A stretch of DNA of 60,144 bases, from positions 1 to 60,144 of the forward strand of contig DASYTM010000034.1 of the NCBI GenBank assembly GCA_036002345.1. Reading direction: 5' to 3'. The stretch comes from Candidatus Methylomirabilota bacterium (GTDB lineage Bacteria; Methylomirabilota; Methylomirabilia; Rokubacteriales; CSP1-6). Shown piece after piece: positions 1 through 60,144 of this stretch (positions are counted from its first letter, which is position 1; each line of letters opens with the position of its first letter). The position numbers and the translations under genes are program-made. Below the pieces are notes generated by a model that searched no databases, had not been told where the DNA came from, and worked only from the letters and a program-made list of their open reading frames with translations.

Positions 1-146
1 GCGGCGGGCCGGGCCGCATCGAACTCGAGCGATCCCTCGAGCGCGCGAAAGCCCGTGCGGTACGTCGAGAAGCCCATGTAGTCGAGCGAGAACTCGACGC
101 TCGAGTGCACCGGATCGATGGTCCATGTCGCAAGCGTGGTCACCAT
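1..146 (-). CDS. YceI family protein, N-terminal part only (gene runs off the left edge)
   Basis: Not in the ORF track because it is edge-truncated. Reverse strand from ATG at 146 reads MVTTLATWTIDPVHSSVEFSLDYMGFSTYRTGFRALEGSLEFD, the W-x-IDP-x-HS-x-V-x-F opening typical of YceI-like proteins. AAGGAG (153-158) lies 6 nt upstream. The start overlaps the stop of the upstream MFS gene by 7 nt. Confidence 0.6.
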   Translation of the reverse strand, partial: MVTTLATWTIDPVHSSVEFSLDYMGFSTYRTGFRALEGSLEFDAARPA

Positions 147-1405
147 GGTGATCTCCTTTGGTCCGAGATGTCGATCGCGCTGACAAGCGTGGATCGCCTG
201 CGGTGCACGCGGCGCCGATCGCCCATGAGCAGGGCCAGCATGGCGAGCCCGCCCGCGCCCCAGACGAAGAACGCGGCGCTCACGCTGGAGCGCTCGGCGA
301 CGGCGCCGATCAGCGGGGCGGCGATCGGGAAGCAACCGCCGTGGATCAGCGTGAAGAGACTCATGACCCGTCCCCGCAGCTCCTCCGACGCGTCGAGCTG
401 GAGCGACGTTTGGCAGCCGGCCGAGGCGATCACGCCGGTGTAGCCGAGCACGAACAGAGCCGCCGCGGCGAGCCAGACGCTCTCGATGAGGCACAGCGCC
501 AGCAGCACCGCGCACGCGGCGGCCGCGCTGGCGTCGAGCAGCGCCAGCGGCGGGTGGCGGGACACGACGGTGCCGATCGTGAAGGCGCCGCAGACGGCGC
601 CCACTCCGACCACGGCCAGGAGGAAGCCGAACCCTTGCGCGCCCTGGCCGAGAACGTTCCGGGCCAGCAGCGGGACCCAGATACTGAAGTTGAAGACGCA
701 GAAGCTGATCACGAAGAGCACCCCGAGCACCGCGCGGATCTCGGGCGTGTGCAGCGCGTACGACACGCCCTCCGCGATGTCCTGACGGATGGTCGTCGGG
801 CGCGCGCGGGACGGGCGACCCTCCGCGCCGACCATGGCCAGCGTGGCGAGGACGAGCAGGTGGCCCGCGCCGCTGAGGACGAACGCCGGCGCCACGCCGG
901 CGCCGGCGATGACGAGGCCGGCCGCGGCGGGCCCCACGATCCGGGCGCCGTTGAACGCCGCCGAGCTCAGCGCGACCGCGTTGACCACGTCGTCCCGACC
1001 CACCGTCTCGTTCACGAACGACTGTCGCACCACGTTGAAGAGCGTGTTGGTGAGGCCCGCGCACACCGCCAGGACGCCGACGTGCCAGTACGCAACCACG
1101 CCGGTCGCCACCAGCGCGGCGACGGTGAGCGCTGTGCATGCCTGCGCGGCCTGGGTCGCGATGAGCAGGCGGCGCTTGGCCACGCGGTCGGCGATGGCGC
1201 CGCTGGGGAGGGCCAGCAACAATATCGGGCCCCAGTGCAGCATGCTGATGAGTCCCAGCAGCAGCGGCGAGTTCGTGAGCGACAGGATCAGCCAGGTCTG
1301 GGCCACCGAGTGCATCCAGGTCGCGATCTGGGAGGTCGTCTGGGCGACGAAGAAGACGCGGAAGTCCCGAGAGCGCAGCGAGCGAAAGGCCTCGGGCAGG
1401 CGCAT
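140..1405 (-). CDS. MFS transporter (MFS_3/EntS-like)
   Basis: 421-aa ORF with multi-helix hydrophobic composition. N-terminus MRLPEAFRSLRSRDFRVFFVAQTTSQ is typical of this MFS subfamily. Paralogue of the gene at 31403-32605. Confidence 0.85.
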   Translation of the reverse strand: MRLPEAFRSLRSRDFRVFFVAQTTSQIATWMHSVAQTWLILSLTNSPLLLGLISMLHWGPILLLALPSGAIADRVAKRRLLIATQAAQACTALTVAALVATGVVAYWHVGVLAVCAGLTNTLFNVVRQSFVNETVGRDDVVNAVALSSAAFNGARIVGPAAAGLVIAGAGVAPAFVLSGAGHLLVLATLAMVGAEGRPSRARPTTIRQDIAEGVSYALHTPEIRAVLGVLFVISFCVFNFSIWVPLLARNVLGQGAQGFGFLLAVVGVGAVCGAFTIGTVVSRHPPLALLDASAAAACAVLLALCLIESVWLAAAALFVLGYTGVIASAGCQTSLQLDASEELRGRVMSLFTLIHGGCFPIAAPLIGAVAERSSVSAAFFVWGAGGLAMLALLMGDRRRVHRRRSTLVSAIDISDQRRSPW

Positions 1406-1416
1406 CTATCGGGGCA

Positions 1417-1965
1417 TCAGTGTTTGCCGGGCCGCCGGCCTCGCCCGGACTGGGGCACCTCGGGTAGCGGCTGGCCGAAGCGCCAGCGGTGGCCCTCGAG
1501 GTCGAGCGCCCAGTAGGTGCGCTCGCCCCAGGAGTGGTCGCGCAGCTCGTCCGCGATCCGTGCACCCGCGGCGACGGCACGCCGATAGTGCGCATCAACG
1601 TCGTCGACATCCACGCTGATGAACTGGCTCTCGACGCCGCCGCTCATGGGGCTGATCGCGCCGTGGTGGCCCTGCCCGCCGACCCCGATCAGGCTGTTGC
1701 CGAACTCCACCGTCGCATGGAGAAGCTCGCCGTCCGCGCTCACGAACCGCGCGGTCGGAATCTCGCGGAACCCGAACGCGCGCTCCAGGAACGACAGCGC
1801 GGCGCGGATGTCCTGATACGGCACTTGAGGCACGATCGTCGGTCGGCGCTTGGGCTCGGCCTCCCGTCGGATTGCTGCCATGAGCACGGCCTTTCCTCGT
1901 TCGAGCGCCGCCGGGTCGAACGCGGCCTCGCGCCGCAGCTTCCTCGCCAGGTCCACCGGCTTCAT
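1417..1965 (-). CDS. VOC (glyoxalase/bleomycin-resistance fold) domain protein with about 45-aa N-terminal extension; possible sigma-factor partner
   Basis: Internal ATG at 1965 of ORF 1417-2316; the upstream part of that ORF is Arg/Ala/Gly shadow. Sequence reads MKPVDLARKLRREAAFDPAALERGKAVLMAAIRRE, then a VOC-like core (VPYQDIRAALSFLERAFGF...HATVEFGNSLI...WGERTYWALDLEGHRWRF). ATGA overlap with the sigma-factor stop. Confidence 0.7.
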   Translation of the reverse strand: MKPVDLARKLRREAAFDPAALERGKAVLMAAIRREAEPKRRPTIVPQVPYQDIRAALSFLERAFGFREIPTARFVSADGELLHATVEFGNSLIGVGGQGHHGAISPMSGGVESQFISVDVDDVDAHYRRAVAAGARIADELRDHSWGERTYWALDLEGHRWRFGQPLPEVPQSGRGRRPGKH

Positions 1966-2531
1966 TGCGCCCTCACCCTGTCTTTCCCCTTCGCCTCGAG
2001 CAGTTCGCGCAGGCGCGCGCGGGCGCGGTTGAGCCGCGAGCGCACCGTGCCGATCGGCAGCTCGAGCGCCTCGGCCACGCCCTGGTACGGGAGCTCCTCC
2101 CACGCGAAGAGCAGGAGCGCCTCGCGCTCGCCGTCCGGCAGCGCCTCGATCGCGCCGGCCACGCGCGAGAACAGCACGCGCGCGTCGAGCGCCCGGGCGC
2201 TCGCGCGCCTGTCCACCGCCTCCAGACCCGCCGCGATCCGCGCGCTCGCGCGCAGCCACCGCGCCTCGCCGCGCCGGTGCTTCGCCAATAGATTCGAGCC
2301 GATCCCGTATAGCCACGGGAGCGCGCTCGCGCGCGACGCGTCGAACGTCTTGCGCCGCTCGAACGCGATCCGGAACAGCTCGCCGACCAATCCCTCTGCC
2401 ACCTTGGCGCCCGCCCGGCGGCCCAGGAAGCGCAACAGGGTGGCCGCGTGGCGGTCGTAGATCAGCCCGAAGGCCTCGGGCTCGCCCAGCGAGCGGCCGA
2501 TCACCTCCGCGTCAGAGGGAGAGTCCATCAC
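1962..2531 (-). CDS. ECF-type RNA polymerase sigma-70 family factor
   Basis: 189 aa. Region 2 (FGLIYDRHAATLLRFL...ELFRIAFERR) and region 4 HTH (LPDGEREALLLFAWEELPYQGVAEALELPIGTVRSRLNRARARLRE). GGGAAGG SD upstream. Confidence 0.9.
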   Translation of the reverse strand: MMDSPSDAEVIGRSLGEPEAFGLIYDRHAATLLRFLGRRAGAKVAEGLVGELFRIAFERRKTFDASRASALPWLYGIGSNLLAKHRRGEARWLRASARIAAGLEAVDRRASARALDARVLFSRVAGAIEALPDGEREALLLFAWEELPYQGVAEALELPIGTVRSRLNRARARLRELLEAKGKDRVRAQ

Positions 2532-2595
2532 CTTCCCTTTCCCGATCGCGGAGTTGGGTTCGCGGGCAGCGAAACGATCTTTGCCGGCCTCCGGG

Positions 2596-3303
2596 TCAGC
2601 CGCCGCGTCGCCGCTGCGCGGCCAGCCACTCCGCCGCGGGCGGCACGTTCGGATCGCGCGGGCGCAGATTGTAGTAGTCCACGAGCGGAAAGTACGCGTC
2701 CGCGAGCCGGCGCAGCTCGGCCACGGGCGCGGGATGCAGATCGACGCGCAGATCGACCATCGCGTACGGCTCGCGATCCACCACGAAGAGCCCGCTCGAC
2801 ACCTCGCCGTTCGGCTGGCCGCCGGCGGCCTTGCCCGCCTCGAGGGCGCCGAGCAGCCGCTCCCAGAGCGGCCGGTCCGCGCTCTTGCCGAACGCCTCCA
2901 GCATCGCGTCGACGACCTGAGCGCCGACGACCATGTTGGCCGCCACGACGACGTTCTTCTCCACGCGGTGACCCGCCCACGGCTTGTTCTCGGCCCCCGT
3001 GCGCGCGGCCCCGAGGCCGGTCACGTCCAAGCAGCCGAGCTGGCGGCGCTCGACGAACGCGTCGCTCCCGGCGATCTCCGCCAGCGCCCGCGGCGCCGAG
3101 TAGCCCGCGCGGAGCAGGTTCAGGCCGAGGTGCCCCAACCGTGGATTCGTGCTGGCCTGGGTCACCACGGCGCCTACGCCCGGGGCGACGTGGATGCACC
3201 GCGAGCCCACCGCCATCTCGCTGGTGGCGATGGCGATCCCGAACATGCCGGTGCGCTCGCAGCGGCCCACGAGCGAGAACGTGGTGAACTCGATGCCGAT
3301 CAT
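2596..3303 (-). CDS. DUF1028 family (Ntn-hydrolase-like) protein
   Basis: Internal ATG at 3303 of ORF 2596-4533. Reads MIGIEFTTFSLVGRCERTGMFGIAIATSEMAVGSRCIHV, the typical DUF1028 N-terminus. ATGA overlap with the stop of the PrpD-like gene. Confidence 0.8.
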   Translation of the reverse strand: MIGIEFTTFSLVGRCERTGMFGIAIATSEMAVGSRCIHVAPGVGAVVTQASTNPRLGHLGLNLLRAGYSAPRALAEIAGSDAFVERRQLGCLDVTGLGAARTGAENKPWAGHRVEKNVVVAANMVVGAQVVDAMLEAFGKSADRPLWERLLGALEAGKAAGGQPNGEVSSGLFVVDREPYAMVDLRVDLHPAPVAELRRLADAYFPLVDYYNLRPRDPNVPPAAEWLAAQRRRGG

Positions 3304-4760
3304 CGTCGCTCCCCGTGCTCGGCCAGCGTCAACCGGAGGACCGCGTCCACCGAGTCGGACGCGTCGAGCTTCGTGATGGCCCCCACCAGCTCGTCGTAAC
3401 GCGCCGGCGCGATCGGCAGGCCCGGCAGGAAGCGGCGCAGCTCGCGGGCGTCCCGCGCGAAATCCCACATCAGCTCGCGGCCGCCGTATTCGCCCGTGAC
3501 GCGGCGCCCGTCGCGCAGCACCACCGTGAGGCGCGGCGCGAACGTGGGCCGGCCCACCACCCCGAGGATCTCCACGCGCTTCTGGAGCGCGGTGACGCGC
3601 GCGGCCACCCGCGCGTCGGCCGACGCCCCCGCGTCGCGCGGGTCCTCGACGTTGTCCTCCAGCACGGGATAGTCGCCCGTGACCAGCGTGTAGGCCAGCA
3701 TGTAGGCGGTGCGGCCGAACCCGCTGCCGTCGGGGGCGGGCGGGCGGGGAAAGCGCGGCGAGGGATAGAGCGTCTCGAGATGGTTCATCTCGAGGGTCAC
3801 GCGCTCGATCGCGTCCGGCTCGAGCCGGTGTGCGGCGGTCATCTCGTGGGCCAGCCAGATCACCGGCTGATTGAAGCCGGGCGTGGGATAGATCTTGAAC
3901 TTGACGTCGAGGAACTCCCAGCGCCGGCCGAGATCGGCGACGACCTCGCCGAGATCCGCCCGGAGGGCGCCGGTGAAGCTGTAGGTCAGATCGCCGCGGT
4001 GGCTTCCCGTGAAGGCATGGTAGAAGCCGCCTTCGCCTTCGAGCGCCGTCGGCGCGCCCTCGAAGCCTTCGGCGGCGAGCGCGGCCGCCCACATCCCGCT
4101 GCGCGCCGCCTGGGCCTCGGCGAAGTCGGCGTCGCGCGCGCCCGTGCGCTGCCCCTCGATGAGACTGCCGGCGAAGCTCGCGGCGAGCGCGATGGCATTG
4201 GCGGTTCGTGCCGCGTCGAGCCCGAGCAGCTTCGCGGTGGCGGCGGCGCACCCGAGAATGCCGTACACGGGACTCGCGCGAAAGCCGTGGGCCGGCGTGG
4301 ACGGGATGAAATCGCGCGCGCACCGGCACTGCACCTCGTAGCCCGCCGCGAGCGCCACCAGGAGCTCGCGGCCCGTCCGGCCTTCGCCCTCGGCGGTGGC
4401 CAGTCCCGCGGGAACGATGAGGACGCCGGGATGGGTCAGCATGTGATACGAGTCGCACTGGTTGTTGACGGCGACGGCCACGCCGTTGGCAAAGGCCGCG
4501 CCGGCGCGCGTCACGCGCGCGCCATCCCCCCACAGCGTCGCCCCCTGGCCGGCCCCGACCCGGCGGGCGGCGAGCGCCTCGTGCGCGAGCACGGCGCGTC
4601 GTGCCGCCGCGGTCCGTTGCGCGCCGAAGCCGGCCAGGGCGACGGTGACGGCGTGATTCACCACCGCCTTGGCCTTGTCGACGACCGGCGGCGGCAAGTC
4701 TTCGAAGCGCAGGCCGGCGACGAACTCGCCCAGCCCGACCGTCAGCGGCTTTCCGCTCAT
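3300..4760 (-). CDS. MmgE/PrpD family protein (2-methylcitrate dehydratase-like)
   Basis: 486-aa ORF. The LGEFVAGLRFEDLPPPVVDKAKAVVNHAVTVALAG opening and overall length are typical of MmgE/PrpD. Confidence 0.9.
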   Translation of the reverse strand: MSGKPLTVGLGEFVAGLRFEDLPPPVVDKAKAVVNHAVTVALAGFGAQRTAAARRAVLAHEALAARRVGAGQGATLWGDGARVTRAGAAFANGVAVAVNNQCDSYHMLTHPGVLIVPAGLATAEGEGRTGRELLVALAAGYEVQCRCARDFIPSTPAHGFRASPVYGILGCAAATAKLLGLDAARTANAIALAASFAGSLIEGQRTGARDADFAEAQAARSGMWAAALAAEGFEGAPTALEGEGGFYHAFTGSHRGDLTYSFTGALRADLGEVVADLGRRWEFLDVKFKIYPTPGFNQPVIWLAHEMTAAHRLEPDAIERVTLEMNHLETLYPSPRFPRPPAPDGSGFGRTAYMLAYTLVTGDYPVLEDNVEDPRDAGASADARVAARVTALQKRVEILGVVGRPTFAPRLTVVLRDGRRVTGEYGGRELMWDFARDARELRRFLPGLPIAPARYDELVGAITKLDASDSVDAVLRLTLAEHGERR

Positions 4761-5028
4761 CGCGTCACCCGATCAGCGCGCGGCTCGTTAGGCAGATCCT
4801 CTGCGTGGGCATGGCGCAACCCCTTTGAGGCGGTCGGAATGATAGCGCGCCCGCTCAGCCGAATGACTCGAAACCCGCGCGACGAAGTGCGGCAAACGTT
4901 GAATCCAACTCTTCCCCTCCAGGCACGAAGACTGCGAGGCCGTCCCGTCCCCGACATTGCACGAAGAGTGGGATGGCGCCAGAGGCGCCTCGGGAATATC
5001 CGCCTTCACTCTCCCGAAGGCAAGCGCT

Positions 5029-5034
5029 TAGAAT
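5029..5034 (+). promoter_or_regulatory. -10-like TAGAAT, 9 nt upstream of ATG 5044 (leaderless candidate)
   Basis: No SD before the start. TTCACT (5005-5010) lies 18 nt upstream as a weak -35. Confidence 0.35.
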
Positions 5035-5043
5035 GACCGCGCG

Positions 5044-6201
5044 ATGACGCAGACGGCCGAGGTCGTGATCGTGGGCGCCGGGATCATGGGTGCGAGCACC
5101 GCGTACCACCTGGCGCGGCTCGGCGTGGGGCGGGTGGTCGTATTAGAACGCGATACGATATGTTCCGGTTCCACGGCCCTCGCCAGCGGCGGCATCCGCC
5201 ACCAGTACGCGAACCGCCTGGGTGTCGAGCTGACCACGCACAGCATCGTCACGTACGAGCGGTTCCAGGACGAGTTCGGCGTCGACCCGCAGTTCCGGCG
5301 GCACGGCTATCTCATCCTGATCGCGACGGAGGACGAGCTGGCCGTGGCGCGGCGGAGCGTCGCGCTCCAGCAGAGCCTCGGCGTGAGCGTCGAGCTCCTC
5401 GACCCGGCGGCGATCCGCGCGCTGTGCCCGTATCTCCACACCGGCGATCTGCTCGGCGCGACCTACACGCCGCGTGACGGCTACGCCGACCCGTACCTGT
5501 GCGCGACGGCGATCGCCGCCCGCGCGCGTGACCTCGGCGTGGACATCCGGCAGCAGCACGAGGTGCGCGGCTTCATCCGCCACGGCGATCGCGTGACCGG
5601 CGTGACGACCTCCGACGGCGCGTTCGAAGCGCGCGCCGTCGTGATCGCGACCGGGGCGTGGTCAGGCGGCGTCGGCACGCTCGCGGGCGTGGACATTCCC
5701 ATCCGCCCGCACCGGCGCCACAAGTTCATGACCGCGCCGTTTCCGATGGATCAGATCCCGGCCGCCACGCCGTTCGTCATCGACCCGCACAGCAATTTCT
5801 CGCTGCGCCGCGAGGGCGTGGGGCTGCTCCTCGGCCACGGCCGTCGCGACGAGCCCGACAGCTTCAGCACCGAGATCGACCGGAGTCTCGAGCCCGGCGT
5901 GGTCGAGCGCGCGATCCACCGCGCGCCGGTCCTGGCCGACGCCAAGCTGATGCGCGCATACGCCGGCCTGTACGAGATGACGCCGGACCAGACCGGCATC
6001 GTCAGCGCCGTCCCCGGTGTGGCCGGGCTGCACGTCATCGCCGGGTTCAGCGGTCACGGCTTCATGCACGGCCCGATCGCCGGCCAGCTCATGGCCGAGA
6101 TGCTGGTGCACGGCCGCGCCGTCACGATGGACGCCGGCCCGCTGGACATGGCGCGCTTCGCGCGCGGCGAAGCCCACGTGGAGCCGCTGACGTTCGTGTA
6201 A
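5044..6201 (+). CDS. FAD-dependent oxidoreductase (DAO family; sarcosine/glycine oxidase-like)
   Basis: 385 aa. N-terminal Rossmann motif VVIVGAGIMGASTAYHLA...VVLER. C-terminal GFSGHGFMHGP is typical of the DAO family. Confidence 0.9.
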   Translation: MTQTAEVVIVGAGIMGASTAYHLARLGVGRVVVLERDTICSGSTALASGGIRHQYANRLGVELTTHSIVTYERFQDEFGVDPQFRRHGYLILIATEDELAVARRSVALQQSLGVSVELLDPAAIRALCPYLHTGDLLGATYTPRDGYADPYLCATAIAARARDLGVDIRQQHEVRGFIRHGDRVTGVTTSDGAFEARAVVIATGAWSGGVGTLAGVDIPIRPHRRHKFMTAPFPMDQIPAATPFVIDPHSNFSLRREGVGLLLGHGRRDEPDSFSTEIDRSLEPGVVERAIHRAPVLADAKLMRAYAGLYEMTPDQTGIVSAVPGVAGLHVIAGFSGHGFMHGPIAGQLMAEMLVHGRAVTMDAGPLDMARFARGEAHVEPLTFV

Positions 6202-6214
6202 TAGACCGGCGCTG

Positions 6215-6877
6215 TCAAACGGGCCAGGTCTCGCAGCGCAGACCCATGTCCCAGAACATCCACTCGTAGCGGCTCGTCGTCATGAAGTGCTGGCGCATCG
6301 TCTCGCGCTCGGCCTCTGACAGCGAGCCGGCAAGCGTATCGGTCGCGTCGAGGACGGCGCGGACGATGCGGCCGAACTCGTCGGACGCATAGGTGCCGAT
6401 CCAGCGCGCGTAGAGCGGGTCGGGCGAGCCGCGGCGCTCCAGCTCCTTGCCGACCTCCCAGTAGATCCAGTAGCAGGGCAGGAGCGCCGCGACGGCCTCG
6501 TGAAACGGCCGCCCGTACGCGACGGCCAGCAGGTACGACGTGTACGCGGCGTTGGTGGGTGCCAGCGGCGTGGCCAGCACGTCCTGGGGCGTCAGGCCCC
6601 ACTCGGCAAAGAAGCCCTCGTGCAGCGCGCGCTCGACCCTCAGCGCGCCGGCGGCGTGCTCGTTGAACATGATGATCCACTCGTCACGGGGCGCGCGCGC
6701 CGCCGCGATGGCCAGCGAGCGCGCGAAGTCGCGCAGGTAGAGGGCGTCCTGCACCGCGTAGAAGCGGAAGCTCTTCTGCGGCAGCGAGCCCTCGGTGAGG
6801 CCGGCCACGAACGGGTGCTTCAGGATCGCGACGTAGATCGACTCGATCGAGGCCCACAGCTCGGTAGTGAAGGGCAT
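6215..6877 (-). CDS. tenA: TenA/thiaminase II family protein
   Basis: 220 aa. HPFVAGLTEGSLPQKSFRFYAVQDALYLRDFAR and PCYWIYWEVG motifs are typical of the TenA/PqqC-like haem-oxygenase fold. GGGAGA SD. Confidence 0.8.
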   Translation of the reverse strand: MPFTTELWASIESIYVAILKHPFVAGLTEGSLPQKSFRFYAVQDALYLRDFARSLAIAAARAPRDEWIIMFNEHAAGALRVERALHEGFFAEWGLTPQDVLATPLAPTNAAYTSYLLAVAYGRPFHEAVAALLPCYWIYWEVGKELERRGSPDPLYARWIGTYASDEFGRIVRAVLDATDTLAGSLSEAERETMRQHFMTTSRYEWMFWDMGLRCETWPV

Positions 6878-6896
6878 GGTGGTCTCCCGGCGCGTC

Positions 6897-7895
6897 TCAG
6901 CCCAGACGGAACAACCGACGCGGGTTGTCCTCGCCGATGCGCCGGATCTCCTCCGCGCCGAACCCCGCGGCGCGCAGGCTCGTCAGCGGATCGTGGTCGG
7001 CGGGCGGAAACGAATCGTCGCTGCCGATGACGAGGCGCTCGACGCCGACGCGCTCGGCGAGATACCGCAGCGCGCGCGGGTCGTGGAGGATCGTGTCGTA
7101 GTAGAGCCGGCCGAGGTACGCGGACGGGAGCGCCGCCGCGGCGATCCCGGTGGCCGCGCGGTCGCTGCGCTGGAACATCACGTCGAAGCGGCCGATGACG
7201 TACGGCACCGTCCCCCCGCCGTGCGAGAGGATCAGCGTCAGCGCGGGAAACCGATCGAGCACACCCGCGCCGATGAGCGAGCCCACGCAGAGGGTGGTGT
7301 CCACGGTGTACTGCACGATCTGGTTCAGCGCGAAGCGCCGGGTGCGCGGCGTCGGGTTCGGCTGCGCGGGATGCAGGAACACGGGCACGCCGAGCTCGAC
7401 GGCGGCGGCCCAGTACTCGTCGAGCGGCAGCTCGCCGAGGTTCGTGCCCTCCACGTTGGTCGCCGCCACCGCCCCCACCGCGCCGAGCTCCTCCACGGCG
7501 AACTCCAGCTCGCGGGCCGCGGCGGCGGCATCGGGAAGATAGCCGGAGGCGAGGACGGAGAAGTGACGGCCGTGGCGCCGCGCAAAGTCCGCGATCGACT
7601 CGTTCAGCAGCCGGTGCCACGCCGTGCCCTGCGGGGCGTCGAGGCCGTGCGCGTGCATGTCGGTCCACGTCGACAGGATCTCGCGCTCGATCCCGGTAGC
7701 GGCCATGCTGGCGAGGCGCTTCGCGGGCTCCTCGATCAGCTTGGCGAAGAACGGGCGCAGCTTCAGGCCGTAACCGAAATGCAGCGCGTGACACGCGGGC
7801 TCGGTCTCCACCACCGAGACGCCGTAGCGCGCGCCGTCCTTCCGGAGCCGCTCGATCAGCTCCGGCGGCATGTAGTGGGCGTGGACGTCGATCAT
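6897..7895 (-). CDS. Amidohydrolase_2 family protein (ACMSD-like metal-dependent hydrolase/decarboxylase)
   Basis: Internal ATG at 7895 of ORF 6897-9635. MIDVHAHYMPPE opening (H-x-H metal motif), ...ILSHGGG..., GSDDSFP near the C-terminus. ATGA overlap with the upstream Mo-subunit stop. Confidence 0.85.
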   Translation of the reverse strand: MIDVHAHYMPPELIERLRKDGARYGVSVVETEPACHALHFGYGLKLRPFFAKLIEEPAKRLASMAATGIEREILSTWTDMHAHGLDAPQGTAWHRLLNESIADFARRHGRHFSVLASGYLPDAAAAARELEFAVEELGAVGAVAATNVEGTNLGELPLDEYWAAAVELGVPVFLHPAQPNPTPRTRRFALNQIVQYTVDTTLCVGSLIGAGVLDRFPALTLILSHGGGTVPYVIGRFDVMFQRSDRAATGIAAAALPSAYLGRLYYDTILHDPRALRYLAERVGVERLVIGSDDSFPPADHDPLTSLRAAGFGAEEIRRIGEDNPRRLFRLG

Positions 7896-10213
7896 CGCCG
7901 CGCGCCCGCGATCCAGTGCGCGAGGTTCTTCGCCGACAGCGGCAGCTCGCGGACCGTCACGCCGAGCGGCGCCAGCGCCGCCGCCACGGCGTTGGCGGCG
8001 GCCGCGCCGGTGGCCACGATGCCGCCCTCGCCGGCGCCCTTGGCGCCGAGCGGATTCGACGTGGAGGGCGCGTCCTCCAGCGTGATGGACTCGAGGCTCG
8101 GAAAATCCGCGGCGGTGGGCAGCGCGTAGTCGGCCAGCGTGCCGGTGACGAGCTGGCCCGTCTCGTCGTACACGAGCGCCTCGAGGAAGGCGCCGCTCAG
8201 CCCCTGCACGGCCGCGCCGTGGGCCTGGCCGTGGACGAGCGCGGGGTTGATGACGCGGCCGACGTCCTCGACGGTCACGAGCCGCAGCACCTCGGTGGCA
8301 CCCGTCTCCGGATCGACGGCGACGTGCGCGACGTGAGCGCCGTACGTGTACGTGAGCGCGGTCGTCGTGAACTTGCCGACGGCTTCGAGCGCGGCCGCCG
8401 CCTCGGGCGAGCCTTCCGCCGCGAGCGTCGCCAGCGCCAGCACAGTGGTGCCGTCGCGGCGGACGACGTCGCCGCCCCGACACGTGAGCGCGCTCGTATC
8501 CAGGCCCGACCGTTTCGCGGCGAGCGCTATGATCTGGCCCTTCAGCGTCTCGGCGGCCGCCGCGACGGCGCTGCCGCCCACGACGACGGCGCGGCTGTGA
8601 TAGGTGCCCCAGCCCTCGGCGACGTGGGTGGTGCTGCCGTGGAACACGCTGATCCAGTCGAACGGGATCGCGAGGGCGTCGGCGAGGATCTGCGCCATCA
8701 CCGTCTCGTGGCCCTGTCCCGACGAGGCGCAGCCGCTGTAGAGCTCGACGCGCTCGGGCCCGCGGACGACGATGCGCGCGGTCTCGGCGGGGCCCGCGCC
8801 GCTCGACTCGACGAAGCAGCCGATGCCGACGCCGCGCCGCCGGCCGCCGATCAGCCGGCCATTGTCTTTCGCCAGGCGCGCGTAGTCGCTGGCCTCGAGG
8901 GCGCGGCGGAGCGCGGCGCCGTAGTTCCCGCCGTCGTAGGCGCCGGAGGCTTCGTACGGGACGAGCGAGCCGATGGTCCACGGCAGCTCGGCGGGCGTGA
9001 GGAGATTTCGCTGGCGAACCTCCGCGGCGTCGAGGCCGAGATCGGCGGCCATCAGGTCGATCAGCCGCTCGCGGAAGAAGTTGGCCTCGAAGCGCCCCGG
9101 CCCGCGATACGTCCCCGTCGGCGTCTTGTTCGTGACGACGGCCTGCACCTCGCACGCGAAGTGCGGGATGCGGTACGGGCCGGGCAGGAACTGCGCCGCT
9201 TTGGCCGGCACCACGCCGCCGTTGGTGCGGACGTAGGCCCCCATGTCGGCGAGCACGCGTCCGCGCAGGCCGCGAATGGTGCCGTCGGCGTCCGCGGCGA
9301 TCTCCAGCTCGCACTCGATCTCGCGCGAGTGATTGGCGGCCACGAAATGCTCGCGCCAGTCCTCGATCCACTTCACCGGACGGCCGAGGCGCATGGCCGC
9401 GAGCGGGATCAGGAGATCCTCGGGATAGAACTCGCCGCGCACGCCGAAGGAGCCGCCGACGTCCACCTCGAGGAGCTCGATGCTCGCCTCGTCCAGGGAC
9501 AGCATCCGTGCCAGCGCGCGCCGGTTGAAGAACGGCACCTTGGTCGCGCCCCGCACGGTCAGCCGGCGGGCCGTCGCGTCCCACGCCGCCACCAGGCCGC
9601 GCGTCTCGAGCGGCACGCCGCTGTGGCGCTGGCATCGGAACGTCTCGCGGCGCGTGTACGCCGCGCCGGCGAAGGCGGCGTCGGGGTCACCGCGCGACAC
9701 CCGGTAGCGGGTCGCCACGTTGGTGCCGGTCGCCTCGTGGACCAGGACGCGGTCGGCCAGCGCGTCGCGCGGGTCGACCACGGCGTCGAGCGGCTCGTAC
9801 GCCACCGTGACGCGCTCCGCGGCGTCCTCGGCGACGTAGCGGTCCTCCGCCACCACGAGGGCCACCGGCTCGCCGACGTAGCGCACGCGGTCGCGCGCGA
9901 ACGGCCACTGCAGATAGCGATCGAACCCGGGGAGCGGGGCGAGCCGCATGGGGATGGGCGTGCCGACGTCTGCCAGGTCGGCGGCGGTGAGCACGGCGAG
10001 CACGCCGGGCATCTTCAGAGCGGCCGCGGTGTCGATGCCGGTCAGGCGCCCGTGCGCCACGGCGCTGCGCACGACCACGGCGTGCGCGTGCGCGGGATCG
10101 GCGAGGTCGGCGACGAAGCAGCCGCGGCCGGTGAGGAAGCGCGCGTCCTCGCTGCGGCGGACGGCCGCGCCCACGAGGCGCCCGCGGGCTGATGCGCGAT
10201 CGTCCCGTCCCAT
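7892..10213 (-). CDS. Xanthine dehydrogenase/aldehyde oxidase/CoxL-family molybdopterin-binding large subunit
   Basis: 773 aa. Opening RLVGAAVRRSEDARFLTGRGCFVADL, TGTYRGPGRFEANFF and SGQGHETVMAQI motifs are characteristic of Mo-hydroxylase large subunits. Confidence 0.9.
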   Translation of the reverse strand: MGRDDRASARGRLVGAAVRRSEDARFLTGRGCFVADLADPAHAHAVVVRSAVAHGRLTGIDTAAALKMPGVLAVLTAADLADVGTPIPMRLAPLPGFDRYLQWPFARDRVRYVGEPVALVVAEDRYVAEDAAERVTVAYEPLDAVVDPRDALADRVLVHEATGTNVATRYRVSRGDPDAAFAGAAYTRRETFRCQRHSGVPLETRGLVAAWDATARRLTVRGATKVPFFNRRALARMLSLDEASIELLEVDVGGSFGVRGEFYPEDLLIPLAAMRLGRPVKWIEDWREHFVAANHSREIECELEIAADADGTIRGLRGRVLADMGAYVRTNGGVVPAKAAQFLPGPYRIPHFACEVQAVVTNKTPTGTYRGPGRFEANFFRERLIDLMAADLGLDAAEVRQRNLLTPAELPWTIGSLVPYEASGAYDGGNYGAALRRALEASDYARLAKDNGRLIGGRRRGVGIGCFVESSGAGPAETARIVVRGPERVELYSGCASSGQGHETVMAQILADALAIPFDWISVFHGSTTHVAEGWGTYHSRAVVVGGSAVAAAAETLKGQIIALAAKRSGLDTSALTCRGGDVVRRDGTTVLALATLAAEGSPEAAAALEAVGKFTTTALTYTYGAHVAHVAVDPETGATEVLRLVTVEDVGRVINPALVHGQAHGAAVQGLSGAFLEALVYDETGQLVTGTLADYALPTAADFPSLESITLEDAPSTSNPLGAKGAGEGGIVATGAAAANAVAAALAPLGVTVRELPLSAKNLAHWIAGARR

Positions 10214-10222
10214 GGAGGAAGC

Positions 10223-10228
10223 ATGATA
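10223..10228 (-). promoter_or_regulatory. -10-like TATCAT, 9 nt upstream of ATG 10213 (leaderless candidate)
   Basis: Minus strand reads GCTATCATGCTTCCTCC-ATG. No SD. Confidence 0.35.
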
Positions 10229-10264
10229 GCGATCGACCGCGTGCGATCACAAGCCGAACGGCCG

Positions 10265-10270
10265 TACAAT
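10265..10270 (+). promoter_or_regulatory. -10-like TACAAT upstream of the SDR gene (leadered; GAGGTG SD)
   Basis: TACAATCGCG motif, shared with 13214, 29526 and 42265(-). Confidence 0.3.
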
Positions 10271-10302
10271 CGCGCGTATCCCGGCAGACGACGAGGTGAC
10301 CC

Positions 10303-11109
10303 ATGGATCTCCAGCTCACCGGCAAAGTGGCGCTCGTGACGGGCGCCAGTCTCGGCATCGGCAAGGGCATCGCGCGCGTGCTGGCGCGCGAGGGGTGCGA
10401 CGTCGCGATCTGCGCGCGGCGCAAGGACGTTCTCGAGGCGGCGGCGGAGGAGATCCGCAAGGAAACGGGGCGCAAGGTGCTGGCGATCCCCGCGGACCTG
10501 ACGCGCCGCGAGGACGCCGAGACCTTCGTGAACGGCGCCGCACGGCACTTCGGGCGGATCGACATCCTCGTCAACAACGCCGGCTCCGCGCCCGGCGGAA
10601 TTCTGGAAGCCCTCGACGAGGACGCGTGGCAGCAGGGGCTGCAGCTCAAGTTCATGGGCTACGTGCGCTGCCTGAAAGCGGCCCTGCCGATCATGAAGGC
10701 CCAGGGCGGCGGGCGCGTCGTCAACCTCATCGGCAACGACGGCGTGAAGGAGTCCTACTGGGAGATCGTGCCCGGCGCGTGCAACGCCGCGGGCCAGAAC
10801 CTGACCAAGGCGCTGGCCGGCCAGTACGCCCGCAACAACATCACCCTCGTGGCCGTGAACCCGGGCCCCGTGCGCACCGAGCGCTGGGATGGCCTCGTGA
10901 AGGCGATGTCGCGCGACATGAAGATCCCCTACGCGGAAGCGGACAAGCTCGCCCCGCGCAGCATCCCGCTCGGGCGCATCGCCGAGGTGGAGGAGTGCGC
11001 CAACCTCGTCGCCTACCTCGCCTCACCGCTCGCGCACTTCGTCAACGGCTCGATGATCGAGATCGACGGCGGCCAGCAGAAGCCGCTGATGGACGCCGCG
11101 CGCGGCTGA
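10303..11109 (+). CDS. SDR family oxidoreductase
   Basis: 268 aa. TGASLGIGKGIA cofactor motif and NNAG motif. GAGGTG SD. Confidence 0.9.
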   Translation: MDLQLTGKVALVTGASLGIGKGIARVLAREGCDVAICARRKDVLEAAAEEIRKETGRKVLAIPADLTRREDAETFVNGAARHFGRIDILVNNAGSAPGGILEALDEDAWQQGLQLKFMGYVRCLKAALPIMKAQGGGRVVNLIGNDGVKESYWEIVPGACNAAGQNLTKALAGQYARNNITLVAVNPGPVRTERWDGLVKAMSRDMKIPYAEADKLAPRSIPLGRIAEVEECANLVAYLASPLAHFVNGSMIEIDGGQQKPLMDAARG

Positions 11110-11112
11110 CGC

Positions 11113-11592
11113 TCAGCCGATCTTCTGCTGCTGGCCGGAGATCGTGTCGTCCATCTTCTTCTGGACGTTGGAGGCGAGCGTCTCGGCCTGATTGAAGGCC
11201 GACATCAGCCGCTGGATCTCGAAATTTCCCATCCTGTCCTGGGCCTCGAGATCTTTCATGGCCGCGTCGAGCGCCTTGCGGATCGACTCCACCTTGTCGG
11301 CGTTGGCGGCTCCGCCCTCCCGGACTGCCTTCAGCGCCGTGGCGACGTGACCGCGCGCCGAGGCGTTGAGCGCATCGTTCTTCTTCAGCGCCTTCCCCAT
11401 CTCACCGCGAGTCTTGCCGAGAAGCGCGACGGCGTTCTTCAGATCGCTGTTGGACGAGTGCAGCCAGGCCGGCGGCGGCGTCTTGATCGGCTGCTGCTTT
11501 GGGACGGCTCCGCCCGCTTCCGCGGGCACGGAGAGCCACGGCAGCACGGCGGCGGCGGCGAGCGCGGGCAGGATGAGTCGGCGCGAGGTCAT
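11113..11592 (-). CDS. Secreted alpha-helical protein of unknown function
   Basis: 159 aa. Signal peptide MTSRRLILPALAAAAVLPWLSVPAEA. Lys/Ala-rich helical body. Conserved-looking C-terminal block GNFEIQRLMSAFNQAETLASNVQKKMDDTISGQQQKIG. AGGAGAA SD 6 nt upstream. Confidence 0.7.
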   Translation of the reverse strand: MTSRRLILPALAAAAVLPWLSVPAEAGGAVPKQQPIKTPPPAWLHSSNSDLKNAVALLGKTRGEMGKALKKNDALNASARGHVATALKAVREGGAANADKVESIRKALDAAMKDLEAQDRMGNFEIQRLMSAFNQAETLASNVQKKMDDTISGQQQKIG

Positions 11593-11617
11593 GGCGATTC
11601 TCCTACGGGCATGGTGT

Positions 11618-11634
11618 CCGGGGGTCGTCCCCGG
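11618..11634 (-). terminator. GC hairpin directly after the TAG at 11636-11638 (CCGGGG-ACGAC-CCCCGG), no U-tract
   Basis: 6-bp perfect stem with 5-nt loop on the minus strand, 1 nt after the TAG that closes the in-frame extension. It precedes the SD of the next gene. Confidence 0.3.
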
Positions 11635-11635
11635 G

Positions 11636-11788
11636 CTAAGCGAAGTAGCGGGCGAGCCGGCGCGAGGCCTTGGCCTGCCAGTCCTCCGTAGTATCGAGGA
11701 ATCCGTCCCAGCGCGTCGAGTCTTTCTTCTTCTTCTTCTTGGCGTTCTTCGCCTTGGCGTTGAGCTCGCCCTCGATGGCGCGGAAGCG
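11636..11788 (-). other. In-frame, coding-like 50-codon extension downstream of the TGA stop of the 11789-12472 gene
   Basis: Same frame as the upstream ORF. Reads RFRAIEGELNAKAKNAKKKKKKDSTRWDGFLDTTEDWQAKASRRLARYFA-TAG. About 90% G/C at third codon positions. No internal ATG, GTG or TTG start. Confidence 0.4.
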
Positions 11789-12472
11789 TCAGCTCGGAAG
11801 ACCGTTGTGGCGCTGGGCCGCCGGTACCATCGCGAGGAACGCGTCCCCGGCGGGCAGCGTCCCGCCCGCGCGGAAGCCGAAGCGCGCGTCGTCCACGAGC
11901 GGCGTGAGCGCGATCCGCCCGTCGCGTCGCGCGCCGACGAAGCTCACGTTGAGGGCCGGCACGCGGACCTCGAAGTACTCGGCCGGGTCCCGGCTCTCCT
12001 GCCGCGCGAGCCGGTCCCGCGTGGCGTCGAGCAAGGCTCCGTAGCGTGGGGCGCCGTACGAGGCGACGTTCCAGCTCGTGCCCCGGCGCTCGACGGTGAG
12101 CGCGGAGCGCGTGGCGTTGGCCACGCGCACGGGGAACGTCATGCGGTGGTTCGGGTGGAGCAGCGGCAACGGATCGTGGCCGCGCTGGAACGCGCGCAGT
12201 TCATCGAGCCGGACCATGAATTCCGGCAGCGGCGGGCCGAGCACCGCGGAGCGCACCTCGTCGGGCCGCGTGAACCCCATGGCCTGGAAGTTCTCCCGCG
12301 TCACGAGCTGCGCGAACGACGTCAGCCCGTTCTGGGCGGCCTGGGTCGCCGCGCGCATGTCGGCGGGCGTCACCGGCTGCGCGGGCGCCGCCGGCCGCTG
12401 CGGCTGGGCCTCCGTGACCGCGGACGCCACGAGGCACGCGAGACCACCGAACCAGATCGCCGTGCGTCGCAT
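11789..12472 (-). CDS. Secreted protein of unknown function
   Basis: 227 aa. Signal peptide MRRTAIWFGGLACLVASAVTEAQ. No recognisable domain. 12 nt downstream of the peptidase gene. Confidence 0.7.
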   Translation of the reverse strand: MRRTAIWFGGLACLVASAVTEAQPQRPAAPAQPVTPADMRAATQAAQNGLTSFAQLVTRENFQAMGFTRPDEVRSAVLGPPLPEFMVRLDELRAFQRGHDPLPLLHPNHRMTFPVRVANATRSALTVERRGTSWNVASYGAPRYGALLDATRDRLARQESRDPAEYFEVRVPALNVSFVGARRDGRIALTPLVDDARFGFRAGGTLPAGDAFLAMVPAAQRHNGLPS

Positions 12473-12484
12473 GTCGCGTCCCCC

Positions 12485-13114
12485 TTACCGCTTGATGATC
12501 TCGTAGAAGTCGTCCCAGTGCGTGTAGCCGTTGCCGCTCACGAACGCGTCGTAGGGGACGATCCGCGAATCCCCGAGGCACGGCGCCCACGGATCGACGA
12601 TCGTCACGTGGTTGACGCCGCCGAGGCTCGCGAAGCCCGTCATCACCATCATGTGGCCGCCCCCGCCGGTCCAGGCCCATGAGAACGCCACCGGGCGCCG
12701 TCCACAACCGCTCTGCCGCGACAGCTCGCGGGTGAGCTGGTCCCACGTCAGCGGCGTGTCGTTCGTGCGCCGATGGTCGAAGCCGTACCGGTCGAACTCG
12801 GGCCAGCCGCCGATGACGCAGGGCGGGTTGGGCTGGGCGTTCGGGCCGCACTGCGCGCACGGGCAGTCGTTGCGGTTGAAGCGGTTGTTGGCCTGGGTGC
12901 ACTGCGGCACGTTGTTGCCGAGGTAGTGCATCACCATCTGGCCGCTCGCGGCCCAGCACCACATCCCCGTTTCTTGAGCGTGCGACGTGACGGGAAGCGT
13001 CGCGCTCGGACCCGGCGCGCACGCGGCGGGGACCACGGTCGTGGTGGTCGTGGAGCACCCTGCCGCCACCACCGCGATGATCACGCCGGACCACCGGCGA
13101 ACCCATCCGCTCAT
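12485..13114 (-). CDS. Papain-fold cysteine peptidase lipoprotein (C39/C70-like)
   Basis: Start chosen at M24 of ORF 12485-13183, because GGGGAGGAG lies 5 nt upstream of the ATG at 13114. Lipobox VVAAGC. Nucleophile context QETGMWCWAASGQMVMHY. His context TGGGGHMMVMTG followed by IVDPW. Confidence 0.7.
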   Translation of the reverse strand: MSGWVRRWSGVIIAVVAAGCSTTTTTVVPAACAPGPSATLPVTSHAQETGMWCWAASGQMVMHYLGNNVPQCTQANNRFNRNDCPCAQCGPNAQPNPPCVIGGWPEFDRYGFDHRRTNDTPLTWDQLTRELSRQSGCGRRPVAFSWAWTGGGGHMMVMTGFASLGGVNHVTIVDPWAPCLGDSRIVPYDAFVSGNGYTHWDDFYEIIKR

Positions 13115-13143
13115 GGCCTCTCCTCCCCGCGTCGTGCGACCCG

Positions 13144-13171
13144 CCGAGGGGCCAACTATAGGTTCCCTCGG
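13144..13171. repeat. 7-bp perfect inverted repeat CCGAGGG-N14-CCCTCGG
   Basis: Read directly. The spacer contains the minus-strand TATAGT. Confidence 0.6.
13155..13160 (-). promoter_or_regulatory. -10-like TATAGT upstream of the peptidase operon
   Basis: Lies in the spacer of the 7-bp inverted repeat 13144-13171, 40 nt upstream of ATG 13114. Confidence 0.3.
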
Positions 13172-13213
13172 GAGCGCCGTCAACGCGCGCGGCGCCGGCC
13201 GCGCGCCACGGCG

Positions 13214-13219
13214 TACAAT
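13214..13219 (+). promoter_or_regulatory. -10-like TACAAT, 8 nt upstream of ATG 13228 (leaderless candidate)
   Basis: TACAATCGCCCGCG-ATG. No SD. Confidence 0.4.
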
Positions 13220-13227
13220 CGCCCGCG

Positions 13228-14070
13228 ATGGACGCTCCGTTCCCCATCGTCCGGCGCCCGGCCGCCGACGCGCGCTCGCCGATCCTCGTCTCCGTGCCCC
13301 ACTACGGCACCGAGCCCCTGCCCGACGTCCGCCACGACGACTATCGCGAGCCGCGCTTCGCCACCTTCGCCTACGGCTTCGCCGACGCCTTCGCGCGCGA
13401 TCTCTACGGCGACCTGGACGCGCACGGCGCCACCGTGCTGGCCACGCCGTTCTCGCGCATGTTCGTGGACGTGAACCGGCGGCGCGACGACTTCGAGCAC
13501 GCCGACGGGGAGGTGCGCTCGCGCCGAGGGGTGGTGCGCACCCATACGATGCGCGACGTGCCGATCTTCACGCGGCCGCTCTCCCCCGCCGACCTCGAGC
13601 GGCGCCTGTGCGCGCTCTACGATCCGTACTACGCCACGCTCGGCCGGCTGCTCGGCGAGCTGCGGGACGCCCACGGCTGCGCGATCCTGCTCGACGGCCA
13701 CACGGGCAGCCCGCGGCGGATGAAGGAGCACCAGGTCATCATCGGAACCCGCGAGGACGCGACGTGCGCGCCGCGGCTGGCGACGCTCGTGGCCGACGTC
13801 TTCACGCACCACGGCTTCGAGGTGCACAAGGACGTGACCGGCTACCGCGGCGGGCACATCGTGACCACGTACGGCCGGCCCCACACGCGCGTGCACGCCA
13901 TCCAGATCGAGGTCAACGCGTCGCTCCTCATGGCCACGACCCAGGACGAGTTCATCGCGCAGGTGACGCGCGGCGAGATCCCCGCGCGGGCCGACGCCAA
14001 CGTCGCGCGCGTGCGTGCGTGCCTCTCCGAGGTGCTGGCGGCGCTGCCCGCGGCCCTCGCCGACGCCTGA
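13228..14070 (+). CDS. N-formylglutamate amidohydrolase (FGase) family protein
   Basis: 280 aa. ILVSVPHYGTEPLP, FVDVNR, LLDGHT and IQIEVN motifs are typical of the FGase family. Confidence 0.85.
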   Translation: MDAPFPIVRRPAADARSPILVSVPHYGTEPLPDVRHDDYREPRFATFAYGFADAFARDLYGDLDAHGATVLATPFSRMFVDVNRRRDDFEHADGEVRSRRGVVRTHTMRDVPIFTRPLSPADLERRLCALYDPYYATLGRLLGELRDAHGCAILLDGHTGSPRRMKEHQVIIGTREDATCAPRLATLVADVFTHHGFEVHKDVTGYRGGHIVTTYGRPHTRVHAIQIEVNASLLMATTQDEFIAQVTRGEIPARADANVARVRACLSEVLAALPAALADA

Positions 14071-14098
14071 GGGGAGGCGCGCCGCGCTCGCCGGCCCG

Positions 14099-14557
14099 TT
14101 GCCCGAGCAGCTCGCCCGCTGGCTCACCGACGCCGGCGTGGCGTTCGACATGCTCGAGCACGCGCCCGTGCGGACCAGCGAAGAGGCCGCCCGCGTGCGC
14201 GGCACGCGGCTCGACGAGGGCGCCAAGGCCCTCGTGGTGCGCGCGGGCGAGCGCTACGTCCACTGCGTCCTGCCCGCGCATCGCCGCGCTGACAACGCCG
14301 CGCTCCGCGCGATCCTCGGGACCCGCACGCTGCGCTTCGCGACGCCCGAGGAATTGCTCGAGCTCACGGGCTGCGCGCCCGGCGCCGTCCCGCCCTTCGG
14401 CAACCTCTTCGGCCTGCCCGTGTACGTGGACGAGGAGCTGACGACGCGCGAGCGGATCGCGTTCAATGCCGGGAGCCACACGGTGTCGATCACGATGCGG
14501 GCGGACGATTTCGTGCGGCTGTCGGGCGCGACCGTCTGCCGGTTCGCGCGGGCGTAG
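14099..14557 (+). CDS. YbaK/EbsC-type aminoacyl-tRNA deacylase domain protein (start uncertain)
   Basis: C-terminal 150 aa of ORF 14015-14557 (FDMLEHAPVRTSEEAA...KALVVR...GCAPGAVPPFG...ERIAFNAGSH). The GTG at 14015 would overlap the FGase gene by 56 nt, so the in-frame TTG at 14099 was chosen. Confidence 0.7.
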   Translation: MPEQLARWLTDAGVAFDMLEHAPVRTSEEAARVRGTRLDEGAKALVVRAGERYVHCVLPAHRRADNAALRAILGTRTLRFATPEELLELTGCAPGAVPPFGNLFGLPVYVDEELTTRERIAFNAGSHTVSITMRADDFVRLSGATVCRFARA

Positions 14558-14559
14558 CC

Positions 14560-15600
14560 TCAGCGCTTGGCGCCGGCCAGCTCCGCCATCAGCTCCATCG
14601 CCTCGGGCTGCTCGGTGGTGATGGTGAGCCCGGTGATGCCGCACTCGGCCCACGCGCGATAGCCAGCGCGGATGCGGCCGACCGGCCCCACCAGCGCCAT
14701 CTCGTCGCAGAACTCGTCGGGCACGGCGGCCACCGCCTCGTCCTTGCGCTTGGCGAGGAACAGCTCCTGGATCTTCTGCGCCGCGTCGCCGAAGCCGCGG
14801 CGGACCATCATGTCCTTGTGGAAGTTCTTGTCGCGGTGGCCCATGCCGCCGACGTAGAGCGCCACGCGCGGCTTCATCTTCGCGAGCGCGCCCTTCACGT
14901 CGTCGGTGATGGCGACCTCGGCGCGCGGCTGGATCTCGAAGTCGGCGTAGCCCTTGCCGGTGCCGGCGCGCCGGAAGCCCTCCTCGAGCCACGGTTTGAG
15001 CATCGGCATCAGCCGCGGCACGAAGCCGAGCGGCAGCCAGCCGTCGGCGATCTCCGCGGTGAGCTTCACGTTGGCTTCGGTGCCGGTGCCGAGCCAGATC
15101 GGCAGCCGGGCGTTCATGTGCAGGATCGAGACGAGCGGCTTGCCGACGCCGAGGGCGCCGGGGCCGGTGTACGGCAGCGAGATCTCCCGTCCCTGGTGCG
15201 CCACCGGCTCCTTGCGCGCGAAGACCTTGCGCATGATCGCGACATAGTCGCGGATGCGCCAGTACGGCTTGCCCCACGGCTGGCCGTACCAGCCCTCCAC
15301 GATCTGCGGGCCGGAGACCCCGAGCCCGGCGATGACCCGGCCGCCGCCCGCCAGCGCGTCCACCGTCCCCGCCGCCATGGCCGCGGAGACGGGCGGACGC
15401 GCCGCGAGCTGCATGATGCCCGTGCCGAGACGAATCCGTTTCGTGAGCGCGGCCAGGTACGCGAGCGGCGTGATCGCGTCCGTGCCGTAGGCCTCGGCCG
15501 TCCACACCGAGTCGAAGCCGAGGCGCTCGGCGAGCAGGACCTTGTCGACGGGCAGCTTCAGCTCCGCGCCGGAGTAGCCGATGCTGAGGCCGAGCTTCAT
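14560..15600 (-). CDS. LLM class (luciferase-like) F420/flavin-dependent oxidoreductase
   Basis: Internal ATG at 15600 of ORF 14560-16875. Reads MKLGLSIGYSG...LGFDSVWTAEAYGTDAITPLAYLAA...RIRLGTGIMQL. ATGA overlap with the MBL gene stop. Confidence 0.85.
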   Translation of the reverse strand: MKLGLSIGYSGAELKLPVDKVLLAERLGFDSVWTAEAYGTDAITPLAYLAALTKRIRLGTGIMQLAARPPVSAAMAAGTVDALAGGGRVIAGLGVSGPQIVEGWYGQPWGKPYWRIRDYVAIMRKVFARKEPVAHQGREISLPYTGPGALGVGKPLVSILHMNARLPIWLGTGTEANVKLTAEIADGWLPLGFVPRLMPMLKPWLEEGFRRAGTGKGYADFEIQPRAEVAITDDVKGALAKMKPRVALYVGGMGHRDKNFHKDMMVRRGFGDAAQKIQELFLAKRKDEAVAAVPDEFCDEMALVGPVGRIRAGYRAWAECGITGLTITTEQPEAMELMAELAGAKR

Positions 15601-16490
15601 GTCCCGCGGCCCCAGAGCATGCAGTAGCGCCGCAGCACGTAGGGCAGTCCCGTCTCGTAACCGGGGACGTTCGCGTACTTCGGCAGCTTCATCTCCTTCT
15701 CGACGCGGGCCCAGCAGCCGCCGGCCTGCGCCTCGGGCTTCACCGCCGCGGACGCGTCCTGGAGGATTCCGAGCATCGTCTGCACGTCGTCCTTGGTGCC
15801 AAGGCGCCCGTTCGGCTGTCCCGGATGTCCGGGGATGAGCCTGTCCCATTCCATCGCCATCACGCGCTTGAGCGACTCCTCCCACTCGATCGGATAGGCA
15901 TCGATGAACCCGAGGCCCGGGAACGTCCCCACGTTGATGAAGTCCACCGCGAACAGGATCTTCTCCTTGGGCAGGCGCATGACGATCGTGCTGTCGGAGT
16001 GGTTGAGGCCGACGTACGTCAGCTCGAGCGTCGTCTCGCCGAGCTTGAACGTCTTCTTCGTCCTCATCGTCTCGTCGGGCAGCACGGTGTTCGGGTCGTT
16101 GAGCAGAGCGAGCCGGTCCTTGGCGCGCTGGTGCGCGATGATCGTCGCGCCGGCGTCCTTGAAGGCCTTGCCGCCCGCGATGTGGTCGAAGTGATGGTGG
16201 CTGTAGATCAGGTACTTGATCGGCTGGTTCGTGACCTTCTTGATCTCGTCCACGTACGCTTGGCCGCCCGTCGGCCGCCCGTACGCGATGGGATCGGTGG
16301 CGATCACGCCCGCGGACGTGACGACGAACATCGACTGGTGGTTCCCGTTGCGGAAGACGTAGACGTTGTCCGTGCCCTCGACCTTGGTGGTCTCGATCGG
16401 GGGCCGGGTCGGCTGCTGGGCGCGGGCCACCACGCCGAGGAACAGGGCCACCAGGGCTGCGCCTGCGATCGCACAGGAGACGCGTCTCAT
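15597..16490 (-). CDS. Secreted MBL-fold metallo-hydrolase
   Basis: 297 aa. Signal peptide. YSHHHFDH zinc motif. AAGGAG SD. Confidence 0.85.
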   Translation of the reverse strand: MRRVSCAIAGAALVALFLGVVARAQQPTRPPIETTKVEGTDNVYVFRNGNHQSMFVVTSAGVIATDPIAYGRPTGGQAYVDEIKKVTNQPIKYLIYSHHHFDHIAGGKAFKDAGATIIAHQRAKDRLALLNDPNTVLPDETMRTKKTFKLGETTLELTYVGLNHSDSTIVMRLPKEKILFAVDFINVGTFPGLGFIDAYPIEWEESLKRVMAMEWDRLIPGHPGQPNGRLGTKDDVQTMLGILQDASAAVKPEAQAGGCWARVEKEMKLPKYANVPGYETGLPYVLRRYCMLWGRGT

Positions 16491-16573
16491 GGCTCGCTCC
16501 TTCCGGGGACGGCGCGTCGAAAAGGGTGCCCGGGAGGATAACCGGTGTAGGCTCCTGCGTCGAGGAGGAAGGC

Positions 16574-17455
16574 ATGAAGATCCGGATCGGCGTCGGCGCC
16601 GCCGCCGGCGCGTCCACGCCCGCCGCGCTCGGCGAGCTCGTCGCGAGCCTCGACGCGCTCGGCTTCGACTCGCTGTGGCTCTCGGAGGTGCTGACCGGCG
16701 CCGTGCCCGACCCGCTCGTCGGGCTCGCGTGGGCGGCGGCCAGCAACCCGCGGCTGAAGCTCGGCACGACCGCGCTCCTGCCCGGGCGCAACGTCGTGCG
16801 GCTCGCCAAGCAGCTCGCCACCCTCGACGTGCTGTCCAACGGCCGGCTGCTCGTGACGCTGGTGCCCGGGCTCACCTACGCGCCGGAGCGCGACGCGATC
16901 GGCGTCGAGCCCAAGCGCCGCGGCGCCGTCGTCGACGAGGCGCTGCCCATCTTGAGAGCGCTCTGGGCCGGCGAGACGGTCAGCCACGACGGGGCGCTCG
17001 GCCGCTTCGCCGACGTCAAGATCTCGCCCCTGCCCGTGCAGCAGCCGCTGGAAGTCTGGCTCGGCGGCAACGTGCCGGCGGCGCTCGAGCGCTGCGGGCG
17101 GCTCTCCGACGGCTGGCTGCCGTCGCTGTGCACGCCGGAGGAGGCCGCGGCCGGCCGCGTCGTCATCGAGGAGGCGGCGGCCAAGGCCGGGCGCGCGATC
17201 AGCGCCGAGCACTTCGGCATGAGCATCGGCTACGCGCGCGTGCCGCTCGATCCCGCCATCGAGCGCGCGATGGTGGCGCGCCGGCCGCGCTCGGTCGAGC
17301 TGACGCCGGTGGGGTACCCGGCGCTGCGCGCGCTCCTCGAGCGTTTCATCGCCGTCGGCTTCTCGAAGTTCGTCGTGCGCCCGGTGCAGACGCCCGCGTC
17401 CTGGCGCGCGGAGATGGAGGCTCTCGCCACGGCGGTGGGCGATCTCCAGACCTGA
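16574..17455 (+). CDS. LLM class F420-dependent oxidoreductase
   Basis: ATG at 16574 preceded by GAGGAGGAAGG. Reads MKIRIGVG...LGFDSLWLSEVL...LKLGTTALLPGRNVVRLAKQLATLDVLSNGRL. Confidence 0.85.
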   Translation: MKIRIGVGAAAGASTPAALGELVASLDALGFDSLWLSEVLTGAVPDPLVGLAWAAASNPRLKLGTTALLPGRNVVRLAKQLATLDVLSNGRLLVTLVPGLTYAPERDAIGVEPKRRGAVVDEALPILRALWAGETVSHDGALGRFADVKISPLPVQQPLEVWLGGNVPAALERCGRLSDGWLPSLCTPEEAAAGRVVIEEAAAKAGRAISAEHFGMSIGYARVPLDPAIERAMVARRPRSVELTPVGYPALRALLERFIAVGFSKFVVRPVQTPASWRAEMEALATAVGDLQT

Positions 17456-17480
17456 CGCCGCGCGCCGCGGCGCGCTCCTC

Positions 17481-20774
<3,294 letters not shown>

Positions 20775-20782
20775 GTTGCAGA

Positions 20783-20788
20783 AGTTTA
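20783..20788 (-). promoter_or_regulatory. -10-like TAAACT, 8 nt upstream of ATG 20774 (leaderless candidate)
   Basis: Minus strand reads GGTAAACTTCTGCAAC-ATG. No SD. Confidence 0.35.
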
Positions 20789-20813
20789 CCGCGGAGGCGA
20801 TCATTCCGTCAGC

Positions 20814-21779
20814 ATGATCCCCGTCATCGACGTGGGCCCGTACCTCACGGGGCGCCCGGGCGCGCTCGCGGCCACCGCCGCCGAGCTGGGGCGCGCCCTG
20901 CGGGACGTCGGCTTCTTCGTCATCGTGAACCACGGGGTCCCCGCCGCCCTCATCGACGGCACGTTCGCCGAGGCCCGCCGCTTCCACGCAGAGCCCTTGG
21001 ACGCCAAGCTGGCTCTGCGCATGAACGAGCACAACAACGGCTACATGATGCTGGGGCGCTACGCGGTGTGGACCTCCGACGTCAACGCCAACGACAAGCC
21101 CGATCTCAACGAGGCGTTCTTCGTCAAGCGCGAGCGCGGCCCCGACGATCCGCTCGCGCGCGCGGGACGGCGCTTCGCGGGGCCCAACCAGTGGCCGGAG
21201 GGCCTGCCGGGCTTTCGCGAGGCGGTGCTCGCCTACACCGACACCGTGGACGCGCTGGGCCGCCGGCTCCTGCCGCTCTGCGCGACGGCCCTCGACCTGC
21301 CCGCGGACACGTTCGACGCCGCCTTCGCCGAGAGCCAGTTCAGCTTCCGTCTCACCCACTACCCGCCCGTGGCGGCCGAGGCCAACCAGTTCGGCATCGC
21401 GCCCCACACCGACGCCAACTTCATGACCTTCCTCGCCCAGACCGAGGTGCCCGGGCTTCAAGTCAGGATGCCGGACGGCGCCTGGGTGGACGTGCCGTAC
21501 GTGCCCGGCTCCTTCGCGGTGAACTCCGGCGACATGATGCAGCGCTGGACGAATCATCGCTTCAAGTCCACGCCGCACCGCGCGCTGCCGCCCGTGGGCC
21601 GCCCGCGCTACGCGATCCCCTACTTCATGGGGCCGCATCTCGACACGGAGATCGCGTGCCTGCCCACGTGCCAGGGGCCCGACGCGCCGGCGCGGTATCC
21701 GCCCATCACCTATGCGGCGTACCTCGAGTGGTGGTACGACGCCAACTACAACGCGGCCCGCCAGCGCGACGTGGCCTGA
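20814..21779 (+). CDS. Isopenicillin N synthase-like 2OG-Fe(II) oxygenase
   Basis: MIPVIDVGPYL opening, then GFFVIVNHGVP, HYPP...GIAPHTDANFMTFL and FKSTPHRA (H-x-D...H, R-x-S-like). Confidence 0.85.
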   Translation: MIPVIDVGPYLTGRPGALAATAAELGRALRDVGFFVIVNHGVPAALIDGTFAEARRFHAEPLDAKLALRMNEHNNGYMMLGRYAVWTSDVNANDKPDLNEAFFVKRERGPDDPLARAGRRFAGPNQWPEGLPGFREAVLAYTDTVDALGRRLLPLCATALDLPADTFDAAFAESQFSFRLTHYPPVAAEANQFGIAPHTDANFMTFLAQTEVPGLQVRMPDGAWVDVPYVPGSFAVNSGDMMQRWTNHRFKSTPHRALPPVGRPRYAIPYFMGPHLDTEIACLPTCQGPDAPARYPPITYAAYLEWWYDANYNAARQRDVA

Positions 21780-21781
21780 GC

Positions 21782-22828
21782 ATGCACTTCGGACTGTTCG
21801 TGGAGGAGATGCGGCAAGGGGTCAGCCAGCCGGCGGCCTTCCGCGACGTCTTCGACCTGGCCGACCGCGCCGACGAATGGGGCATGGACTGCGTCTGGCT
21901 CGGCGAGATCCACTTCACGCCCACGCGCTCGGTGATCTCCGCCTCGCTCCAGGTGGCGAGCGCCATCGCGGCCCGGACCAAGCGTGTCCGCGTCGGCACC
22001 GCCGTCCAGGTCCTGCCCCTGAACCATCCGCTGCGCATCGCCGAAGAGGTGGCGACGGTCGATCACATCAGCCAGGGGCGCTTCGAGTTCGGCATCGGGC
22101 GCAGCGGCGTGGTCCGGACCTACGACATCTACGGCGTGCCGTACGGCGAGAGCCAGGCGCGCTTCCGCGAGGCGCTGGAGATCATCCGCCAGGGGTGGAA
22201 GGGCGAGCCGTTCGACTACGAGGGCCAGTTCTATCGCGTGAAGAACGCCATCGTGACCCCGCGCCCGTACCAGGACCCGCATCCGCCGATCCGCATGGCG
22301 ACCACGAGCGACGAGACGTTCCCCGCCGCCGGCGCGATGGGGCTGCCGATCTTCGTCGGCCTGCGCACCACGGAGATCCCGGACTTGCAGGCGCAGCTCG
22401 CGCCGTACCGTCAGGCGTGGCGCGAGGCCGGCCATCCCGGCCAGCCCAGCGTCTACCTGAGGATCCCCGTCTACGTCTCGCCCACCGCGCGCGGCGCGGT
22501 GGAAGAGCCGCGCGCGAGCCTGACCGCGTTCTTCGCGCGGCAGACCGAGCTGGCGCGCGCCGCCGTCGGCCGCGCGGGCGCCGGGCCCGCCGACCGCCGC
22601 CGCATGCAGGCCGAGCGCATGGCGAGCCTGACCTACGACGACATCCTCGCCAGGAAGGTCGCGTTCGGGACGCCGGCGGGCGTGATCGAGCGCCTGAACC
22701 ACCTGCGGGACGAGCTGGGCCTCGACGGCATCGTCGCCGAGCTGAATCCCGGCGGGCTCATCCCGCCGGAGCTGGAGACGCAAAGCCTCCGGCTCCTCAC
22801 CCACGACGTGCTGCCGGTGTTCCGGTGA
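21782..22828 (+). CDS. LLM class flavin-dependent oxidoreductase
   Basis: MHFGLFVEE opening, then GMDCVWLGEIHF and RVRVGTAVQVLPLNHPLRIAEEVATVDHISQGRFEFGIG. Confidence 0.85.
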   Translation: MHFGLFVEEMRQGVSQPAAFRDVFDLADRADEWGMDCVWLGEIHFTPTRSVISASLQVASAIAARTKRVRVGTAVQVLPLNHPLRIAEEVATVDHISQGRFEFGIGRSGVVRTYDIYGVPYGESQARFREALEIIRQGWKGEPFDYEGQFYRVKNAIVTPRPYQDPHPPIRMATTSDETFPAAGAMGLPIFVGLRTTEIPDLQAQLAPYRQAWREAGHPGQPSVYLRIPVYVSPTARGAVEEPRASLTAFFARQTELARAAVGRAGAGPADRRRMQAERMASLTYDDILARKVAFGTPAGVIERLNHLRDELGLDGIVAELNPGGLIPPELETQSLRLLTHDVLPVFR

Positions 22829-23982
22829 TGCTGATCCTCTCGTCCGACTCGCACGTCTTCGAGCCGCCCGACCTCTGGGCCAAGCGGATCGACGCGGCGT
22901 TCCGCGACCGCGCGCCGCGCCTCGTGCGGATCGACGGCGCCGACCAGATCGTGATCGAGAAGGACCAGGTCCTCTCCGGCATCGGCCTCATCTCGAACGC
23001 GGGCGCGCGGTTCGAGGCGCCGGAAACGATCTCGGGGCGCGCGCGCTTCGAGGACGTTCACCGCGGCGGCTGGGATCCCGAGCAGCACCTGGCCGACATG
23101 CGGCTCGACGGCGTGGCCGGCGAGGTGCTCTACCCGTCGCAGGGGCTCTTCTACTTCCGGGTCGCCGACTCCGCGTTGCAGGCGGCGATCTTCCGCGCCT
23201 ACAACGACTGGCTCGCCGAGTTCTGCAGTGTAGATCCCGCCCGGCTCAAGGGCATCGCGATGATCAGCATGGACGACGTGCCGGCCGCGATCCGCGAGCT
23301 CGAGCGCACGGCGCGGCTCGGCCTCGCCGGCGCCATGATCACGGAGTACCCCCTCGAGGACCGGCGCTACGACCAGCCCGAGTACGAGCCGTTCTGGGCC
23401 GCCGCGGAATCACTGGCCATGCCGCTCTCGCTGCACACGGCCACGCGGCGCCAGGGCCGCATCCGCGGCGCGCCGGGGCAGACGCTCCGCGACGCCTCGA
23501 GCCGCGCGACCAAGATGATCGGCCCCGCCGTCTCGCTGTGCGACATGATCTTCTCGGGCGTGTTCGAGCGCCATCCGCGGCTGACGCTGGCCATCGTGGA
23601 GTTCGAGCTGTCGTGGGCGCCACACCTGCTCGACACGATGGACTACACGTACCGCGAGCGCCACGAGGAGGCGATCTACCGCTTCAAGGACGCGATGCGG
23701 CCGAGCGACTTCTTCCACAAGAACGTCGTGCTGAGCTTCCAGGAGGACGCCCTCGGCATCCGCCTGCGTGACGTGATCGGCGTGGACAACATGATGTGGG
23801 GGTCGGACTATCCCCACAGCGAGTCCACCTTCCCGCAGTCGCGGAAGATCCTCGCCGAGATCCTGGCCGGCGTGCCCGAGGGCGAGCAGGCCAGGATCGT
23901 CGGCGCCAACACCGCGCGCGTCTACCGCTTCGACGCGCCGCGGCTCGCCCTTATGCCGGATCGATCCCCACGATCTCGTTGA
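22828..23982 (+). CDS. Amidohydrolase_2 family protein
   Basis: MLILSSDSHVFEP opening, then YNDWLAEFC and MWGSDYPHSEST. TGATG overlap with the preceding LLM gene. Confidence 0.85.
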   Translation: MLILSSDSHVFEPPDLWAKRIDAAFRDRAPRLVRIDGADQIVIEKDQVLSGIGLISNAGARFEAPETISGRARFEDVHRGGWDPEQHLADMRLDGVAGEVLYPSQGLFYFRVADSALQAAIFRAYNDWLAEFCSVDPARLKGIAMISMDDVPAAIRELERTARLGLAGAMITEYPLEDRRYDQPEYEPFWAAAESLAMPLSLHTATRRQGRIRGAPGQTLRDASSRATKMIGPAVSLCDMIFSGVFERHPRLTLAIVEFELSWAPHLLDTMDYTYRERHEEAIYRFKDAMRPSDFFHKNVVLSFQEDALGIRLRDVIGVDNMMWGSDYPHSESTFPQSRKILAEILAGVPEGEQARIVGANTARVYRFDAPRLALMPDRSPRSR

Positions 23983-24469
23983 ACCGGCCCCACCCGATGT
24001 AGAGCGTCGTGTGCGCGACGAGCTCGATGATCTCCGCCTCGGAGAAGTGGCCGCGCAGCTCGGACCAGAGCGCCTCGTCCACCTTCTGGTGATCCACGGC
24101 GAGCTTCTCCGCGAATCGGATGGCGACCCGCTCGCGCGGGCTCAGGAGATCCGAGGACTCGTCGTTGATCGCCGCGATCTTCTCTTCCGTCGCGCCTGCA
24201 TGCCGGGCCCCGGCATAGCGGACGGTGAGTCAGTAGCGGCAGGCGTTGAGCCCGGCGATCTTGATCCTCACCAGTTCGCGCAGCACCGGGTCGATGGTGC
24301 CCTCGCGCGCCAGCGCGCCGCGGTAGGCCGCCAGTGCCTTGAACACGGCGGGATTCTTCGCGTAGGTCCGTGGTCCCGTCGAGGTCCCCGTCTGCTTTAG
24401 GGCGTCCTCGCAGAGATGGCGGACTTCGGGGTCGACCTGCTCGATCGGCAAAGGCGTGATCCTCGCCAT
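23951..24469 (-). CDS. Carboxymuconolactone decarboxylase/AhpD-like family protein, probable selenoprotein (UGA at 24230-24232 read as Sec, CxxU)
   Basis: ORF 24230-24469 ends ...RIKIAGLNACRY-TGA. The same frame continues LTVRYAGARHAGATEEKIAAINDESSDLLSPRERVAIRFAEKLAVDHQKVDEALWSELRGHFSEAEIIELVAHTTLYIGWGRFNEIVGIDPA-TAA (23951-23953), which is typical CMD-domain sequence. The TGA sits where the family has the second Cys of C-x-x-C. AAGGAG SD upstream. Confidence 0.7.
24194..24223 (-). promoter_or_regulatory. SECIS-like stem-loop downstream of the in-frame UGA
   Basis: On the mRNA: UGA-N13-AUGCCGG-GGC-CCGGCAU (perfect 7-bp stem, 24200-24216). It can be extended by further G-C pairs with a bulged U. 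Apical-loop G residues lie 21-22 nt after the UGA. Confidence 0.5.
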
Positions 24470-24482
24470 CGGCGTCTCCTTC

Positions 24483-24869
24483 TCAGCTCGGGATGCAGGC
24501 GGTCACGGTGATCTCGATGAGCAGATCGGGCGAGTTCAGCGTCGCCACGGTCACCGTCGTCCGCGCCGGCTTGTTCGTCGGGAAATACTTCGCGTACTCC
24601 TCGTTGTAGGCGGCGAGGTCCTGCACGCGCGTCAGGTACGTCGTCGCCGTCATCACGTTGTCGAGCGACGTGCCCGCCGCGGTCAGGATCGCCTTGATGC
24701 GCTCCAGGATGTTGCGCGTCTGCTCGCGGATGTCCTTGCCGACCTCGCCCGAGACGGGATGGCGTCCCGTCTGGCCGGAGACGAACACGAGGTTGCCGAA
24801 GCGCGTGGCCGGCGACAGGTTGGGGTTGGGCTTGGCGGCATCGACTCCGATGACCTCTTTCTTGGGCAT
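24483..24869 (-). CDS. RidA/YjgF family reactive-intermediate deaminase
   Basis: 128 aa. Reads PATRFGNLVFVSGQTG...TTYLTRVQDLAAYNEEY...PARTTV...IEITVTA. Confidence 0.9.
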   Translation of the reverse strand: MPKKEVIGVDAAKPNPNLSPATRFGNLVFVSGQTGRHPVSGEVGKDIREQTRNILERIKAILTAAGTSLDNVMTATTYLTRVQDLAAYNEEYAKYFPTNKPARTTVTVATLNSPDLLIEITVTACIPS

Positions 24870-24908
24870 GGGTCACCTCACGGAGGGGGAGTATAGTCCT
24901 GACCCATG
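24867..24908. repeat. 9-bp perfect inverted repeat CATGGGTCA-N24-TGACCCATG containing both divergent start codons
   Basis: Read directly. The arms cover the RidA start (24867-24869) and the start of the tandem-barrel gene (24906-24908). Confidence 0.6.
24892..24897 (+). promoter_or_regulatory. -10-like TATAGT, 8 nt upstream of ATG 24906 (leaderless candidate)
   Basis: TATAGTCCTGACCC-ATG. Confidence 0.35.
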
Positions 24909-25535
24909 GCGAAAGGGATCCTGATCGCGGCGATGAAGATCGGCCGCGCGGCCGAGGACGAGTTCCACGACTGGTACGACACCGAGCACCTGCCCGAGCG
25001 CCAGCGCGTGCCGGGCTTTCTGCTCTGCGAGCGCTGGCTCGGCGCCGAAGACCGCACGGTCTCCGTCGCCACCTACGACCTCGCGACGCTCTCGGTCATG
25101 CAGAGCCCGGGCTACCTGGCCATCGGCGGCGAGAACCTCTCGCCGTGGTCCAAGCGCGTGACGGCGAAGGTCGAGCGGCTGATGCGCTTCGAGGGCGAGC
25201 AGATCCTGCCCGGCGACGCGCTGCCGCCCGCGGGCGCCGGCGGGCTCCTGCTCAACGCGATGAGCATCGCGCCCGCGCTGGAGGCCGAGTTCAACGAGTG
25301 GTACGACAAGGAGCACATTCCCGCCCTGGCCGCCGTGCCCGGCGTGCTCAGCGCGCGCCGCTTCCGGGGCACGGGCAACCGCAAGTACGTGGCGCTCTAT
25401 CATCTCGAGCGTCCGGACGTCGTGGCGTCCGAGGAGTGGAAGAAGGCGCGGACGAGCGACTGGACGAGCCGGCTCCAGCCGCAGTTCCGCGACCACCTGC
25501 GCCTGGTGCTCCGCCGCTACGCGCGCGGCCGGTAG
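24906..25535 (+). CDS. Tandem-repeat ferredoxin-like (dimeric alpha/beta-barrel, EthD/DUF4286-like) protein
   Basis: 209 aa with two internal repeats, each carrying EDEFHDWYDTEHLPERQRVPG or EAEFNEWYDKEHIPALAAVPG. The family assignment is tentative. Confidence 0.65.
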   Translation: MAKGILIAAMKIGRAAEDEFHDWYDTEHLPERQRVPGFLLCERWLGAEDRTVSVATYDLATLSVMQSPGYLAIGGENLSPWSKRVTAKVERLMRFEGEQILPGDALPPAGAGGLLLNAMSIAPALEAEFNEWYDKEHIPALAAVPGVLSARRFRGTGNRKYVALYHLERPDVVASEEWKKARTSDWTSRLQPQFRDHLRLVLRRYARGR

Positions 25536-25578
25536 GGGACCGGCGGGCGCGCGGTAGCGCCGGCTTCGCTCGAGCCGC

Positions 25579-26652
25579 TCACTTCCACTCGCGCGCCATC
25601 TTCCGGATGCGCTCCTTGTCGTAGCCGTTGCAGTCGTCGACCAGCTCGTTGGTGATGAAGCCCTTGAGGTCCTGCGGCTTCTCCAGCGCGCCCTGGGCCG
25701 CCGTCTTGCCGGTGATGAGGAAGTCCTGGTAGGCCTCCCACGCCTCGATGCTGTTCGTGCCGAACTCGCCCTTCGCGAACGCCGGCGCCGGCGACTTCGT
25801 GAGGTCGAGCATCGTGTCGAGCAGCGCGCGCCCGAACTTCGGATCGACGTACTCCGCGGGCGAGATCTTCGTGAGGATCGCCTGCGCCGCCGCGGGATTG
25901 GTGTGGGTGAAGAGCGTGGCCTTGGCGAGGCCGCGGCAGAGGGCCACCACCATCTTGCGCTGCCCCTCGAACACCTCCTGGCGCATCACGAGGATCTGCG
26001 ACTGGAACTTCGAGGTCTGAGGAATCACGATCTCGCGGATGTTGGGCTCGTTGTAGCGCAACGCCACGATGTCCTGGAAGCCGGACATGTAGGCGCCCAC
26101 CCGTCCGCTCCGCAGCGCCTGCAGCGCGGAGGCCGGCGACTCGCCCACGGGCAGCAGCGCGACGTCCTTGCCTTCCGTGAGCCCGGCGCGCGCCAGCACC
26201 CCGCGCGCGATGGCGACCTCGCCGCCGGTGAACTCGCTGATGCCCAGCGCGCCGCCGCGAAGGTCCTCGACCTTCTGAACCTTGCTGCCGCCCAGCGTGA
26301 TCATCGGAAAGACGTCCTTGTAGAAGATCGTGTAGACGCCCTTCAGCTTGGCGCCCGCCTGCATGGCCATGAGGATCGCGCCCGGCGAGCCCTGCCCGAT
26401 GTCGACCTGCCGGGCGATGACCTGCCGGATCATGGCGCCGCTGCCCGAGCCCGGCAGCACCTCGATGTCGAAGCCCTCTTCCTTGAAGAAGCCGAGGTGC
26501 TCGGCGAGGGTGGCCGGGTAGTGCGGCGTGCCCTTCTTCGACGAGAGCATGTACTTCACCTTCGGGGGCGCCTGCGCGTCCGCGAGCGGCGCGGCCGTCA
26601 CACCCACGAGCGCCGCGACCAGCAGGGCCGCCGTCCATGTCATCCGTCGCAT
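25579..26652 (-). CDS. ABC transporter substrate-binding protein (NMT1/nitrate-sulfonate-taurine type)
   Basis: Start at M26 of ORF 25579-26727 (GAGGGAGGAG SD). Signal peptide MRRMTWTAALLVAALVGVTAAPLADA. Last gene of the ABC operon. Confidence 0.85.
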   Translation of the reverse strand: MRRMTWTAALLVAALVGVTAAPLADAQAPPKVKYMLSSKKGTPHYPATLAEHLGFFKEEGFDIEVLPGSGSGAMIRQVIARQVDIGQGSPGAILMAMQAGAKLKGVYTIFYKDVFPMITLGGSKVQKVEDLRGGALGISEFTGGEVAIARGVLARAGLTEGKDVALLPVGESPASALQALRSGRVGAYMSGFQDIVALRYNEPNIREIVIPQTSKFQSQILVMRQEVFEGQRKMVVALCRGLAKATLFTHTNPAAAQAILTKISPAEYVDPKFGRALLDTMLDLTKSPAPAFAKGEFGTNSIEAWEAYQDFLITGKTAAQGALEKPQDLKGFITNELVDDCNGYDKERIRKMAREWK

Positions 26653-26665
26653 GACGTCTCCTCCC

Positions 26666-27446
26666 TCACAGGCCCTGCTCGCGGCGCCAGAAGACGATCC
26701 GGCGATCGAGCCAGTCGAGGCCCGCATAGAGCACGATCCCCACCACCGAGATGATCACGATGACCGCGAACACGAGGTGCATCTGGAGCGCGAAGGTGAA
26801 GGTCTCCAGCATCAGGCCGAGGCCGTGGTAGGTCCCCACGAACTCCGCCACGATGGCGCCGATGAGCGCGAAGGTGAACGCGGTCTTGAGCCCGGCGAAG
26901 ATGAAGGGCAGCGCCTTGGGCAGCGTGAGCTTCCAGAAGATCTGAAAGCGCCCCGCCACGTAGGAGCGCATCAGCATCACCTCGTCCTCCTCGATGGCGC
27001 GCAGGCCCACCGCGGTGTTGATGAGACACGGGAAGAACGCGATCACGGCGGCCAGCACCACCTTGGACTCGATCCCGTACCCGAACCAGGCAAGGAAGAT
27101 CGGCGCGAACACCACCTTGGGGATCACCTGGAAGGCGACCACGTACGGATAGATGGCGCGCCGGAACAGCTCGAAGGTGCCGGTGAGGATCCCGATGCCG
27201 ATGCCGCCCGCCGCCGCCAGCACGAATCCCAGCAGCACCTCCAGGAGCGTCGTGCCCAGCTCGCGCGCGAAGCCCTCGAGCGTGACGACCGTCCACACGC
27301 CCGCCGCGATGCGCGTGGGCGCGGGCAGGATGATCTCGTGCACGAACTCCCAGCGGTTCAGGGCCTCCCAGACGGCGAGGGTGGCCACGAGGAAGGTCAG
27401 CGACAGCACGTGCTCGGCGCGCAGGCGCCGGGCGCGCGTGGCGGGC

Positions 27447-27469
<23 letters not shown>
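26666..27469 (-). CDS. ABC transporter permease (NitT/TauT family)
   Basis: 267 aa, 6 TM helices, EAA-like loop (MRSYVAGRFQIFWKLTLPKALP). Confidence 0.9.
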
Positions 27470-28202
<733 letters not shown>

Positions 28203-28207
28203 GCGGC

Positions 28208-29494
28208 TTACCCGGCGGCGCGCGCGAGCCAGCGCTGATCGCGGGGCGAGGCGCGGCGCGCCAGGCGCCGCCGCACGAGCCGGGTCGCGCCGTCGTAGCG
28301 CTCGAGGGCCAGGTAGGACGCGATCATCGTCTCCTCGAAGAGCTCCCACTGCGCGTGGCTGCCGCCGACACGGTGGAACTCCGCCTCGACGGGCTCGAGC
28401 GACGCGAGGGCGGCGGCGTGGTCGCCGGCGACGAAGGCCGCCACGCCCTCGGCCATGGGGAGCGCCACCGCGGCCGCGATGGGATGGCCCTTGGCGCCGA
28501 GGGCGCGGAGGCCGTCCATCAAGCGGCTCAGCGCCGCGCGGTCGCCGTTCGCGGCGTAGACGAGCGCCGCGTGGACCTCGCCGAACACGAAGCCGGGCCG
28601 CGAGACGCGCGCGGCGAGGGCGGCGAGCGCGCGCCACCCCGCGGGGTGCGGCGGCTGCCCGTCCATCTCCAGCCGCCACAGGAGCGCCGCGCCGTCGATC
28701 ATGGCCAGCCGCGGGTTGCCCGCGCCGAGGATGTCGCGGTCGAAGATCTCGCGCGCCCGTGCGTAGCGGCCCTGGTGCAGCGCGAACATCGCCTGGTGCC
28801 AGGCGAGGTGGCAGTGGAACGACGCGCGCGCGTCGTAGCCCGCCATCCAGCCGTCGAGGAAGGCGGCGCCGGCGTCGGTGTCGAGGGTCTCGAAATAGAT
28901 GTGGGCGAGGTTGTGGCTGGCGTTGGCGTTGCGCGGGTACTGCTGGAGCGAGCGCTCCGAGAGCCGGCGCGACTCCTCGAAGCGGTCCACCTCGTGATAG
29001 CTGAAGGCCAGCGCGGACTGGAACCACCAGTCGTCGCCGTACGCGGGCGCCAGCCGCTCGAGGAAGTTCGCGCGCTGCTGCTCGCGGTCGCGGCCGCCCG
29101 CGAAGCCGATGGCGCTCCCCGCCTGGTTGACGAGCAGCGCGTCGCGCGGGAACTCCTCGAGGTGCGCCTCGACGAGGCCGAGCCCGCGCGCCGTCTCGCC
29201 CCCCACCAGCGCGCTCAGCGCCTCGATGTGCTGGCGCTCGCGCCGCGTGGCGCCGCCGACCGTCGCGCGCGCCCGGTCCACGGCGGCGCGCGCCGTCGCG
29301 GCGTCGCCCTGGGCGACGGCGAGCAGCGCCGTGCCCGCGTGGGCCAGCGCGAAGTCCGCGTCCGCCTCCAGCGCGGCCGCGAAGCACGCCTCGGCGCCGG
29401 CGCCGTACGCGAGCAGCCGGTCCATGCCCTCCTGGAACCGCTCGGCGGCGGCGGGGGAGGCGGCGGTCACGTCGAGTCCGTAACGATCGCGCAT
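28208..29494 (-). CDS. Tetratricopeptide-repeat protein (TTC38-like)
   Basis: 428 aa from the ATG at 29494. All-helical repeats (FQEGMDRLLAYGAGAEACFAAALEADADFALAH...). The upstream part of ORF 28208-30001 is shadow. Confidence 0.7.
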   Translation of the reverse strand: MRDRYGLDVTAASPAAAERFQEGMDRLLAYGAGAEACFAAALEADADFALAHAGTALLAVAQGDAATARAAVDRARATVGGATRRERQHIEALSALVGGETARGLGLVEAHLEEFPRDALLVNQAGSAIGFAGGRDREQQRANFLERLAPAYGDDWWFQSALAFSYHEVDRFEESRRLSERSLQQYPRNANASHNLAHIYFETLDTDAGAAFLDGWMAGYDARASFHCHLAWHQAMFALHQGRYARAREIFDRDILGAGNPRLAMIDGAALLWRLEMDGQPPHPAGWRALAALAARVSRPGFVFGEVHAALVYAANGDRAALSRLMDGLRALGAKGHPIAAAVALPMAEGVAAFVAGDHAAALASLEPVEAEFHRVGGSHAQWELFEETMIASYLALERYDGATRLVRRRLARRASPRDQRWLARAAG

Positions 29495-29507
29495 GGGCCC
29501 GGCGGCG

Positions 29508-29513
29508 AGTATA
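29508..29513 (-). promoter_or_regulatory. -10-like TATACT, 13 nt upstream of ATG 29494
   Basis: Minus strand reads GGTATACTCGCCGCCGGGCCC-ATG. No SD. Confidence 0.3.
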
Positions 29514-29525
29514 CCGTCGGGCGCG

Positions 29526-29531
29526 TATAAT
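29526..29531 (+). promoter_or_regulatory. Consensus -10 TATAAT flanked by GGCGCG/CGCGCC arms
   Basis: GGCGCG-TATAAT-CGCGCC spans 29520-29537, with GGAGG SD at 29538 and ATG at 29551. Confidence 0.4.
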
Positions 29532-29550
29532 CGCGCCGGAGGTGGCGCCC

Positions 29551-29946
29551 ATGCAGATCCGTCTCTCGCGCGACCTGGACGAGGGGAGCCGGTCGGCGCC
29601 CATGACCCTCGGCGGTTTCTTTGCGCGCTTCCCGGAGGTGCCGGCCGACCTGCGCGACGAGCCGCTGCTGACGGAGTTCGTCCGGGCCTTCGGCCCGCAG
29701 CTCGCGGTGGCGCAGAAGCCGTCGCCGTGCGTGGCGCGCGCGGACGGCGGGGACGCCGAGCACCACTTCTACACCCGCCTCGTGAACGACCTCGCCATCT
29801 ACGGCATCGGCCTGGCGCGGCGCGAGCGCACCCTGCAGCGTCTGGAGCGCCTGCTCGCCGACTACCGCGCGCAGCCCGCCACCTTCGCCTGCACCCTCGT
29901 CCCGCGCAAGGGGCCCGACGCGCCGCGCGCCAGCTGCGCCGGCTAG
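29551..29946 (+). CDS. Hypothetical protein (131 aa)
   Basis: ATG at 29551 with GGAGG 8 nt upstream. Non-shadow composition (MQIRLSRDLDEGSRSAPMTLGGFFARFPEVPADLRDEPLLTEFVRAF...). Ends 5 nt before the amidase gene. Confidence 0.55.
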   Translation: MQIRLSRDLDEGSRSAPMTLGGFFARFPEVPADLRDEPLLTEFVRAFGPQLAVAQKPSPCVARADGGDAEHHFYTRLVNDLAIYGIGLARRERTLQRLERLLADYRAQPATFACTLVPRKGPDAPRASCAG

Positions 29947-29951
29947 CCGCC

Positions 29952-31406
29952 ATGCTCGACGTCCCGTTCCGGACCGCCACGCAGCTCGCCGCCGCGATCA
30001 AGGGGAAGAAGATCGGCGCGCTCGAGCTCCTCGACCTCTACATCGCGCGCGTCGAGAAGTACGACGGCGCGCTGAACGCCGTGGTCGTGCGCGACTTCGC
30101 GCGCGCGCGAGCCCGCGCGCGCGCCGCCGACAAGGCGCTCGCCAGGCGCCAGGTGTGGGGGCCGCTCCACGGCGTGCCCATGACCATCAAGGAGTCGTAC
30201 GACGTGGCGGGGCTGCCGACCACGTGGGGCGTGCCCGCCTACAAGGACCGGATGGCGACGAAGAACGCGGTGGCCGTGGACCGGCTGCTCGCCGCCGGCG
30301 TCACGCTGTTCGGCAAGACCAACGTGCCGCTCTTCCTCGCCGACTGGCAGAGCTTCAACGTCATCTACGGATCGACCAACAACCCGTGGGACGTCGCGCG
30401 CGCGCCCGGCGGATCCTCCGGCGGCTCGGCGGCGGCGCTCGCCGCGGGCTTGACCGGGCTCGAAGCCGGCAGCGACATCGGCTCGTCGATCCGGAACCCC
30501 GCGCACTTCTGCGGCGTCTACGGCCACAAGCCGACGTGGGGCATCGTGCCGCGCACGGGCCAGGCCCTGCCGTGGCAGACGGCGGCCGTGGACATCGACG
30601 TGGTGGGGCCGCTGGCGCGGAGCGCCGCCGACCTCGAGCTCGCGCTCTCGGTGATGGCCGGACCCGACGCGATCGACGCCGCGGGCTGGCAGCTGGCCCT
30701 CCGCGCGCCGCGCCAGAAGAAACTGCGCGATTTCAGGGTCGCGCTCATGCTCGACGCGCCGGGCTTCCCCATCGACCGCCAGGTGCAGGACCGGCTCGGT
30801 GCGCTCGCCGGTTTCCTCCGCAAGCAGAAAGTCAAAGTTGACGAGCGCGCGCGTCCGGCCGTCGACGTCAACGAGGCGTGGGACGTGTACGTCAAGCTGC
30901 TGCGCTCCGCGACCTCCGACCGCCAGACGGACGCCGAGTTCGAGCAGAACGCGGGAACCGCCCGCGGCCTCCCCGCCTCCGACCAGAGCTACCGCGCCCG
31001 CGCGACGCGCGCGGCCGTCCTCTCGCACCGCGACTGGCTCGCCGCCAACGAGGCGCGCACGCGGATGCGCCAGGCGTGGGCCGAGTTCTTCACCTCGTAC
31101 GACCTGCTGCTCTGCCCCGTGGCGCCGACGGCGGCCGTCCCGCACGACCAGAAGCGGGAGCGCTTCGAGCGCACCGTGGTCGTCAACGGCACGCCGACGC
31201 TCGTGACCGACCATCTGTTCTGGGCCGGGTACACGGGCGTGGCGTTCCTGCCCTCGACGGCTGCGCCGTGCGGCTTCACGCCGTCGGGGCTGCCCGTCGG
31301 TGTGCAGATCGTCGGCCCGCAGTACGGCGACCGCACGACGCTCGCGTTCGCGCGGCTCCTGGAGCGGGAGTTCCAGGGCTTCGTGCCCCCGCCCGGCTTC
31401 GCCTGA
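29952..31406 (+). CDS. Amidase (amidase-signature family)
   Basis: GVPMTIKESYDVAGLPTT and GGSSGGSAAALAAGLTGLEAGSDIGSSIRNPA, the AS-family Ser-cisSer-Lys signature. Confidence 0.9.
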   Translation: MLDVPFRTATQLAAAIKGKKIGALELLDLYIARVEKYDGALNAVVVRDFARARARARAADKALARRQVWGPLHGVPMTIKESYDVAGLPTTWGVPAYKDRMATKNAVAVDRLLAAGVTLFGKTNVPLFLADWQSFNVIYGSTNNPWDVARAPGGSSGGSAAALAAGLTGLEAGSDIGSSIRNPAHFCGVYGHKPTWGIVPRTGQALPWQTAAVDIDVVGPLARSAADLELALSVMAGPDAIDAAGWQLALRAPRQKKLRDFRVALMLDAPGFPIDRQVQDRLGALAGFLRKQKVKVDERARPAVDVNEAWDVYVKLLRSATSDRQTDAEFEQNAGTARGLPASDQSYRARATRAAVLSHRDWLAANEARTRMRQAWAEFFTSYDLLLCPVAPTAAVPHDQKRERFERTVVVNGTPTLVTDHLFWAGYTGVAFLPSTAAPCGFTPSGLPVGVQIVGPQYGDRTTLAFARLLEREFQGFVPPPGFA

Positions 31407-32605
31407 TCCGCGGCGCGCGCACGACACCGTTCGCGCTGTTCTGGTGCTCGCGCGTGCTGGTCACGCTCGCGCTGCACATGCAGACCGTCGCGGTGGGCTG
31501 GCAGCTCTACTCGCTGACGGGCAGCGCCCTCGACCTCGGCCTGGTCGGGCTCGTGCAGTTCGTGCCGACCATCGTGCTCACGCTCATCGTCGGGCAGGTC
31601 GCGGACCGCTACGACCGCCGCCGCGTCGTGGTCGTGTGCGAGGTGGCTCAGGCGGCCGGGACCGCGGCGCTGGCCTTCGGCAGCGCGAGCGGCTGGCTCG
31701 GGCGCGACGGCATCCTCGCGATCCTCGCCGTGCTCGGCGGCGCGCGCGCGTTCGAGAACCCCGCGCGGGCCGCCCTCCTGCCCGGGCTCGTGCCGCTGGC
31801 TCGCCTGCCGCGCGCCATCGCCAGCGTGACCTCCGCCGGCCAGTCGGCGCGCATCGTGGGCCCGGCCCTCGGCGGCGTGCTCTACGCGCTCGGGCCGACC
31901 ACCGTGTACGCCGCCGTGGCCGCGCTGTACCTGGTCGGGGCCGCGCTGATGGCGCTCGTGCGCGGGGCGCGGCCCGGCGGGCGGTCCGACGACGAAACGC
32001 CGGCCTCGCTGTTCTCGGGGGTGGCCTTCATCGCGCGCCAGCCGCTCTTGCTCAGCATGCTGTCGCTCGATCTCTTCGCCGTCCTGCTCGGCGGCGCCAC
32101 CGCGCTGCTGCCGATCTACGCGCGCGACATCCTCGGCACCGGCCCCTGGGGCCTCGGGCTGCTGCGCGCGGCGCCCGCGGTCGGCGCGCTCGTCATGTCG
32201 GTGGTGCTCACGCGATCTCCGGTGGACCGCCGCGCCGGCACCGTGCTGTTCGGCGGCGTCATGGTCTTCGGCGTCGCCACCGTGGTCTTCGGGCTCTCCC
32301 GCAGCCTGCCGCTGTCGCTGGCCGCGCTGGTCGTGCTCGGCGCCGCCGATCTGCTCAGCGTCGTCATCCGGCACTCGCTGGTGCAGATCCGCACCCCCGA
32401 CGGCATGCGCGGCCGCGTGAGCGCCGTGCACTCGCTGTCCACCGGTACCTCGAACCAGCTCGGCGAGTTCGAGTCCGGGCTCCTGGCCGCGCTGTTCGGG
32501 CCCGTGGCCGCCGTGCTCATCGGCGGCGTCGGCACGATCGTGGTGGCCGCGGTCTGGATGCACCGATTCCCCGCGCTACGCCGCTTCCGGCTGGCCGCCT
32601 CGTGA
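31403..32605 (+). CDS. MFS transporter (MFS_3/EntS-like), start uncertain
   Basis: Hydrophobic C-terminal 400 aa of ORF 30878-32605. The first TM begins right after the amidase stop. No canonical start lies between 31403 and the in-frame GTG at 31454. Confidence 0.8.
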   Translation: MIRGARTTPFALFWCSRVLVTLALHMQTVAVGWQLYSLTGSALDLGLVGLVQFVPTIVLTLIVGQVADRYDRRRVVVVCEVAQAAGTAALAFGSASGWLGRDGILAILAVLGGARAFENPARAALLPGLVPLARLPRAIASVTSAGQSARIVGPALGGVLYALGPTTVYAAVAALYLVGAALMALVRGARPGGRSDDETPASLFSGVAFIARQPLLLSMLSLDLFAVLLGGATALLPIYARDILGTGPWGLGLLRAAPAVGALVMSVVLTRSPVDRRAGTVLFGGVMVFGVATVVFGLSRSLPLSLAALVVLGAADLLSVVIRHSLVQIRTPDGMRGRVSAVHSLSTGTSNQLGEFESGLLAALFGPVAAVLIGGVGTIVVAAVWMHRFPALRRFRLAAS

Positions 32606-33253
32606 GGCGCCGGGCGCCGGCTTCGCCCAGGGACTCAGCTCCCAGAGCCCGACCACCGTGAAGTAGAGGACGCCGAAGGCGAGCGCGCGGTGCGGCTCGT
32701 CGACCCAGAGGCCCTCGCCGGGCAATTCCTGGGCGGCGACGACGGCCCGGGTCACGCCGAGGCGCGGAACGGGCAGCATCGTCGTGACGCCGGCGGAGAC
32801 GAGGTAGGCGACCGCGCCGAAGCCCCACCCGAAATAGACGTACGTCTTCTCGCTCTCGCTTCGCGCCCGGCCGGCGAGCAGCGGGCCGAGCAGCCGGTTC
32901 GCGGTCAAGAGCCAGAACGTGACGAGCGGCCACCAGGTGCCGAACGCCAGCGAGAAGCCGCCCAGGAGCGCCGTGTAGACGAGCGCGAGCCCGGCGACGA
33001 CGGGCACCTTGACGGCCCGCTCGAAGTCGCTGACGGCGAAGCCCATCAGCAATCCGGAGGAGTGCACGGTCACGAGCTCGACGAGCATCACCAGCACGAG
33101 GTAGGCGACCATCCGCTCGCCGAGCGCCGGCGGCGAGACCCACGTGACCACGAACGTGCCGGCGAGGACGAAGTTGGGCACGGCCGCGACGAGCCGCCGC
33201 GGCAGGGTGCCCGGGATCGTCGTGTCGGGGCCGTCGAGCATCGCGCGTACCAT
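32576..33253 (-). CDS. Uncharacterised 6-TM membrane protein, paralogue 1 of 3
   Basis: 225 aa. Shares FPN-VLAGTF--TW, LE--NVH-SGL, FGTWWPL--FWLLT-NRLL, LPGEG-W--EP-R and G-LYF blocks with the genes at 47461-48078 and 49480-50097. Confidence 0.7.
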   Translation of the reverse strand: MVRAMLDGPDTTIPGTLPRRLVAAVPNFVLAGTFVVTWVSPPALGERMVAYLVLVMLVELVTVHSSGLLMGFAVSDFERAVKVPVVAGLALVYTALLGGFSLAFGTWWPLVTFWLLTANRLLGPLLAGRARSESEKTYVYFGWGFGAVAYLVSAGVTTMLPVPRLGVTRAVVAAQELPGEGLWVDEPHRALAFGVLYFTVVGLWELSPWAKPAPGASRGGQPEAA

Positions 33254-33323
33254 AGCGCAGGACGGGAGCGCCGAGATCGCCTATCATGTCGCGCACCGTA
33301 TCCCCGTCGCTCAGGAGGACGCC

Positions 33324-34619
33324 ATGACGATGAACCGGCGCACGTTCCTCGGGACCACGAGCCTGGCCGCGGCCGCCGCCGTCCTCGGCGACGGCGCGCG
33401 CCGTCCCGCCCGCGCGGACAAGCCCGTGAATTTCTCGGGCTGGGTCTTCAAGCCCGACACCGTGAAGGACTACGTGGACTACTTCAACAAGAAGCACGGG
33501 GGCCAGGTGAAGTACGACGCCGTCCCGTGGGCCACGTACCACCCCACCATGGAGACGCGCGCCATGGCCGGCGAGATCGTGGACGTCATGTACTGCAACT
33601 CCGCCAACCGCGAGCGCTGGGTGGACAACGGCCTCATCCGCGCGCTGGACGACCTGCCGGGCATGGACGAGCTGAAGAAGAAGATGGCGCCGGGGAACCT
33701 CGAGGCCGCCCGCAGCCGCGACGGCTCGAAGGTCGTGGGCCTGCCGTACTTCACCAGCATCTTCATCCTCATCTACAACGAGCCGATGCTGCAGCAGGCT
33801 GGCATCAAGGCCCCCGCCAAGACCTGGGACGAGCTCGTCGAGCACTCCGCCAAGCTCAAGCGCGACAAGGTCAGCGACACGCCGTATCTCCCGAACTGGA
33901 ACAACAGCGGCTCGGGGACGATGCCGCAGCTCCTCAGCGACTGCCACTCGGAGGGCGCCACTGTCTTCGACGCCAAGAACCGCGTGATCGTCGACCAGGA
34001 GCCCGGCGCGGCGCGCGCCATGGAGCGCTGGCAGAAGGTCTACAAGGACGGCCTCGTGAACCCGGAGGTCCTCACCAAGACCTCGTCGACCGACACGCAC
34101 CGGCTGTTCTGGACGGGCCGCTACGCGTACCACACGAACCACTCGTATTACTTGAGAACGATCGCCGGCGAGCCCGAGAACAGCAAGCTCGCGCCGAAGA
34201 AAGCCAAGATGGCGATGTACCCGGGCAACGGCCAGACGCACATGTTCACCGAGTGGTACACGATCAACGCCAAGACGAAGGTGCTGGACGACGCGTGGAA
34301 GTTCGCCAAGTTCCTCGGCGGCAATCAGAACGGCGACTGGTACGTGCAGCGGCAATGGTGCCTCATCGCCGGCCTCGACAACGCGTACCCCGAGATGTAC
34401 GACAACCCGGAGATCGTCGCCTCCTACGACAAGTGGATCGACCTGAAGCTCCTGCGCGAGCAGTACAAGAAGGGCCGGCCCAACAACGCGTTCAAGGAGC
34501 CGTGGTTCAGCGAGTGGGACAGCAAGGCCATCGCCATCGTGCACAACATGATCCGTGGCACCGCCACCGTGCCGAAGGGTCTCAAGGAGCTGGCCGCGCT
34601 CCAGAAGTCGCTCGTCTAG
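33324..34619 (+). CDS. Sugar-type ABC transporter extracellular solute-binding protein (Tat signal)
   Basis: ATG at 33324 after AGGAGG. MTMNRRTFLGTTSLAAAAAVL twin-arginine signal. Family-1 SBP-like body. Confidence 0.9.
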   Translation: MTMNRRTFLGTTSLAAAAAVLGDGARRPARADKPVNFSGWVFKPDTVKDYVDYFNKKHGGQVKYDAVPWATYHPTMETRAMAGEIVDVMYCNSANRERWVDNGLIRALDDLPGMDELKKKMAPGNLEAARSRDGSKVVGLPYFTSIFILIYNEPMLQQAGIKAPAKTWDELVEHSAKLKRDKVSDTPYLPNWNNSGSGTMPQLLSDCHSEGATVFDAKNRVIVDQEPGAARAMERWQKVYKDGLVNPEVLTKTSSTDTHRLFWTGRYAYHTNHSYYLRTIAGEPENSKLAPKKAKMAMYPGNGQTHMFTEWYTINAKTKVLDDAWKFAKFLGGNQNGDWYVQRQWCLIAGLDNAYPEMYDNPEIVASYDKWIDLKLLREQYKKGRPNNAFKEPWFSEWDSKAIAIVHNMIRGTATVPKGLKELAALQKSLV

Positions 34620-34625
34620 CGTCGC

Positions 34626-35546
34626 GTGAAGCTGCGAGAGAGCGCGCTGGCCTGGCTCTTCGTCGGGCCAGCGCTGCTCTGCATCGGCCTCGTCGTCGTC
34701 TTCCCCCTCGCCTACTCGCTGTGGCTCTCGTTCACCGACGTGAACCTCCTGCGCGCCACGGGCCCGGCCGTGGAGCTCTGGGGGATGCGGGTGCCGCTCT
34801 TCCACTGGATCGGCGCGAAGAACTACCTCCAGACGCTCGCCGACCCGCTCTACTGGGACTCGCTCTGGCGCACGCTCTACTTCGTCGGCGCGTTCGTCGC
34901 GGAGGCCACGCTGGTGGGGCTCGGCATGGCCCTCGTGCTGAACGAGCGGTTCGCGGGCCGGCCGCTGATGCGGAGCCTCCTGCTCGTGCCGTGGTCGCTC
35001 TCGCGGATCGTGGTGGGCCTCCTGTGGATCGGCATCCTCGACTTCGAGTTCGGCGCGCTCAACGGGATGCTCCTGCGCGCCGGGCTCGTGGACGGCGCCA
35101 TCTCGTTCTTCAAGGAGGGCTGGAGCGCGCTCAACGTCCTGATCTCCGTCTACATGTGGAACCAGGCGCCCTTCGCCAGCCTGCTTTTCCTGGCCGGCAT
35201 GCAGTCGATCTCCGAGGATCTCTACGCGGCGGCCGAGGTGGACGGCGCCGGTTACTGGCGGCGGCTCTGGTACGTCACGCTGCCGGCGCTGCGGCCGATC
35301 GTGTTCCTGGTCCTCGTGCTCGCCACCGTGAACGGCTTTCTCATGCTCGACCTCATCTACGTCCTCACCATGGGCGGGCCCGGGTACGACACCACCACCG
35401 TCTCGTGGCACGGCTTCAAGACGAGCTTCACGTTCTTCAAGTTCGGCCCGGGCACGGCCATCCTCTACACGCTCACCGCGCTGTGCCTGCTCCTCACCGT
35501 CGTCTACCACAAGCTCGTGCTGGCCCGCTTCGAGCCGGAGGCCTGA
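34626..35546 (+). CDS. Carbohydrate ABC transporter permease
   Basis: 306 aa, 6 TM helices, EAA loop (AAEVDGAGYWRRLWYVTLPALRP). Confidence 0.9.
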   Translation: MKLRESALAWLFVGPALLCIGLVVVFPLAYSLWLSFTDVNLLRATGPAVELWGMRVPLFHWIGAKNYLQTLADPLYWDSLWRTLYFVGAFVAEATLVGLGMALVLNERFAGRPLMRSLLLVPWSLSRIVVGLLWIGILDFEFGALNGMLLRAGLVDGAISFFKEGWSALNVLISVYMWNQAPFASLLFLAGMQSISEDLYAAAEVDGAGYWRRLWYVTLPALRPIVFLVLVLATVNGFLMLDLIYVLTMGGPGYDTTTVSWHGFKTSFTFFKFGPGTAILYTLTALCLLLTVVYHKLVLARFEPEA

Positions 35547-35547
35547 G

Positions 35548-36444
35548 ATGCCGGCGGGGCGCGCGCGCTATCGCGGTGGCAACTACCGGCGGCGCTCAGC
35601 GGGCAGCGCGCTGGTGCTCTACGCGACGGTGGCCGCGGTGGCGCTGTGGCTGATCGCGCCGTTCGCGTGGCTCTTCGTGACGAGCGTGTCGTATCAGAAG
35701 CACCTCCTGGCGCGGCCGTTCACCCTCGTGCCGCCGGAGGTGACGCTCGACAACTACCGCATGGTGCTCGGGCTCGTGCGCTTCCACGCCGAGGGCCAGG
35801 CCGGCAAGATCCTCGCCTCCATGTGGAACAGCCTCGTGGTGGCCGGCGTGGTCACGGTCGTGAACCTCGCCGTCGGCACCACGGCGGGCTACGCCTACGC
35901 GCGGTTCCGCTTTCCGCTCAAGATGGTGTCGCTCTTCGCGCTGCTCTTCACGCGGATGCTGCCGACCATCGTGCTCGTGCCCGCCTTCTTCATCGTCTTT
36001 CGCGCGCTGGGGCTGCAGAACACGCTGACCGGCCTCGTGATCGCCTACTGCTCGTTCACGCTGCCGTTCACGGTGTGGATCATGAAGGCCTACTTCGAGA
36101 CCATCCCCGCCGATCTCGACAAGAGCGCGCTGGTGGACGGCTGCAACCGCTGGCAGGCCTACCGACGCGTGGTGCTGCCCGTGTCGGGCCCGGGTCTCGT
36201 GGCCGGCGGCGCGTTCACCTTCATGCTGTGCTGGAACGAGTTCGTGGTCGCCCAGATCCTCAACACGCGCCCGGGCACCACGACGCTCCCGCCCGTGATC
36301 GCCGGCATGAACGGCCAGATCAACATCGACTACTCGGTGATCGCGGCCTCCGGGTTCCTCGGCGCCCTGCCCGCCGTCCTCCTCGTGCTGATCTTCCAGA
36401 AGTACATGGTGCAGGGCCTCACCGCGGGGTCCGTGAAGGGCTGA
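35548..36444 (+). CDS. Carbohydrate ABC transporter permease
   Basis: 298 aa, EAA loop (SALVDGCNRWQAYRRVVLPVSGP). Confidence 0.9.
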   Translation: MPAGRARYRGGNYRRRSAGSALVLYATVAAVALWLIAPFAWLFVTSVSYQKHLLARPFTLVPPEVTLDNYRMVLGLVRFHAEGQAGKILASMWNSLVVAGVVTVVNLAVGTTAGYAYARFRFPLKMVSLFALLFTRMLPTIVLVPAFFIVFRALGLQNTLTGLVIAYCSFTLPFTVWIMKAYFETIPADLDKSALVDGCNRWQAYRRVVLPVSGPGLVAGGAFTFMLCWNEFVVAQILNTRPGTTTLPPVIAGMNGQINIDYSVIAASGFLGALPAVLLVLIFQKYMVQGLTAGSVKG

Positions 36445-36505
36445 CACCCGCGTTGACTCTGGTGCTGTAGACTCGACGCCAACGCTTCGGCACGCGGAGG
36501 AAGGC

Positions 36506-37957
36506 ATGACCGCCGACACCCGCATCATCGTGCTCGCCCTCGTCGTGATCTCTGTCGCCGCCGTTCCCGCCTCGTCGCAGACGCCGCCGCGCGGCCACGG
36601 CGCCGAGGCGCGGGACATGGAGCTGGTCGGCCACGACGATCTCCAGGGCCGCTCGGCGTACCAGCCGACGATCCATCAGCAGCGCGGGCGGTGGATCGCC
36701 TACGTCGGCCATCACGGCGGACGCGCGCGCAGCCCGCTCACCGCCGTCGAGGAGGACAACGGCACGTCGGTGGTCGACGTCACCGATCCGGCCCGGCCGA
36801 AGTATCTGGCCCATATCCCCGGCCCCGCCGGCGGCTCCGAGCAGGGCGGCGCGCAGATGGCGCGCGCGTGCGAGCGCAACGGACGGACGTACCTGCTGCG
36901 CACCTATGGCAACGCCATCCCGAGCTCCGGCCACGAGGTGTGGGACGTCACGGATCCGGCGAAGCCGTCGAAGGCGAGCACGGTCGTCACCGGGCTCACC
37001 TCGACGCACAAGAGCTGGTGGGAGTGCGACACCGGAATCGCCTACCTGGTCTCGGGCGACCTCGTGAAGAAGGAGCCGCTGCAGCTCGGCCCGTCGGGCT
37101 GGCGCACGTGGCGCATGACGAAGATCTACGATCTCAGCGATCCTGCGAAGCCCGTGTTCATCCGCGACTTCGGGCTGGCCGGTCAGGAGCCCGGCTCGAC
37201 GGGGCCGATCACGGTCGCTCACGGTGTGCACGGGCCGATCGTCCTCGGCAACCGCGTGTACTTCGCCCACGGCACCAGCGGCGAGGGCTTGCTCCAGATC
37301 GTCGACCGCCAGAAGCTCCTGAGCGGGCCCAAGGAGCCGACGCCGGCCAACCTCAACGCGCCGGAGATCAGCCGGCTGTGGATGTCGCCGAACTGGGGCG
37401 GCCACACCTCGTTCCCGATGCTGGGCGTGCCGATCGCCGACTGGGCGCCCAACGCCAAGGACCGCGTGCGCGACTTCGTCTTCCTCGTCTCGGAGTCCAT
37501 CGCCAACGAGTGCCGCGAGACACGACACGCGTCCTTCGTGATCGACATCACTGCGGAGACGCGGCCGTTCGGGGTGGCGACGTACCAGGTGCCCGAGTCG
37601 AAGGGCCGGTTCTGCAGCCGCGGCGGCCGCTTCGGCCCGCACTCGAGCAGCGAGTCGTTCGCGCCGATCTTCTACAAGAAGCTCGTCTTCGTCGCCTACT
37701 TCAACGCCGGCGTGCGGGCGGTGGACGTGCGCGATCCGTACGCGCCCCGCGAGGCCGCCTTCTACATCCCCGCCACCACCGAGCGGACGGCCGAGCGCTG
37801 CGTGACCAACGGCACGCGCCGGTGCAAGATCGCGATCCAGACCAACAACGTGGAGGCCGACGAGCGCGGCTTCGTCTACCTGGCCGATCGGGCAAACACC
37901 GGCCTGCACATCGTCCGGCTCACCGGCGAGGCGGCCCGCATCGCGGGCGGGAACTGA
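36506..37957 (+). CDS. Secreted LVIVD-repeat-like beta-propeller protein
   Basis: Signal peptide. Recurrent V-x-D-V/L-x-DP-x-x-P units (VVDVTDPARP, VWDVTDPAKP, IYDLSDPAKP, AVDVRDPYAP). GGAGGAAGG SD. Confidence 0.7.
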   Translation: MTADTRIIVLALVVISVAAVPASSQTPPRGHGAEARDMELVGHDDLQGRSAYQPTIHQQRGRWIAYVGHHGGRARSPLTAVEEDNGTSVVDVTDPARPKYLAHIPGPAGGSEQGGAQMARACERNGRTYLLRTYGNAIPSSGHEVWDVTDPAKPSKASTVVTGLTSTHKSWWECDTGIAYLVSGDLVKKEPLQLGPSGWRTWRMTKIYDLSDPAKPVFIRDFGLAGQEPGSTGPITVAHGVHGPIVLGNRVYFAHGTSGEGLLQIVDRQKLLSGPKEPTPANLNAPEISRLWMSPNWGGHTSFPMLGVPIADWAPNAKDRVRDFVFLVSESIANECRETRHASFVIDITAETRPFGVATYQVPESKGRFCSRGGRFGPHSSSESFAPIFYKKLVFVAYFNAGVRAVDVRDPYAPREAAFYIPATTERTAERCVTNGTRRCKIAIQTNNVEADERGFVYLADRANTGLHIVRLTGEAARIAGGN

Positions 37958-37959
37958 GC

Positions 37960-38403
37960 ATGCAGGTGCTCGCCTTCGCCCTCGCGTTCCTGGCCGGCGC
38001 CCTCGTCGCGATCCAGATCGGCAGCAATACGCGGCTGAAGGAAGCCGCCGGCGAGCCGTTGCCGGCGCTCATCATCAGCTCGTCCATCGGCGTGGTCGCC
38101 CTGGCCGTCGCACTGCTCGTGAGCCGCGAGCCCTGGCCGCCCCTGGCCAAGCTGGGCGCGGCGCCGCTCTCGGCCTGGCTCGGCGGGCTCCTCGGCGCCG
38201 GCTACGCCGTGGTGACCGTGGTCCTCGCGCGCCACCTCGGCGCCGCCACGCTCGTCGCGCTGGTCGTGACCGGCCAGCTCGTCTGCTCGGTCCTGCTCGA
38301 TCACTTCGCCGTCATCGGCTTCGAGGCCCGGCCCGCCACCTTCGGGCGGATGGCGGGCGGCGCGCTGCTCCTCGGCGGCGTGTTCCTGATCTGGAAGTTC
38401 TAG
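37960..38403 (+). CDS. DMT-superfamily small membrane protein (DUF606/YdcZ-like)
   Basis: 147 aa from the ATG at 37960, 5 TM helices (MQVLAFALAFLAGALVAIQIGSNTRL...). Confidence 0.75.
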   Translation: MQVLAFALAFLAGALVAIQIGSNTRLKEAAGEPLPALIISSSIGVVALAVALLVSREPWPPLAKLGAAPLSAWLGGLLGAGYAVVTVVLARHLGAATLVALVVTGQLVCSVLLDHFAVIGFEARPATFGRMAGGALLLGGVFLIWKF

Positions 38404-38417
38404 CAGGAGGACAACCC

Positions 38418-39614
38418 ATGGCGCGCAACGGCTATCGGATCTTCGACGCCGACACCCACGTCATCGAGCCCGTGGAGCCGATCGAGGCGTACCTGGCCGC
38501 CGCCGACCGGAAGCGCCTGGACGCGCAGGGCGCGGCCGTCGAGCGCGCGCCGGCCAAGGCCGGCATGTCGCGCTACGTGATCGGCAAGCGCCCCAAGCTC
38601 AACCGCAAGCTCGGCACGCGCGACCGCGTCGATCCGCCCGCGTCGGCGGCACGCGGCGGCACGCCCTGGGACGTGCGCTGGCAGGGGCCGCCCTTCCCGA
38701 GCGAGCAGGTGAGCGTCGATTCACACGCGCGCGTGCGCGACATGGACGTCGAGGGCATCGACGCCAACATGATCCTGCCCTCGGGCGGCGTGCCGGCCTT
38801 CGCGGGGCTCGAGGACGTCGCCCTCGAGACCGCGATGTACCAGGCCTACAACCGCTGGCTCGGCGACTACTGCAAGCCCTACCCCGATCGCCTCACCGGC
38901 GTGATGCTCGTCTCCGCGCGCGACGCTTCCGCTGCCGTCGCCGAGATCAAGCGCTGCAGCCGCGAGGCCTGGCCCGTCGGCATCTTTCCGATCTGCCCGC
39001 CGGAGATGTCGCTGGACGAGCCGGCGTGGGAGCCGATCTGGGCCGCCGCGCAGGAGCACGATCTCACCGTCGTCATCCACTCGTTCACGATGACGATCCC
39101 CTACCCGCCCGGCTGCTGGGACACATGGGACAACGTCTTCCTGCAGCGCGCCGCCGGCCACGTCTGGAACGCCCAGCGCAACCTGGCGGCGCTCATCGGC
39201 GCCGGCGTGCTCGACCGCTACCCGGAGCTGCGGCTGACCTCGCTCGAGTGCGGTCACGGCTGGCTTCCCTCGTGGGCCGCGCGGCTCGACGAGCTCGCCG
39301 AGATGGCGCGCCACGTGCTGCCGTCGCTCAAGCAGCGGCCGAGCGACTACATCTGCGGCCCGCAGTACTATCAGTCCATCCAGATCTACGAGGGCGAGCA
39401 GTCGCTGCTGCACGCCTTCGAGGCGCTCAACGACGAGACGCTGATGTTCGCCACCGACTATCCGCACTCGGAGAGCTGGTTCCCGAAGTCGGCGGAGATC
39501 GTGCTGGGCTGGAAGTCGCTACCCGAAGCGTCTCGGCGCAAGCTGCTCTGGGACAACGCGCTGCACTGCTACCGGCGCTACGTCGGGCGCGCGGCCGTCA
39601 CACCCGCTACGTAG
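38418..39614 (+). CDS. Amidohydrolase_2 family protein
   Basis: 398 aa. RIFDADTHVIEP, YNRWLGDYC and FATDYPHSES. AGGAGG SD. Confidence 0.85.
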   Translation: MARNGYRIFDADTHVIEPVEPIEAYLAAADRKRLDAQGAAVERAPAKAGMSRYVIGKRPKLNRKLGTRDRVDPPASAARGGTPWDVRWQGPPFPSEQVSVDSHARVRDMDVEGIDANMILPSGGVPAFAGLEDVALETAMYQAYNRWLGDYCKPYPDRLTGVMLVSARDASAAVAEIKRCSREAWPVGIFPICPPEMSLDEPAWEPIWAAAQEHDLTVVIHSFTMTIPYPPGCWDTWDNVFLQRAAGHVWNAQRNLAALIGAGVLDRYPELRLTSLECGHGWLPSWAARLDELAEMARHVLPSLKQRPSDYICGPQYYQSIQIYEGEQSLLHAFEALNDETLMFATDYPHSESWFPKSAEIVLGWKSLPEASRRKLLWDNALHCYRRYVGRAAVTPAT

Positions 39615-39635
39615 GTCAGCGGTCGCGCCACGTAG

Positions 39636-39701
39636 CTGAGCCTGCAGCTTCAGGCGCTCCGCGACCTCGTCATCGAGATCGTGAATCGTAACGATCGCCA
39701 T
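39636..39701 (-). pseudogene. Relic of a ribbon-helix-helix (FitA/VapB-like) antitoxin N-terminus
   Basis: MAIVTIHDLDDEVAERLKLQAQLRG matches the beta-strand plus helix-1 pattern of RHH antitoxins (M-x-x-L-T-I-R-x-L-D-D-E-x-x-x-R-L-R). The remainder of the 60-aa ORF runs antisense into the amidohydrolase gene and loses the pattern. No cognate toxin gene. Confidence 0.3.
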
Positions 39702-39725
39702 GGCTTCGATCCTATCCGGTCGCTG

Positions 39726-41468
39726 TCATAGCCGAGTCATCACGTCCACCAGCGCGGGGCGCCCGTCCTTGACGACGGCGAGCGCGCGGCGCAGCGCGGG
39801 GCCGACGGCCTCCGCGGTCTCGATCGGGCCCTCGGCGTGGACGCCGAAGCCTTCCGCGAGACGCGCAAAGTCGGGCGCGGGGTCGTCGATGCGGATGCCG
39901 ACGACCTTGTTCTCGACGGGCCGGCCGCGCGCCTTCGCCACGACCTCCTGATGGTCCTCGTCGTTGCCGTACGTGCGGTTGTTGAACGTGATCGTGAGCA
40001 GCGGCAGCCGGTGGTGGGCCGCGGTGTAGAGCGCGCTCGGCACGTAGAGGAGATCGCCGTCCGACTGGAGGTTGACGCAGATCTTCTTGGAGCCGCGATG
40101 CGCGAGCGTGACGCCGAGCGCGGCGGGCAGGCCGTAGCCGAGCCCGGCGCCGCCGCTGCCGCCGTACGCGCGCCCGGGCTGCCAGTCCCACACGCGCCGC
40201 GCCCAGCCCTTCGCGGTGCCGTTGGCGAGCACCCAGTCCTCGTCCTTGATCACGTCCCAGATCGCGGCGGCAAACGCGGAGGGCGCCAGCGGCGAGAGCC
40301 CACGCTCGAGCTTCGCGGTGGCCTGCCACTCCGCGCGCAGCGCGGCGTGCCGCGCGGCGATGCGCTCGACGCGCTGGCGGCGCTCGGCTGCGCGCGTGTC
40401 GCGCTTGAGGCGATCCTCGACGGCGGCGAGCAGCGCGGGGAGGACCACCCCGGCGTCGGCGGCGATGGGCAGGTCCACGGGCACGAGCGACTGGTAGGTG
40501 TGCGCCCAGGAACGGATCGCGTAGTCGTCCAGCGAGATCGCGATGACGCGCGCCGCCTCGTTGTAGAGCCGCACCGCGCGCGTGGCGCGATCGGTCTGGC
40601 CCAGCGCGCCCAGGAAGTTGGTGACGTCCAGCGCCAGCACGACGTCGGCGTCGGCCACGACCTCCGTGTGGGCGCCCGTCATGTCGAGCGGGTGGGCGCT
40701 CGGCACGCTCGGCCGCCCCTCGGACTCGCTGGCCAGATCCACCATCGGCGCGGCCAGCCGCTCGGCGAGACGGCAGAGCACCGGCGTCGCCTCGGGACGG
40801 CGGCCGAGCGACTCCACGACGATCATCGGGAAGCGCGCCTCGACGAGCCGGCGCGCGGCCTCGTCGATCGCGCGCGGATCGGCGTGCGGCGGTGGGGCGG
40901 GCTGAAAGCGCGCGACGTCCGGCACCGGCACGGGCCGCTCCAGCGCCTCCTCCTGCAGCCCCGCGTCGAGGCACAGGTACACGGGGCCGAGCGGCTCCGT
41001 GCGCGCCACGCGCCACGCGCGCAGGAAAGCCTCGGGGATGGCGGCCACGCTCGCAGGCTGGTCGTCGAGCTTCACGTAGTCGCGCACCTGCGTGCCCTGC
41101 ACGAGCGCGGTGTGGATCCAGTCGATCCACGGCCGCCGGCGCGCGGTGTCCATGGGCCCGGTGGCGCCGAGCACGAGGATCGGCGCGCGGTCGCAGAACG
41201 CGTTGAAGATCGCCATGCTCGCGTGCTGCAGCCCGACGATGTCGTGCACGGCGGCGGCCATCGGCGCGCCCTTGGCCTTGGCGTAGCCATGGGCAAGGGC
41301 GACCGCGATCTCCTCGTGCAGCGTGAGGATCAGCTCGGGATCGCCCTTGCCGTAGTTGACGAGCGAGTCGTGCAGGCCCCGGTAGGTCGCGCCCGGATTG
41401 ATGGCGACGTGCGAGATGCCCACGGCGCGTAGGAGATCGACGACGAGGTCGGAGCCGTAGGTGGTCAT
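39726..41468 (-). CDS. Thiamine pyrophosphate-binding enzyme (acetolactate synthase/benzoylformate decarboxylase-like)
   Basis: 580 aa from the ATG at 41468. N-terminal Pyr domain (GSDLVVDLLRAVGISHVAINPG) and TPP motif GGAGLGYGLPAALG...QSDGDLLY...NN. ATGA overlap with the upstream hydrolase. Confidence 0.9.
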   Translation of the reverse strand: MTTYGSDLVVDLLRAVGISHVAINPGATYRGLHDSLVNYGKGDPELILTLHEEIAVALAHGYAKAKGAPMAAAVHDIVGLQHASMAIFNAFCDRAPILVLGATGPMDTARRRPWIDWIHTALVQGTQVRDYVKLDDQPASVAAIPEAFLRAWRVARTEPLGPVYLCLDAGLQEEALERPVPVPDVARFQPAPPPHADPRAIDEAARRLVEARFPMIVVESLGRRPEATPVLCRLAERLAAPMVDLASESEGRPSVPSAHPLDMTGAHTEVVADADVVLALDVTNFLGALGQTDRATRAVRLYNEAARVIAISLDDYAIRSWAHTYQSLVPVDLPIAADAGVVLPALLAAVEDRLKRDTRAAERRQRVERIAARHAALRAEWQATAKLERGLSPLAPSAFAAAIWDVIKDEDWVLANGTAKGWARRVWDWQPGRAYGGSGGAGLGYGLPAALGVTLAHRGSKKICVNLQSDGDLLYVPSALYTAAHHRLPLLTITFNNRTYGNDEDHQEVVAKARGRPVENKVVGIRIDDPAPDFARLAEGFGVHAEGPIETAEAVGPALRRALAVVKDGRPALVDVMTRL

Positions 41469-42256
41469 CGCAGGCCCTCGAGGAAGGTACGCCACGCGCC
41501 CCAGTACTCCGACCACGAGGCCTGCATGTCGTAGTGGCGGGCGCCCCGGATCGTGAAGAACGTCTTCGGCTCCGGCGCGGCGGCGAAGAGCGCCCGCCCC
41601 TGCGCGAAGGGGATCGTCTCGTCGGCGTCGCTGTGGAGCACCAGCAGCGGCGCGCGCATCTTCGGGATCTTGCCCAGCGAGTCCCAGCGCGTGCTGAAGA
41701 GATAGCCCGCGCCGGGCAGCACGGAGTTGCCCATCGCCCGCACGGAGGCGAACGGCGATTCCAGCACCACGCCGCGCGGGGGATGGGCGAGCGCCAGGTC
41801 CACGGTGACGGCGGCGCCGAGCGAGCGGCCGTAGTAGACGATGTGCTCGGGGGCCACCCCCTCGCGGAGCAGCGCGGCGCGCGCGCCCTGCGCGTCGGCG
41901 ACGAGCCCGGCCTCCGACGGCGTGCCCTCGCTGCGCCCGTAGCCGCGGTAGTCGTATATGAAGACGCCGACGCCGAGCTGATCGGCGAGCATCCGCGTGA
42001 TGGTGATGCGCCCGGCCATGTTGCCGCCGTTGCCGTGCGAGTAGAGCAGGGTGATCGGGGTGCGGCCGGGGACCAGCCAGCCGTAGAGCTTTACGCCGTC
42101 CGCCGCCGTGAAGGCGACCTCGCGGAAGCGCAAGCCGGCGCCGGCGGGATCGGCGTCGAGCGCGCGCGACGGGAAGTAGATGAAGGAGCTCTCCACCGAT
42201 TCCCGACACCCCGCGACCACGAGGGTCAGGGCCACCAGGCCAAGCCACCGCGCCAT
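41465..42256 (-). CDS. Alpha/beta hydrolase lipoprotein
   Basis: 263 aa. Lipobox LVVAGC, HGNGGN, nucleophile elbow GRSLG, and a C-terminal D/H (HSDADETIP...ARH). Confidence 0.85.
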   Translation of the reverse strand: MARWLGLVALTLVVAGCRESVESSFIYFPSRALDADPAGAGLRFREVAFTAADGVKLYGWLVPGRTPITLLYSHGNGGNMAGRITITRMLADQLGVGVFIYDYRGYGRSEGTPSEAGLVADAQGARAALLREGVAPEHIVYYGRSLGAAVTVDLALAHPPRGVVLESPFASVRAMGNSVLPGAGYLFSTRWDSLGKIPKMRAPLLVLHSDADETIPFAQGRALFAAAPEPKTFFTIRGARHYDMQASWSEYWGAWRTFLEGLR

Positions 42257-42264
42257 GGCCCGCG

Positions 42265-42270
42265 ATTGTA
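42265..42270 (-). promoter_or_regulatory. -10-like TACAAT, 8 nt upstream of ATG 42256 (leaderless candidate)
   Basis: Minus strand reads TACAATCGCGGGCC-ATG. No SD. Confidence 0.4.
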
Positions 42271-42274
42271 TACT
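42269..42274 (+). promoter_or_regulatory. -10-like TATACT for the phthalate-family oxygenase gene
   Basis: Overlaps the opposite-strand TACAAT by 2 nt. GAAGGAG SD at 42301 and ATG at 42314. Confidence 0.35.
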
Positions 42275-42313
42275 GCCCTCACTCGACCTCAGCGCGGCGA
42301 GAAGGAGCCAGGC

Positions 42314-43591
42314 ATGCTCTCACGCGAAGACAACGAGCTCTTGACCCGGGTCGGCCGCGGCACCCCCATGGGCACCACGATGCGGCGCTACTGGATCCCC
42401 GCGCTCCTGGCCTGGGAGCTGCCGTCGCCCGATTGCCCGCCCGTACGGGTCAAGCTGCTCGGCGAGGAGCTCGTCGCCTTCCGCGACACGCAAAATCGCA
42501 TCGGGCTCTTCGACGAGTACTGCCCGCATCGGCGCGCGTCGCTCTTCTTCGGCCGCAACGAGGAGTGCGGGCTGCGCTGCGTCTACCACGGCTGGAAGTT
42601 CGATGTCGAAGGCCGCTGCGTGGACATGATGAACGAGCCCGAGAGCCTGCAGTTCAAGAACAAGGTGTTCGCGCCGGCCTATCCCACCGTCGAGGTGGGC
42701 GGCGTCATCTGGGCGTACCTCGGCCCGCCCGAGCTCCGGCCGCCGCTGCCGAACTTCGCCTGGACGCAGGCGCCGGAAACGCACCGCCACGTCTCGAAGG
42801 TCGTCCAGGAAAGCAACTGGCTGCAGGGGGTGGAGGGCGGCGTCGACACCTCGCACGCGCCGATCATGCACCGCGTCTTCAACCCCGACTCCAAGCGTCC
42901 CGGCTTCAAGCCCACGCACGCCTTCGTGCGCAGCAAGGCGCCCACGCTCGTCGTCGACGTCACCGACTACGGCTACCAGTACGCGAGCCTGCGGCCGCTC
43001 GAGGAGACGAGCCTGCACGTCCGCACCTACCACTTCATCCTGCCCTTCCACCAGATCCGTCCGTCGCAGTCGTGGGGCGGGTCCGCCACGGTGTGCGGGC
43101 ACATGTGGGTGCCGATGGACGACGAGACCACGATGGTCTTCAACTGGGACTGCAGCGAGCGTGAGCCGCTGACGGACGAGGACCGCCTGGAGCGGCGGCT
43201 CGGCAACGGGCCGCTCGACGTGGACCAGGTCACGTTCGTGTCCCATCGGAACAAGCGGAACAACTACCTGCTCGATCGCCAGGTCCAGAAGACCGAAACG
43301 TTCACCGGGATCGACGGCGTCAACGTGCAGGACCGCGCCATCCAGGAGGGCATGGGGCGCATCGTCGACCGCAGCAAGGAGCACCTCGGGCCCGCCGACA
43401 AGGCCGTGATCCAGGCGCGCCGGCTCCTGCTGCAGGCCGTGAAGACGGTGGGCGAGGGCGGCACGCCGCGCGGCGTGGCCGGCACGTATTACGCGCTGCG
43501 CGCCGCCGAGGGCGTGGTGCCGAAGGACGCCGACTGGCGCGCGGCCCTCACGCCGGAGATGGCCGGTACGCACATCGAGCAGACCGTCTAG
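42314..43591 (+). CDS. Rieske [2Fe-2S] non-haem iron oxygenase, phthalate-family (single-subunit) type
   Basis: ATG at 42314 after GAAGGAG. Rieske motif CPHRRASL...CVYHGWKF. Confidence 0.9.
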   Translation: MLSREDNELLTRVGRGTPMGTTMRRYWIPALLAWELPSPDCPPVRVKLLGEELVAFRDTQNRIGLFDEYCPHRRASLFFGRNEECGLRCVYHGWKFDVEGRCVDMMNEPESLQFKNKVFAPAYPTVEVGGVIWAYLGPPELRPPLPNFAWTQAPETHRHVSKVVQESNWLQGVEGGVDTSHAPIMHRVFNPDSKRPGFKPTHAFVRSKAPTLVVDVTDYGYQYASLRPLEETSLHVRTYHFILPFHQIRPSQSWGGSATVCGHMWVPMDDETTMVFNWDCSEREPLTDEDRLERRLGNGPLDVDQVTFVSHRNKRNNYLLDRQVQKTETFTGIDGVNVQDRAIQEGMGRIVDRSKEHLGPADKAVIQARRLLLQAVKTVGEGGTPRGVAGTYYALRAAEGVVPKDADWRAALTPEMAGTHIEQTV

Positions 43592-43633
43592 CTGTCTTCA
43601 AGTTGATACAGCGGTGAGTGAGTCGCTCCGTGT

Positions 43634-43639
43634 TAACGT
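43634..43639 (+). promoter_or_regulatory. -10-like TAACGT, 7 nt upstream of ATG 43647 (leaderless candidate)
   Basis: TAACGTCGGGGCG-ATG. Confidence 0.25.
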
Positions 43640-43646
43640 CGGGGCG

Positions 43647-44006
43647 ATGGGGACGTTCTTCTCAGAAGTTCTTCTCGCATCGCCGGCCCGGCCCGAGCGT
43701 CGCGAGCCCGTCAAATTGCTCGTCGACAGCGGCTCGATGTACACATGGATTTCGGCGACGCTGCTGCGCGATCTCGGTCTTCAGCCGACCGAGCGCCGGC
43801 GCATCCTCACGATCGAAGGACGCGCGACCGAACGCGGCGCGGCCGAGATCCTGATCACGCTCGACGGCCGCACGCTCCACACGCTTTGCGTATTCGGCGA
43901 GCCCAACGACCTCGAGGTACTGGGCGCCTACACGCTCGAAGGCTTCGGCCTGGGCATCGATCCGGTTCAGCGGCGGCTGATTCCCGCCATCCTCTACGGC
44001 GCGTAG
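43647..44006 (+). CDS. Retropepsin-like (clan AA) aspartic peptidase domain protein
   Basis: About 120 aa. LLVDSGSMYTWI active-site D-S-G motif and LGAYTLEGFGLGIDP tail. Visibly lower GC than its neighbours. The alternative GTG at 43614 is not excluded. Confidence 0.65.
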   Translation: MGTFFSEVLLASPARPERREPVKLLVDSGSMYTWISATLLRDLGLQPTERRRILTIEGRATERGAAEILITLDGRTLHTLCVFGEPNDLEVLGAYTLEGFGLGIDPVQRRLIPAILYGA

Positions 44007-44007
44007 C

Positions 44008-44898
44008 TCAGCCCTTCACCTGTACACCCGCCAGACGCTCCAGCACCTTGATGACTGACAGCCCGTCTTCCTTGTTGAGCCCGGCCGCGCGCGCCATCTG
44101 GTAGATCTGCTGCGTGACGTTGGCGAGCAGCAGCGGCACGCCGAGCTGCTTGGCGAAGCCCGTCTCCAGCTCCTGGTCCTTGTAGGTGATGTCCACGGTG
44201 CCGCCGGGTGAGAAGTCGCGCGCCAGGATCTTCGGCACGCCCGCCTCGAACGCGTAGCTCGTGCCGGTGCTGACGCGCACCACGTCGTAGATCGTCTTCG
44301 GATCCAGGCCGGCCTTCACGCCCAGCACGAGCGCCTCGGCCACCGCCACGCGGTTGACCTGGATCAGCATGTTGTTGACGAGCTTCATCGCCAACCCCTG
44401 CCCCAGTCCGCCGACGTGGAAGATCTTCGTGCCCATCGCGCCGAAGAGGTCGCGGCACTTGTCGAACGTGGCCGCCTCCCCGCCGCCGATGATCGACAGC
44501 TCGCCCGACTGCGCCCGCTCGGTGCCGCCGCTCACCGGCGCGTCGAGCGTGGCCACGCCCTTGGCCGCGAGCTCACCGGCCAGGCGCCGCAGCACGAACG
44601 GGTCGATCGTGCTCATGCAGATCACGATGTGGCCGCGCGGCGCGCTCTTGATCAACCCCCGCTCGCCCGCGACGACCGATTCCACCTGCGCGGTGGTCTC
44701 CACGATGACGATCGTGCGCTCGGTCTGGGCGGCGACGTCTTCCGCCGAACCGGCGACCTTCGCGCCGGCATCGCCGAGCCGTTTGGCCTTCGCCGGGTCG
44801 ATGTCGTTGACGACGAGGGCGAAGCCCTTCTTGACGAGGTTGAGCGCCATCGGGCCGCCCATGTTGCCGAGACCGATGAATCCGACGGATCCAGCCAT
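44008..44898 (-). CDS. NAD(P)-dependent beta-hydroxyacid dehydrogenase (3-hydroxyisobutyrate dehydrogenase family)
   Basis: 296 aa. VGFIGLGNMGGPMALNL Rossmann motif. GGAGGA SD. Confidence 0.9.
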   Translation of the reverse strand: MAGSVGFIGLGNMGGPMALNLVKKGFALVVNDIDPAKAKRLGDAGAKVAGSAEDVAAQTERTIVIVETTAQVESVVAGERGLIKSAPRGHIVICMSTIDPFVLRRLAGELAAKGVATLDAPVSGGTERAQSGELSIIGGGEAATFDKCRDLFGAMGTKIFHVGGLGQGLAMKLVNNMLIQVNRVAVAEALVLGVKAGLDPKTIYDVVRVSTGTSYAFEAGVPKILARDFSPGGTVDITYKDQELETGFAKQLGVPLLLANVTQQIYQMARAAGLNKEDGLSVIKVLERLAGVQVKG

Positions 44899-44925
44899 GT
44901 CAGTCCTCCAAAGCGATCGGCCCGG

Positions 44926-45540
44926 CTAGGCCGGACCGTCGGGCGGAACGGGCGTCAACTCGGCGTCCCCATCGAGGTGAAGGATGCAGTTCAGGAGCGT
45001 GACGCGCCACGGCGCCGGACACTCGACCATCGTCAGCGACGTGTTGTCCCAGCGGTCGGGCACCGTCATGTCCGCTCCGAGTACCAGATGTCTCGCGGCG
45101 AGCGAGCGGCACACCAGCCCATGCGTGATCACGGCGAGGTTGCCGTTCGTGCCCGAGGCCAGCGCCTGGATGTTCTCCCAAGCGCCGTCCACCCGGGCGT
45201 GGAACGCCGGCCAGGTTTCGCCGTTCGGCGGCGCGTAGTCGGGCGCGAACATGTCGAAGCCGAGGTCGGAATACGGCGTGCCCCGGATGTCGCCGAAGTT
45301 GCGCTCGTGGAGGAGCGGATCGAACGTCACCGGCGCGCCCGTCGCGCGCTGGACGACGCGCGCGGTCATCGCCGCGCGCGGGAGATCGCTCGAGAGGATG
45401 TGGGCGACGCCCTCGCCGGCCAGCCGACGGCCGAGGCGCTCGGCCTGGGCGAGACCGCGCGGCGAGAGCGGGATCTCGGGGACCTGGACGATGCGCGCGG
45501 CGTTACCGGCCGTCTCGCCGTGCCGGACGAGGAAGATCAT
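44926..45540 (-). CDS. Histidine phosphatase (phosphoglycerate mutase) family protein
   Basis: 204 aa. MIFLVRHGETAGN catalytic RHG motif and a downstream ITHG motif. Confidence 0.85.
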   Translation of the reverse strand: MIFLVRHGETAGNAARIVQVPEIPLSPRGLAQAERLGRRLAGEGVAHILSSDLPRAAMTARVVQRATGAPVTFDPLLHERNFGDIRGTPYSDLGFDMFAPDYAPPNGETWPAFHARVDGAWENIQALASGTNGNLAVITHGLVCRSLAARHLVLGADMTVPDRWDNTSLTMVECPAPWRVTLLNCILHLDGDAELTPVPPDGPA

Positions 45541-45543
45541 GGG

Positions 45544-46062
45544 CTAGAAGAAAAACGTCAGGTTCTTGGCGAGGAGCACGCTCTGGTCGAGCACGATCTT
45601 GCGCCGCGCGATCTTGAACGACCCGTTCTCCCGGCGCAAGAGGTCTTCCCGCTTGCCGACGAGGAAGTCCGTCTCGGTCTCCACGCGATTGCGATACACG
45701 AGGAACCGGCTCTTGACCTCGATCTCGGTCGGCGTCGACCGGAGTACCTGCACGTTGGAGATCATGTGGCAGATCCGCGAGGGCGGCTCCTCGGCCCAGT
45801 GGACGCCGGTGAGGATCTGCTGCACGCGCCGGCCGAGGGTGTCCTTGCCCTCGTCGAACCAGTTGACGTCGCTGCCCTCGCGCGTGAACTCGCGCTCGAT
45901 CTCGTCGTGCGGGACGTTGCGGCGCAGCGGCATAAAGTACCGCGCATCGTCGGTGAAGAGCGCGAGCCAGTCTTCATAGCGGCGCTCGTCGAGAAGCTCG
46001 GCCTCCCGGTAGAGAAACTCCTGGACCTCGTGCTGGACGAGCAGCCGGTCGAGGTCGGTCAC
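45544..46062 (-). CDS. Aromatic-ring-hydroxylating dioxygenase beta subunit
   Basis: 172 aa from the GTG at 46062, in a GTGA overlap with the alpha-subunit stop. The EFLYREAELLDERRYEDWLALFTDDARYFMP SnoaL-like fold is typical of RHO beta subunits. Confidence 0.85.
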   Translation of the reverse strand: MTDLDRLLVQHEVQEFLYREAELLDERRYEDWLALFTDDARYFMPLRRNVPHDEIEREFTREGSDVNWFDEGKDTLGRRVQQILTGVHWAEEPPSRICHMISNVQVLRSTPTEIEVKSRFLVYRNRVETETDFLVGKREDLLRRENGSFKIARRKIVLDQSVLLAKNLTFFF

Positions 46063-47384
46063 GTCAGGTCCTTCCAGGAGCCGGCCTCCATGAACTGGCG
46101 CCAGCGCCGGTAGAAGCCGCGCTGGTTGTGCTCGCTGGCGGTGGCGGCCGTCACGTCGGTGATCGCGCCGGGCAGTTTCAGGCCGTGGTCCTCGAACGCG
46201 CGCGTCGAGCGGCCGAGCCCCATCTCGTAGTTGTAGGGGTACTGGCGCGCGATGGTGCCGCGGCTGGCCTTGTGCGCGTAGTTCCAGTTCTCCATGTCGT
46301 CCTGCTCGGTCAGCCCCGACGGCCCCGAGTAGCGGATGTAGTAGTGGCGCAGGAAGTCCTTCACCTCCGCGGGCGCGTCGGCGTCCACGAAGTACCAGCG
46401 CCAGACCTCCGTCTGGTGCGGGCCGCGCGGGTGCCACACGGCCAGCGTGCGCGGCTGCCGCGCGAGCGGCGACGTGTTGGGGAACATCGTCCCCGGCCCG
46501 CCGAAGAGCCGCCAGTACTCGCCGCGCCGGCGCTTGCGTTCTTCTTCGCAGCGGCGGAAGTAGTCCGCGGCGACGGGCGCGTCCTGGTAGGCGGGCATGA
46601 GCGGCGAGTCGTGCGCTCGCAGGAACGCGATCATCGAGTGGCCCAGCTCGGGGAACGACACGTCGAGCCAGCGCGCCTGGTTGCGCTCGCCCATGTCGCG
46701 GCGGCCCTTGCCGCTCGGCCCGATGCCCACCATGTCCACCGAGCGGTGGCTCACCCCGTGATAGCGGTCGCCCGAGAAGTTCTCGGCGGGGAACTTCCAG
46801 TTGCACGGGATCAGCCACTTGTGAACGCCACCGATCGCCTCCGTGCCGCCCTCGCGCCCGTCCCACGCATCCAGTAAAAGGTCGAGGTAGAGCTTGTAAC
46901 CGCCGACGTACTCGAGGAACGACGGCGCGTCAGCCGCCCACGTCGCCCAGATCGAGCCCTTGTAATTGGTCATCTGCGCGACGTGAATCAGACCCCACTT
47001 CGATTTGTCGAGCCCCTCGCCGTATGCGTCCTTGGCGAACGGAACGCCAACCAGCGTGCCGTCCGTGGCGTAGGACCAGCCGTGGTACGAGCACATGAAC
47101 TCGGCGGTGTTGCCCTCGTCGTAGCGGCAGACCTTCATCCCGCGGTGCCGGCACGAGTTCAGGAACACGTGGAGCTTCGCGTCCCGGTCGCGGCAGAGGA
47201 TCACCGACTCCTCGCCCATGGACGAGACGACGAAGTCGCCGGGCTTGGGGACCTGGCTCTCGTGGCCGACGAAGAGCCACGCCCGCGAGAAGACCTGCTC
47301 CTGCTCCTGCCGGTAGATCTCCTCGTTGACGAAGATCTCGCGGCTGATGATCCCCTTATCGACGTCGACGAGGTCGCGGATCAT
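46059..47384 (-). CDS. Aromatic-ring-hydroxylating dioxygenase alpha subunit (Rieske)
   Basis: 441 aa. CRHRGMKVC...CSYHGWSY Rieske motif and a catalytic-domain His/Asp region (ENFSGDRYHGVSH). GGAGG SD. Confidence 0.9.
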   Translation of the reverse strand: MIRDLVDVDKGIISREIFVNEEIYRQEQEQVFSRAWLFVGHESQVPKPGDFVVSSMGEESVILCRDRDAKLHVFLNSCRHRGMKVCRYDEGNTAEFMCSYHGWSYATDGTLVGVPFAKDAYGEGLDKSKWGLIHVAQMTNYKGSIWATWAADAPSFLEYVGGYKLYLDLLLDAWDGREGGTEAIGGVHKWLIPCNWKFPAENFSGDRYHGVSHRSVDMVGIGPSGKGRRDMGERNQARWLDVSFPELGHSMIAFLRAHDSPLMPAYQDAPVAADYFRRCEEERKRRRGEYWRLFGGPGTMFPNTSPLARQPRTLAVWHPRGPHQTEVWRWYFVDADAPAEVKDFLRHYYIRYSGPSGLTEQDDMENWNYAHKASRGTIARQYPYNYEMGLGRSTRAFEDHGLKLPGAITDVTAATASEHNQRGFYRRWRQFMEAGSWKDLT

Positions 47385-47417
47385 GGATCTAGCCTCCGGC
47401 GGCGATGCCGCGCGCAG

Positions 47418-47446
47418 ACCATACGCCGACCGGCGGTCGCGAGCAA
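47418..47446 (-). promoter_or_regulatory. Sigma70-like promoter TTGCTC-N17-TATGGT upstream of the dioxygenase alpha gene
   Basis: -35 at 47441-47446 and -10 at 47418-47423 (minus strand). The block CGGTCGGCG-TATnGTC-nn-CGCGC is conserved with 49437-49465. Confidence 0.45.
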
Positions 47447-47460
47447 ACGGGCGCCCGCGC

Positions 47461-48078
47461 TCAGGCGGTGGCCCCTCGATCCCGCAGCTTCATCAACCAC
47501 GCGTACGAGTTCAGTTGCATGAGCGCCACGGCGCTGAAGTAGAGGACGCCGGCCGCCATCACGCGCTGGGGCTCGTTGACCCACGTCCCCTCACCCGGGA
47601 GATGCTCCGCCTGGACGACAGCCTTCGTGATGCCGAGCTCGGGGACAGGGACGATGGTCGTCAAGACGCCCGCCAGCACGAAGGCCACGAATCCCGACAC
47701 CCAGGCCATCGTGACCAGCTCGTGCTCGCGTCCCGGCGACCCCTGGCCGAGCAGCGTCGGGAGCAGTCGATTGACGGTCAGTAGCCAGAAGGCCATCAGA
47801 GGCCACCACGTCCCGAACGCGATCGCGAGGCCGCCGGCGAACAGGGTGGCGAACAAGCAGAACCCGCCGATCCTCGTCACCTTCTTCGTGACGTCGGCCT
47901 CGGTCGTCATGATCGTCGCGATCAATCCGGACGTGTGCACGTTGATGAACTCCAGCACCATCAACAACATGAGGCTGGAAATCATCCCGGGCCCGAATCT
48001 CGACGGCTCGATCCAGGTGAGGAGGAACGTCCCGGCCAGGACGATGTTGGGAAAGGCGGAGACGACCGCCTTTACCAC
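47461..48078 (-). CDS. Uncharacterised 6-TM membrane protein, paralogue 2 of 3
   Basis: 205 aa. GTG start overlapping the UbiD stop by 7 nt. Opening VKAVVSAFPNIVLAGTF, then LEFINVHTSGL, FGTWWPLMAFWLLTVNRLLPTLL and LPGEGTWVNEPQR. Confidence 0.75.
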   Translation of the reverse strand: MVKAVVSAFPNIVLAGTFLLTWIEPSRFGPGMISSLMLLMVLEFINVHTSGLIATIMTTEADVTKKVTRIGGFCLFATLFAGGLAIAFGTWWPLMAFWLLTVNRLLPTLLGQGSPGREHELVTMAWVSGFVAFVLAGVLTTIVPVPELGITKAVVQAEHLPGEGTWVNEPQRVMAAGVLYFSAVALMQLNSYAWLMKLRDRGATA

Positions 48079-49415
48079 GACACCTCATCGGCGCCCGGCA
48101 CGATGACGCGGTTGTAGCGCTCGCGCGACTCGCCGAGCGGCACCGTGCAGTCGAAGCCCATCTTCGACGAGTGCCGGTGCACGGGCGCGGATGGATCGAG
48201 CGGCGCCCCGATCATGGCCGGGAAGATCATCACGTCGTCGCTCGGCTGGCAGCGCGTGTAGATGGCCCACAGCACCTGGTCGATGTTCCGCACGTCCACG
48301 TCGGGATCGACGACGATGCAGTACTTCGCCTGCGGCGCGCCCGCCGTGGGGCCGAGCACGCTCAGGATGACGTTGCGCGCCTCGTACGCGAGCCGCTTCT
48401 TGATGGCCACCACGGCGATGTAATAGGGGCCGATGGCGTGCACGTCCACGACCTCCGGGCAGGCCAGCTGCGCCATCCGCTTGATCGACTCGCAGATCGC
48501 CGGCCACGCCTGCACGTGATTGTCCGTCGTCGGCATCCCCGTGAGCGCCGTCTGGTACATCACGTCGCGGCGCATGGTGATGGCGGTCACCTCGAAGACG
48601 TGGCGGTTGCCGAGCAGGCCGTACGTGCCCGCCACCTCGCCGAACGGGCCTTCGGGCTCGCGCGCCTTGGGCACGAACTCGCCCTCGATGACGATCTCGG
48701 CATCGGCGGGCACGTCGGCGTCCACGGTCTTGCAGGGCACCAGCTCGATGGGGCGGCCGGCCAGCGCGCCCGCCACGCCGAGCTTCTCCTGCGCGTGCGG
48801 GATCTTCGCCTGCGAGCCGAGATCGACGAACGGCCCGACGCCGAGCGCGACGGCCGCGCCCCAGCGCTCGCCCTTGTCCTCGGCCTTGAGGTACGCGCGG
48901 CCCACGCGGCGCTCGGCCGGCATGTTCACGCCGAACACGCGCGGCCCCTTGAGCTGCATGCGCTGCAGCCCCACGGCCAGCGTGCCCGTCTGGGGATCGC
49001 GCCCGAACATGACACCGGCCGTGAGATAGCGGCCCGCGTCGAGCTCGGAGTGCACGACGATCGGCAGCTGCGTGCAGTCGGCCTTGTCGCCCGTCAGCAC
49101 GACCTCCTGGCACGGGCCGCTTGTCACGCGCTTCGCCGCGATCGGCTTGCGCACGGCTTCGCCGTATCGGTCGACGAGTTCGTTGATGGGGCAGCCGAGC
49201 GCAATCGGCAGCCGCGCCATCGTCCCGTAGAGCCCGGCCGCCAGCTTCCAGCCGGGGTGACCGGTCACGTTGGTGAACACGAACGCCGGCCCGTTGGTGT
49301 CGGAGGACTTGCGGACGTACGCCGCGACCTCGAACTCCGGGCTGACGGGCTTGTCGACGCGGACGAGCTGGCCGGCGCGGTCGAGCGCGTCGAGATAGGC
49401 GCGGAAGTCGGACAT
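48072..49415 (-). CDS. UbiD family (prenyl-FMN-dependent) decarboxylase
   Basis: About 447 aa. MSDFRAYLDALDRAGQLVRVDKPV opening and EPEGPFGEVAGTYG motif. GGAGG lies 4 nt before the ATG at 49415; the track's TTG at 49418 is too close to the SD. Confidence 0.9.
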   Translation of the reverse strand: MSDFRAYLDALDRAGQLVRVDKPVSPEFEVAAYVRKSSDTNGPAFVFTNVTGHPGWKLAAGLYGTMARLPIALGCPINELVDRYGEAVRKPIAAKRVTSGPCQEVVLTGDKADCTQLPIVVHSELDAGRYLTAGVMFGRDPQTGTLAVGLQRMQLKGPRVFGVNMPAERRVGRAYLKAEDKGERWGAAVALGVGPFVDLGSQAKIPHAQEKLGVAGALAGRPIELVPCKTVDADVPADAEIVIEGEFVPKAREPEGPFGEVAGTYGLLGNRHVFEVTAITMRRDVMYQTALTGMPTTDNHVQAWPAICESIKRMAQLACPEVVDVHAIGPYYIAVVAIKKRLAYEARNVILSVLGPTAGAPQAKYCIVVDPDVDVRNIDQVLWAIYTRCQPSDDVMIFPAMIGAPLDPSAPVHRHSSKMGFDCTVPLGESRERYNRVIVPGADEVSW

Positions 49416-49436
49416 CAACCCTCCTCGGGCGCGGTG

Positions 49437-49465
49437 ACGATAGCGCCGACCGCTGCCGCGCGCAA
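49437..49465 (-). promoter_or_regulatory. Sigma70-like promoter TTGCGC-N17-TATCGT upstream of the UbiD gene
   Basis: -35 at 49460-49465 and -10 at 49437-49442 (minus strand). Homologous to the block at 47418-47446. Confidence 0.45.
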
Positions 49466-49479
49466 ATCCACCGCCCGGT

Positions 49480-50097
49480 TCAGGCGCCGGCCCCCGCGCC
49501 CCGCTCGTCCTCGACGATCTTCCCCACCCAGCGGTGCGTGCTCAGCTGCAGGGCCGCAACAGCCGTGAAATAGAGGAAGCCGAAGGCGAGCGCCCGGTGT
49601 GGCTCGTCGATCCAGAGCCCGGAGCCGGAACCACCCGCCGCGCCCCGCGTGGTCCCGAAGCGAGGAAGCGGTAGCAGGGTGGTCGCGCAGACGAAGAACA
49701 GGTAGAACGCGCATCCCGCGACCCATGAGACCGTGACGATGTACCGCTCCTGCCCTGTCGGGGCCTGGCGGAGCAGCGTCGGGAGCAGACGGTTCAGCGT
49801 CAACAGCCAGAAGGCCGTCAGCGGCCACCACGTCTTGAAGGCCAGGGCCATGCCGACGACGAACAGCGTGTAGAGGGCGCCGAGCCCGAGGATCAACTTC
49901 ACTTTCTTCGTCGTGTCGGCGGCGCCCGTGAGCACGATCCCCATGAGCCCCGCCGAGTGGACGTTGATGAACTCGAGGAGCATCAGCAGCGTCAGGGACG
50001 AGACCATCCCCGGGCCCAGCGTCGATGGCGCGATCCACGTGATCAGGAACGCCAGGGCGAGGACGACGTCGGGAAAGGCGGCAACGACCGCCTTCAC
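49480..50097 (-). CDS. Uncharacterised 6-TM membrane protein, paralogue 3 of 3
   Basis: 205 aa from the GTG at 50097, in a GTGA overlap with the E2 stop. Opening VKAVVAAFPDVVLALAF, then LEFINVHSAGL, FKTWWPLTAFWLLTLNRLLPTLL and GLWIDEPHR. Confidence 0.75.
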   Translation of the reverse strand: MKAVVAAFPDVVLALAFLITWIAPSTLGPGMVSSLTLLMLLEFINVHSAGLMGIVLTGAADTTKKVKLILGLGALYTLFVVGMALAFKTWWPLTAFWLLTLNRLLPTLLRQAPTGQERYIVTVSWVAGCAFYLFFVCATTLLPLPRFGTTRGAAGGSGSGLWIDEPHRALAFGFLYFTAVAALQLSTHRWVGKIVEDERGAGAGA

Positions 50098-51404
50098 ACC
50101 AGCAGGGCCAGCGGCTCCTCGATCAGGTCGGCGAGGGCGCCCAGGAATTGCGCGCCGCGCGCGCCGTCGAGGGCACGGTGGTCGCACGAGAGCGTCAGCA
50201 CCATCGTCGGCTGGACGGCGGGCTGGCCGTTGACGGGTACGACGCGATCCGCGATGCGGCCGACGGCAAGAATCGCGGCCTGCGGCGGATTGACGATGGC
50301 GCTGAACGCGTCCACGCCGAACATGCCGAGGTTGCTGATCGTGAACGTCCCGCCCTGGATGTCGGCGGGCCTCAGCTTCCCGGCCTGGGCGCGCGCGGTG
50401 AGATCCTGCCGGCGCTCGGCGAGCTGGGCGAGCGCGAGCGTGTCGGCGCGGTGGATCACGGGCACGACGAGCCCGGCGTCGAGGGCCACGGCGAGGCCGA
50501 CGTTGATCTCGGGATGCTGGACGAGCCCGCCGTCCTTCCACGAGACGTTCACGCGCGGGTGCTGGGCGATGGCGGCGGCGACCAGGCGAACGAGCAAATC
50601 CGTGTAGGTGACGTGGGCGCCCGTCTGGCTGCGGGCCTTCTCGAGCCACGACTTCAGGCGGCTGACGTTGACCTCGCGGACCAGGAAGAAGTGCGGCACC
50701 GTCGTCCACGACGACGTCATGCGCTCGGCCATGATGCGCCAGACGTTGCTCACGCCCTGGGCACCGGCCATCTCGCCGACGGCGATCGCCGTCGGCGCCA
50801 GCGCCGGGACGTCCGCGGCGAGCACCGCGCCGCCCGGGCCGGAGCCGCTCAGCCGTCCAAGATCCACCCCGCGCTCGGCGGCGAGCCGGCGCGCTTTCGG
50901 CGATGCCGCGGTGAGCCGCGCGGCCGCCGCGGCCGCGGCGGCGGGCGCCGAAGCCGCGGCGGCGCCGTTGCCGGCCTTCCGGCTCTCGACGAACGCCATG
51001 ACGTCGGCTTTCTCGATCTTCCCGCTCGGCGTCGTGATGCGCGCGAGATCGACGCCGTGCTGCTCGGCGAGCTTGCGCGCGAGCGGCGACGCCTTCACCC
51101 CACCGCCGCCGGAAGCCGCGGCCGCAGGCGGCGCAGCCACGGGCGCCGCCGACCCGCCAGTCTCCCCGGCCGCGTAGATCAGCGCGATCGTCTGGCCGAC
51201 CGGCACCACGTCGCCGACGCGCGCGGTGACGTCGCGCAGCACGCCGGAGGCCGGCGCCTCGACTTCGACTGTCACCTTGTCGGTCTCGATCTCCACGATG
51301 GGCTCGCCCTTGGCGACGGCGTCGCCCGGCGCCTTCAGCCACTTCAAGACCTTGCCGGTCTCCTGCGCCAGCTCGAGCGCGGGCATGATGACGTTGGTCG
51401 CCAT
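50094..51404 (-). CDS. 2-oxoacid dehydrogenase E2 (dihydrolipoyl acyltransferase)
   Basis: 436 aa. Lipoyl domain (IVEIETDKVTVEVEAP), two peripheral-subunit-binding domains (ASPLARKLAEQHGVDL..., ASPKARRLAAERGVDL...), and a catalytic domain with SCDHRALDG. Confidence 0.9.
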   Translation of the reverse strand: MATNVIMPALELAQETGKVLKWLKAPGDAVAKGEPIVEIETDKVTVEVEAPASGVLRDVTARVGDVVPVGQTIALIYAAGETGGSAAPVAAPPAAAASGGGGVKASPLARKLAEQHGVDLARITTPSGKIEKADVMAFVESRKAGNGAAAASAPAAAAAAAARLTAASPKARRLAAERGVDLGRLSGSGPGGAVLAADVPALAPTAIAVGEMAGAQGVSNVWRIMAERMTSSWTTVPHFFLVREVNVSRLKSWLEKARSQTGAHVTYTDLLVRLVAAAIAQHPRVNVSWKDGGLVQHPEINVGLAVALDAGLVVPVIHRADTLALAQLAERRQDLTARAQAGKLRPADIQGGTFTISNLGMFGVDAFSAIVNPPQAAILAVGRIADRVVPVNGQPAVQPTMVLTLSCDHRALDGARGAQFLGALADLIEEPLALLV

Positions 51405-51408
51405 CGCG

Positions 51409-52458
51409 CTACCCCGGCAGTCCCGTGAAGACCTCGCGCGCCACCTTCAAAGCCCGCTCGATCCCCGCGGCATCCACGTCGAGGTGGGTGACGGCGCGGA
51501 TGGTGTGCGGCCCCAGCGCGCCCATGCGTACGCCGTGGGCGAGCAGGTGCTCGACGGCTTCCGCGGCGTTCGCGACGGTCTCGAAGAAGACGATGTTGGT
51601 CTCGACGGTCGCCGGATCCACGCGAACCCCGGGCAACGACGCCAGCCCCTCGGCCAGCCGCCGCGCATTCAGATGATCGTCGGCCAGGCGCTTCACGTGA
51701 TGGCGGAGCGCGTACACGCCGCCGGCGGCGATGATGCCGGCCTGCCGCATGGCGCCGCCCATCTGCTGCTTGTAGCGCCACGCCTCGTCGATGAAGGCGC
51801 GCGAGCCGGCCATGGCCGCGCCGACGGGCGCGCCGAGTCCCTTGGTGAAGTCGATCCACACGGAGTCGAACGGCGCCGCCCAGTCGCGCGCGGCCACGCC
51901 GCTGGCGACCACGGCGTTCATGAGCCGCGCGCCGTCCATGTGCGTGGAGAGCCCGTGACGGCGCGCGACCGCGGTGACTTCCTTGACGCGCGCCAGGGGC
52001 CAGATCGAGCCGCCGCCGAGATTGCTCGTCTGCTCCACCCACAAGAGGCGGCTCCGCGGGAAGTGGCGGAATGCCGGGCGCACCGCGGCCTCGACGGCCG
52101 CCGCGTCGTACTGGCCGCGCGGCCCGTCGATCCCGCGCATGTTGACGCCGGCGAGCGCGCCGGGTCCGCCGGTCTCGAAGTGGATCGGGTGCGCCGTCGC
52201 GTGGGCAATGACCTCCTCGCCGGGCCGGGCGTGCACGCGGAGGGCGATCTCGTTGCACATGGTGCCCGAGGGCAGGAACACGGCGGCTTCCTTGCCGAGG
52301 AGCTCGGCCACCATCTCGCAGAGGAGATTGACGGTGGGGTCTTCCATCTTCTGCTCGTCCCCCACTTCCGCCTCGCTCATGAACCTGCGCATATCGGGAG
52401 TAGGCCGGGTGAGCGTGTCGCTATAAAGGTCGACGTCGATCCGTGGACCGCGGGTCAT
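51409..52458 (-). CDS. Low-specificity threonine aldolase/GntG-like PLP-dependent aldolase
   Basis: 349 aa from the ATG at 52458. DLYSDTLTRPT opening, GTMCNEIAL and DFTKGLGAP (PLP lysine). Confidence 0.85.
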   Translation of the reverse strand: MTRGPRIDVDLYSDTLTRPTPDMRRFMSEAEVGDEQKMEDPTVNLLCEMVAELLGKEAAVFLPSGTMCNEIALRVHARPGEEVIAHATAHPIHFETGGPGALAGVNMRGIDGPRGQYDAAAVEAAVRPAFRHFPRSRLLWVEQTSNLGGGSIWPLARVKEVTAVARRHGLSTHMDGARLMNAVVASGVAARDWAAPFDSVWIDFTKGLGAPVGAAMAGSRAFIDEAWRYKQQMGGAMRQAGIIAAGGVYALRHHVKRLADDHLNARRLAEGLASLPGVRVDPATVETNIVFFETVANAAEAVEHLLAHGVRMGALGPHTIRAVTHLDVDAAGIERALKVAREVFTGLPG

Positions 52459-52466
52459 GGCCAGAG

Positions 52467-52472
52467 AGTATA
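52467..52472 (-). promoter_or_regulatory. -10-like TATACT, 8 nt upstream of ATG 52458 (leaderless candidate)
   Basis: Minus strand reads GCTATACTCTCTGGCC-ATG. No SD. Confidence 0.4.
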
Positions 52473-52503
52473 GCCGTGACGCCAGGGGGTCAGGTGCCCT
52501 AGT

Positions 52504-53229
52504 ATGTGGCGCATGCTTCCACGTAAGGCTCTGATTGCTCTGCTCAGTGTCGTGCTCTGGGGTTGCGCCTCCTCGACTCCGACTCCGCCGCGGCCGGCCG
52601 CGCGCCCGTTCGACAACGTGAAGCGGATCGCCGTCGTCGTCAGCGGCGACAGCCGCTTCGCCGTGCTCGAGCACCGCGCCCAGCCCGGGAAGACGTTCGA
52701 CGAGGTGCTCGGCTGGGCGCCGTTCGGCTCGCTGCTCAAGCCCTTCGCGATGCTCGTGCACGAGGGCATCAACTGGCTCGTCGAGTCCGATCGCTCCAAG
52801 ACGACGGGCCGGCACGTCGAAGGCCTCTCGCCGCAGGCCGCCGTCAGCATCGCGTTCGCGGAGACCCTCGCCGCGAGCCAGCAGTTCCAGGAGGTCCAGA
52901 TGCCCGAGCGCGAGCCGGTGGGCGAGGAGCGGCGGCGTCTCGACGCCATCGTCCGCCTGTCGGTTCCCACGTGGGGCCTCGTGCGCGTGCGCGAGGGCGA
53001 TCCCGATCTCCTCTCCGGCTTCGCCGACGTGCGCGCCGAGCTCGTCGTGCGCGGCACCGGCGCCGCGGTGTGGGAGCGGCGGGAGGACGTCACCGATCCC
53101 GAGCGGCTGCCCCTGACGGCGTTCAAGAAGGACCCGGAGTTCACGCGGCACCACATGCTCGACGTGCTCACGCGCGCCGGCCAGCGCCTGGCCAACGAGC
53201 TCGTGTACGCGCGGAGCGCGGGCCGATGA
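52504..53229 (+). CDS. Lipoprotein of unknown function
   Basis: 241 aa. Lipobox VLWGCAS. No recognisable domain. Confidence 0.7.
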   Translation: MWRMLPRKALIALLSVVLWGCASSTPTPPRPAARPFDNVKRIAVVVSGDSRFAVLEHRAQPGKTFDEVLGWAPFGSLLKPFAMLVHEGINWLVESDRSKTTGRHVEGLSPQAAVSIAFAETLAASQQFQEVQMPEREPVGEERRRLDAIVRLSVPTWGLVRVREGDPDLLSGFADVRAELVVRGTGAAVWERREDVTDPERLPLTAFKKDPEFTRHHMLDVLTRAGQRLANELVYARSAGR

Positions 53230-53831
53230 GCGCGCGGCGGCTCGCGCTGCTCGTGACCCTCGCGGCGATGCTCGGCGGCTGCGCGGGCGCCTCGGGCCTC
53301 GCCGTGCGCTACCCCGAAGCCGGCGCCAATCGCGCGCTGCTCGCCTCGGTGACGAGCCGCCGCGTCGAGATCCGGCCCGTCGCCGACGCGCGCCTCGACA
53401 CCACCCGAATCGGGACGCGGCCGAAGGACGGCACGAACATCGTCACGGAGCGTCCGGTGGCCGACATCGTGGGTGAGGCGCTCGCCGTGGAGGTCGCGAA
53501 GAACGGTCACACGGTGGCCGTCGCGCCCAGCGAGGTCGTCCTGGCCACCGACGTCGAGGAGTTCTGGCTCGACACGGTTCGCGGCTACGGGAGCACGCAG
53601 TACGTCGGCAAGGTCGCGTTCAGCGTGACGGTGCTGGACGGGCGCACCGGCGACCGGCTCGCCACCCGTCGCTACGTGGGCATCAAGCGGCGGCAGGTCG
53701 ACACCGCCTCCGACGACGTCGCCCGCGAGGTGATGGACGCCGCGCTCGCGCGCAGCATGCGCGACCTGGCCACGGACCCGGCGTTCGTCAACGCCTTCGC
53801 CGGCGTGACGACGGCCGCGGCCCCGCGCTAG
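53226..53831 (+). CDS. Lipoprotein of unknown function (possibly YajG-like)
   Basis: 201 aa from the ATG at 53226, in an ATGA overlap with the previous gene. Lipobox MLGGCAG. The family assignment is tentative. Confidence 0.65.
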   Translation: MSARRLALLVTLAAMLGGCAGASGLAVRYPEAGANRALLASVTSRRVEIRPVADARLDTTRIGTRPKDGTNIVTERPVADIVGEALAVEVAKNGHTVAVAPSEVVLATDVEEFWLDTVRGYGSTQYVGKVAFSVTVLDGRTGDRLATRRYVGIKRRQVDTASDDVAREVMDAALARSMRDLATDPAFVNAFAGVTTAAAPR

Positions 53832-54829
53832 CTCTTCCGGCAGAGCACCTTCGCGGCCTCGGCCACCGACTGCTCGGAGGGCACGGTCAGGTCCTCGAGC
53901 ACCGGCGAGAACGGCACGGGCACGTCCATGGCGCCGATGCGCTTGACCGGCGCGTCGAGGTGGTAGAAGGCGCCGTCGGCGATGACCGACGCGATCTCCG
54001 CCGTGACGCCGTAACGCTCGTACCCCTCGTCCACGACGATGGCGCGCGACGTCTTCTTCGCCGAGTCGATCAGCGTCTGCTTGTCGAGCGGCCACGTGGT
54101 GCGCGGGTCGATGACCTCGGCGCTGATGCCCGCCTCGTCGAGCAGCTTGGCCGCGCCGAGGGCCACCGTCACCATGCTGCTGGTGGCCACGATGGTCACG
54201 TCGCGACCCTGGCGCTTGATCTCCGCGACGCCGAACGGAATCGTGTAGTCGTCCGCCGGCACCGGGCCCTTCACGCGGTACATCATCTTGTCCTCGAAGA
54301 TCACCACGGGGCTGTCGTCGCGGATCGCCGTCTTCATGAGGCCCTTGGCCTCGTAGGGGCCGGACGGCAGCGCGACCTTGAGCCCGGGGACGTGGCTGAC
54401 CCACGCGTGGAGCGACTGCGAGTGCTGCGCCGCGGAGCGGCGGGTCGCGCCGAGCGTGGTGCGGAAGACGATCGGCACCTTGATCTTGCCGCCCGACATG
54501 TAGTGGACCTTGGCGGCCTGGTTGACCATCTGGTCCATGGTGAGCGTGATGAAGTCGCCGAACATGATGTCCACGATGGGCCGCATGCCCGTCATGGCCG
54601 CCCCCACGCCGATGCCCGCGTAGCCCGGCTCGGAGATCGGCGTGTCGATGACGCGGTCCGTGCCGAACTCCTGCACCAGCCCCACCAGCGTCTTGAAGGG
54701 ATGGCCGGCCTCCGCGACGTCCTCGCCGATGAGGAACACGCGCGGATCGCGCCGCATCTCCTCCGCGATCGCTTCCTTGACCGCCTCGCCGTACGTCAGC
54801 TCGCGCACCGCCGCTTCCGTCGTCGCCAT
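53828..54829 (-). CDS. 2-oxoacid (pyruvate/acetoin/branched-chain) dehydrogenase E1 beta subunit
   Basis: 333 aa. Reads LTYGEAVKEAIAEEMRRDPRVFLIGEDV...DTPISEPGYAGIGVGAAMTGMRP...QHSQS. GGAGGAGAGG SD. Confidence 0.9.
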   Translation of the reverse strand: MATTEAAVRELTYGEAVKEAIAEEMRRDPRVFLIGEDVAEAGHPFKTLVGLVQEFGTDRVIDTPISEPGYAGIGVGAAMTGMRPIVDIMFGDFITLTMDQMVNQAAKVHYMSGGKIKVPIVFRTTLGATRRSAAQHSQSLHAWVSHVPGLKVALPSGPYEAKGLMKTAIRDDSPVVIFEDKMMYRVKGPVPADDYTIPFGVAEIKRQGRDVTIVATSSMVTVALGAAKLLDEAGISAEVIDPRTTWPLDKQTLIDSAKKTSRAIVVDEGYERYGVTAEIASVIADGAFYHLDAPVKRIGAMDVPVPFSPVLEDLTVPSEQSVAEAAKVLCRKS

Positions 54830-54897
54830 CCTCTCCTCCAGGGCCCCGAGGCTGCGTCAGACAGGGTTGAGAGTCAAGACCGGGTCATGCGCGAGCC

Positions 54898-54903
54898 TAT
54901 AAT
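54898..54903 (+). promoter_or_regulatory. Consensus -10 TATAAT upstream of the Uma2 gene
   Basis: TATAAT lies 51 nt upstream of ATG 54955, which has its own GGAGG. Confidence 0.3.
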
Positions 54904-54954
54904 GACGGCTGTATCCGATTGTCGGCATTGACGGTTACCCGGAGGTACGGCGGA

Positions 54955-55539
54955 ATGGCGGACGGCGAGGACAGCATGGCGGTCATGGTCAGGCGGCGGC
55001 GTTTCACGCTCGACGAGTATCACCGCATGGGCGAGACCGGCATTCTCGGGCCCGAGGACCGCGTCGAGCTCATCGAAGGTGAGATCATCGAGATGTCGCC
55101 GATCGGGAGTCGCCACGCCGGCACCGTGGCGAGGATCCAGCATCTGTTTTCGACGCGCCTTGGCGACCGTGCCGTCGTCTGGGTCCAGAATCCCCTGCTG
55201 CTCGTTCAGCACCAATCGGAGCCGGAGCCCGACATCATACTGCTCGAAGGTCGCGCCGATTTCTACGTGTCGGGCCTGCCCGAGCCCCCCGACGTGCGAT
55301 TGCTGATCGAAGTGGCGGAGAGCTCGCTGCCGTACGACCGGCGGACGAAGCTGCCGCTCTACGCGCGCGCCGGTGTGGCCGAGGCCTGGCTGGTCGATCT
55401 CGACGCCGGTCGCCTCGAGATCCATCGCGCGGCGACGGGCGGCGCATACCGCGACGTCCGCATCCCGCGCGCCGGCGAGACGTTCTCGCCGGGCGCCTTC
55501 GCCGACCTCGTTCTGACGCTCCGCGACCTGCTCGGCTGA
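54955..55539 (+). CDS. Uma2 family (DUF820) endonuclease
   Basis: ATG at 54955 with GGAGG 9 nt upstream. Reads FTLDEYHRMGETGIL...RVELIEGEIIEMSPIGSRH...PDIILL...LLIEVAESSLPYDRRTKLPLYARAGVAEAWLVDL. Confidence 0.8.
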   Translation: MADGEDSMAVMVRRRRFTLDEYHRMGETGILGPEDRVELIEGEIIEMSPIGSRHAGTVARIQHLFSTRLGDRAVVWVQNPLLLVQHQSEPEPDIILLEGRADFYVSGLPEPPDVRLLIEVAESSLPYDRRTKLPLYARAGVAEAWLVDLDAGRLEIHRAATGGAYRDVRIPRAGETFSPGAFADLVLTLRDLLG

Positions 55540-55543
55540 GGCC

Positions 55544-56401
55544 TCAGGTCAGGCGCGTGCCGAGCGTGCGGCCGGTCTCGGCCGCGAAGCTCGCCAGCGC
55601 CGCCGCGTTCATGTCGGGCTTCGGTCGCAGGATCAGCCGGTCCACGCCCGCCGCCGCGTACGCGTCGATCGCCGCCTTGTCGGGCACGTCGAAGCCCGGC
55701 GGCGTGATGCTGATCTCCAGCCGGCCGAGCGCCTTGGGCCGCGGGTTGGCGTTCTCCGCCTCGCGCAGCGCGCTCACGGACTTCTGCGTCTCCGCGAGAT
55801 CGAGGCCGAAGCCGTACCAGCCATGGCCCTGGGTCACGGCGCGTCGGTACGCGGGCGGCGTGCGCCCGCCCACCACGATCGGAATCGGATTCTGCACCGG
55901 CCGCGGCATGGCCTGCACTCCCTCGAAGGCCACGTACGGTCCTTTATACGAGGGCTTGGGCTGCGTCCACACCGCGCGCATGGCCGCGAGGTAGTCGTCG
56001 GCGACGCGGCCGCGCTCGGCGAACGGCGCGCCGACGGAGCGCATCTCCGGCTCGCACCAGCCCACCCCGATGCCGAAGATCACGCGCCCGTTCGACAACA
56101 CGTCCAGCGACGCGAGCTGCTTGGCGATCACGAGGGCCTGCCGCTGGGGCAGGATCACCACGCCGGTGGCGAGCTTCATGCGCGAGGTGTGCGCGGCGAA
56201 GAACGTGAGCGAGATGAGCGGGTCGAGCAGCCGCATGTCGGGCGCCATCGGGCGGCCGGCCACGGGCGGATCGGGCAGCACCACGTGGTCGGCGACCCAG
56301 AGCGACTCGAAGCCCGCGTCCTCGGCGGCGCGGCCGAGGCGCGCGGCCGCGTCGGGATGCGCGCACGTGTGCAGGTTGACGGAGTGCAGGCCGAACTTCA
56401 T
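55544..56401 (-). CDS. LLM class F420-dependent oxidoreductase
   Basis: 285 aa. MKFGLHS opening, then GFESLWVADHVVLP and MKLATGVVILPQRQALVIAKQLASLDVLSNGRV. Confidence 0.85.
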   Translation of the reverse strand: MKFGLHSVNLHTCAHPDAAARLGRAAEDAGFESLWVADHVVLPDPPVAGRPMAPDMRLLDPLISLTFFAAHTSRMKLATGVVILPQRQALVIAKQLASLDVLSNGRVIFGIGVGWCEPEMRSVGAPFAERGRVADDYLAAMRAVWTQPKPSYKGPYVAFEGVQAMPRPVQNPIPIVVGGRTPPAYRRAVTQGHGWYGFGLDLAETQKSVSALREAENANPRPKALGRLEISITPPGFDVPDKAAIDAYAAAGVDRLILRPKPDMNAAALASFAAETGRTLGTRLT

Positions 56402-56407
56402 GGCGTC

Positions 56408-57073
56408 TCACTCGAGCGCGACATAGACGTCTCCCCCCTCGCGCCGCAGCCGGTACATCTTCACGCCTTCTTGGGCCTCGCCGACCGGCGCGCCGGTTTT
56501 GAGGTCGAACTGCCACGTGTGCTCGAGACAGGTCAAGAGGCATCCGTCGTGCACGCCCTGCTCGAGCGGCACCGCCTCGTGCGGGCACATGGCCTGGCAC
56601 GCGACGAGATCGGCGCCGGTGTGCACGACGAGCACGCTGGTACCGTTCACGGCGAACTCCTTCATGCCGTTCGCCGGCACCTCGTCGGCGCGGCACACGC
56701 GCTTCCACTGCGGGCCGGACGCGGGCGCCGCCGCGGCGGGTTTGGCCTCGACGTCGATATTGTTCGCGCCCTTCACGCCGGGCTCGTAGCGCAGTCGCGC
56801 CACGGGCTTGCCGCCGAGGATGTGGGAGGTGAGGATCTCCTGCAGATCGGACTCCTGCACGCCCGCGTACCAGACGTTCTCCGGATAGACGACGAGCATC
56901 GGCCCGTGGCCGCACTGCGAGAAGCACCCGGCCTTGTTGATGCGGATGTCCGCGCGCCCCGCCCGCCTCGCGCCTTCTCGCAGGATCTTCACGAACTTCT
57001 CGGTGTCGCCCTGTGTCGGGCAGGTCTCACCGCTGGTGCACACGAAGACGTGAGGATCGTACTGGCCCATCAC
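56408..57073 (-). CDS. Fusion protein: thioredoxin-like [2Fe-2S] ferredoxin domain plus Rieske [2Fe-2S] ferredoxin domain
   Basis: 221 aa. The N-terminal half has VCTSGETC...GCFSQCGHGP (Trx-like Fd ligands). The C-terminal half has CPHE...CLEH (Rieske C-x-H...C-x-x-H). AAGGAG SD. Confidence 0.8.
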   Translation of the reverse strand: MMGQYDPHVFVCTSGETCPTQGDTEKFVKILREGARRAGRADIRINKAGCFSQCGHGPMLVVYPENVWYAGVQESDLQEILTSHILGGKPVARLRYEPGVKGANNIDVEAKPAAAAPASGPQWKRVCRADEVPANGMKEFAVNGTSVLVVHTGADLVACQAMCPHEAVPLEQGVHDGCLLTCLEHTWQFDLKTGAPVGEAQEGVKMYRLRREGGDVYVALE

Positions 57074-57096
57074 CGCTCCTTTGGGTTACCGCATGC

Positions 57097-58137
57097 TCAG
57101 CTGAACTTGTCGTACCGGATGTCGGCGGGCGGCAGCCGCGCCTCGCGCAACAGCAATCTCAAGCTTGCATCCACCATCGGCGGCGGTCCTGCCACGTAGG
57201 CGCGGAGGTCAGCATACCGCCCCTTCATGGCTTCGCCTGCCACGGCATGCACGAAGCCCCGCGCGAAGCCGAACCCCGGATAGGCGGCGGCCAGCGTGCC
57301 GGGTACGTCCTCGTCGGACAGCGCCACCGTCATCGCCAGCCGCGCGGGGAACTTCGCGCGGAAGGCCTCCAGCTCGTCGAGGAAGAAGCCGTCGCGCGCG
57401 GTGCGCACGCCGAAGAAGACGTGGCCGTCCCACGCCGCGAAGTGGCTCTCTCCGCACGCCAGCGCCAGGATCGACATCATGCCCGCGATCCCGCTCCCGC
57501 CCGCGATGCACAGCACGTGCTTGCGCACGTCGGGATGGAACGTCGCGTGACCCAGCGGGGCGAAGAGGCGGAGCCGGGCGCCGTCGGCGGCCTCGCCGAA
57601 GAGCCATTCGCTCACGGCGCCGCCCGGCTTCTTCTTCACGACGAACCCCAGGCGCGCCGCGCCCCGCTCGAAGTTCACCATCGAGTACGCGCGCGCCCCC
57701 GTGATGCCGGGCACCGTGATGAGCGCGAACTGGCCCGCCGCGAAGTCCAGCCGCGCGTCGAGGTCCACGTCGAAGGCGACGACGTCGTGGGTCAGCCGCT
57801 GGAGCCCGCGCACGACGCCGCCGTAGGACGCGGGCGCCGACGTATTCGGCTCGCGGGTCTTGAGCGTGCCGCCGACCTCCAGCGCGCAATCGCCGTGCGC
57901 CACGCTCTGACAGGTCAGGAAGTCGCCCTCGAGCCGGAAGTACTTCTTGCCCGGCGCGTCCGGCCACTCGCTCTCCGTGCGGCCGGTCACCAGCCGCGCC
58001 TTGCACGTCCCGCACGTGCCCGTGGCGCACTCGTAGGGCAGCTCGACGCCGCCGCGCAGGCCGGCGTGGAGGATCTTCTCCCCGGGGGCGCACTCGAAGT
58101 CGCGGGTGCCGTTCTTCGCGCTGACGACGACCTTCAT
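57097..58137 (-). CDS. Ferredoxin-NAD(P)+ reductase with N-terminal plant-type [2Fe-2S] domain (BenC/XylZ-type oxygenase reductase)
   Basis: 346 aa from the ATG at 58137. CATGTCGTC...C cluster motif, RAYSMVN flavin motif and CIAGGSGIAG NAD motif. Confidence 0.85.
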   Translation of the reverse strand: MKVVVSAKNGTRDFECAPGEKILHAGLRGGVELPYECATGTCGTCKARLVTGRTESEWPDAPGKKYFRLEGDFLTCQSVAHGDCALEVGGTLKTREPNTSAPASYGGVVRGLQRLTHDVVAFDVDLDARLDFAAGQFALITVPGITGARAYSMVNFERGAARLGFVVKKKPGGAVSEWLFGEAADGARLRLFAPLGHATFHPDVRKHVLCIAGGSGIAGMMSILALACGESHFAAWDGHVFFGVRTARDGFFLDELEAFRAKFPARLAMTVALSDEDVPGTLAAAYPGFGFARGFVHAVAGEAMKGRYADLRAYVAGPPPMVDASLRLLLREARLPPADIRYDKFS

Positions 58138-58230
58138 TGGCTCGGTCCGGCATATCCTATCGCAACGAGGAAGGCCGGGCCGGGGTATACTCGGCGCCAC
58201 TTCACGACCGGACCGTCGGGGTACAACTGT

Positions 58231-59175
58231 ATGCTCCGATTCTTCTTCTCCCGTGTCGGGCAAACGCTCGCCGTGCTGTTCACGGTGTCGGTGATCATCT
58301 TCGTCCTCATGCGCCTCATCCCCGGGGACCCCATCCTCCAGATCCTCGGCGACGACTTCACCAAGGAGGCCTACGAGCGGCTGCGGACGCAGCTCGGCTT
58401 CGACCGCTCCGTCGTCACCCAGTACCTCATCTGGCTCCAGGCGATCCTGCGCGGCGACTTCGGCGAGTCCTACCTGACCCACGAGAAGGTGGGCCGGCTG
58501 GTGTGGGACGCGTTCCTGCCCACGCTCTCGTTGGTGGTGGCGAGCATGATCGTCGGGATGCTGGTGGCCGTGCCCTCGGGCATCGTGGCCGCCATGCGCA
58601 AGGACAGCGCGTGGGACTGGGGCTCGATGGGCTTCGCGATCTTCGTGTACTCCATGCCGAGCTTCTGGAAGGGGATCATCCTCATCTGGATCTTCAGCGT
58701 GCACCTCCGCTGGTTCCCCGCCGTGGGTTACGTGCATCCGTGGGTGGATTTCTGGGATGGAACATGGAGGCTCGTGCTGCCGGCGATCACCCTCGGGACC
58801 TTCTTTTCCGGTCTCGTCGCCCGCATCATCCGCTCCAGCCTCCTGGAGGTGCTCGACCAGGACTACATCAAGGCCGCGCGCGCCCGCGGCGTGCGCCGCG
58901 CAGCGCTCGTCTATCGCCACGCGCTGGCGAACGCGCTCATCCCCGTGGTCACGGTGATCGGGCTCCAGTTCGGCACGCTCCTCGGCGGCGCGGTGCTGAC
59001 CGAGACGGTGTTCGGCATCCCCGGGATGGGCCGGCTGACCGTCGCCGCCATCCTCAACCGCGACTATTCGATCGTGCAGGGGGCGATCCTCGTCGGCGTG
59101 TTGGCGGTCGTCATCGTGAACCTCGCCGTCGACCTCACGTACGCGTTCTTGAACCCCAGGATCCGGGTGGCGTGA
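58231..59175 (+). CDS. ABC transporter permease (peptide/nickel, DppB-like)
   Basis: 314 aa. Reads MLRFFFSRVGQTLAVLFTVSVIIFVLMRLIPGDP...DYIKAARARG. Confidence 0.9.
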   Translation: MLRFFFSRVGQTLAVLFTVSVIIFVLMRLIPGDPILQILGDDFTKEAYERLRTQLGFDRSVVTQYLIWLQAILRGDFGESYLTHEKVGRLVWDAFLPTLSLVVASMIVGMLVAVPSGIVAAMRKDSAWDWGSMGFAIFVYSMPSFWKGIILIWIFSVHLRWFPAVGYVHPWVDFWDGTWRLVLPAITLGTFFSGLVARIIRSSLLEVLDQDYIKAARARGVRRAALVYRHALANALIPVVTVIGLQFGTLLGGAVLTETVFGIPGMGRLTVAAILNRDYSIVQGAILVGVLAVVIVNLAVDLTYAFLNPRIRVA

Positions 59176-60083
59176 TGGCGCGGCCACTGGACGTCGAAGC
59201 CCTTCCCGCCCAGGCGCCCGCCGCCGGCCTCGCCGCGCCCGTCGCGGGCGGCGCGCGGCGCTGGTGGCGCCGGTTCGCGCGCAACCGCGGCGCCGTGTTC
59301 GGCCTCGCGGTGTTCCTGGCGATCGTCGTCATGGCGATCTTCGCGGGCACGCTCGCCCCCTACGATCCGCTCGCCCAGGGGGTGGGCCCGGCCAACGAGG
59401 CGCCGACCCGGGCACACTGGGCGGGCACGGACAGTTTCGGGCGCGACATGCTCAGCCGGATCATCTACGGCTCGCGCATCGCGCTGGCGGTGGGCATCGT
59501 CTCGGTCCTGCTCGCGATGGCCATCGGCGTCACGCTCGGCCTGGTGGCGGGTTACTACGGGGGCTGGCCGGACGTCCTGATCATGCGGGTGATGGACGGG
59601 CTCTTCGCGTTCCCGATCATCATCCTGGCCATCGCCATGATGGCGGTCATGGGCTTCGGCGTGAAGAACGTCATCATCGCCGTCGCCGTCGGCTTCATCG
59701 CGCCCTTCGCGCGCGTCACGCGCGCCGACGTGCTGGCCGTGAAGGAGGAGCCCTACGTCGAGGCCGCGCGGCTGGCCGGGGTGTCCGGGCCGGCCATCAT
59801 CGCGCGCCACGTGCTGCCGAACGTGCTCGCGCCCATCATCGTGCAGGCCGCCCTCCGCGTTTCCGGTGCCATCATCACGGAGGCCGGCCTCTCGTTCCTC
59901 GGTCTCGGCCCGTCGCCCCCCACCCCGGTGTGGGGGTCGATGATCGCCGAGGGCCGCAACTTCATCGTCATGGCTCCGCACATCTCGACGATCCCGGGCA
60001 TCGCGCTCATGGTGACCATCGTGGGCCTGAACCTCCTGGGCGACGGCCTGCGCGACACGCTGGACCCGCGGCTGAGACGCTGA
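59175..60083 (+). CDS. ABC transporter permease (peptide/nickel, DppC-like)
   Basis: 302 aa. TGATG overlap with the previous gene. Reads HWAGTDSFGRDMLSRIIYGSR...PYVEAARLAG. Confidence 0.9.
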   Translation: MARPLDVEALPAQAPAAGLAAPVAGGARRWWRRFARNRGAVFGLAVFLAIVVMAIFAGTLAPYDPLAQGVGPANEAPTRAHWAGTDSFGRDMLSRIIYGSRIALAVGIVSVLLAMAIGVTLGLVAGYYGGWPDVLIMRVMDGLFAFPIIILAIAMMAVMGFGVKNVIIAVAVGFIAPFARVTRADVLAVKEEPYVEAARLAGVSGPAIIARHVLPNVLAPIIVQAALRVSGAIITEAGLSFLGLGPSPPTPVWGSMIAEGRNFIVMAPHISTIPGIALMVTIVGLNLLGDGLRDTLDPRLRR

Positions 60084-60144
60084 TGAGGCGCGTGACCGAG
60101 GAGCGTCCCGGGTTCCCCGGGGCGCTCAGAGCGCTGGGGGGCGT

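Follow-up and report, generated by a model that had tools for sequence, protein, structure and literature searches.

The gene and its reading frame

The window, by which we mean the whole 60,144-nt stretch analysed (contig DASYTM010000034.1 of a Candidatus Methylomirabilota bacterium), carries on its reverse strand a RidA/L-PSP gene and, directly downstream, a reading frame of 172 codons that contains an in-frame TGA (Table 1). From the ATG (24469-24467) 79 codons ending ...GLNACRY lead to the TGA (24232-24230), and 92 further codons follow in the same frame up to a TAA at 23953-23951. An initial sequence-only reading of this DNA had set out the same frame together with the peptide encoded beyond the TGA, and every position matches. 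It had also held that this second half has no alternative start codon, which is true of codons 81-124 but not of the remainder, codon 125 being an in-frame GTG; a public gene call starts there and gives a 48-aa fragment. The expectation that standard annotation would truncate the gene was borne out by the public databases, which contain dozens of ~95-aa fragments from the clade as well as a few copies mistranslated with Trp.

Table 1. Positions of the features at the predicted selenoprotein locus, numbered along the window
Feature	Position	Strand	Remarks
Predicted selenoprotein CDS, 172 codons + TAA	23951..24469	(-)	Single-domain AhpD-like/CMD, Sec at residue 80
Predicted Sec codon UGA (U80)	24230..24232	(-)	Replaces second Cys of C-x-x-C
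Redox motif C77-R78-Y79-U80 (TGC CGC TAC TGA)	24230..24241	(-)	From alignment to PA0269
Shine–Dalgarno sequence AAGGAG	24476..24481	(-)	6 nt 5′ of ATG, just past RidA stop
RidA/L-PSP gene, upstream	24483..24869	(-)	Pfam PF01042, 103 bits
Putative SECIS core	24197..24220	(-)	Short helix, bulged U, 7-bp helix, GGC loop; from folds and comparison
Extended hairpin, window's variant only	24187..24225	(-)	From MFE folds

The RidA gene ends with an ordinary TGA (24485-24483), 13 nt ahead of the ATG of the interrupted gene, and the two genes are probably co-transcribed. The Shine–Dalgarno sequence reported at the RidA stop is present, but the operon proposed along with it is not a property of the family: RidA lies directly upstream only in the nearest relatives (the window, L007 and L008). 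The neighbouring genes in the window are oxygenases and hydrolases, not AhpC. Since the gene context differs among orthologues, it provides no clue to the substrate.

A single Pfam CMD domain (PF02627) spans the TGA, with profile positions 1-83 of 84 aligned at 69.3 bits (cutoff 23), and the AhpD core model TIGR00778 is likewise passed (35.8 against a cutoff of 27.8). Within this one domain the TGA falls, as had been proposed, at the second Cys of the C-x-x-C motif, giving C-R-Y-U if it is read as Sec. A glutamate codon at 24277-24275 (E65) lies 12 residues N-terminal of C77, and E65-x11-C77-R-Y-U80 thus reproduces the catalytic Glu-x11-Cys-x-x-Cys arrangement with Sec for the second Cys. The more narrowly defined families do not include the window protein. 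In profile comparison it passes none of the curated selenoprotein equivalogs, the best scoring of these models, NF053654, reaching 82.2 bits against a cutoff of 310; it stays below the cutoff of the TIGR01926 peroxidase-related enzymes, the model that a 2026 review applies to 'AhpD-like protein' selenoproteins (56.6 versus 81.8 bits), and is a member neither of the GSU3128 family NF041047 (27.4 versus 110 bits) nor of AhpD_rel_CFYUT, NF041238 (15.5 versus 175 bits).

The fold was assessed from the AlphaFold model of an orthologue, P0001 (pLDDT 89), which has Trp at its Sec position. This model has an all-helical AhpD-like fold, with Foldseek TM scores of 0.68-0.83 to AhpD-like folds: the best match is the debrominase Bmp8 (6OHI, TM 0.83), 2OYO, 2PRR and 6K40 give 0.77-0.80, and PA0269 of Pseudomonas aeruginosa gives 0.68-0.71, or 0.82-0.86 when normalised to the target. 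One residue of the proton relay is absent. The relay His four residues past the second Cys is Arg84 in 46/46 orthologues, and Arg also occupies this position in L050-L055 and P0063. This His corresponds to His137 in Mtb AhpD and to His55 in PA0269, and is invariant in the solved members (PMC3141380).

Conservation of the TGA and of the frame beyond it

The simplest explanation of an interrupted frame would be a pseudogene, or a sequencing or assembly error, with a nonsense TGA truncating the product at residue 79 and the remainder being dead. Gene callers indeed return fragments only, and damaged versions of the gene exist. The locus L002 is a decayed copy with CGA for TGA in a frameshifted gene, and split genes abound on its contig. 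In two deletion variants the motif and the downstream hairpin are both missing; the deletion takes out 81 nt and leaves 145 aa. However, the TGA is kept in 46/46 distinct orthologous CDSs (71-84% identity, mostly from Rokubacteria/Methylomirabilota MAGs) that come from many samples and assemblers; in all it recurs on 49 contigs, of which 46 carry CDSs that are distinct, and this makes an assembly error at this codon very unlikely. Moreover, the 92-codon downstream frame is conserved in every orthologue and reaches the family's usual C-terminus in most, 41/46 sharing the same stop, and it is under purifying selection (dN/dS 0.175 downstream versus 0.214 upstream of the TGA). The TGA also co-occurs with a conserved hairpin, described below. 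The conservation data in effect refute the idea of a dead or erroneous gene, to which we attach next to no probability.

More distant sequences define what the family carries at this position. L050 and L051, at ~40% identity, have a TGA at the same column, while 19 homologues still further removed have Cys (TGC or TGT). The closest protein of solved structure, PA0269 (PDB 2O4D, E = 3e-17), places its Cys51 there, and the database proteins P0063, P0068 and P0070 carry C-x-x-C at the motif. The sequence-only reading had suggested looking for Cys at this column in homologues, and the 19 genomic homologues together with PA0269 answer that question in its favour. We found no Cys-containing orthologue above ~45% identity. 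Two other residues appear at the column in database proteins and were rejected as real: the 'R' stems from the CGA on the error-ridden contig, and the 'W' from a TGA called under another code.

A conserved hairpin downstream of the TGA

The RNA following the UGA can form a perfect 7-bp stem, AUGCCGG-GGC-CCGGCAU (24216-24200), in which 24216-24210 pairs with 24206-24200 and the triloop GGC is formed by 24209-24207. The gap between UGA and stem is 13 nt, and the two loop Gs lie 21-22 nt from the UGA. Below this stem a bulged U (24217) is followed by a short helix of the type CGC/GCR, 24220-24218 with 24199-24197, the third pair being a C.A mismatch in the window. These positions agree with those reported from the sequence-only reading, including the extension across the bulged U. 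In the window the hairpin extends further, CCGUC (24225-24221) pairing with GACGG (24191-24187) and CGCU with GGCG below the core, but this lower stem is not conserved family-wide and its sequence differs among orthologues. The MFE of the UGA plus 45 nt is −24.8 kcal/mol.

The bacterial SECIS consensus requires a loop of 3-9 nt, an upper stem of 4-16 bp, a G in the first two loop positions, a distance of 16-37 nt from the UGA and an MFE ≤ −7.5 kcal/mol (PMC13188914). The hairpin lies within all of these limits: its loop of 3 nt begins with GG, its stem has 7 bp, the spacing is 20 nt and the MFE −13.4 kcal/mol. Nevertheless, perfect 7-bp hairpins that would qualify occur after 1.9% of all positions of the window, whose GC content is 70.7%, and the window hairpin taken alone does not exceed chance (z = −1.54 for the single-sequence fold). 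Neither a SECIS nor any other Rfam family matched the element, whether at gathering or at permissive thresholds. Because the single-sequence statistics are not significant, the significance of the hairpin rests on the comparison between sequences.

This comparison is unambiguous. Codons 85-90 are identical in 46/46 orthologues and codon 84 in 45/46, the rare codons TAT and CAT included, and pS falls to 0.044 in the hairpin core compared to 0.386 and 0.369 in its flanks. The GGC loop and the bulged U recur unchanged in 37/37 sequences. Of the cells in the core, 97% are paired, versus 21-40% when the partners are slid, and changes on both sides occur at 7/10 pairs (6/7 in the upper stem), values that were reached by 0/500 shuffles. 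The compensatory changes derive from two independent distant lineages only, L050 and L051, whose stems, ACGCGUC and UUCCAUC, likewise bear a GGC loop 20 nt from the UGA. This hairpin is present in every TGA-bearing gene examined and in 0/19 of the Cys homologues, where no stem exceeds 6 bp. The earlier description of a SECIS-like hairpin has thus gained both frozen synonymous sites and compensatory changes.

The archetypal SelB-bound bacterial SECIS elements are those of E. coli fdhF and fdnG, with a GGUC-containing loop on a short helix. Presumably the present hairpin is of the same kind: like them it lies within the CDS directly after the UGA, has a 5′ bulged U below the upper helix, and begins its small apical loop with Gs, some 20 nt beyond the UGA. 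There is no sequence similarity between them, the upper part of the predicted SECIS described here being a 7-bp helix rich in G+C and capped by the triloop GGC.

Decoding, probable activity and significance

A further explanation would be that UGA-80 is recoded as Trp, Cys, Gly or Arg, through a reassigned code or through near-cognate read-through stimulated by the hairpin, so that Sec is not involved. It could draw on the public gene calls that give Trp under code 4 (P0001-P0003), and on the failure to find selA, selB, selD or tRNA-Sec in the 60-kb window and ~1.1 Mb of related loci. ARAGORN gave no tRNA-Sec in the window and 34 loci; a 90-nt 'tRNA-Pro' that it called beside the L039 orthologue was dismissed as a false positive without Rfam tRNA support. 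When E. coli SelA, SelB and SelD were compared by tblastn with the same window and loci, the sole match was an unrelated GTPase in L066. A crude scan of the window for other genes with an in-frame TGA gave none that was convincing, and we found nothing relevant in the literature on Rokubacteria with selenocysteine or sel genes. Yet TGA is the commonest ordinary stop in the window (15/22 long ORFs, RidA among them) and in 11 orthologues TGA is also the terminator of the gene itself, a usage that led us to reject reassignment under codes 4/25. At the redox C-x-x-C position only Cys or Sec is chemically sensible, and the hairpin fits the geometry of a SelB-type SECIS. Furthermore, the Rokubacteria contig L006 holds, 1.4 kb from the orthologue, a gene of the curated UGSC selenoprotein family with TGA at the U (NF041046, 144 bits versus a cutoff of 125). 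Here too the UGA is followed by a 7-bp stem with a G-first triloop at a similar distance, although the protein family is unrelated and absent from the window. The phylum is also reported to be rich in Sec: one Methylomirabilota MAG has 63 predicted selenoproteins, and Sec-type hydrogenases occur in the phylum (PMC13188914, PMC13582414). Insertion of a standard residue therefore appears very improbable to us.

We conclude that the gene very probably encodes a 172-residue single-domain AhpD-like (CMD-fold) selenoprotein in which UGA-80 is read as Sec by means of a bacterial SECIS. The original observation can be regarded as confirmed, since the comparative evidence from TGA, frame, Cys column and hairpin is decisive. 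Judging from the anatomy of the gene, the hairpin in the mRNA, which begins 10 nt past UGA-80, would act as a bacterial SECIS: by bringing SelB.GTP.Sec-tRNA(Sec) to the ribosome it would have this UGA decoded as selenocysteine rather than as a stop. UGA elsewhere in the genome terminates normally. By homology, C77-x-x-U80 would constitute a redox centre of the selenenylsulfide type where an α-helix begins, with E65 serving as in the proton relay of AhpD and PA0269 and U80 taking the reactive position of the second Cys.

Knowledge of AhpD-like selenoproteins with CxxU dates from 2005-2008, and what we describe is an uncurated clade of them. They were first described from Sargasso Sea and GOS metagenomes, and are listed as 'AhpD-like protein' (TIGR01926) and 'CMD-like protein' (PF02627) (PMC2398784, PMC13188914). 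The families 'AhpD-like 1' (COG2128) and 'AhpD-like 2' (pfam02627) are included, and the CxxU arrangement that the sequence-only reading had attributed to such proteins is documented (PMC2398784). These families and the present clade have the CMD/AhpD fold in common, as well as C-x-x-U, in which Sec takes the place of the second Cys; in both, Cys homologues are widespread and the SECIS follows directly on the UGA. In contrast to the marine samples that yielded the former, the present clade stems from soil and sediment Rokubacteria, and it further differs in its score below the TIGR01926 cutoff, in the Arg at the relay-His site and in the lack of detected Cys orthologues close to it. The curated YciW-related (seleno)protein NF053654, 'GroundWater_YciW', shares the domain and the Sec/Cys kind of family, with residues 1-157 aligned; however, the window protein is no member of this equivalog, and neither are L050 and L051, which score 44-45 bits.

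The solved structure closest in sequence is that of PA0269 (PDB 2O4D/2IJC/7XW1), an AhpD-like protein that is a weak thiol-dependent peroxidase and whose relay residues Glu36, Cys48, Tyr50 and Cys51 (PMC3141380) correspond to E65, C77, Y79 and U80. It differs in having Cys where the window protein would have Sec and His55 in place of Arg84, and the window protein has ~35 extra N-terminal residues. From sequence, the most likely activity is that of a peroxidase-related thiol/selenol oxidoreductase that would reduce either peroxides or a partner of the peroxiredoxin type. A peroxidase mechanism cannot be taken for granted, because the relay His that is invariant in the solved AhpD-like structures is Arg84 here. 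The protein could instead be a selenoprotein of other reductive chemistry, acting for instance in a Bmp8-like reductive dehalogenation or on another electrophile. Such a role would be in line with Bmp8 as the top structural match, with the invariant Arg84, with the oxygenases and hydrolases rather than AhpC next to the gene, and with the weakness of PA0269 itself as a peroxidase. On the other hand, PA0269 and the 'peroxidase-related' proteins stand far closer in sequence (E = 3e-17) than Bmp8 does (E = 2e-3), and E65, C77 and Y79 match the PA0269 relay, which leaves non-peroxidase chemistry unlikely. With somewhat less probability still, the whole Rokubacteria clade might form a functionally distinct, uncurated branch of AhpD-like selenoproteins in which Sec is fixed, Arg has taken the place of the relay His and the selenol drives a reduction other than that of peroxides, perhaps a dehalogenation similar to that of Bmp8. 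Were dehalogenation the function of this branch, it would be the bacterial counterpart of deiodinases that depend on Sec. On the same reading, the 21 invariant nucleotides of the putative SECIS could reflect an unusually strict rule of SelB recognition in this selenoprotein-rich phylum.

The understanding of Sec decoding and of AhpD-like enzymes is not changed by these data. Their practical value lies in annotation: standard gene calling wrongly halves such genes, and one conserved 172-aa selenoprotein has consequently been missed in at least 46 Rokubacteria/Methylomirabilota assemblies. The hairpin provides a very clean example of a SECIS: its synonymous sites are frozen, distant lineages have compensatory stems, and the Cys homologues lack it. 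For a phylum of soil and groundwater in which, according to a recent report, selenoproteins are exceptionally numerous, the gene adds one well-supported member to the selenoproteome.

Reading frame and conservation of the TGA

A single Pfam CMD domain (PF02627; residues 40-121, profile positions 1-83 of 84, 69.3 bits) crosses the TGA at codon 80 of the AhpD-like gene, and either half by itself matches only half the profile. Translation past this codon returned the very peptide quoted in the sequence-only reading, and the AAGGAG that it had noticed ahead of the ATG is present (see table). Its assertion that the downstream part lacks an alternative start holds for residues 81-124 and fails beyond them. 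The first in-frame start is a GTG at codon 125, which means that the conserved residues 81-124 could not be expressed separately. The truncation by standard annotation that it anticipated is seen in public gene calls: a JGI contig of identical sequence carries fragments of 79 and 48 aa, and dozens of ~95-aa fragments, either ending in ...NACRY or starting just past it, turned up in a search through 5.8 billion proteins.

Features of the AhpD-like gene and its surroundings (window positions unless a locus is named)
Feature	Position	Strand	Remarks
5' part of the ORF	ATG 24469-24467 to TGA 24232-24230	-	79 codons, ending ...GLNACRY
AAGGAG	24481-24476	-	upstream of ATG 24469-24467
In-frame continuation	to TAA 23953-23951	-	92 codons past the TGA
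Hairpin AUGCCGG-GGC-CCGGCAU	24216-24200	-	13 nt past the UGA
Lower stem CCGUC/GACGG	hairpin extended to 24225-24187	-	window-specific; by folding
RidA (PF01042)			directly upstream of the selenoprotein gene; by Pfam
Amidohydro_2 gene	22828-23982	+	convergent with the selenoprotein gene
209-aa protein	24906-25535	+	divergent; weak DUF4286 match, C-terminal half, 29 bits
UGSC-family gene	L006 11733-12254	-	TGA at about 11978; ...VSGVGD-U-GSCSSSS...

A genome scan with one genome per species yielded 43 close relatives (71-84% identity), almost all from Candidatus Rokubacteria/Methylomirabilota MAGs. The 46 distinct full-length CDSs among all fetched loci without exception have ATG at codon 1, TGA at codon 80 and conserved coding past it; 41 share the stop position while the others vary near the 3' end. 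Averaged over sequence pairs, dN/dS comes to 0.214 in codons 2-79 and 0.175 in codons 94-172, which argues that the segment past the TGA is translated in frame and under purifying selection. Two distant relatives with ~40% identity, L050 (Deltaproteobacteria MAG) and L051 (Pseudomonadales MAG), have TGA at the same column (CDT-TGA and CFT-TGA). A check proposed earlier was whether Cys homologues align a Cys here, and they do: 19 further homologues have TGC or TGT inside C-x-x-C, and Cys48-Ala-Tyr-Cys51 of Pseudomonas aeruginosa PA0269, the closest solved structure, aligns with C77-R-Y-[TGA]. No Cys orthologue above ~45% identity was found in the 5.8-billion-protein search, and Sec appears from these alignments to be fixed in the Rokubacterial clade.

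Could the TGA simply be a sense codon under another code? Three 172-aa "full-length" database proteins from the same search do read CRYW. However, the DNA of one such protein has TGA at the W codon, the protein having been called under another genetic code. In the window, 15 of 22 long ORFs stop at TGA, among them RidA, which ends 13 nt ahead of the selenoprotein ATG; recoding is thus local and not genome-wide. TGA is also the true stop in 11 of the 46 CDSs.

A few loci depart from this picture. In one orthologue (L002 5790-6611, ENA ERZ25039531 contig_87831) CGA (Arg) replaces the TGA, with a short-helix change of CGC to CGT and a downstream frameshift; the many split neighbouring genes suggest that the assembly is error-prone or the copy decaying. 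Two 145-aa orthologues, P0004 and P0005 (L076 319-756), each have an exact in-frame 81-nt deletion, flanked by short direct repeats (AAGATCGCCGC / AAGRTCGCGGC, each coding K-I-A-A), that takes out the C-x-x-U motif together with the TGA and the entire SECIS hairpin. Since the junctions differ, either such deletions recur naturally or both are artefacts of slippage at the G+C-rich hairpin. Close orthologues (77-80% identity) also occur in MAGs labelled Nitrosocosmicus (an archaeon), Acidoferrum, Verrucomicrobiia, Dormiibacterota, Gemmatimonadales and Limnocylindria (L013, L016, L022, L028, L029, L031, L035), mostly on short contigs of 4-24 kb, the Limnocylindria one (L031) being 97 kb. Because their SECIS and gene are near-identical, mis-binning of Rokubacteria contigs is a more probable explanation than horizontal transfer.

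The hairpin downstream of the TGA

The 7-bp hairpin was found where it had been described. In the window alone it is within chance (local fold z-score -1.54 against shuffles; at 70.7% GC, 1.9% of all positions are followed by a perfect 7-bp hairpin of SECIS geometry), so that the case rests on comparison with other sequences. Codons 84-90 (R-Y-A-G-A-R-H) read CGC TAT GCC GGG GCC CGG CAT in 45-46 of the 46 CDSs, while outside the hairpin Tyr and His are mostly TAC and CAC, and Ala, Gly and Arg codons show a synonymous diversity of 0.3-0.6. Synonymous divergence is 0.044 in the core versus 0.386 and 0.369 in the flanks. The recurrent structure comprises a 3-bp helix (CGC/GCG), a bulged U, as the earlier extension of the hairpin had it, the 7-bp helix and a GGC loop; the window variant has a C.A mismatch as its third short-helix pair.

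The 7-bp stems of L050 and L051 are wholly different (ACGCGUC and UUCCAUC), and the GGC loop, the preceding U and the 20-nt distance to the UGA are kept. In a 37-sequence alignment, 97% of cells pair, versus 21-40% after the 3' partners are shifted 1-3 columns; 7 of 10 pairs show changes on both sides, the compensatory changes coming from two independent lineages only, and none of 500 shuffles reached the observed values. Every TGA gene has the hairpin, whereas the 19 Cys homologues form at best 2-6 bp at scattered positions. The proposed SECIS geometry agrees with the published bacterial consensus (PMC13188914) throughout: loop of 3 nt (consensus 3-9), stem of 7 bp (4-16), GG (G in the first two loop positions), spacing of 20 nt (16-37) and MFE of -13.4 kcal/mol (at most -7.5). 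The hairpin matches no Rfam family. Across the sequences compared, this predicted SECIS core is exceptionally invariant in the Rokubacterial clade.

Protein family and gene neighbourhood

The protein passes the AhpD core model TIGR00778 (35.8 versus a cutoff of 27.8) and falls below the cutoffs of the YciW-related NF053654 (82 versus 310) and TIGR01926 (56.6 versus 81.8), and far below those of NF041047 and NF041238. PA0269, a weak thiol-dependent peroxidase, uses a relay of Glu36, Cys48, Tyr50, Cys51 and His55 (PMC3141380). E65, C77, Y79 and U80 match it with the same spacing, but Arg84 takes the place of the relay His; this Arg is invariant in the clade and also present in L050-L055 and P0063, further homologues. 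An AlphaFold model of the orthologue P0001 (pLDDT 89, pTM 0.83) matches AhpD-like structures, best the debrominase Bmp8 (TM 0.83), then PA0269, Mlr4105 and several "peroxidase-related" proteins. The predicted function is most likely that of a peroxidase-related selenol/thiol oxidoreductase; other reductive chemistry is possible.

The 3' ends of the selenoprotein and Amidohydro_2 genes overlap by 32 nt (23951-23982), and genes for a luciferase-like monooxygenase, 2OG-Fe(II) and TauD dioxygenases, a DUF4286 protein and an NMT1-type ABC transporter lie nearby. RidA adjoins the gene in the nearest relatives (L007, L008) only, and elsewhere orthologues neighbour MoaD/ThiS and xanthine-dehydrogenase-type genes or a UPRTase gene; this variable context gives no functional clue. 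The 209-aa protein is kept beside RidA in L007 and L033.

Place among known selenoproteins

Neither the window nor the 1.1 Mb of related loci yielded a tRNA-Sec or a homologue of SelA, SelB or SelD. A 90-nt "tRNA-Pro(cgg)" called by ARAGORN 360 nt downstream of one orthologue (L039 10877-10966) has no Rfam tRNA match and is probably a false positive; on the same locus, a long near-perfect hairpin just 5' of the orthologue start (9898-9988) gives spurious weak miRNA-model matches.

Good indirect support for Sec machinery comes from relatives. On L006, a Rokubacteria contig of 1.98 Mb, a second selenoprotein gene lies 1.4 kb from the AhpD-like orthologue. At 144 bits (cutoff 125) it passes NF041046, "UGSC family (seleno)protein"; it bears a GUG triloop on a 7-bp stem ~19 nt past the UGA, and gene callers divide it into pieces of 92 and 68 aa. 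A 2026 review reports 63 predicted selenoprotein genes in one Methylomirabilota MAG (PMC13188914), and Sec-type [NiFeSe] hydrogenases are listed in the phylum (PMC13582414).

The conserved TGA and downstream frame, the Cys homologues and the SECIS hairpin support the selenoprotein reading, and on this comparative evidence we regard the gene as a genuine selenoprotein gene shortened by routine annotation. Its kind is known: the Sargasso Sea and GOS metagenomes provided the first descriptions of CxxU AhpD-like selenoproteins, which rank with the more abundant selenoprotein families of bacteria (PMC2398784) and figure in the 2026 catalogue (PMC13188914). The Rokubacterial clade is distinctive in falling outside every curated equivalog, in its apparently fixed Sec, in the Arg replacing the relay His and in its invariant SECIS core. 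As a selenoprotein gene of a known type, it will not surprise the specialist.

Follow-up and report, generated by a model that had tools for sequence, protein, structure and literature searches.

The stretch of DNA analysed here (the window) is a 60-kb piece (60,144 nucleotides) of a Rokubacteria-like genome, in which the gene for a UbiD-family decarboxylase is bracketed by two genes for membrane proteins, P2 and P3 (Table 1). Both 205-aa minus-strand reading frames, described by an earlier reading of the letters alone (the sequence-only reading), are present at this locus, and the three blocks proposed as common to them, LEFINVH(S/T)(A/S)GL, TWWPL-AFWLLT-NRLLPTLL and G-W--EP-R, were all found in the two proteins, which are 51% identical (BLASTP, E 1e-70). 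P2 and P3 are real coding genes, and their GC3 is 0.91, as in the adjoining genes (range 0.91-0.96). The GTG start of P3 sits inside a GTGA that contains the stop codon of the E2 gene, and P2, also starting with GTG, overlaps the TAA of UbiD by 7 nt, both as previously described. These upstream GTG starts are correct, because the family alignment spans helix 1, and a public gene call of 166 aa (P0001) truncates P2. Four residues of P2 deviate from the family consensus (D11N, S49T, Y77A and Y133F).

Table 1. Features of the locus, in positions of the window
Feature	Position	Strand	Remarks
P3	49480..50097	-	205 aa, six-helix, family consensus kept; identical 205-aa ORF in NCBI nr
P2	47461..48078	-	205-aa paralogue of P3
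P1	32576..33241	-	third paralogue; start taken to be the ATG at 33241
UbiD-family decarboxylase	48072..49415	-	447 aa counted from ATG, matching orthologues
Dihydrolipoamide acyltransferase (E2)	50094..51404	-	upstream of P3; Pfam
Threonine-aldolase-like (Beta_elim_lyase)	51409..52458	-	first gene of the ThrAld-E2-P3 unit; Pfam
Rieske ring-hydroxylating oxygenase alpha	46059-47384	-	downstream of P2 block; Pfam
Rieske ring-hydroxylating oxygenase beta	45544-46062	-	downstream of P2 block; Pfam
Conserved block 3' of P3, upstream of UbiD	49429..49477	-	TTGCGC-N17-TATCGT at 49437-49465
Homologous block 3' of P2, upstream of Rieske alpha	47410..47457	-	TTGCTC-N17-TATGGT at 47418-47446

The third paralogue to which that reading had alluded could be located as P1, which shares about 45% identity with P2 and P3. 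This gene stands alone, with no enzyme gene in front of it, convergent with an MFS gene and divergent from a gene for an ABC-transporter binding-protein-like product (assigned from its translation, and without a Pfam match). In a neighbour-joining tree P2 and P3 are sisters within a clade that also holds P1 and P0002, and they appear to be old paralogues.

The identities proposed for the UbiD, E2, Rieske alpha and beta and threonine aldolase genes are confirmed by Pfam. The UbiD protein matches UbiD_N, UbiD and UbiD_C with E-values of 9.7e-21, 1.2e-56 and 6e-29, and its score against TIGR00148 (315.7 bits, with a cut-off of 244.85) makes it a member of that family. Among solved structures the nearest to it is PDB 6h6v (E 2e-72), the furandicarboxylate decarboxylase HmfF. 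The 6H6V entry is among the UbiD structures used in PMC8379154. A gene for UbiX, the flavin prenyltransferase of the Pfam family Flavoprotein (PF02441), had been reported as missing from the window, and a tblastn search with a UbiX-like protein (from L043) gave a best E of 0.48 there; such a gene may sit elsewhere in the genome.

The conserved block downstream of P2 and P3

The intergenic DNA after P2 and that after P3 are homologous, as had been noticed from the letters: about 50 nt past each stop codon are 74% identical, above the 66% identity of the P2 and P3 coding DNA. The local alignment score of the two blocks is 23, against 10.3 +/- 2.0 for shuffled sequences, with none of the 2000 shuffles reaching 23, and this score is reached by 2 of 3000 random segments of the window. 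The last 120 nt of the two coding sequences are 58-60% identical, which argues that the flank block is no gene-conversion tract. The alignment supports the earlier proposal of a joint duplication of the gene with its 3' flank, the copied unit then being a P gene with about 50 nt of downstream DNA; as both blocks are homologous, they represent one event and not two. Conservation above that of the adjacent coding DNA implies that some constraint exists. The block was not found after the family genes of 40 other loci or in front of UbiD orthologues, so that only one pair speaks for its conservation.

This conserved flank is most likely an internal promoter for the following gene, judging by its sequence and position. 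The pattern TTGCNC-N17-TATNGT, already proposed as a promoter in the sequence-only reading, occurs in the window only at these two sites, and the blocks differ by two compensating 1-nt indels that leave the spacer at 17 nt. Each block is followed by the strong Shine-Dalgarno sequence of the next gene (GAGGAGGG ahead of the UbiD ATG and GGAGG ahead of the ATG of Rieske alpha), the start codon lying 23-37 nt downstream of the promoter-like pattern. The more generic TTGNNN-N16-18-TANNNT has four matches in the window, all of them intergenic and correctly oriented, two being these blocks and two lying in further intergenic upstream regions; this total is no excess over the chance expectation (3.1 +/- 1.7), and only the placement is non-random. 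These candidate promoters resemble the internal sigma-70-type promoters found within gene clusters in high-GC bacteria in that TTGNNN-N17-TANNNT is followed by a Shine-Dalgarno sequence and then a start codon, but differ in that their hexamer pairs match the E. coli consensus at only 7 of 12 positions. What holds of the earlier promoter claim is the placement of the pattern, which supports candidate promoters, whereas the consensus match is weak and a standard promoter scan over 43.5-56 kb reported none. No terminator-like site was found by a scan of the same region.

It is possible, at odds well below even, that the block is not a promoter and acts instead as an operator for a shared regulator, as a short translated leader or as a stabiliser of the 3' end of the P mRNA. 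The better conservation of the block than of the neighbouring coding DNA would suit such roles, as would the weak match to the sigma-70 consensus, and in both blocks the TTG opens a reading frame whose closing TGA overlaps the ATG of the next gene (with 16 sense codons ahead of UbiD and 21 ahead of Rieske alpha), a frame that the two indels also restore. However, neither TTG has a properly spaced Shine-Dalgarno sequence, the downstream genes have strong ones of their own, the two putative peptides are unlike each other, and chance alone is expected to leave open frames in DNA of 70% GC. The leader is set aside because it lacks a Shine-Dalgarno sequence and its peptides are unlike, and the short upstream frame is probably a chance one. 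The remaining non-promoter roles find neither a stable or shared RNA fold in the blocks (fold z-scores of 0.35 and -0.46, with two predicted structures that differ) nor an evident palindrome for a dimeric regulator, and the confinement of the generic promoter pattern to intergenic upstream sites of the window also speaks against them.

Extent, predicted structure and function of the family

The membrane proteins had not been recognised from their letters, and P1, P2 and P3 indeed have no match in Pfam, NCBIfam, PADLOC or PHROGs. When 78 members were compared with Pfam at E <= 1, scattered sub-threshold matches were obtained, none of them at the gathering score, and UbiA, DoxX and LysE/RhtB were not among the best 25 of the 32 weakly matched families. 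TgpA_N, the six-helix N-terminal domain of the transglutaminase TgpA, is the sole Pfam family with matches in three or more of these members; the matches (five members, best E 0.0052) fall well short of the gathering threshold and are not significant when 78 x 24736 comparisons are allowed for, and the domain is itself uncharacterised. Sequence searches of the PDB with profiles of 7 and 78 sequences gave nothing below E 0.5, the family was not found by tblastn in 72,556 plasmids, and the fusion partners of longer members show weak N-terminal zinc-ribbon hints and no informative domain. In public metagenomes, a full HMMER scan yielded 985 clusters with E <= 1e-3, of which 618 reach E <= 1e-10; a word-indexed protein search is insensitive for this family, with 5 and 15 matches against the 985 found by HMMER. 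The family comprises around 1000 clusters at 50% identity, from Rokubacteria, Gemmatimonadota, Eisenbacteria and further bacteria that are mainly known through metagenomes. These bacterial inner-membrane proteins of about 200 aa appear to constitute an undescribed family.

The six transmembrane helices of the earlier description are agreed on by hydropathy and by an AlphaFold model of high confidence (pLDDT 93.9, pTM 0.87). A fold match was counted at a Foldseek E <= 1e-3 or a TM-score >= 0.5; with the better model (pLDDT 94), the best E against the PDB was 0.65 with TM-scores <= 0.30, and the best E against BFVD (viral predicted structures) was 0.43, and a second, weaker model was also unmatched in the PDB. 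Five residues (W22, E43, H48, P146 and P170) are invariant across the 78 sequences, and two of them, E43 and H48, lie in helix 2, in accordance with the conserved Glu/His motif that had been placed inside a membrane helix. H48 is replaced in some fused members, by N in P0011 and by C in P0088. Conservation is also high in the outer loop that joins helices 5 and 6, a stretch with many Pro and Gly residues (P144, P146, G149, G164, W166 and P170). Lys and Arg are concentrated at loop 2, loop 4 and the C-terminal end; loop 5 is acidic. The protein would thus have a cytoplasmic N-terminus, six helices with the Glu/His site in the second, and an acidic conserved loop outside.

The likeliest function is judged to be that of a transporter or channel for small solutes or ions working through the intramembrane Glu/His, ahead of a membrane enzyme; this is a tentative guess drawn from size, topology, the mid-membrane charged residues and the two-gene units that some members form with TetR (in four Gemmatimonadales-type loci) or AsnC. 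LysE/RhtB-type exporters are proteins of about 200 aa with 5-6 transmembrane helices, often encoded beside Lrp/AsnC or other regulators. The family is like them in size, in helix number and in the pairing of some members with TetR or AsnC, and unlike them in lacking a sequence match, a structural neighbour in the PDB and a 3+3 helix repeat (hhalign probability of 0.9% between the N- and C-terminal halves).

Rather doubtful is the alternative of a membrane-embedded enzyme (a hydrolase, or one modifying acyl or glycosyl groups) that would work with Glu43/His48 and the conserved outer loop and be no transporter. The invariance of both helix 2 residues and the strong conservation of the Pro/Gly-rich loop fit such a role. 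The CPBP/Abi (Rce1-like) glutamic intramembrane proteases have the motifs EExxxR, FxxxH and HxxxN/D and about eight helices. The family shares with them a Glu and a His inside a transmembrane helix, and its E43-F44-x3-H48 is reminiscent of FxxxH; however, EExxxR and a second His are missing among the columns conserved at >= 80%, the helices are six, and none of the 78 members has a Pfam match to CPBP or to another enzyme family. The substitution of His48 in some fused relatives and the lack of a structural neighbour in the PDB and in BFVD also weigh against an enzyme. The available evidence does not separate transporter from enzyme.

History of the locus and relation to UbiD

The history of the two copies is not that of a simple recent duplication, because P2 and P3 are 51% identical whereas UbiD orthologues without this arrangement reach 89%. 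Direct repeats of gene plus flank that bracket a single gene could also be by-products of recombination, left by a Campbell-type integration or by a mobile cassette carrying UbiD, and in all related genomes examined UbiD does sit elsewhere, beside a molybdopterin dehydrogenase. Such an origin is very improbable: the repeats (66% identical in DNA, 51% in protein) differ from each other far more than the UbiD orthologues do (88-89%), so that they predate any recent move of UbiD, both copies are intact reading frames with a GC3 of 0.91, and no integrase, transposase or att-like feature was found between 44 and 53 kb.

The sequence-only reading had gone on to suggest a membrane partner or transporter module for the decarboxylation and oxygenation of aromatic acids, and this was not borne out. 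UbiD systems combine a prFMN-dependent decarboxylase with the flavin prenyltransferase UbiX, and in quinone synthesis with the membrane prenyltransferase UbiA. The locus is like them in having a true UbiD gene with an adjoining membrane protein gene, and unlike them in that its membrane proteins match no Pfam family, UbiA included, that the window has no UbiX, and that UbiD orthologues do not retain the membrane gene. A search for related loci seeded with the four closest sequences gave only 3 from genomes and 22 from metagenomes. Across about 38 family loci, the flanks yielded no homologue of UbiD, E2, Rieske oxygenase or threonine aldolase (E <= 1e-3). The genes found upstream of the family gene elsewhere are mutually unrelated (DAO, TetR, HAD, AsnC, ALAD, GT2, hydrolases and an amidohydrolase), and the family gene frequently overlaps them by 4 nt and mostly closes its unit. 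Conversely, four UbiD orthologue contexts (89, 88, 82 and 66% identity) have no family gene within 5-6 kb and retain molybdopterin dehydrogenase as the neighbour. The 66% orthologue has a UbiX-like flavoprotein nearby, and beside the closest orthologue an E1beta-E2 pair is followed by a convergent UDG gene and by no family member. The gene-neighbourhood comparison therefore found no conserved synteny with UbiD or E2, an outcome that the sequence-only reading had itself named as speaking against its proposal.

That the P proteins serve the flanking enzymes as dedicated partners, whether as an anchor, as a transporter of substrate or product or as a substitute for UbiX/UbiA, is close to refuted by these neighbourhoods, together with the solitary position of P1 and the functionally unrelated upstream genes of other genomes, even though the P start codons overlap the stops of E2 and UbiD, the surroundings are aromatic-catabolism genes, UbiX is missing from the window, and the order E2-P3-UbiD-P2 recurs in a second metagenome sample. 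At 99.8% DNA identity, the second contig (L045) stems from the same population, so it is uninformative on conservation. On the evidence of these neighbourhoods, the work of the membrane protein is apparently not tied to UbiD, E2 or the Rieske oxygenase, and UbiD would be a neighbour of the membrane genes and no partner, in an adjacency specific to the strain or population.

The reading preferred here, with a probability of about 0.6, is that P1, P2 and P3 are paralogues of an undescribed family, that gene and flank were copied together at P2 and P3, that the flank is likely an internal promoter, and that the proteins act independently of UbiD, E2 and Rieske oxygenase in a role proposed from their predicted features. 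P2 and P3 each follow directly on the gene in front, their start codons overlapping its stop, which suggests translational coupling to that gene, and the flank after P3 would restart transcription for UbiD, and that after P2 for Rieske alpha and beta. An extended form of this reading, in which the family would be a new class of inner-membrane proteins (a novel transporter, channel or membrane enzyme) with a fold that solved structures lack and a functional intramembrane Glu/His site, and in which the gene would in this lineage carry its own downstream promoter as a portable module for operon junctions, coupled in translation to the preceding gene and restarting transcription for the next, is unlikely.

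The analysis reveals no new cofactor or partner system for UbiD, and that idea can be dropped. Families and hints of this kind turn up often in metagenomic data, which keeps the overall significance modest. The family is fairly large and unnamed, with no Pfam entry and no solved relative, and its confident predicted fold and intramembrane Glu/His make it a clean target for a family definition and a first test of function, and the occurrence of TTGNNN-N17-TA(T)NNT at four intergenic upstream regions is one of the few sequence hints on the promoters of Rokubacteria.

Membrane-protein genes in the window

The UbiD-family decarboxylase gene belongs to a minus-strand series at 44-52.5 kb, in the order threonine aldolase, E2, P3, UbiD, P2, Rieske alpha, Rieske beta, histidine phosphatase and a 3-hydroxyisobutyrate-dehydrogenase-like gene, and the GC content of the window is about 70%. 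P2 and P3, the paralogous membrane proteins encoded on either side of UbiD, have 205 aa each, share 51% identity (E 1e-70) and show the same GC3 as the neighbouring genes (0.91), which bears out the two genes of this length, with starts overlapping the upstream stops, that the sequence-only reading had described. P3 starts at the GTG within a GTGA shared with the E2 stop, and P2 at a GTG with a 7-nt overlap with the UbiD TAA. These upstream starts are judged to be right because the family alignment takes in helix 1, where W22 is invariant and P25 near-invariant; a public gene call (P0001, 166 aa) drops this helix. P3 keeps the family consensus and P2 deviates from it at four positions with 82-97% conservation among family members (D11N, S49T, Y77A and Y133F), so that the function of P2 may be changed or partly lost.

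Searching the window by tblastn with P2 and P3 revealed a third paralogue, P1 (46% identity, E 7e-49). It is divergent from a gene whose translation resembles an ABC-transporter binding protein (no match in Pfam) and convergent with an MFS gene, and is not preceded by an enzyme gene. A TATGGT hexamer ends 7 nt 5' of its probable ATG (33241), suggesting a leaderless transcript or one with a very short leader.

Features of the window
Feature	Position	Strand	Remarks
Molybdopterin dehydrogenase homologue	7892-10213	-	34% identical to partner of UbiD orthologues
Generic pattern match	10223-10252	-	divergent intergenic, before molybdopterin dehydrogenase gene
Generic pattern match	13155-13183	-	divergent intergenic, before lipoprotein-like gene
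P1	32576-33241	-	
Alternative P1 ORF	32576-33253	-	ATG inside TATGGT; automatic ORF listing
LigXa-type Rieske oxygenase	42320-43591	+	
Retropepsin-like aspartyl protease	43614-44006	+	130 aa
3-Hydroxyisobutyrate-dehydrogenase-like gene		-	after Rieske beta
Histidine phosphatase		-	after Rieske beta
Rieske oxygenase beta	45544-46062	-	
Rieske oxygenase alpha	46059-47384	-	
Short block ORF	47385-47446	-	21 sense codons
3' block of P2	47410-47457	-	generic pattern match
P2	47461-48078	-	
UbiD-family decarboxylase	48072-49415	-	
Short block ORF	49416-49465	-	16 sense codons
3' block of P3	49429-49477	-	generic pattern match
P3	49480-50097	-	
E2 acyltransferase	50094-51404	-	
Threonine-aldolase-like gene	51409-52458	-	Beta_elim_lyase (Pfam)
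Two lipoprotein-like genes	52504-53831	+	
E1beta	53828-54829	-	no E1alpha adjoining

E1beta is set apart from E2 by the two lipoprotein-like genes and the threonine aldolase gene. On the other side of the series, the LigXa-type oxygenase gene is followed by that of the retropepsin-like protease, an unusual neighbour for a catabolic cluster.

Family, predicted structure and possible function

A 7-sequence profile run with HMMER through the full set of 1.84 billion cluster representatives retrieved 985 proteins at E <= 1e-3, of which 618 pass E <= 1e-10 and 228 pass E <= 1e-30; almost all have 190-250 aa. Members are named 'hypothetical protein' in the databases, and genome matches belong to MAGs of Gemmatimonadales and of Candidatus Eisenbacteria. 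That the family had not been recognised is confirmed by the libraries: P1, P2 and P3 have no match in Pfam-A, NCBIfam, PADLOC or PHROGs, 78 members searched singly against Pfam at E <= 1 gave just scattered sub-threshold matches, and sequence-profile searches of the PDB found none. Some members (P0088, P0091, P0011, P0132) carry extra parts, either a zinc-ribbon-like stretch plus acidic linker at the N-terminus or some 200 aa of extension that match nothing in Pfam.

The AlphaFold2 model, built from a 78-sequence alignment (pLDDT 93.9, pTM 0.87), predicts six long helices (2-23, 32-57, 63-88, 92-109, 117-142 and 170-204) and two short ones in the helix 5-6 loop. Foldseek searches of the PDB (best E 0.65, TM-scores not above 0.30) and of BFVD found no neighbour for this model, and comparison of the N- and C-terminal halves of the protein revealed no repeat. 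All 78 sequences share W22, E43, H48, P146 and P170, and P25, F44, Y77, P93, L100, W126, Y133, P144, G149, G164, W166, G177 and Y180 are at least 90% conserved. Three regions are rich in Lys and Arg (loop 2 with the beginning of helix 3, the surroundings of loop 4, and the C-terminal tail), and the helix 5-6 loop is acidic; by the positive-inside rule, we infer from the Lys and Arg placement that both termini are cytoplasmic and the conserved helix 5-6 loop is outside.

A small-solute or ion transporter or channel is tentatively the leading candidate, given a protein of this size with six helices, a charged invariant Glu and His in mid-membrane and a conserved outer loop, whose gene recurs in two-gene units with TetR or AsnC regulators and generally stands at operon ends. 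A membrane-embedded enzyme comes second on the same features and is the less probable of the two; against a strictly catalytic His throughout the family, two fused relatives lack His48 and have N (P0011) or C (P0088) in its place.

Gene neighbours of the family and of UbiD

The proposal that these proteins form a dedicated membrane partner or transporter module for UbiD decarboxylation and Rieske oxygenation does not survive comparison of gene neighbourhoods. The family loci collected (L001-L038, from genomes as well as metagenomes) represent about 30 distinct contexts, and tblastn of their flanks with eight neighbour proteins from the window (UbiD, E2, Rieske alpha and beta, threonine aldolase, E1beta, histidine phosphatase and the dehydrogenase) found no homologue in any of them. 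The 5-6 kb around UbiD orthologues at 89, 88, 82 and 66% identity contain no family gene, and the conserved neighbour of these orthologues, in all four contexts (L039-L044, L046-L048), is the large subunit of an aldehyde/xanthine-dehydrogenase-type molybdopterin enzyme, divergent or co-directional. The window is Rokubacteria-like, since UbiD orthologues with 85% identity carry the name Candidatus Rokuibacteriota. A UbiX-like flavoprotein is found near the 66% orthologue. The contig of the closest orthologue holds an adjacent E1beta-E2 pair, then a convergent UDG gene, and no family member. The sole other contig with the order E2-P3-UbiD-P2 (L045) is 99.8% identical to the window in DNA and therefore comes from the same population. 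With no co-occurrence with UbiD or E2 conserved, gene order indicates that the family protein is not a partner of UbiD, E2 or the Rieske oxygenase.

The same-strand gene directly upstream of the family gene varies widely among loci. In eight loci (L015, L016, L018-L021, L024, L033), all of one clade of about 53% GC, it always codes for an LhgO-like FAD oxidoreductase (Pfam DAO); the genes that come next in L016 and L019 resemble, by eye, those of the poly-gamma-glutamate synthase components PgsB and PgsC. A TetR gene precedes it, with a 4-nt overlap, in four Gemmatimonadales-type loci, and elsewhere the upstream gene encodes a HAD hydrolase, AsnC, ALAD, a GT2 glycosyltransferase, a glyoxalase-alpha/beta-hydrolase fusion, citrate synthase, an EVE-domain protein, a zinc alcohol dehydrogenase or another alpha/beta hydrolase. 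P0002, the closest relative outside the window, follows an amidohydrolase-like gene (judged by translation) with a GTGA overlap. At L028 (10001-11261), two tandem family genes stand behind the fusion gene, a local duplication that arose independently in another lineage. The family gene ends its unit in most loci, and a convergent gene comes next.

The duplicated 3' block and the history of the region

The homology noticed downstream of both copies is real: it runs about 50 nt past the stop codon, with a local alignment score of 23 against 10.3 +/- 2.0 for shuffled sequences (0/2000 as high; 2/3000 for random window segments). Identity is 74% in this 3' block, 66% in coding DNA and 58-60% in the last 120 coding nt, a difference that points to a separately constrained element and not to a gene-conversion tract. 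The block is missing both after the family genes of 40 other loci and ahead of UbiD orthologues, and therefore belongs to the P2/P3 module and not to UbiD.

Both copies hold TTGCNC-N17-TATNGT, the 17-nt spacer being kept by two compensating 1-nt indels. This motif is a candidate promoter whose hexamers are weak by the E. coli consensus (7/12 match) and which a standard promoter scan did not report. The generic pattern TTGNNN-N16-18-TANNNT, which was not fitted to the blocks, has four matches on both strands of the 60-kb window, a number at chance level (expected 3.1 +/- 1.7). All four are intergenic and aimed at the adjacent gene, and this placement is not chance, because intergenic DNA accounts for no more than about 5% of the 25 kb that were annotated. 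Together with the strong Shine-Dalgarno sequence after each block (GAGGAGGG before UbiD, GGAGG before Rieske alpha), it gives an internal promoter a probability of roughly 0.6. The two matches outside the blocks may help to define a Rokubacteria promoter consensus. A TATACT hexamer 9 nt 5' of the threonine-aldolase ATG (52458), in the divergent intergenic region 52459-52503 (-), has leaderless-type spacing; with no TTG at -35, it was missed by the generic scan.

Two other readings of the blocks were set aside. Short ORFs run from the TTG of the -35-like hexamer to a TGA overlapping the next ATG, and were treated as chance rather than as a translated leader, because they have no Shine-Dalgarno sequence and the two peptides are dissimilar. 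Nor are the blocks hairpins: their RNA fold z-scores are 0.35 and -0.46 and the two predicted structures are unlike; a scan for terminator-like sites near the blocks found none.

A neighbour-joining tree pairs P2 with P3 as sisters, in a clade shared with P1 and P0002. At 51% identity, the divergence of P2 and P3 is much older than the split of this strain from relatives whose UbiD, 88-89% identical, lies beside the molybdopterin dehydrogenase. The nearest homologue of this dehydrogenase in the window is 38 kb from UbiD, which thus appears displaced from the partner that adjoins its orthologues. Given the older divergence of the paralogues, the present gene order probably arose by rearrangement around already existing P2 and P3, between which UbiD seems to have moved.

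The overall interpretation holds in part: for an undescribed family and for the duplication of gene and cis-element as one module, but not for a partnership with UbiD, E2 or Rieske enzymes. The significance of the finding is modest: it is a lineage-specific expansion of an undescribed, fairly widespread membrane-protein family, together with a probable duplicated promoter.
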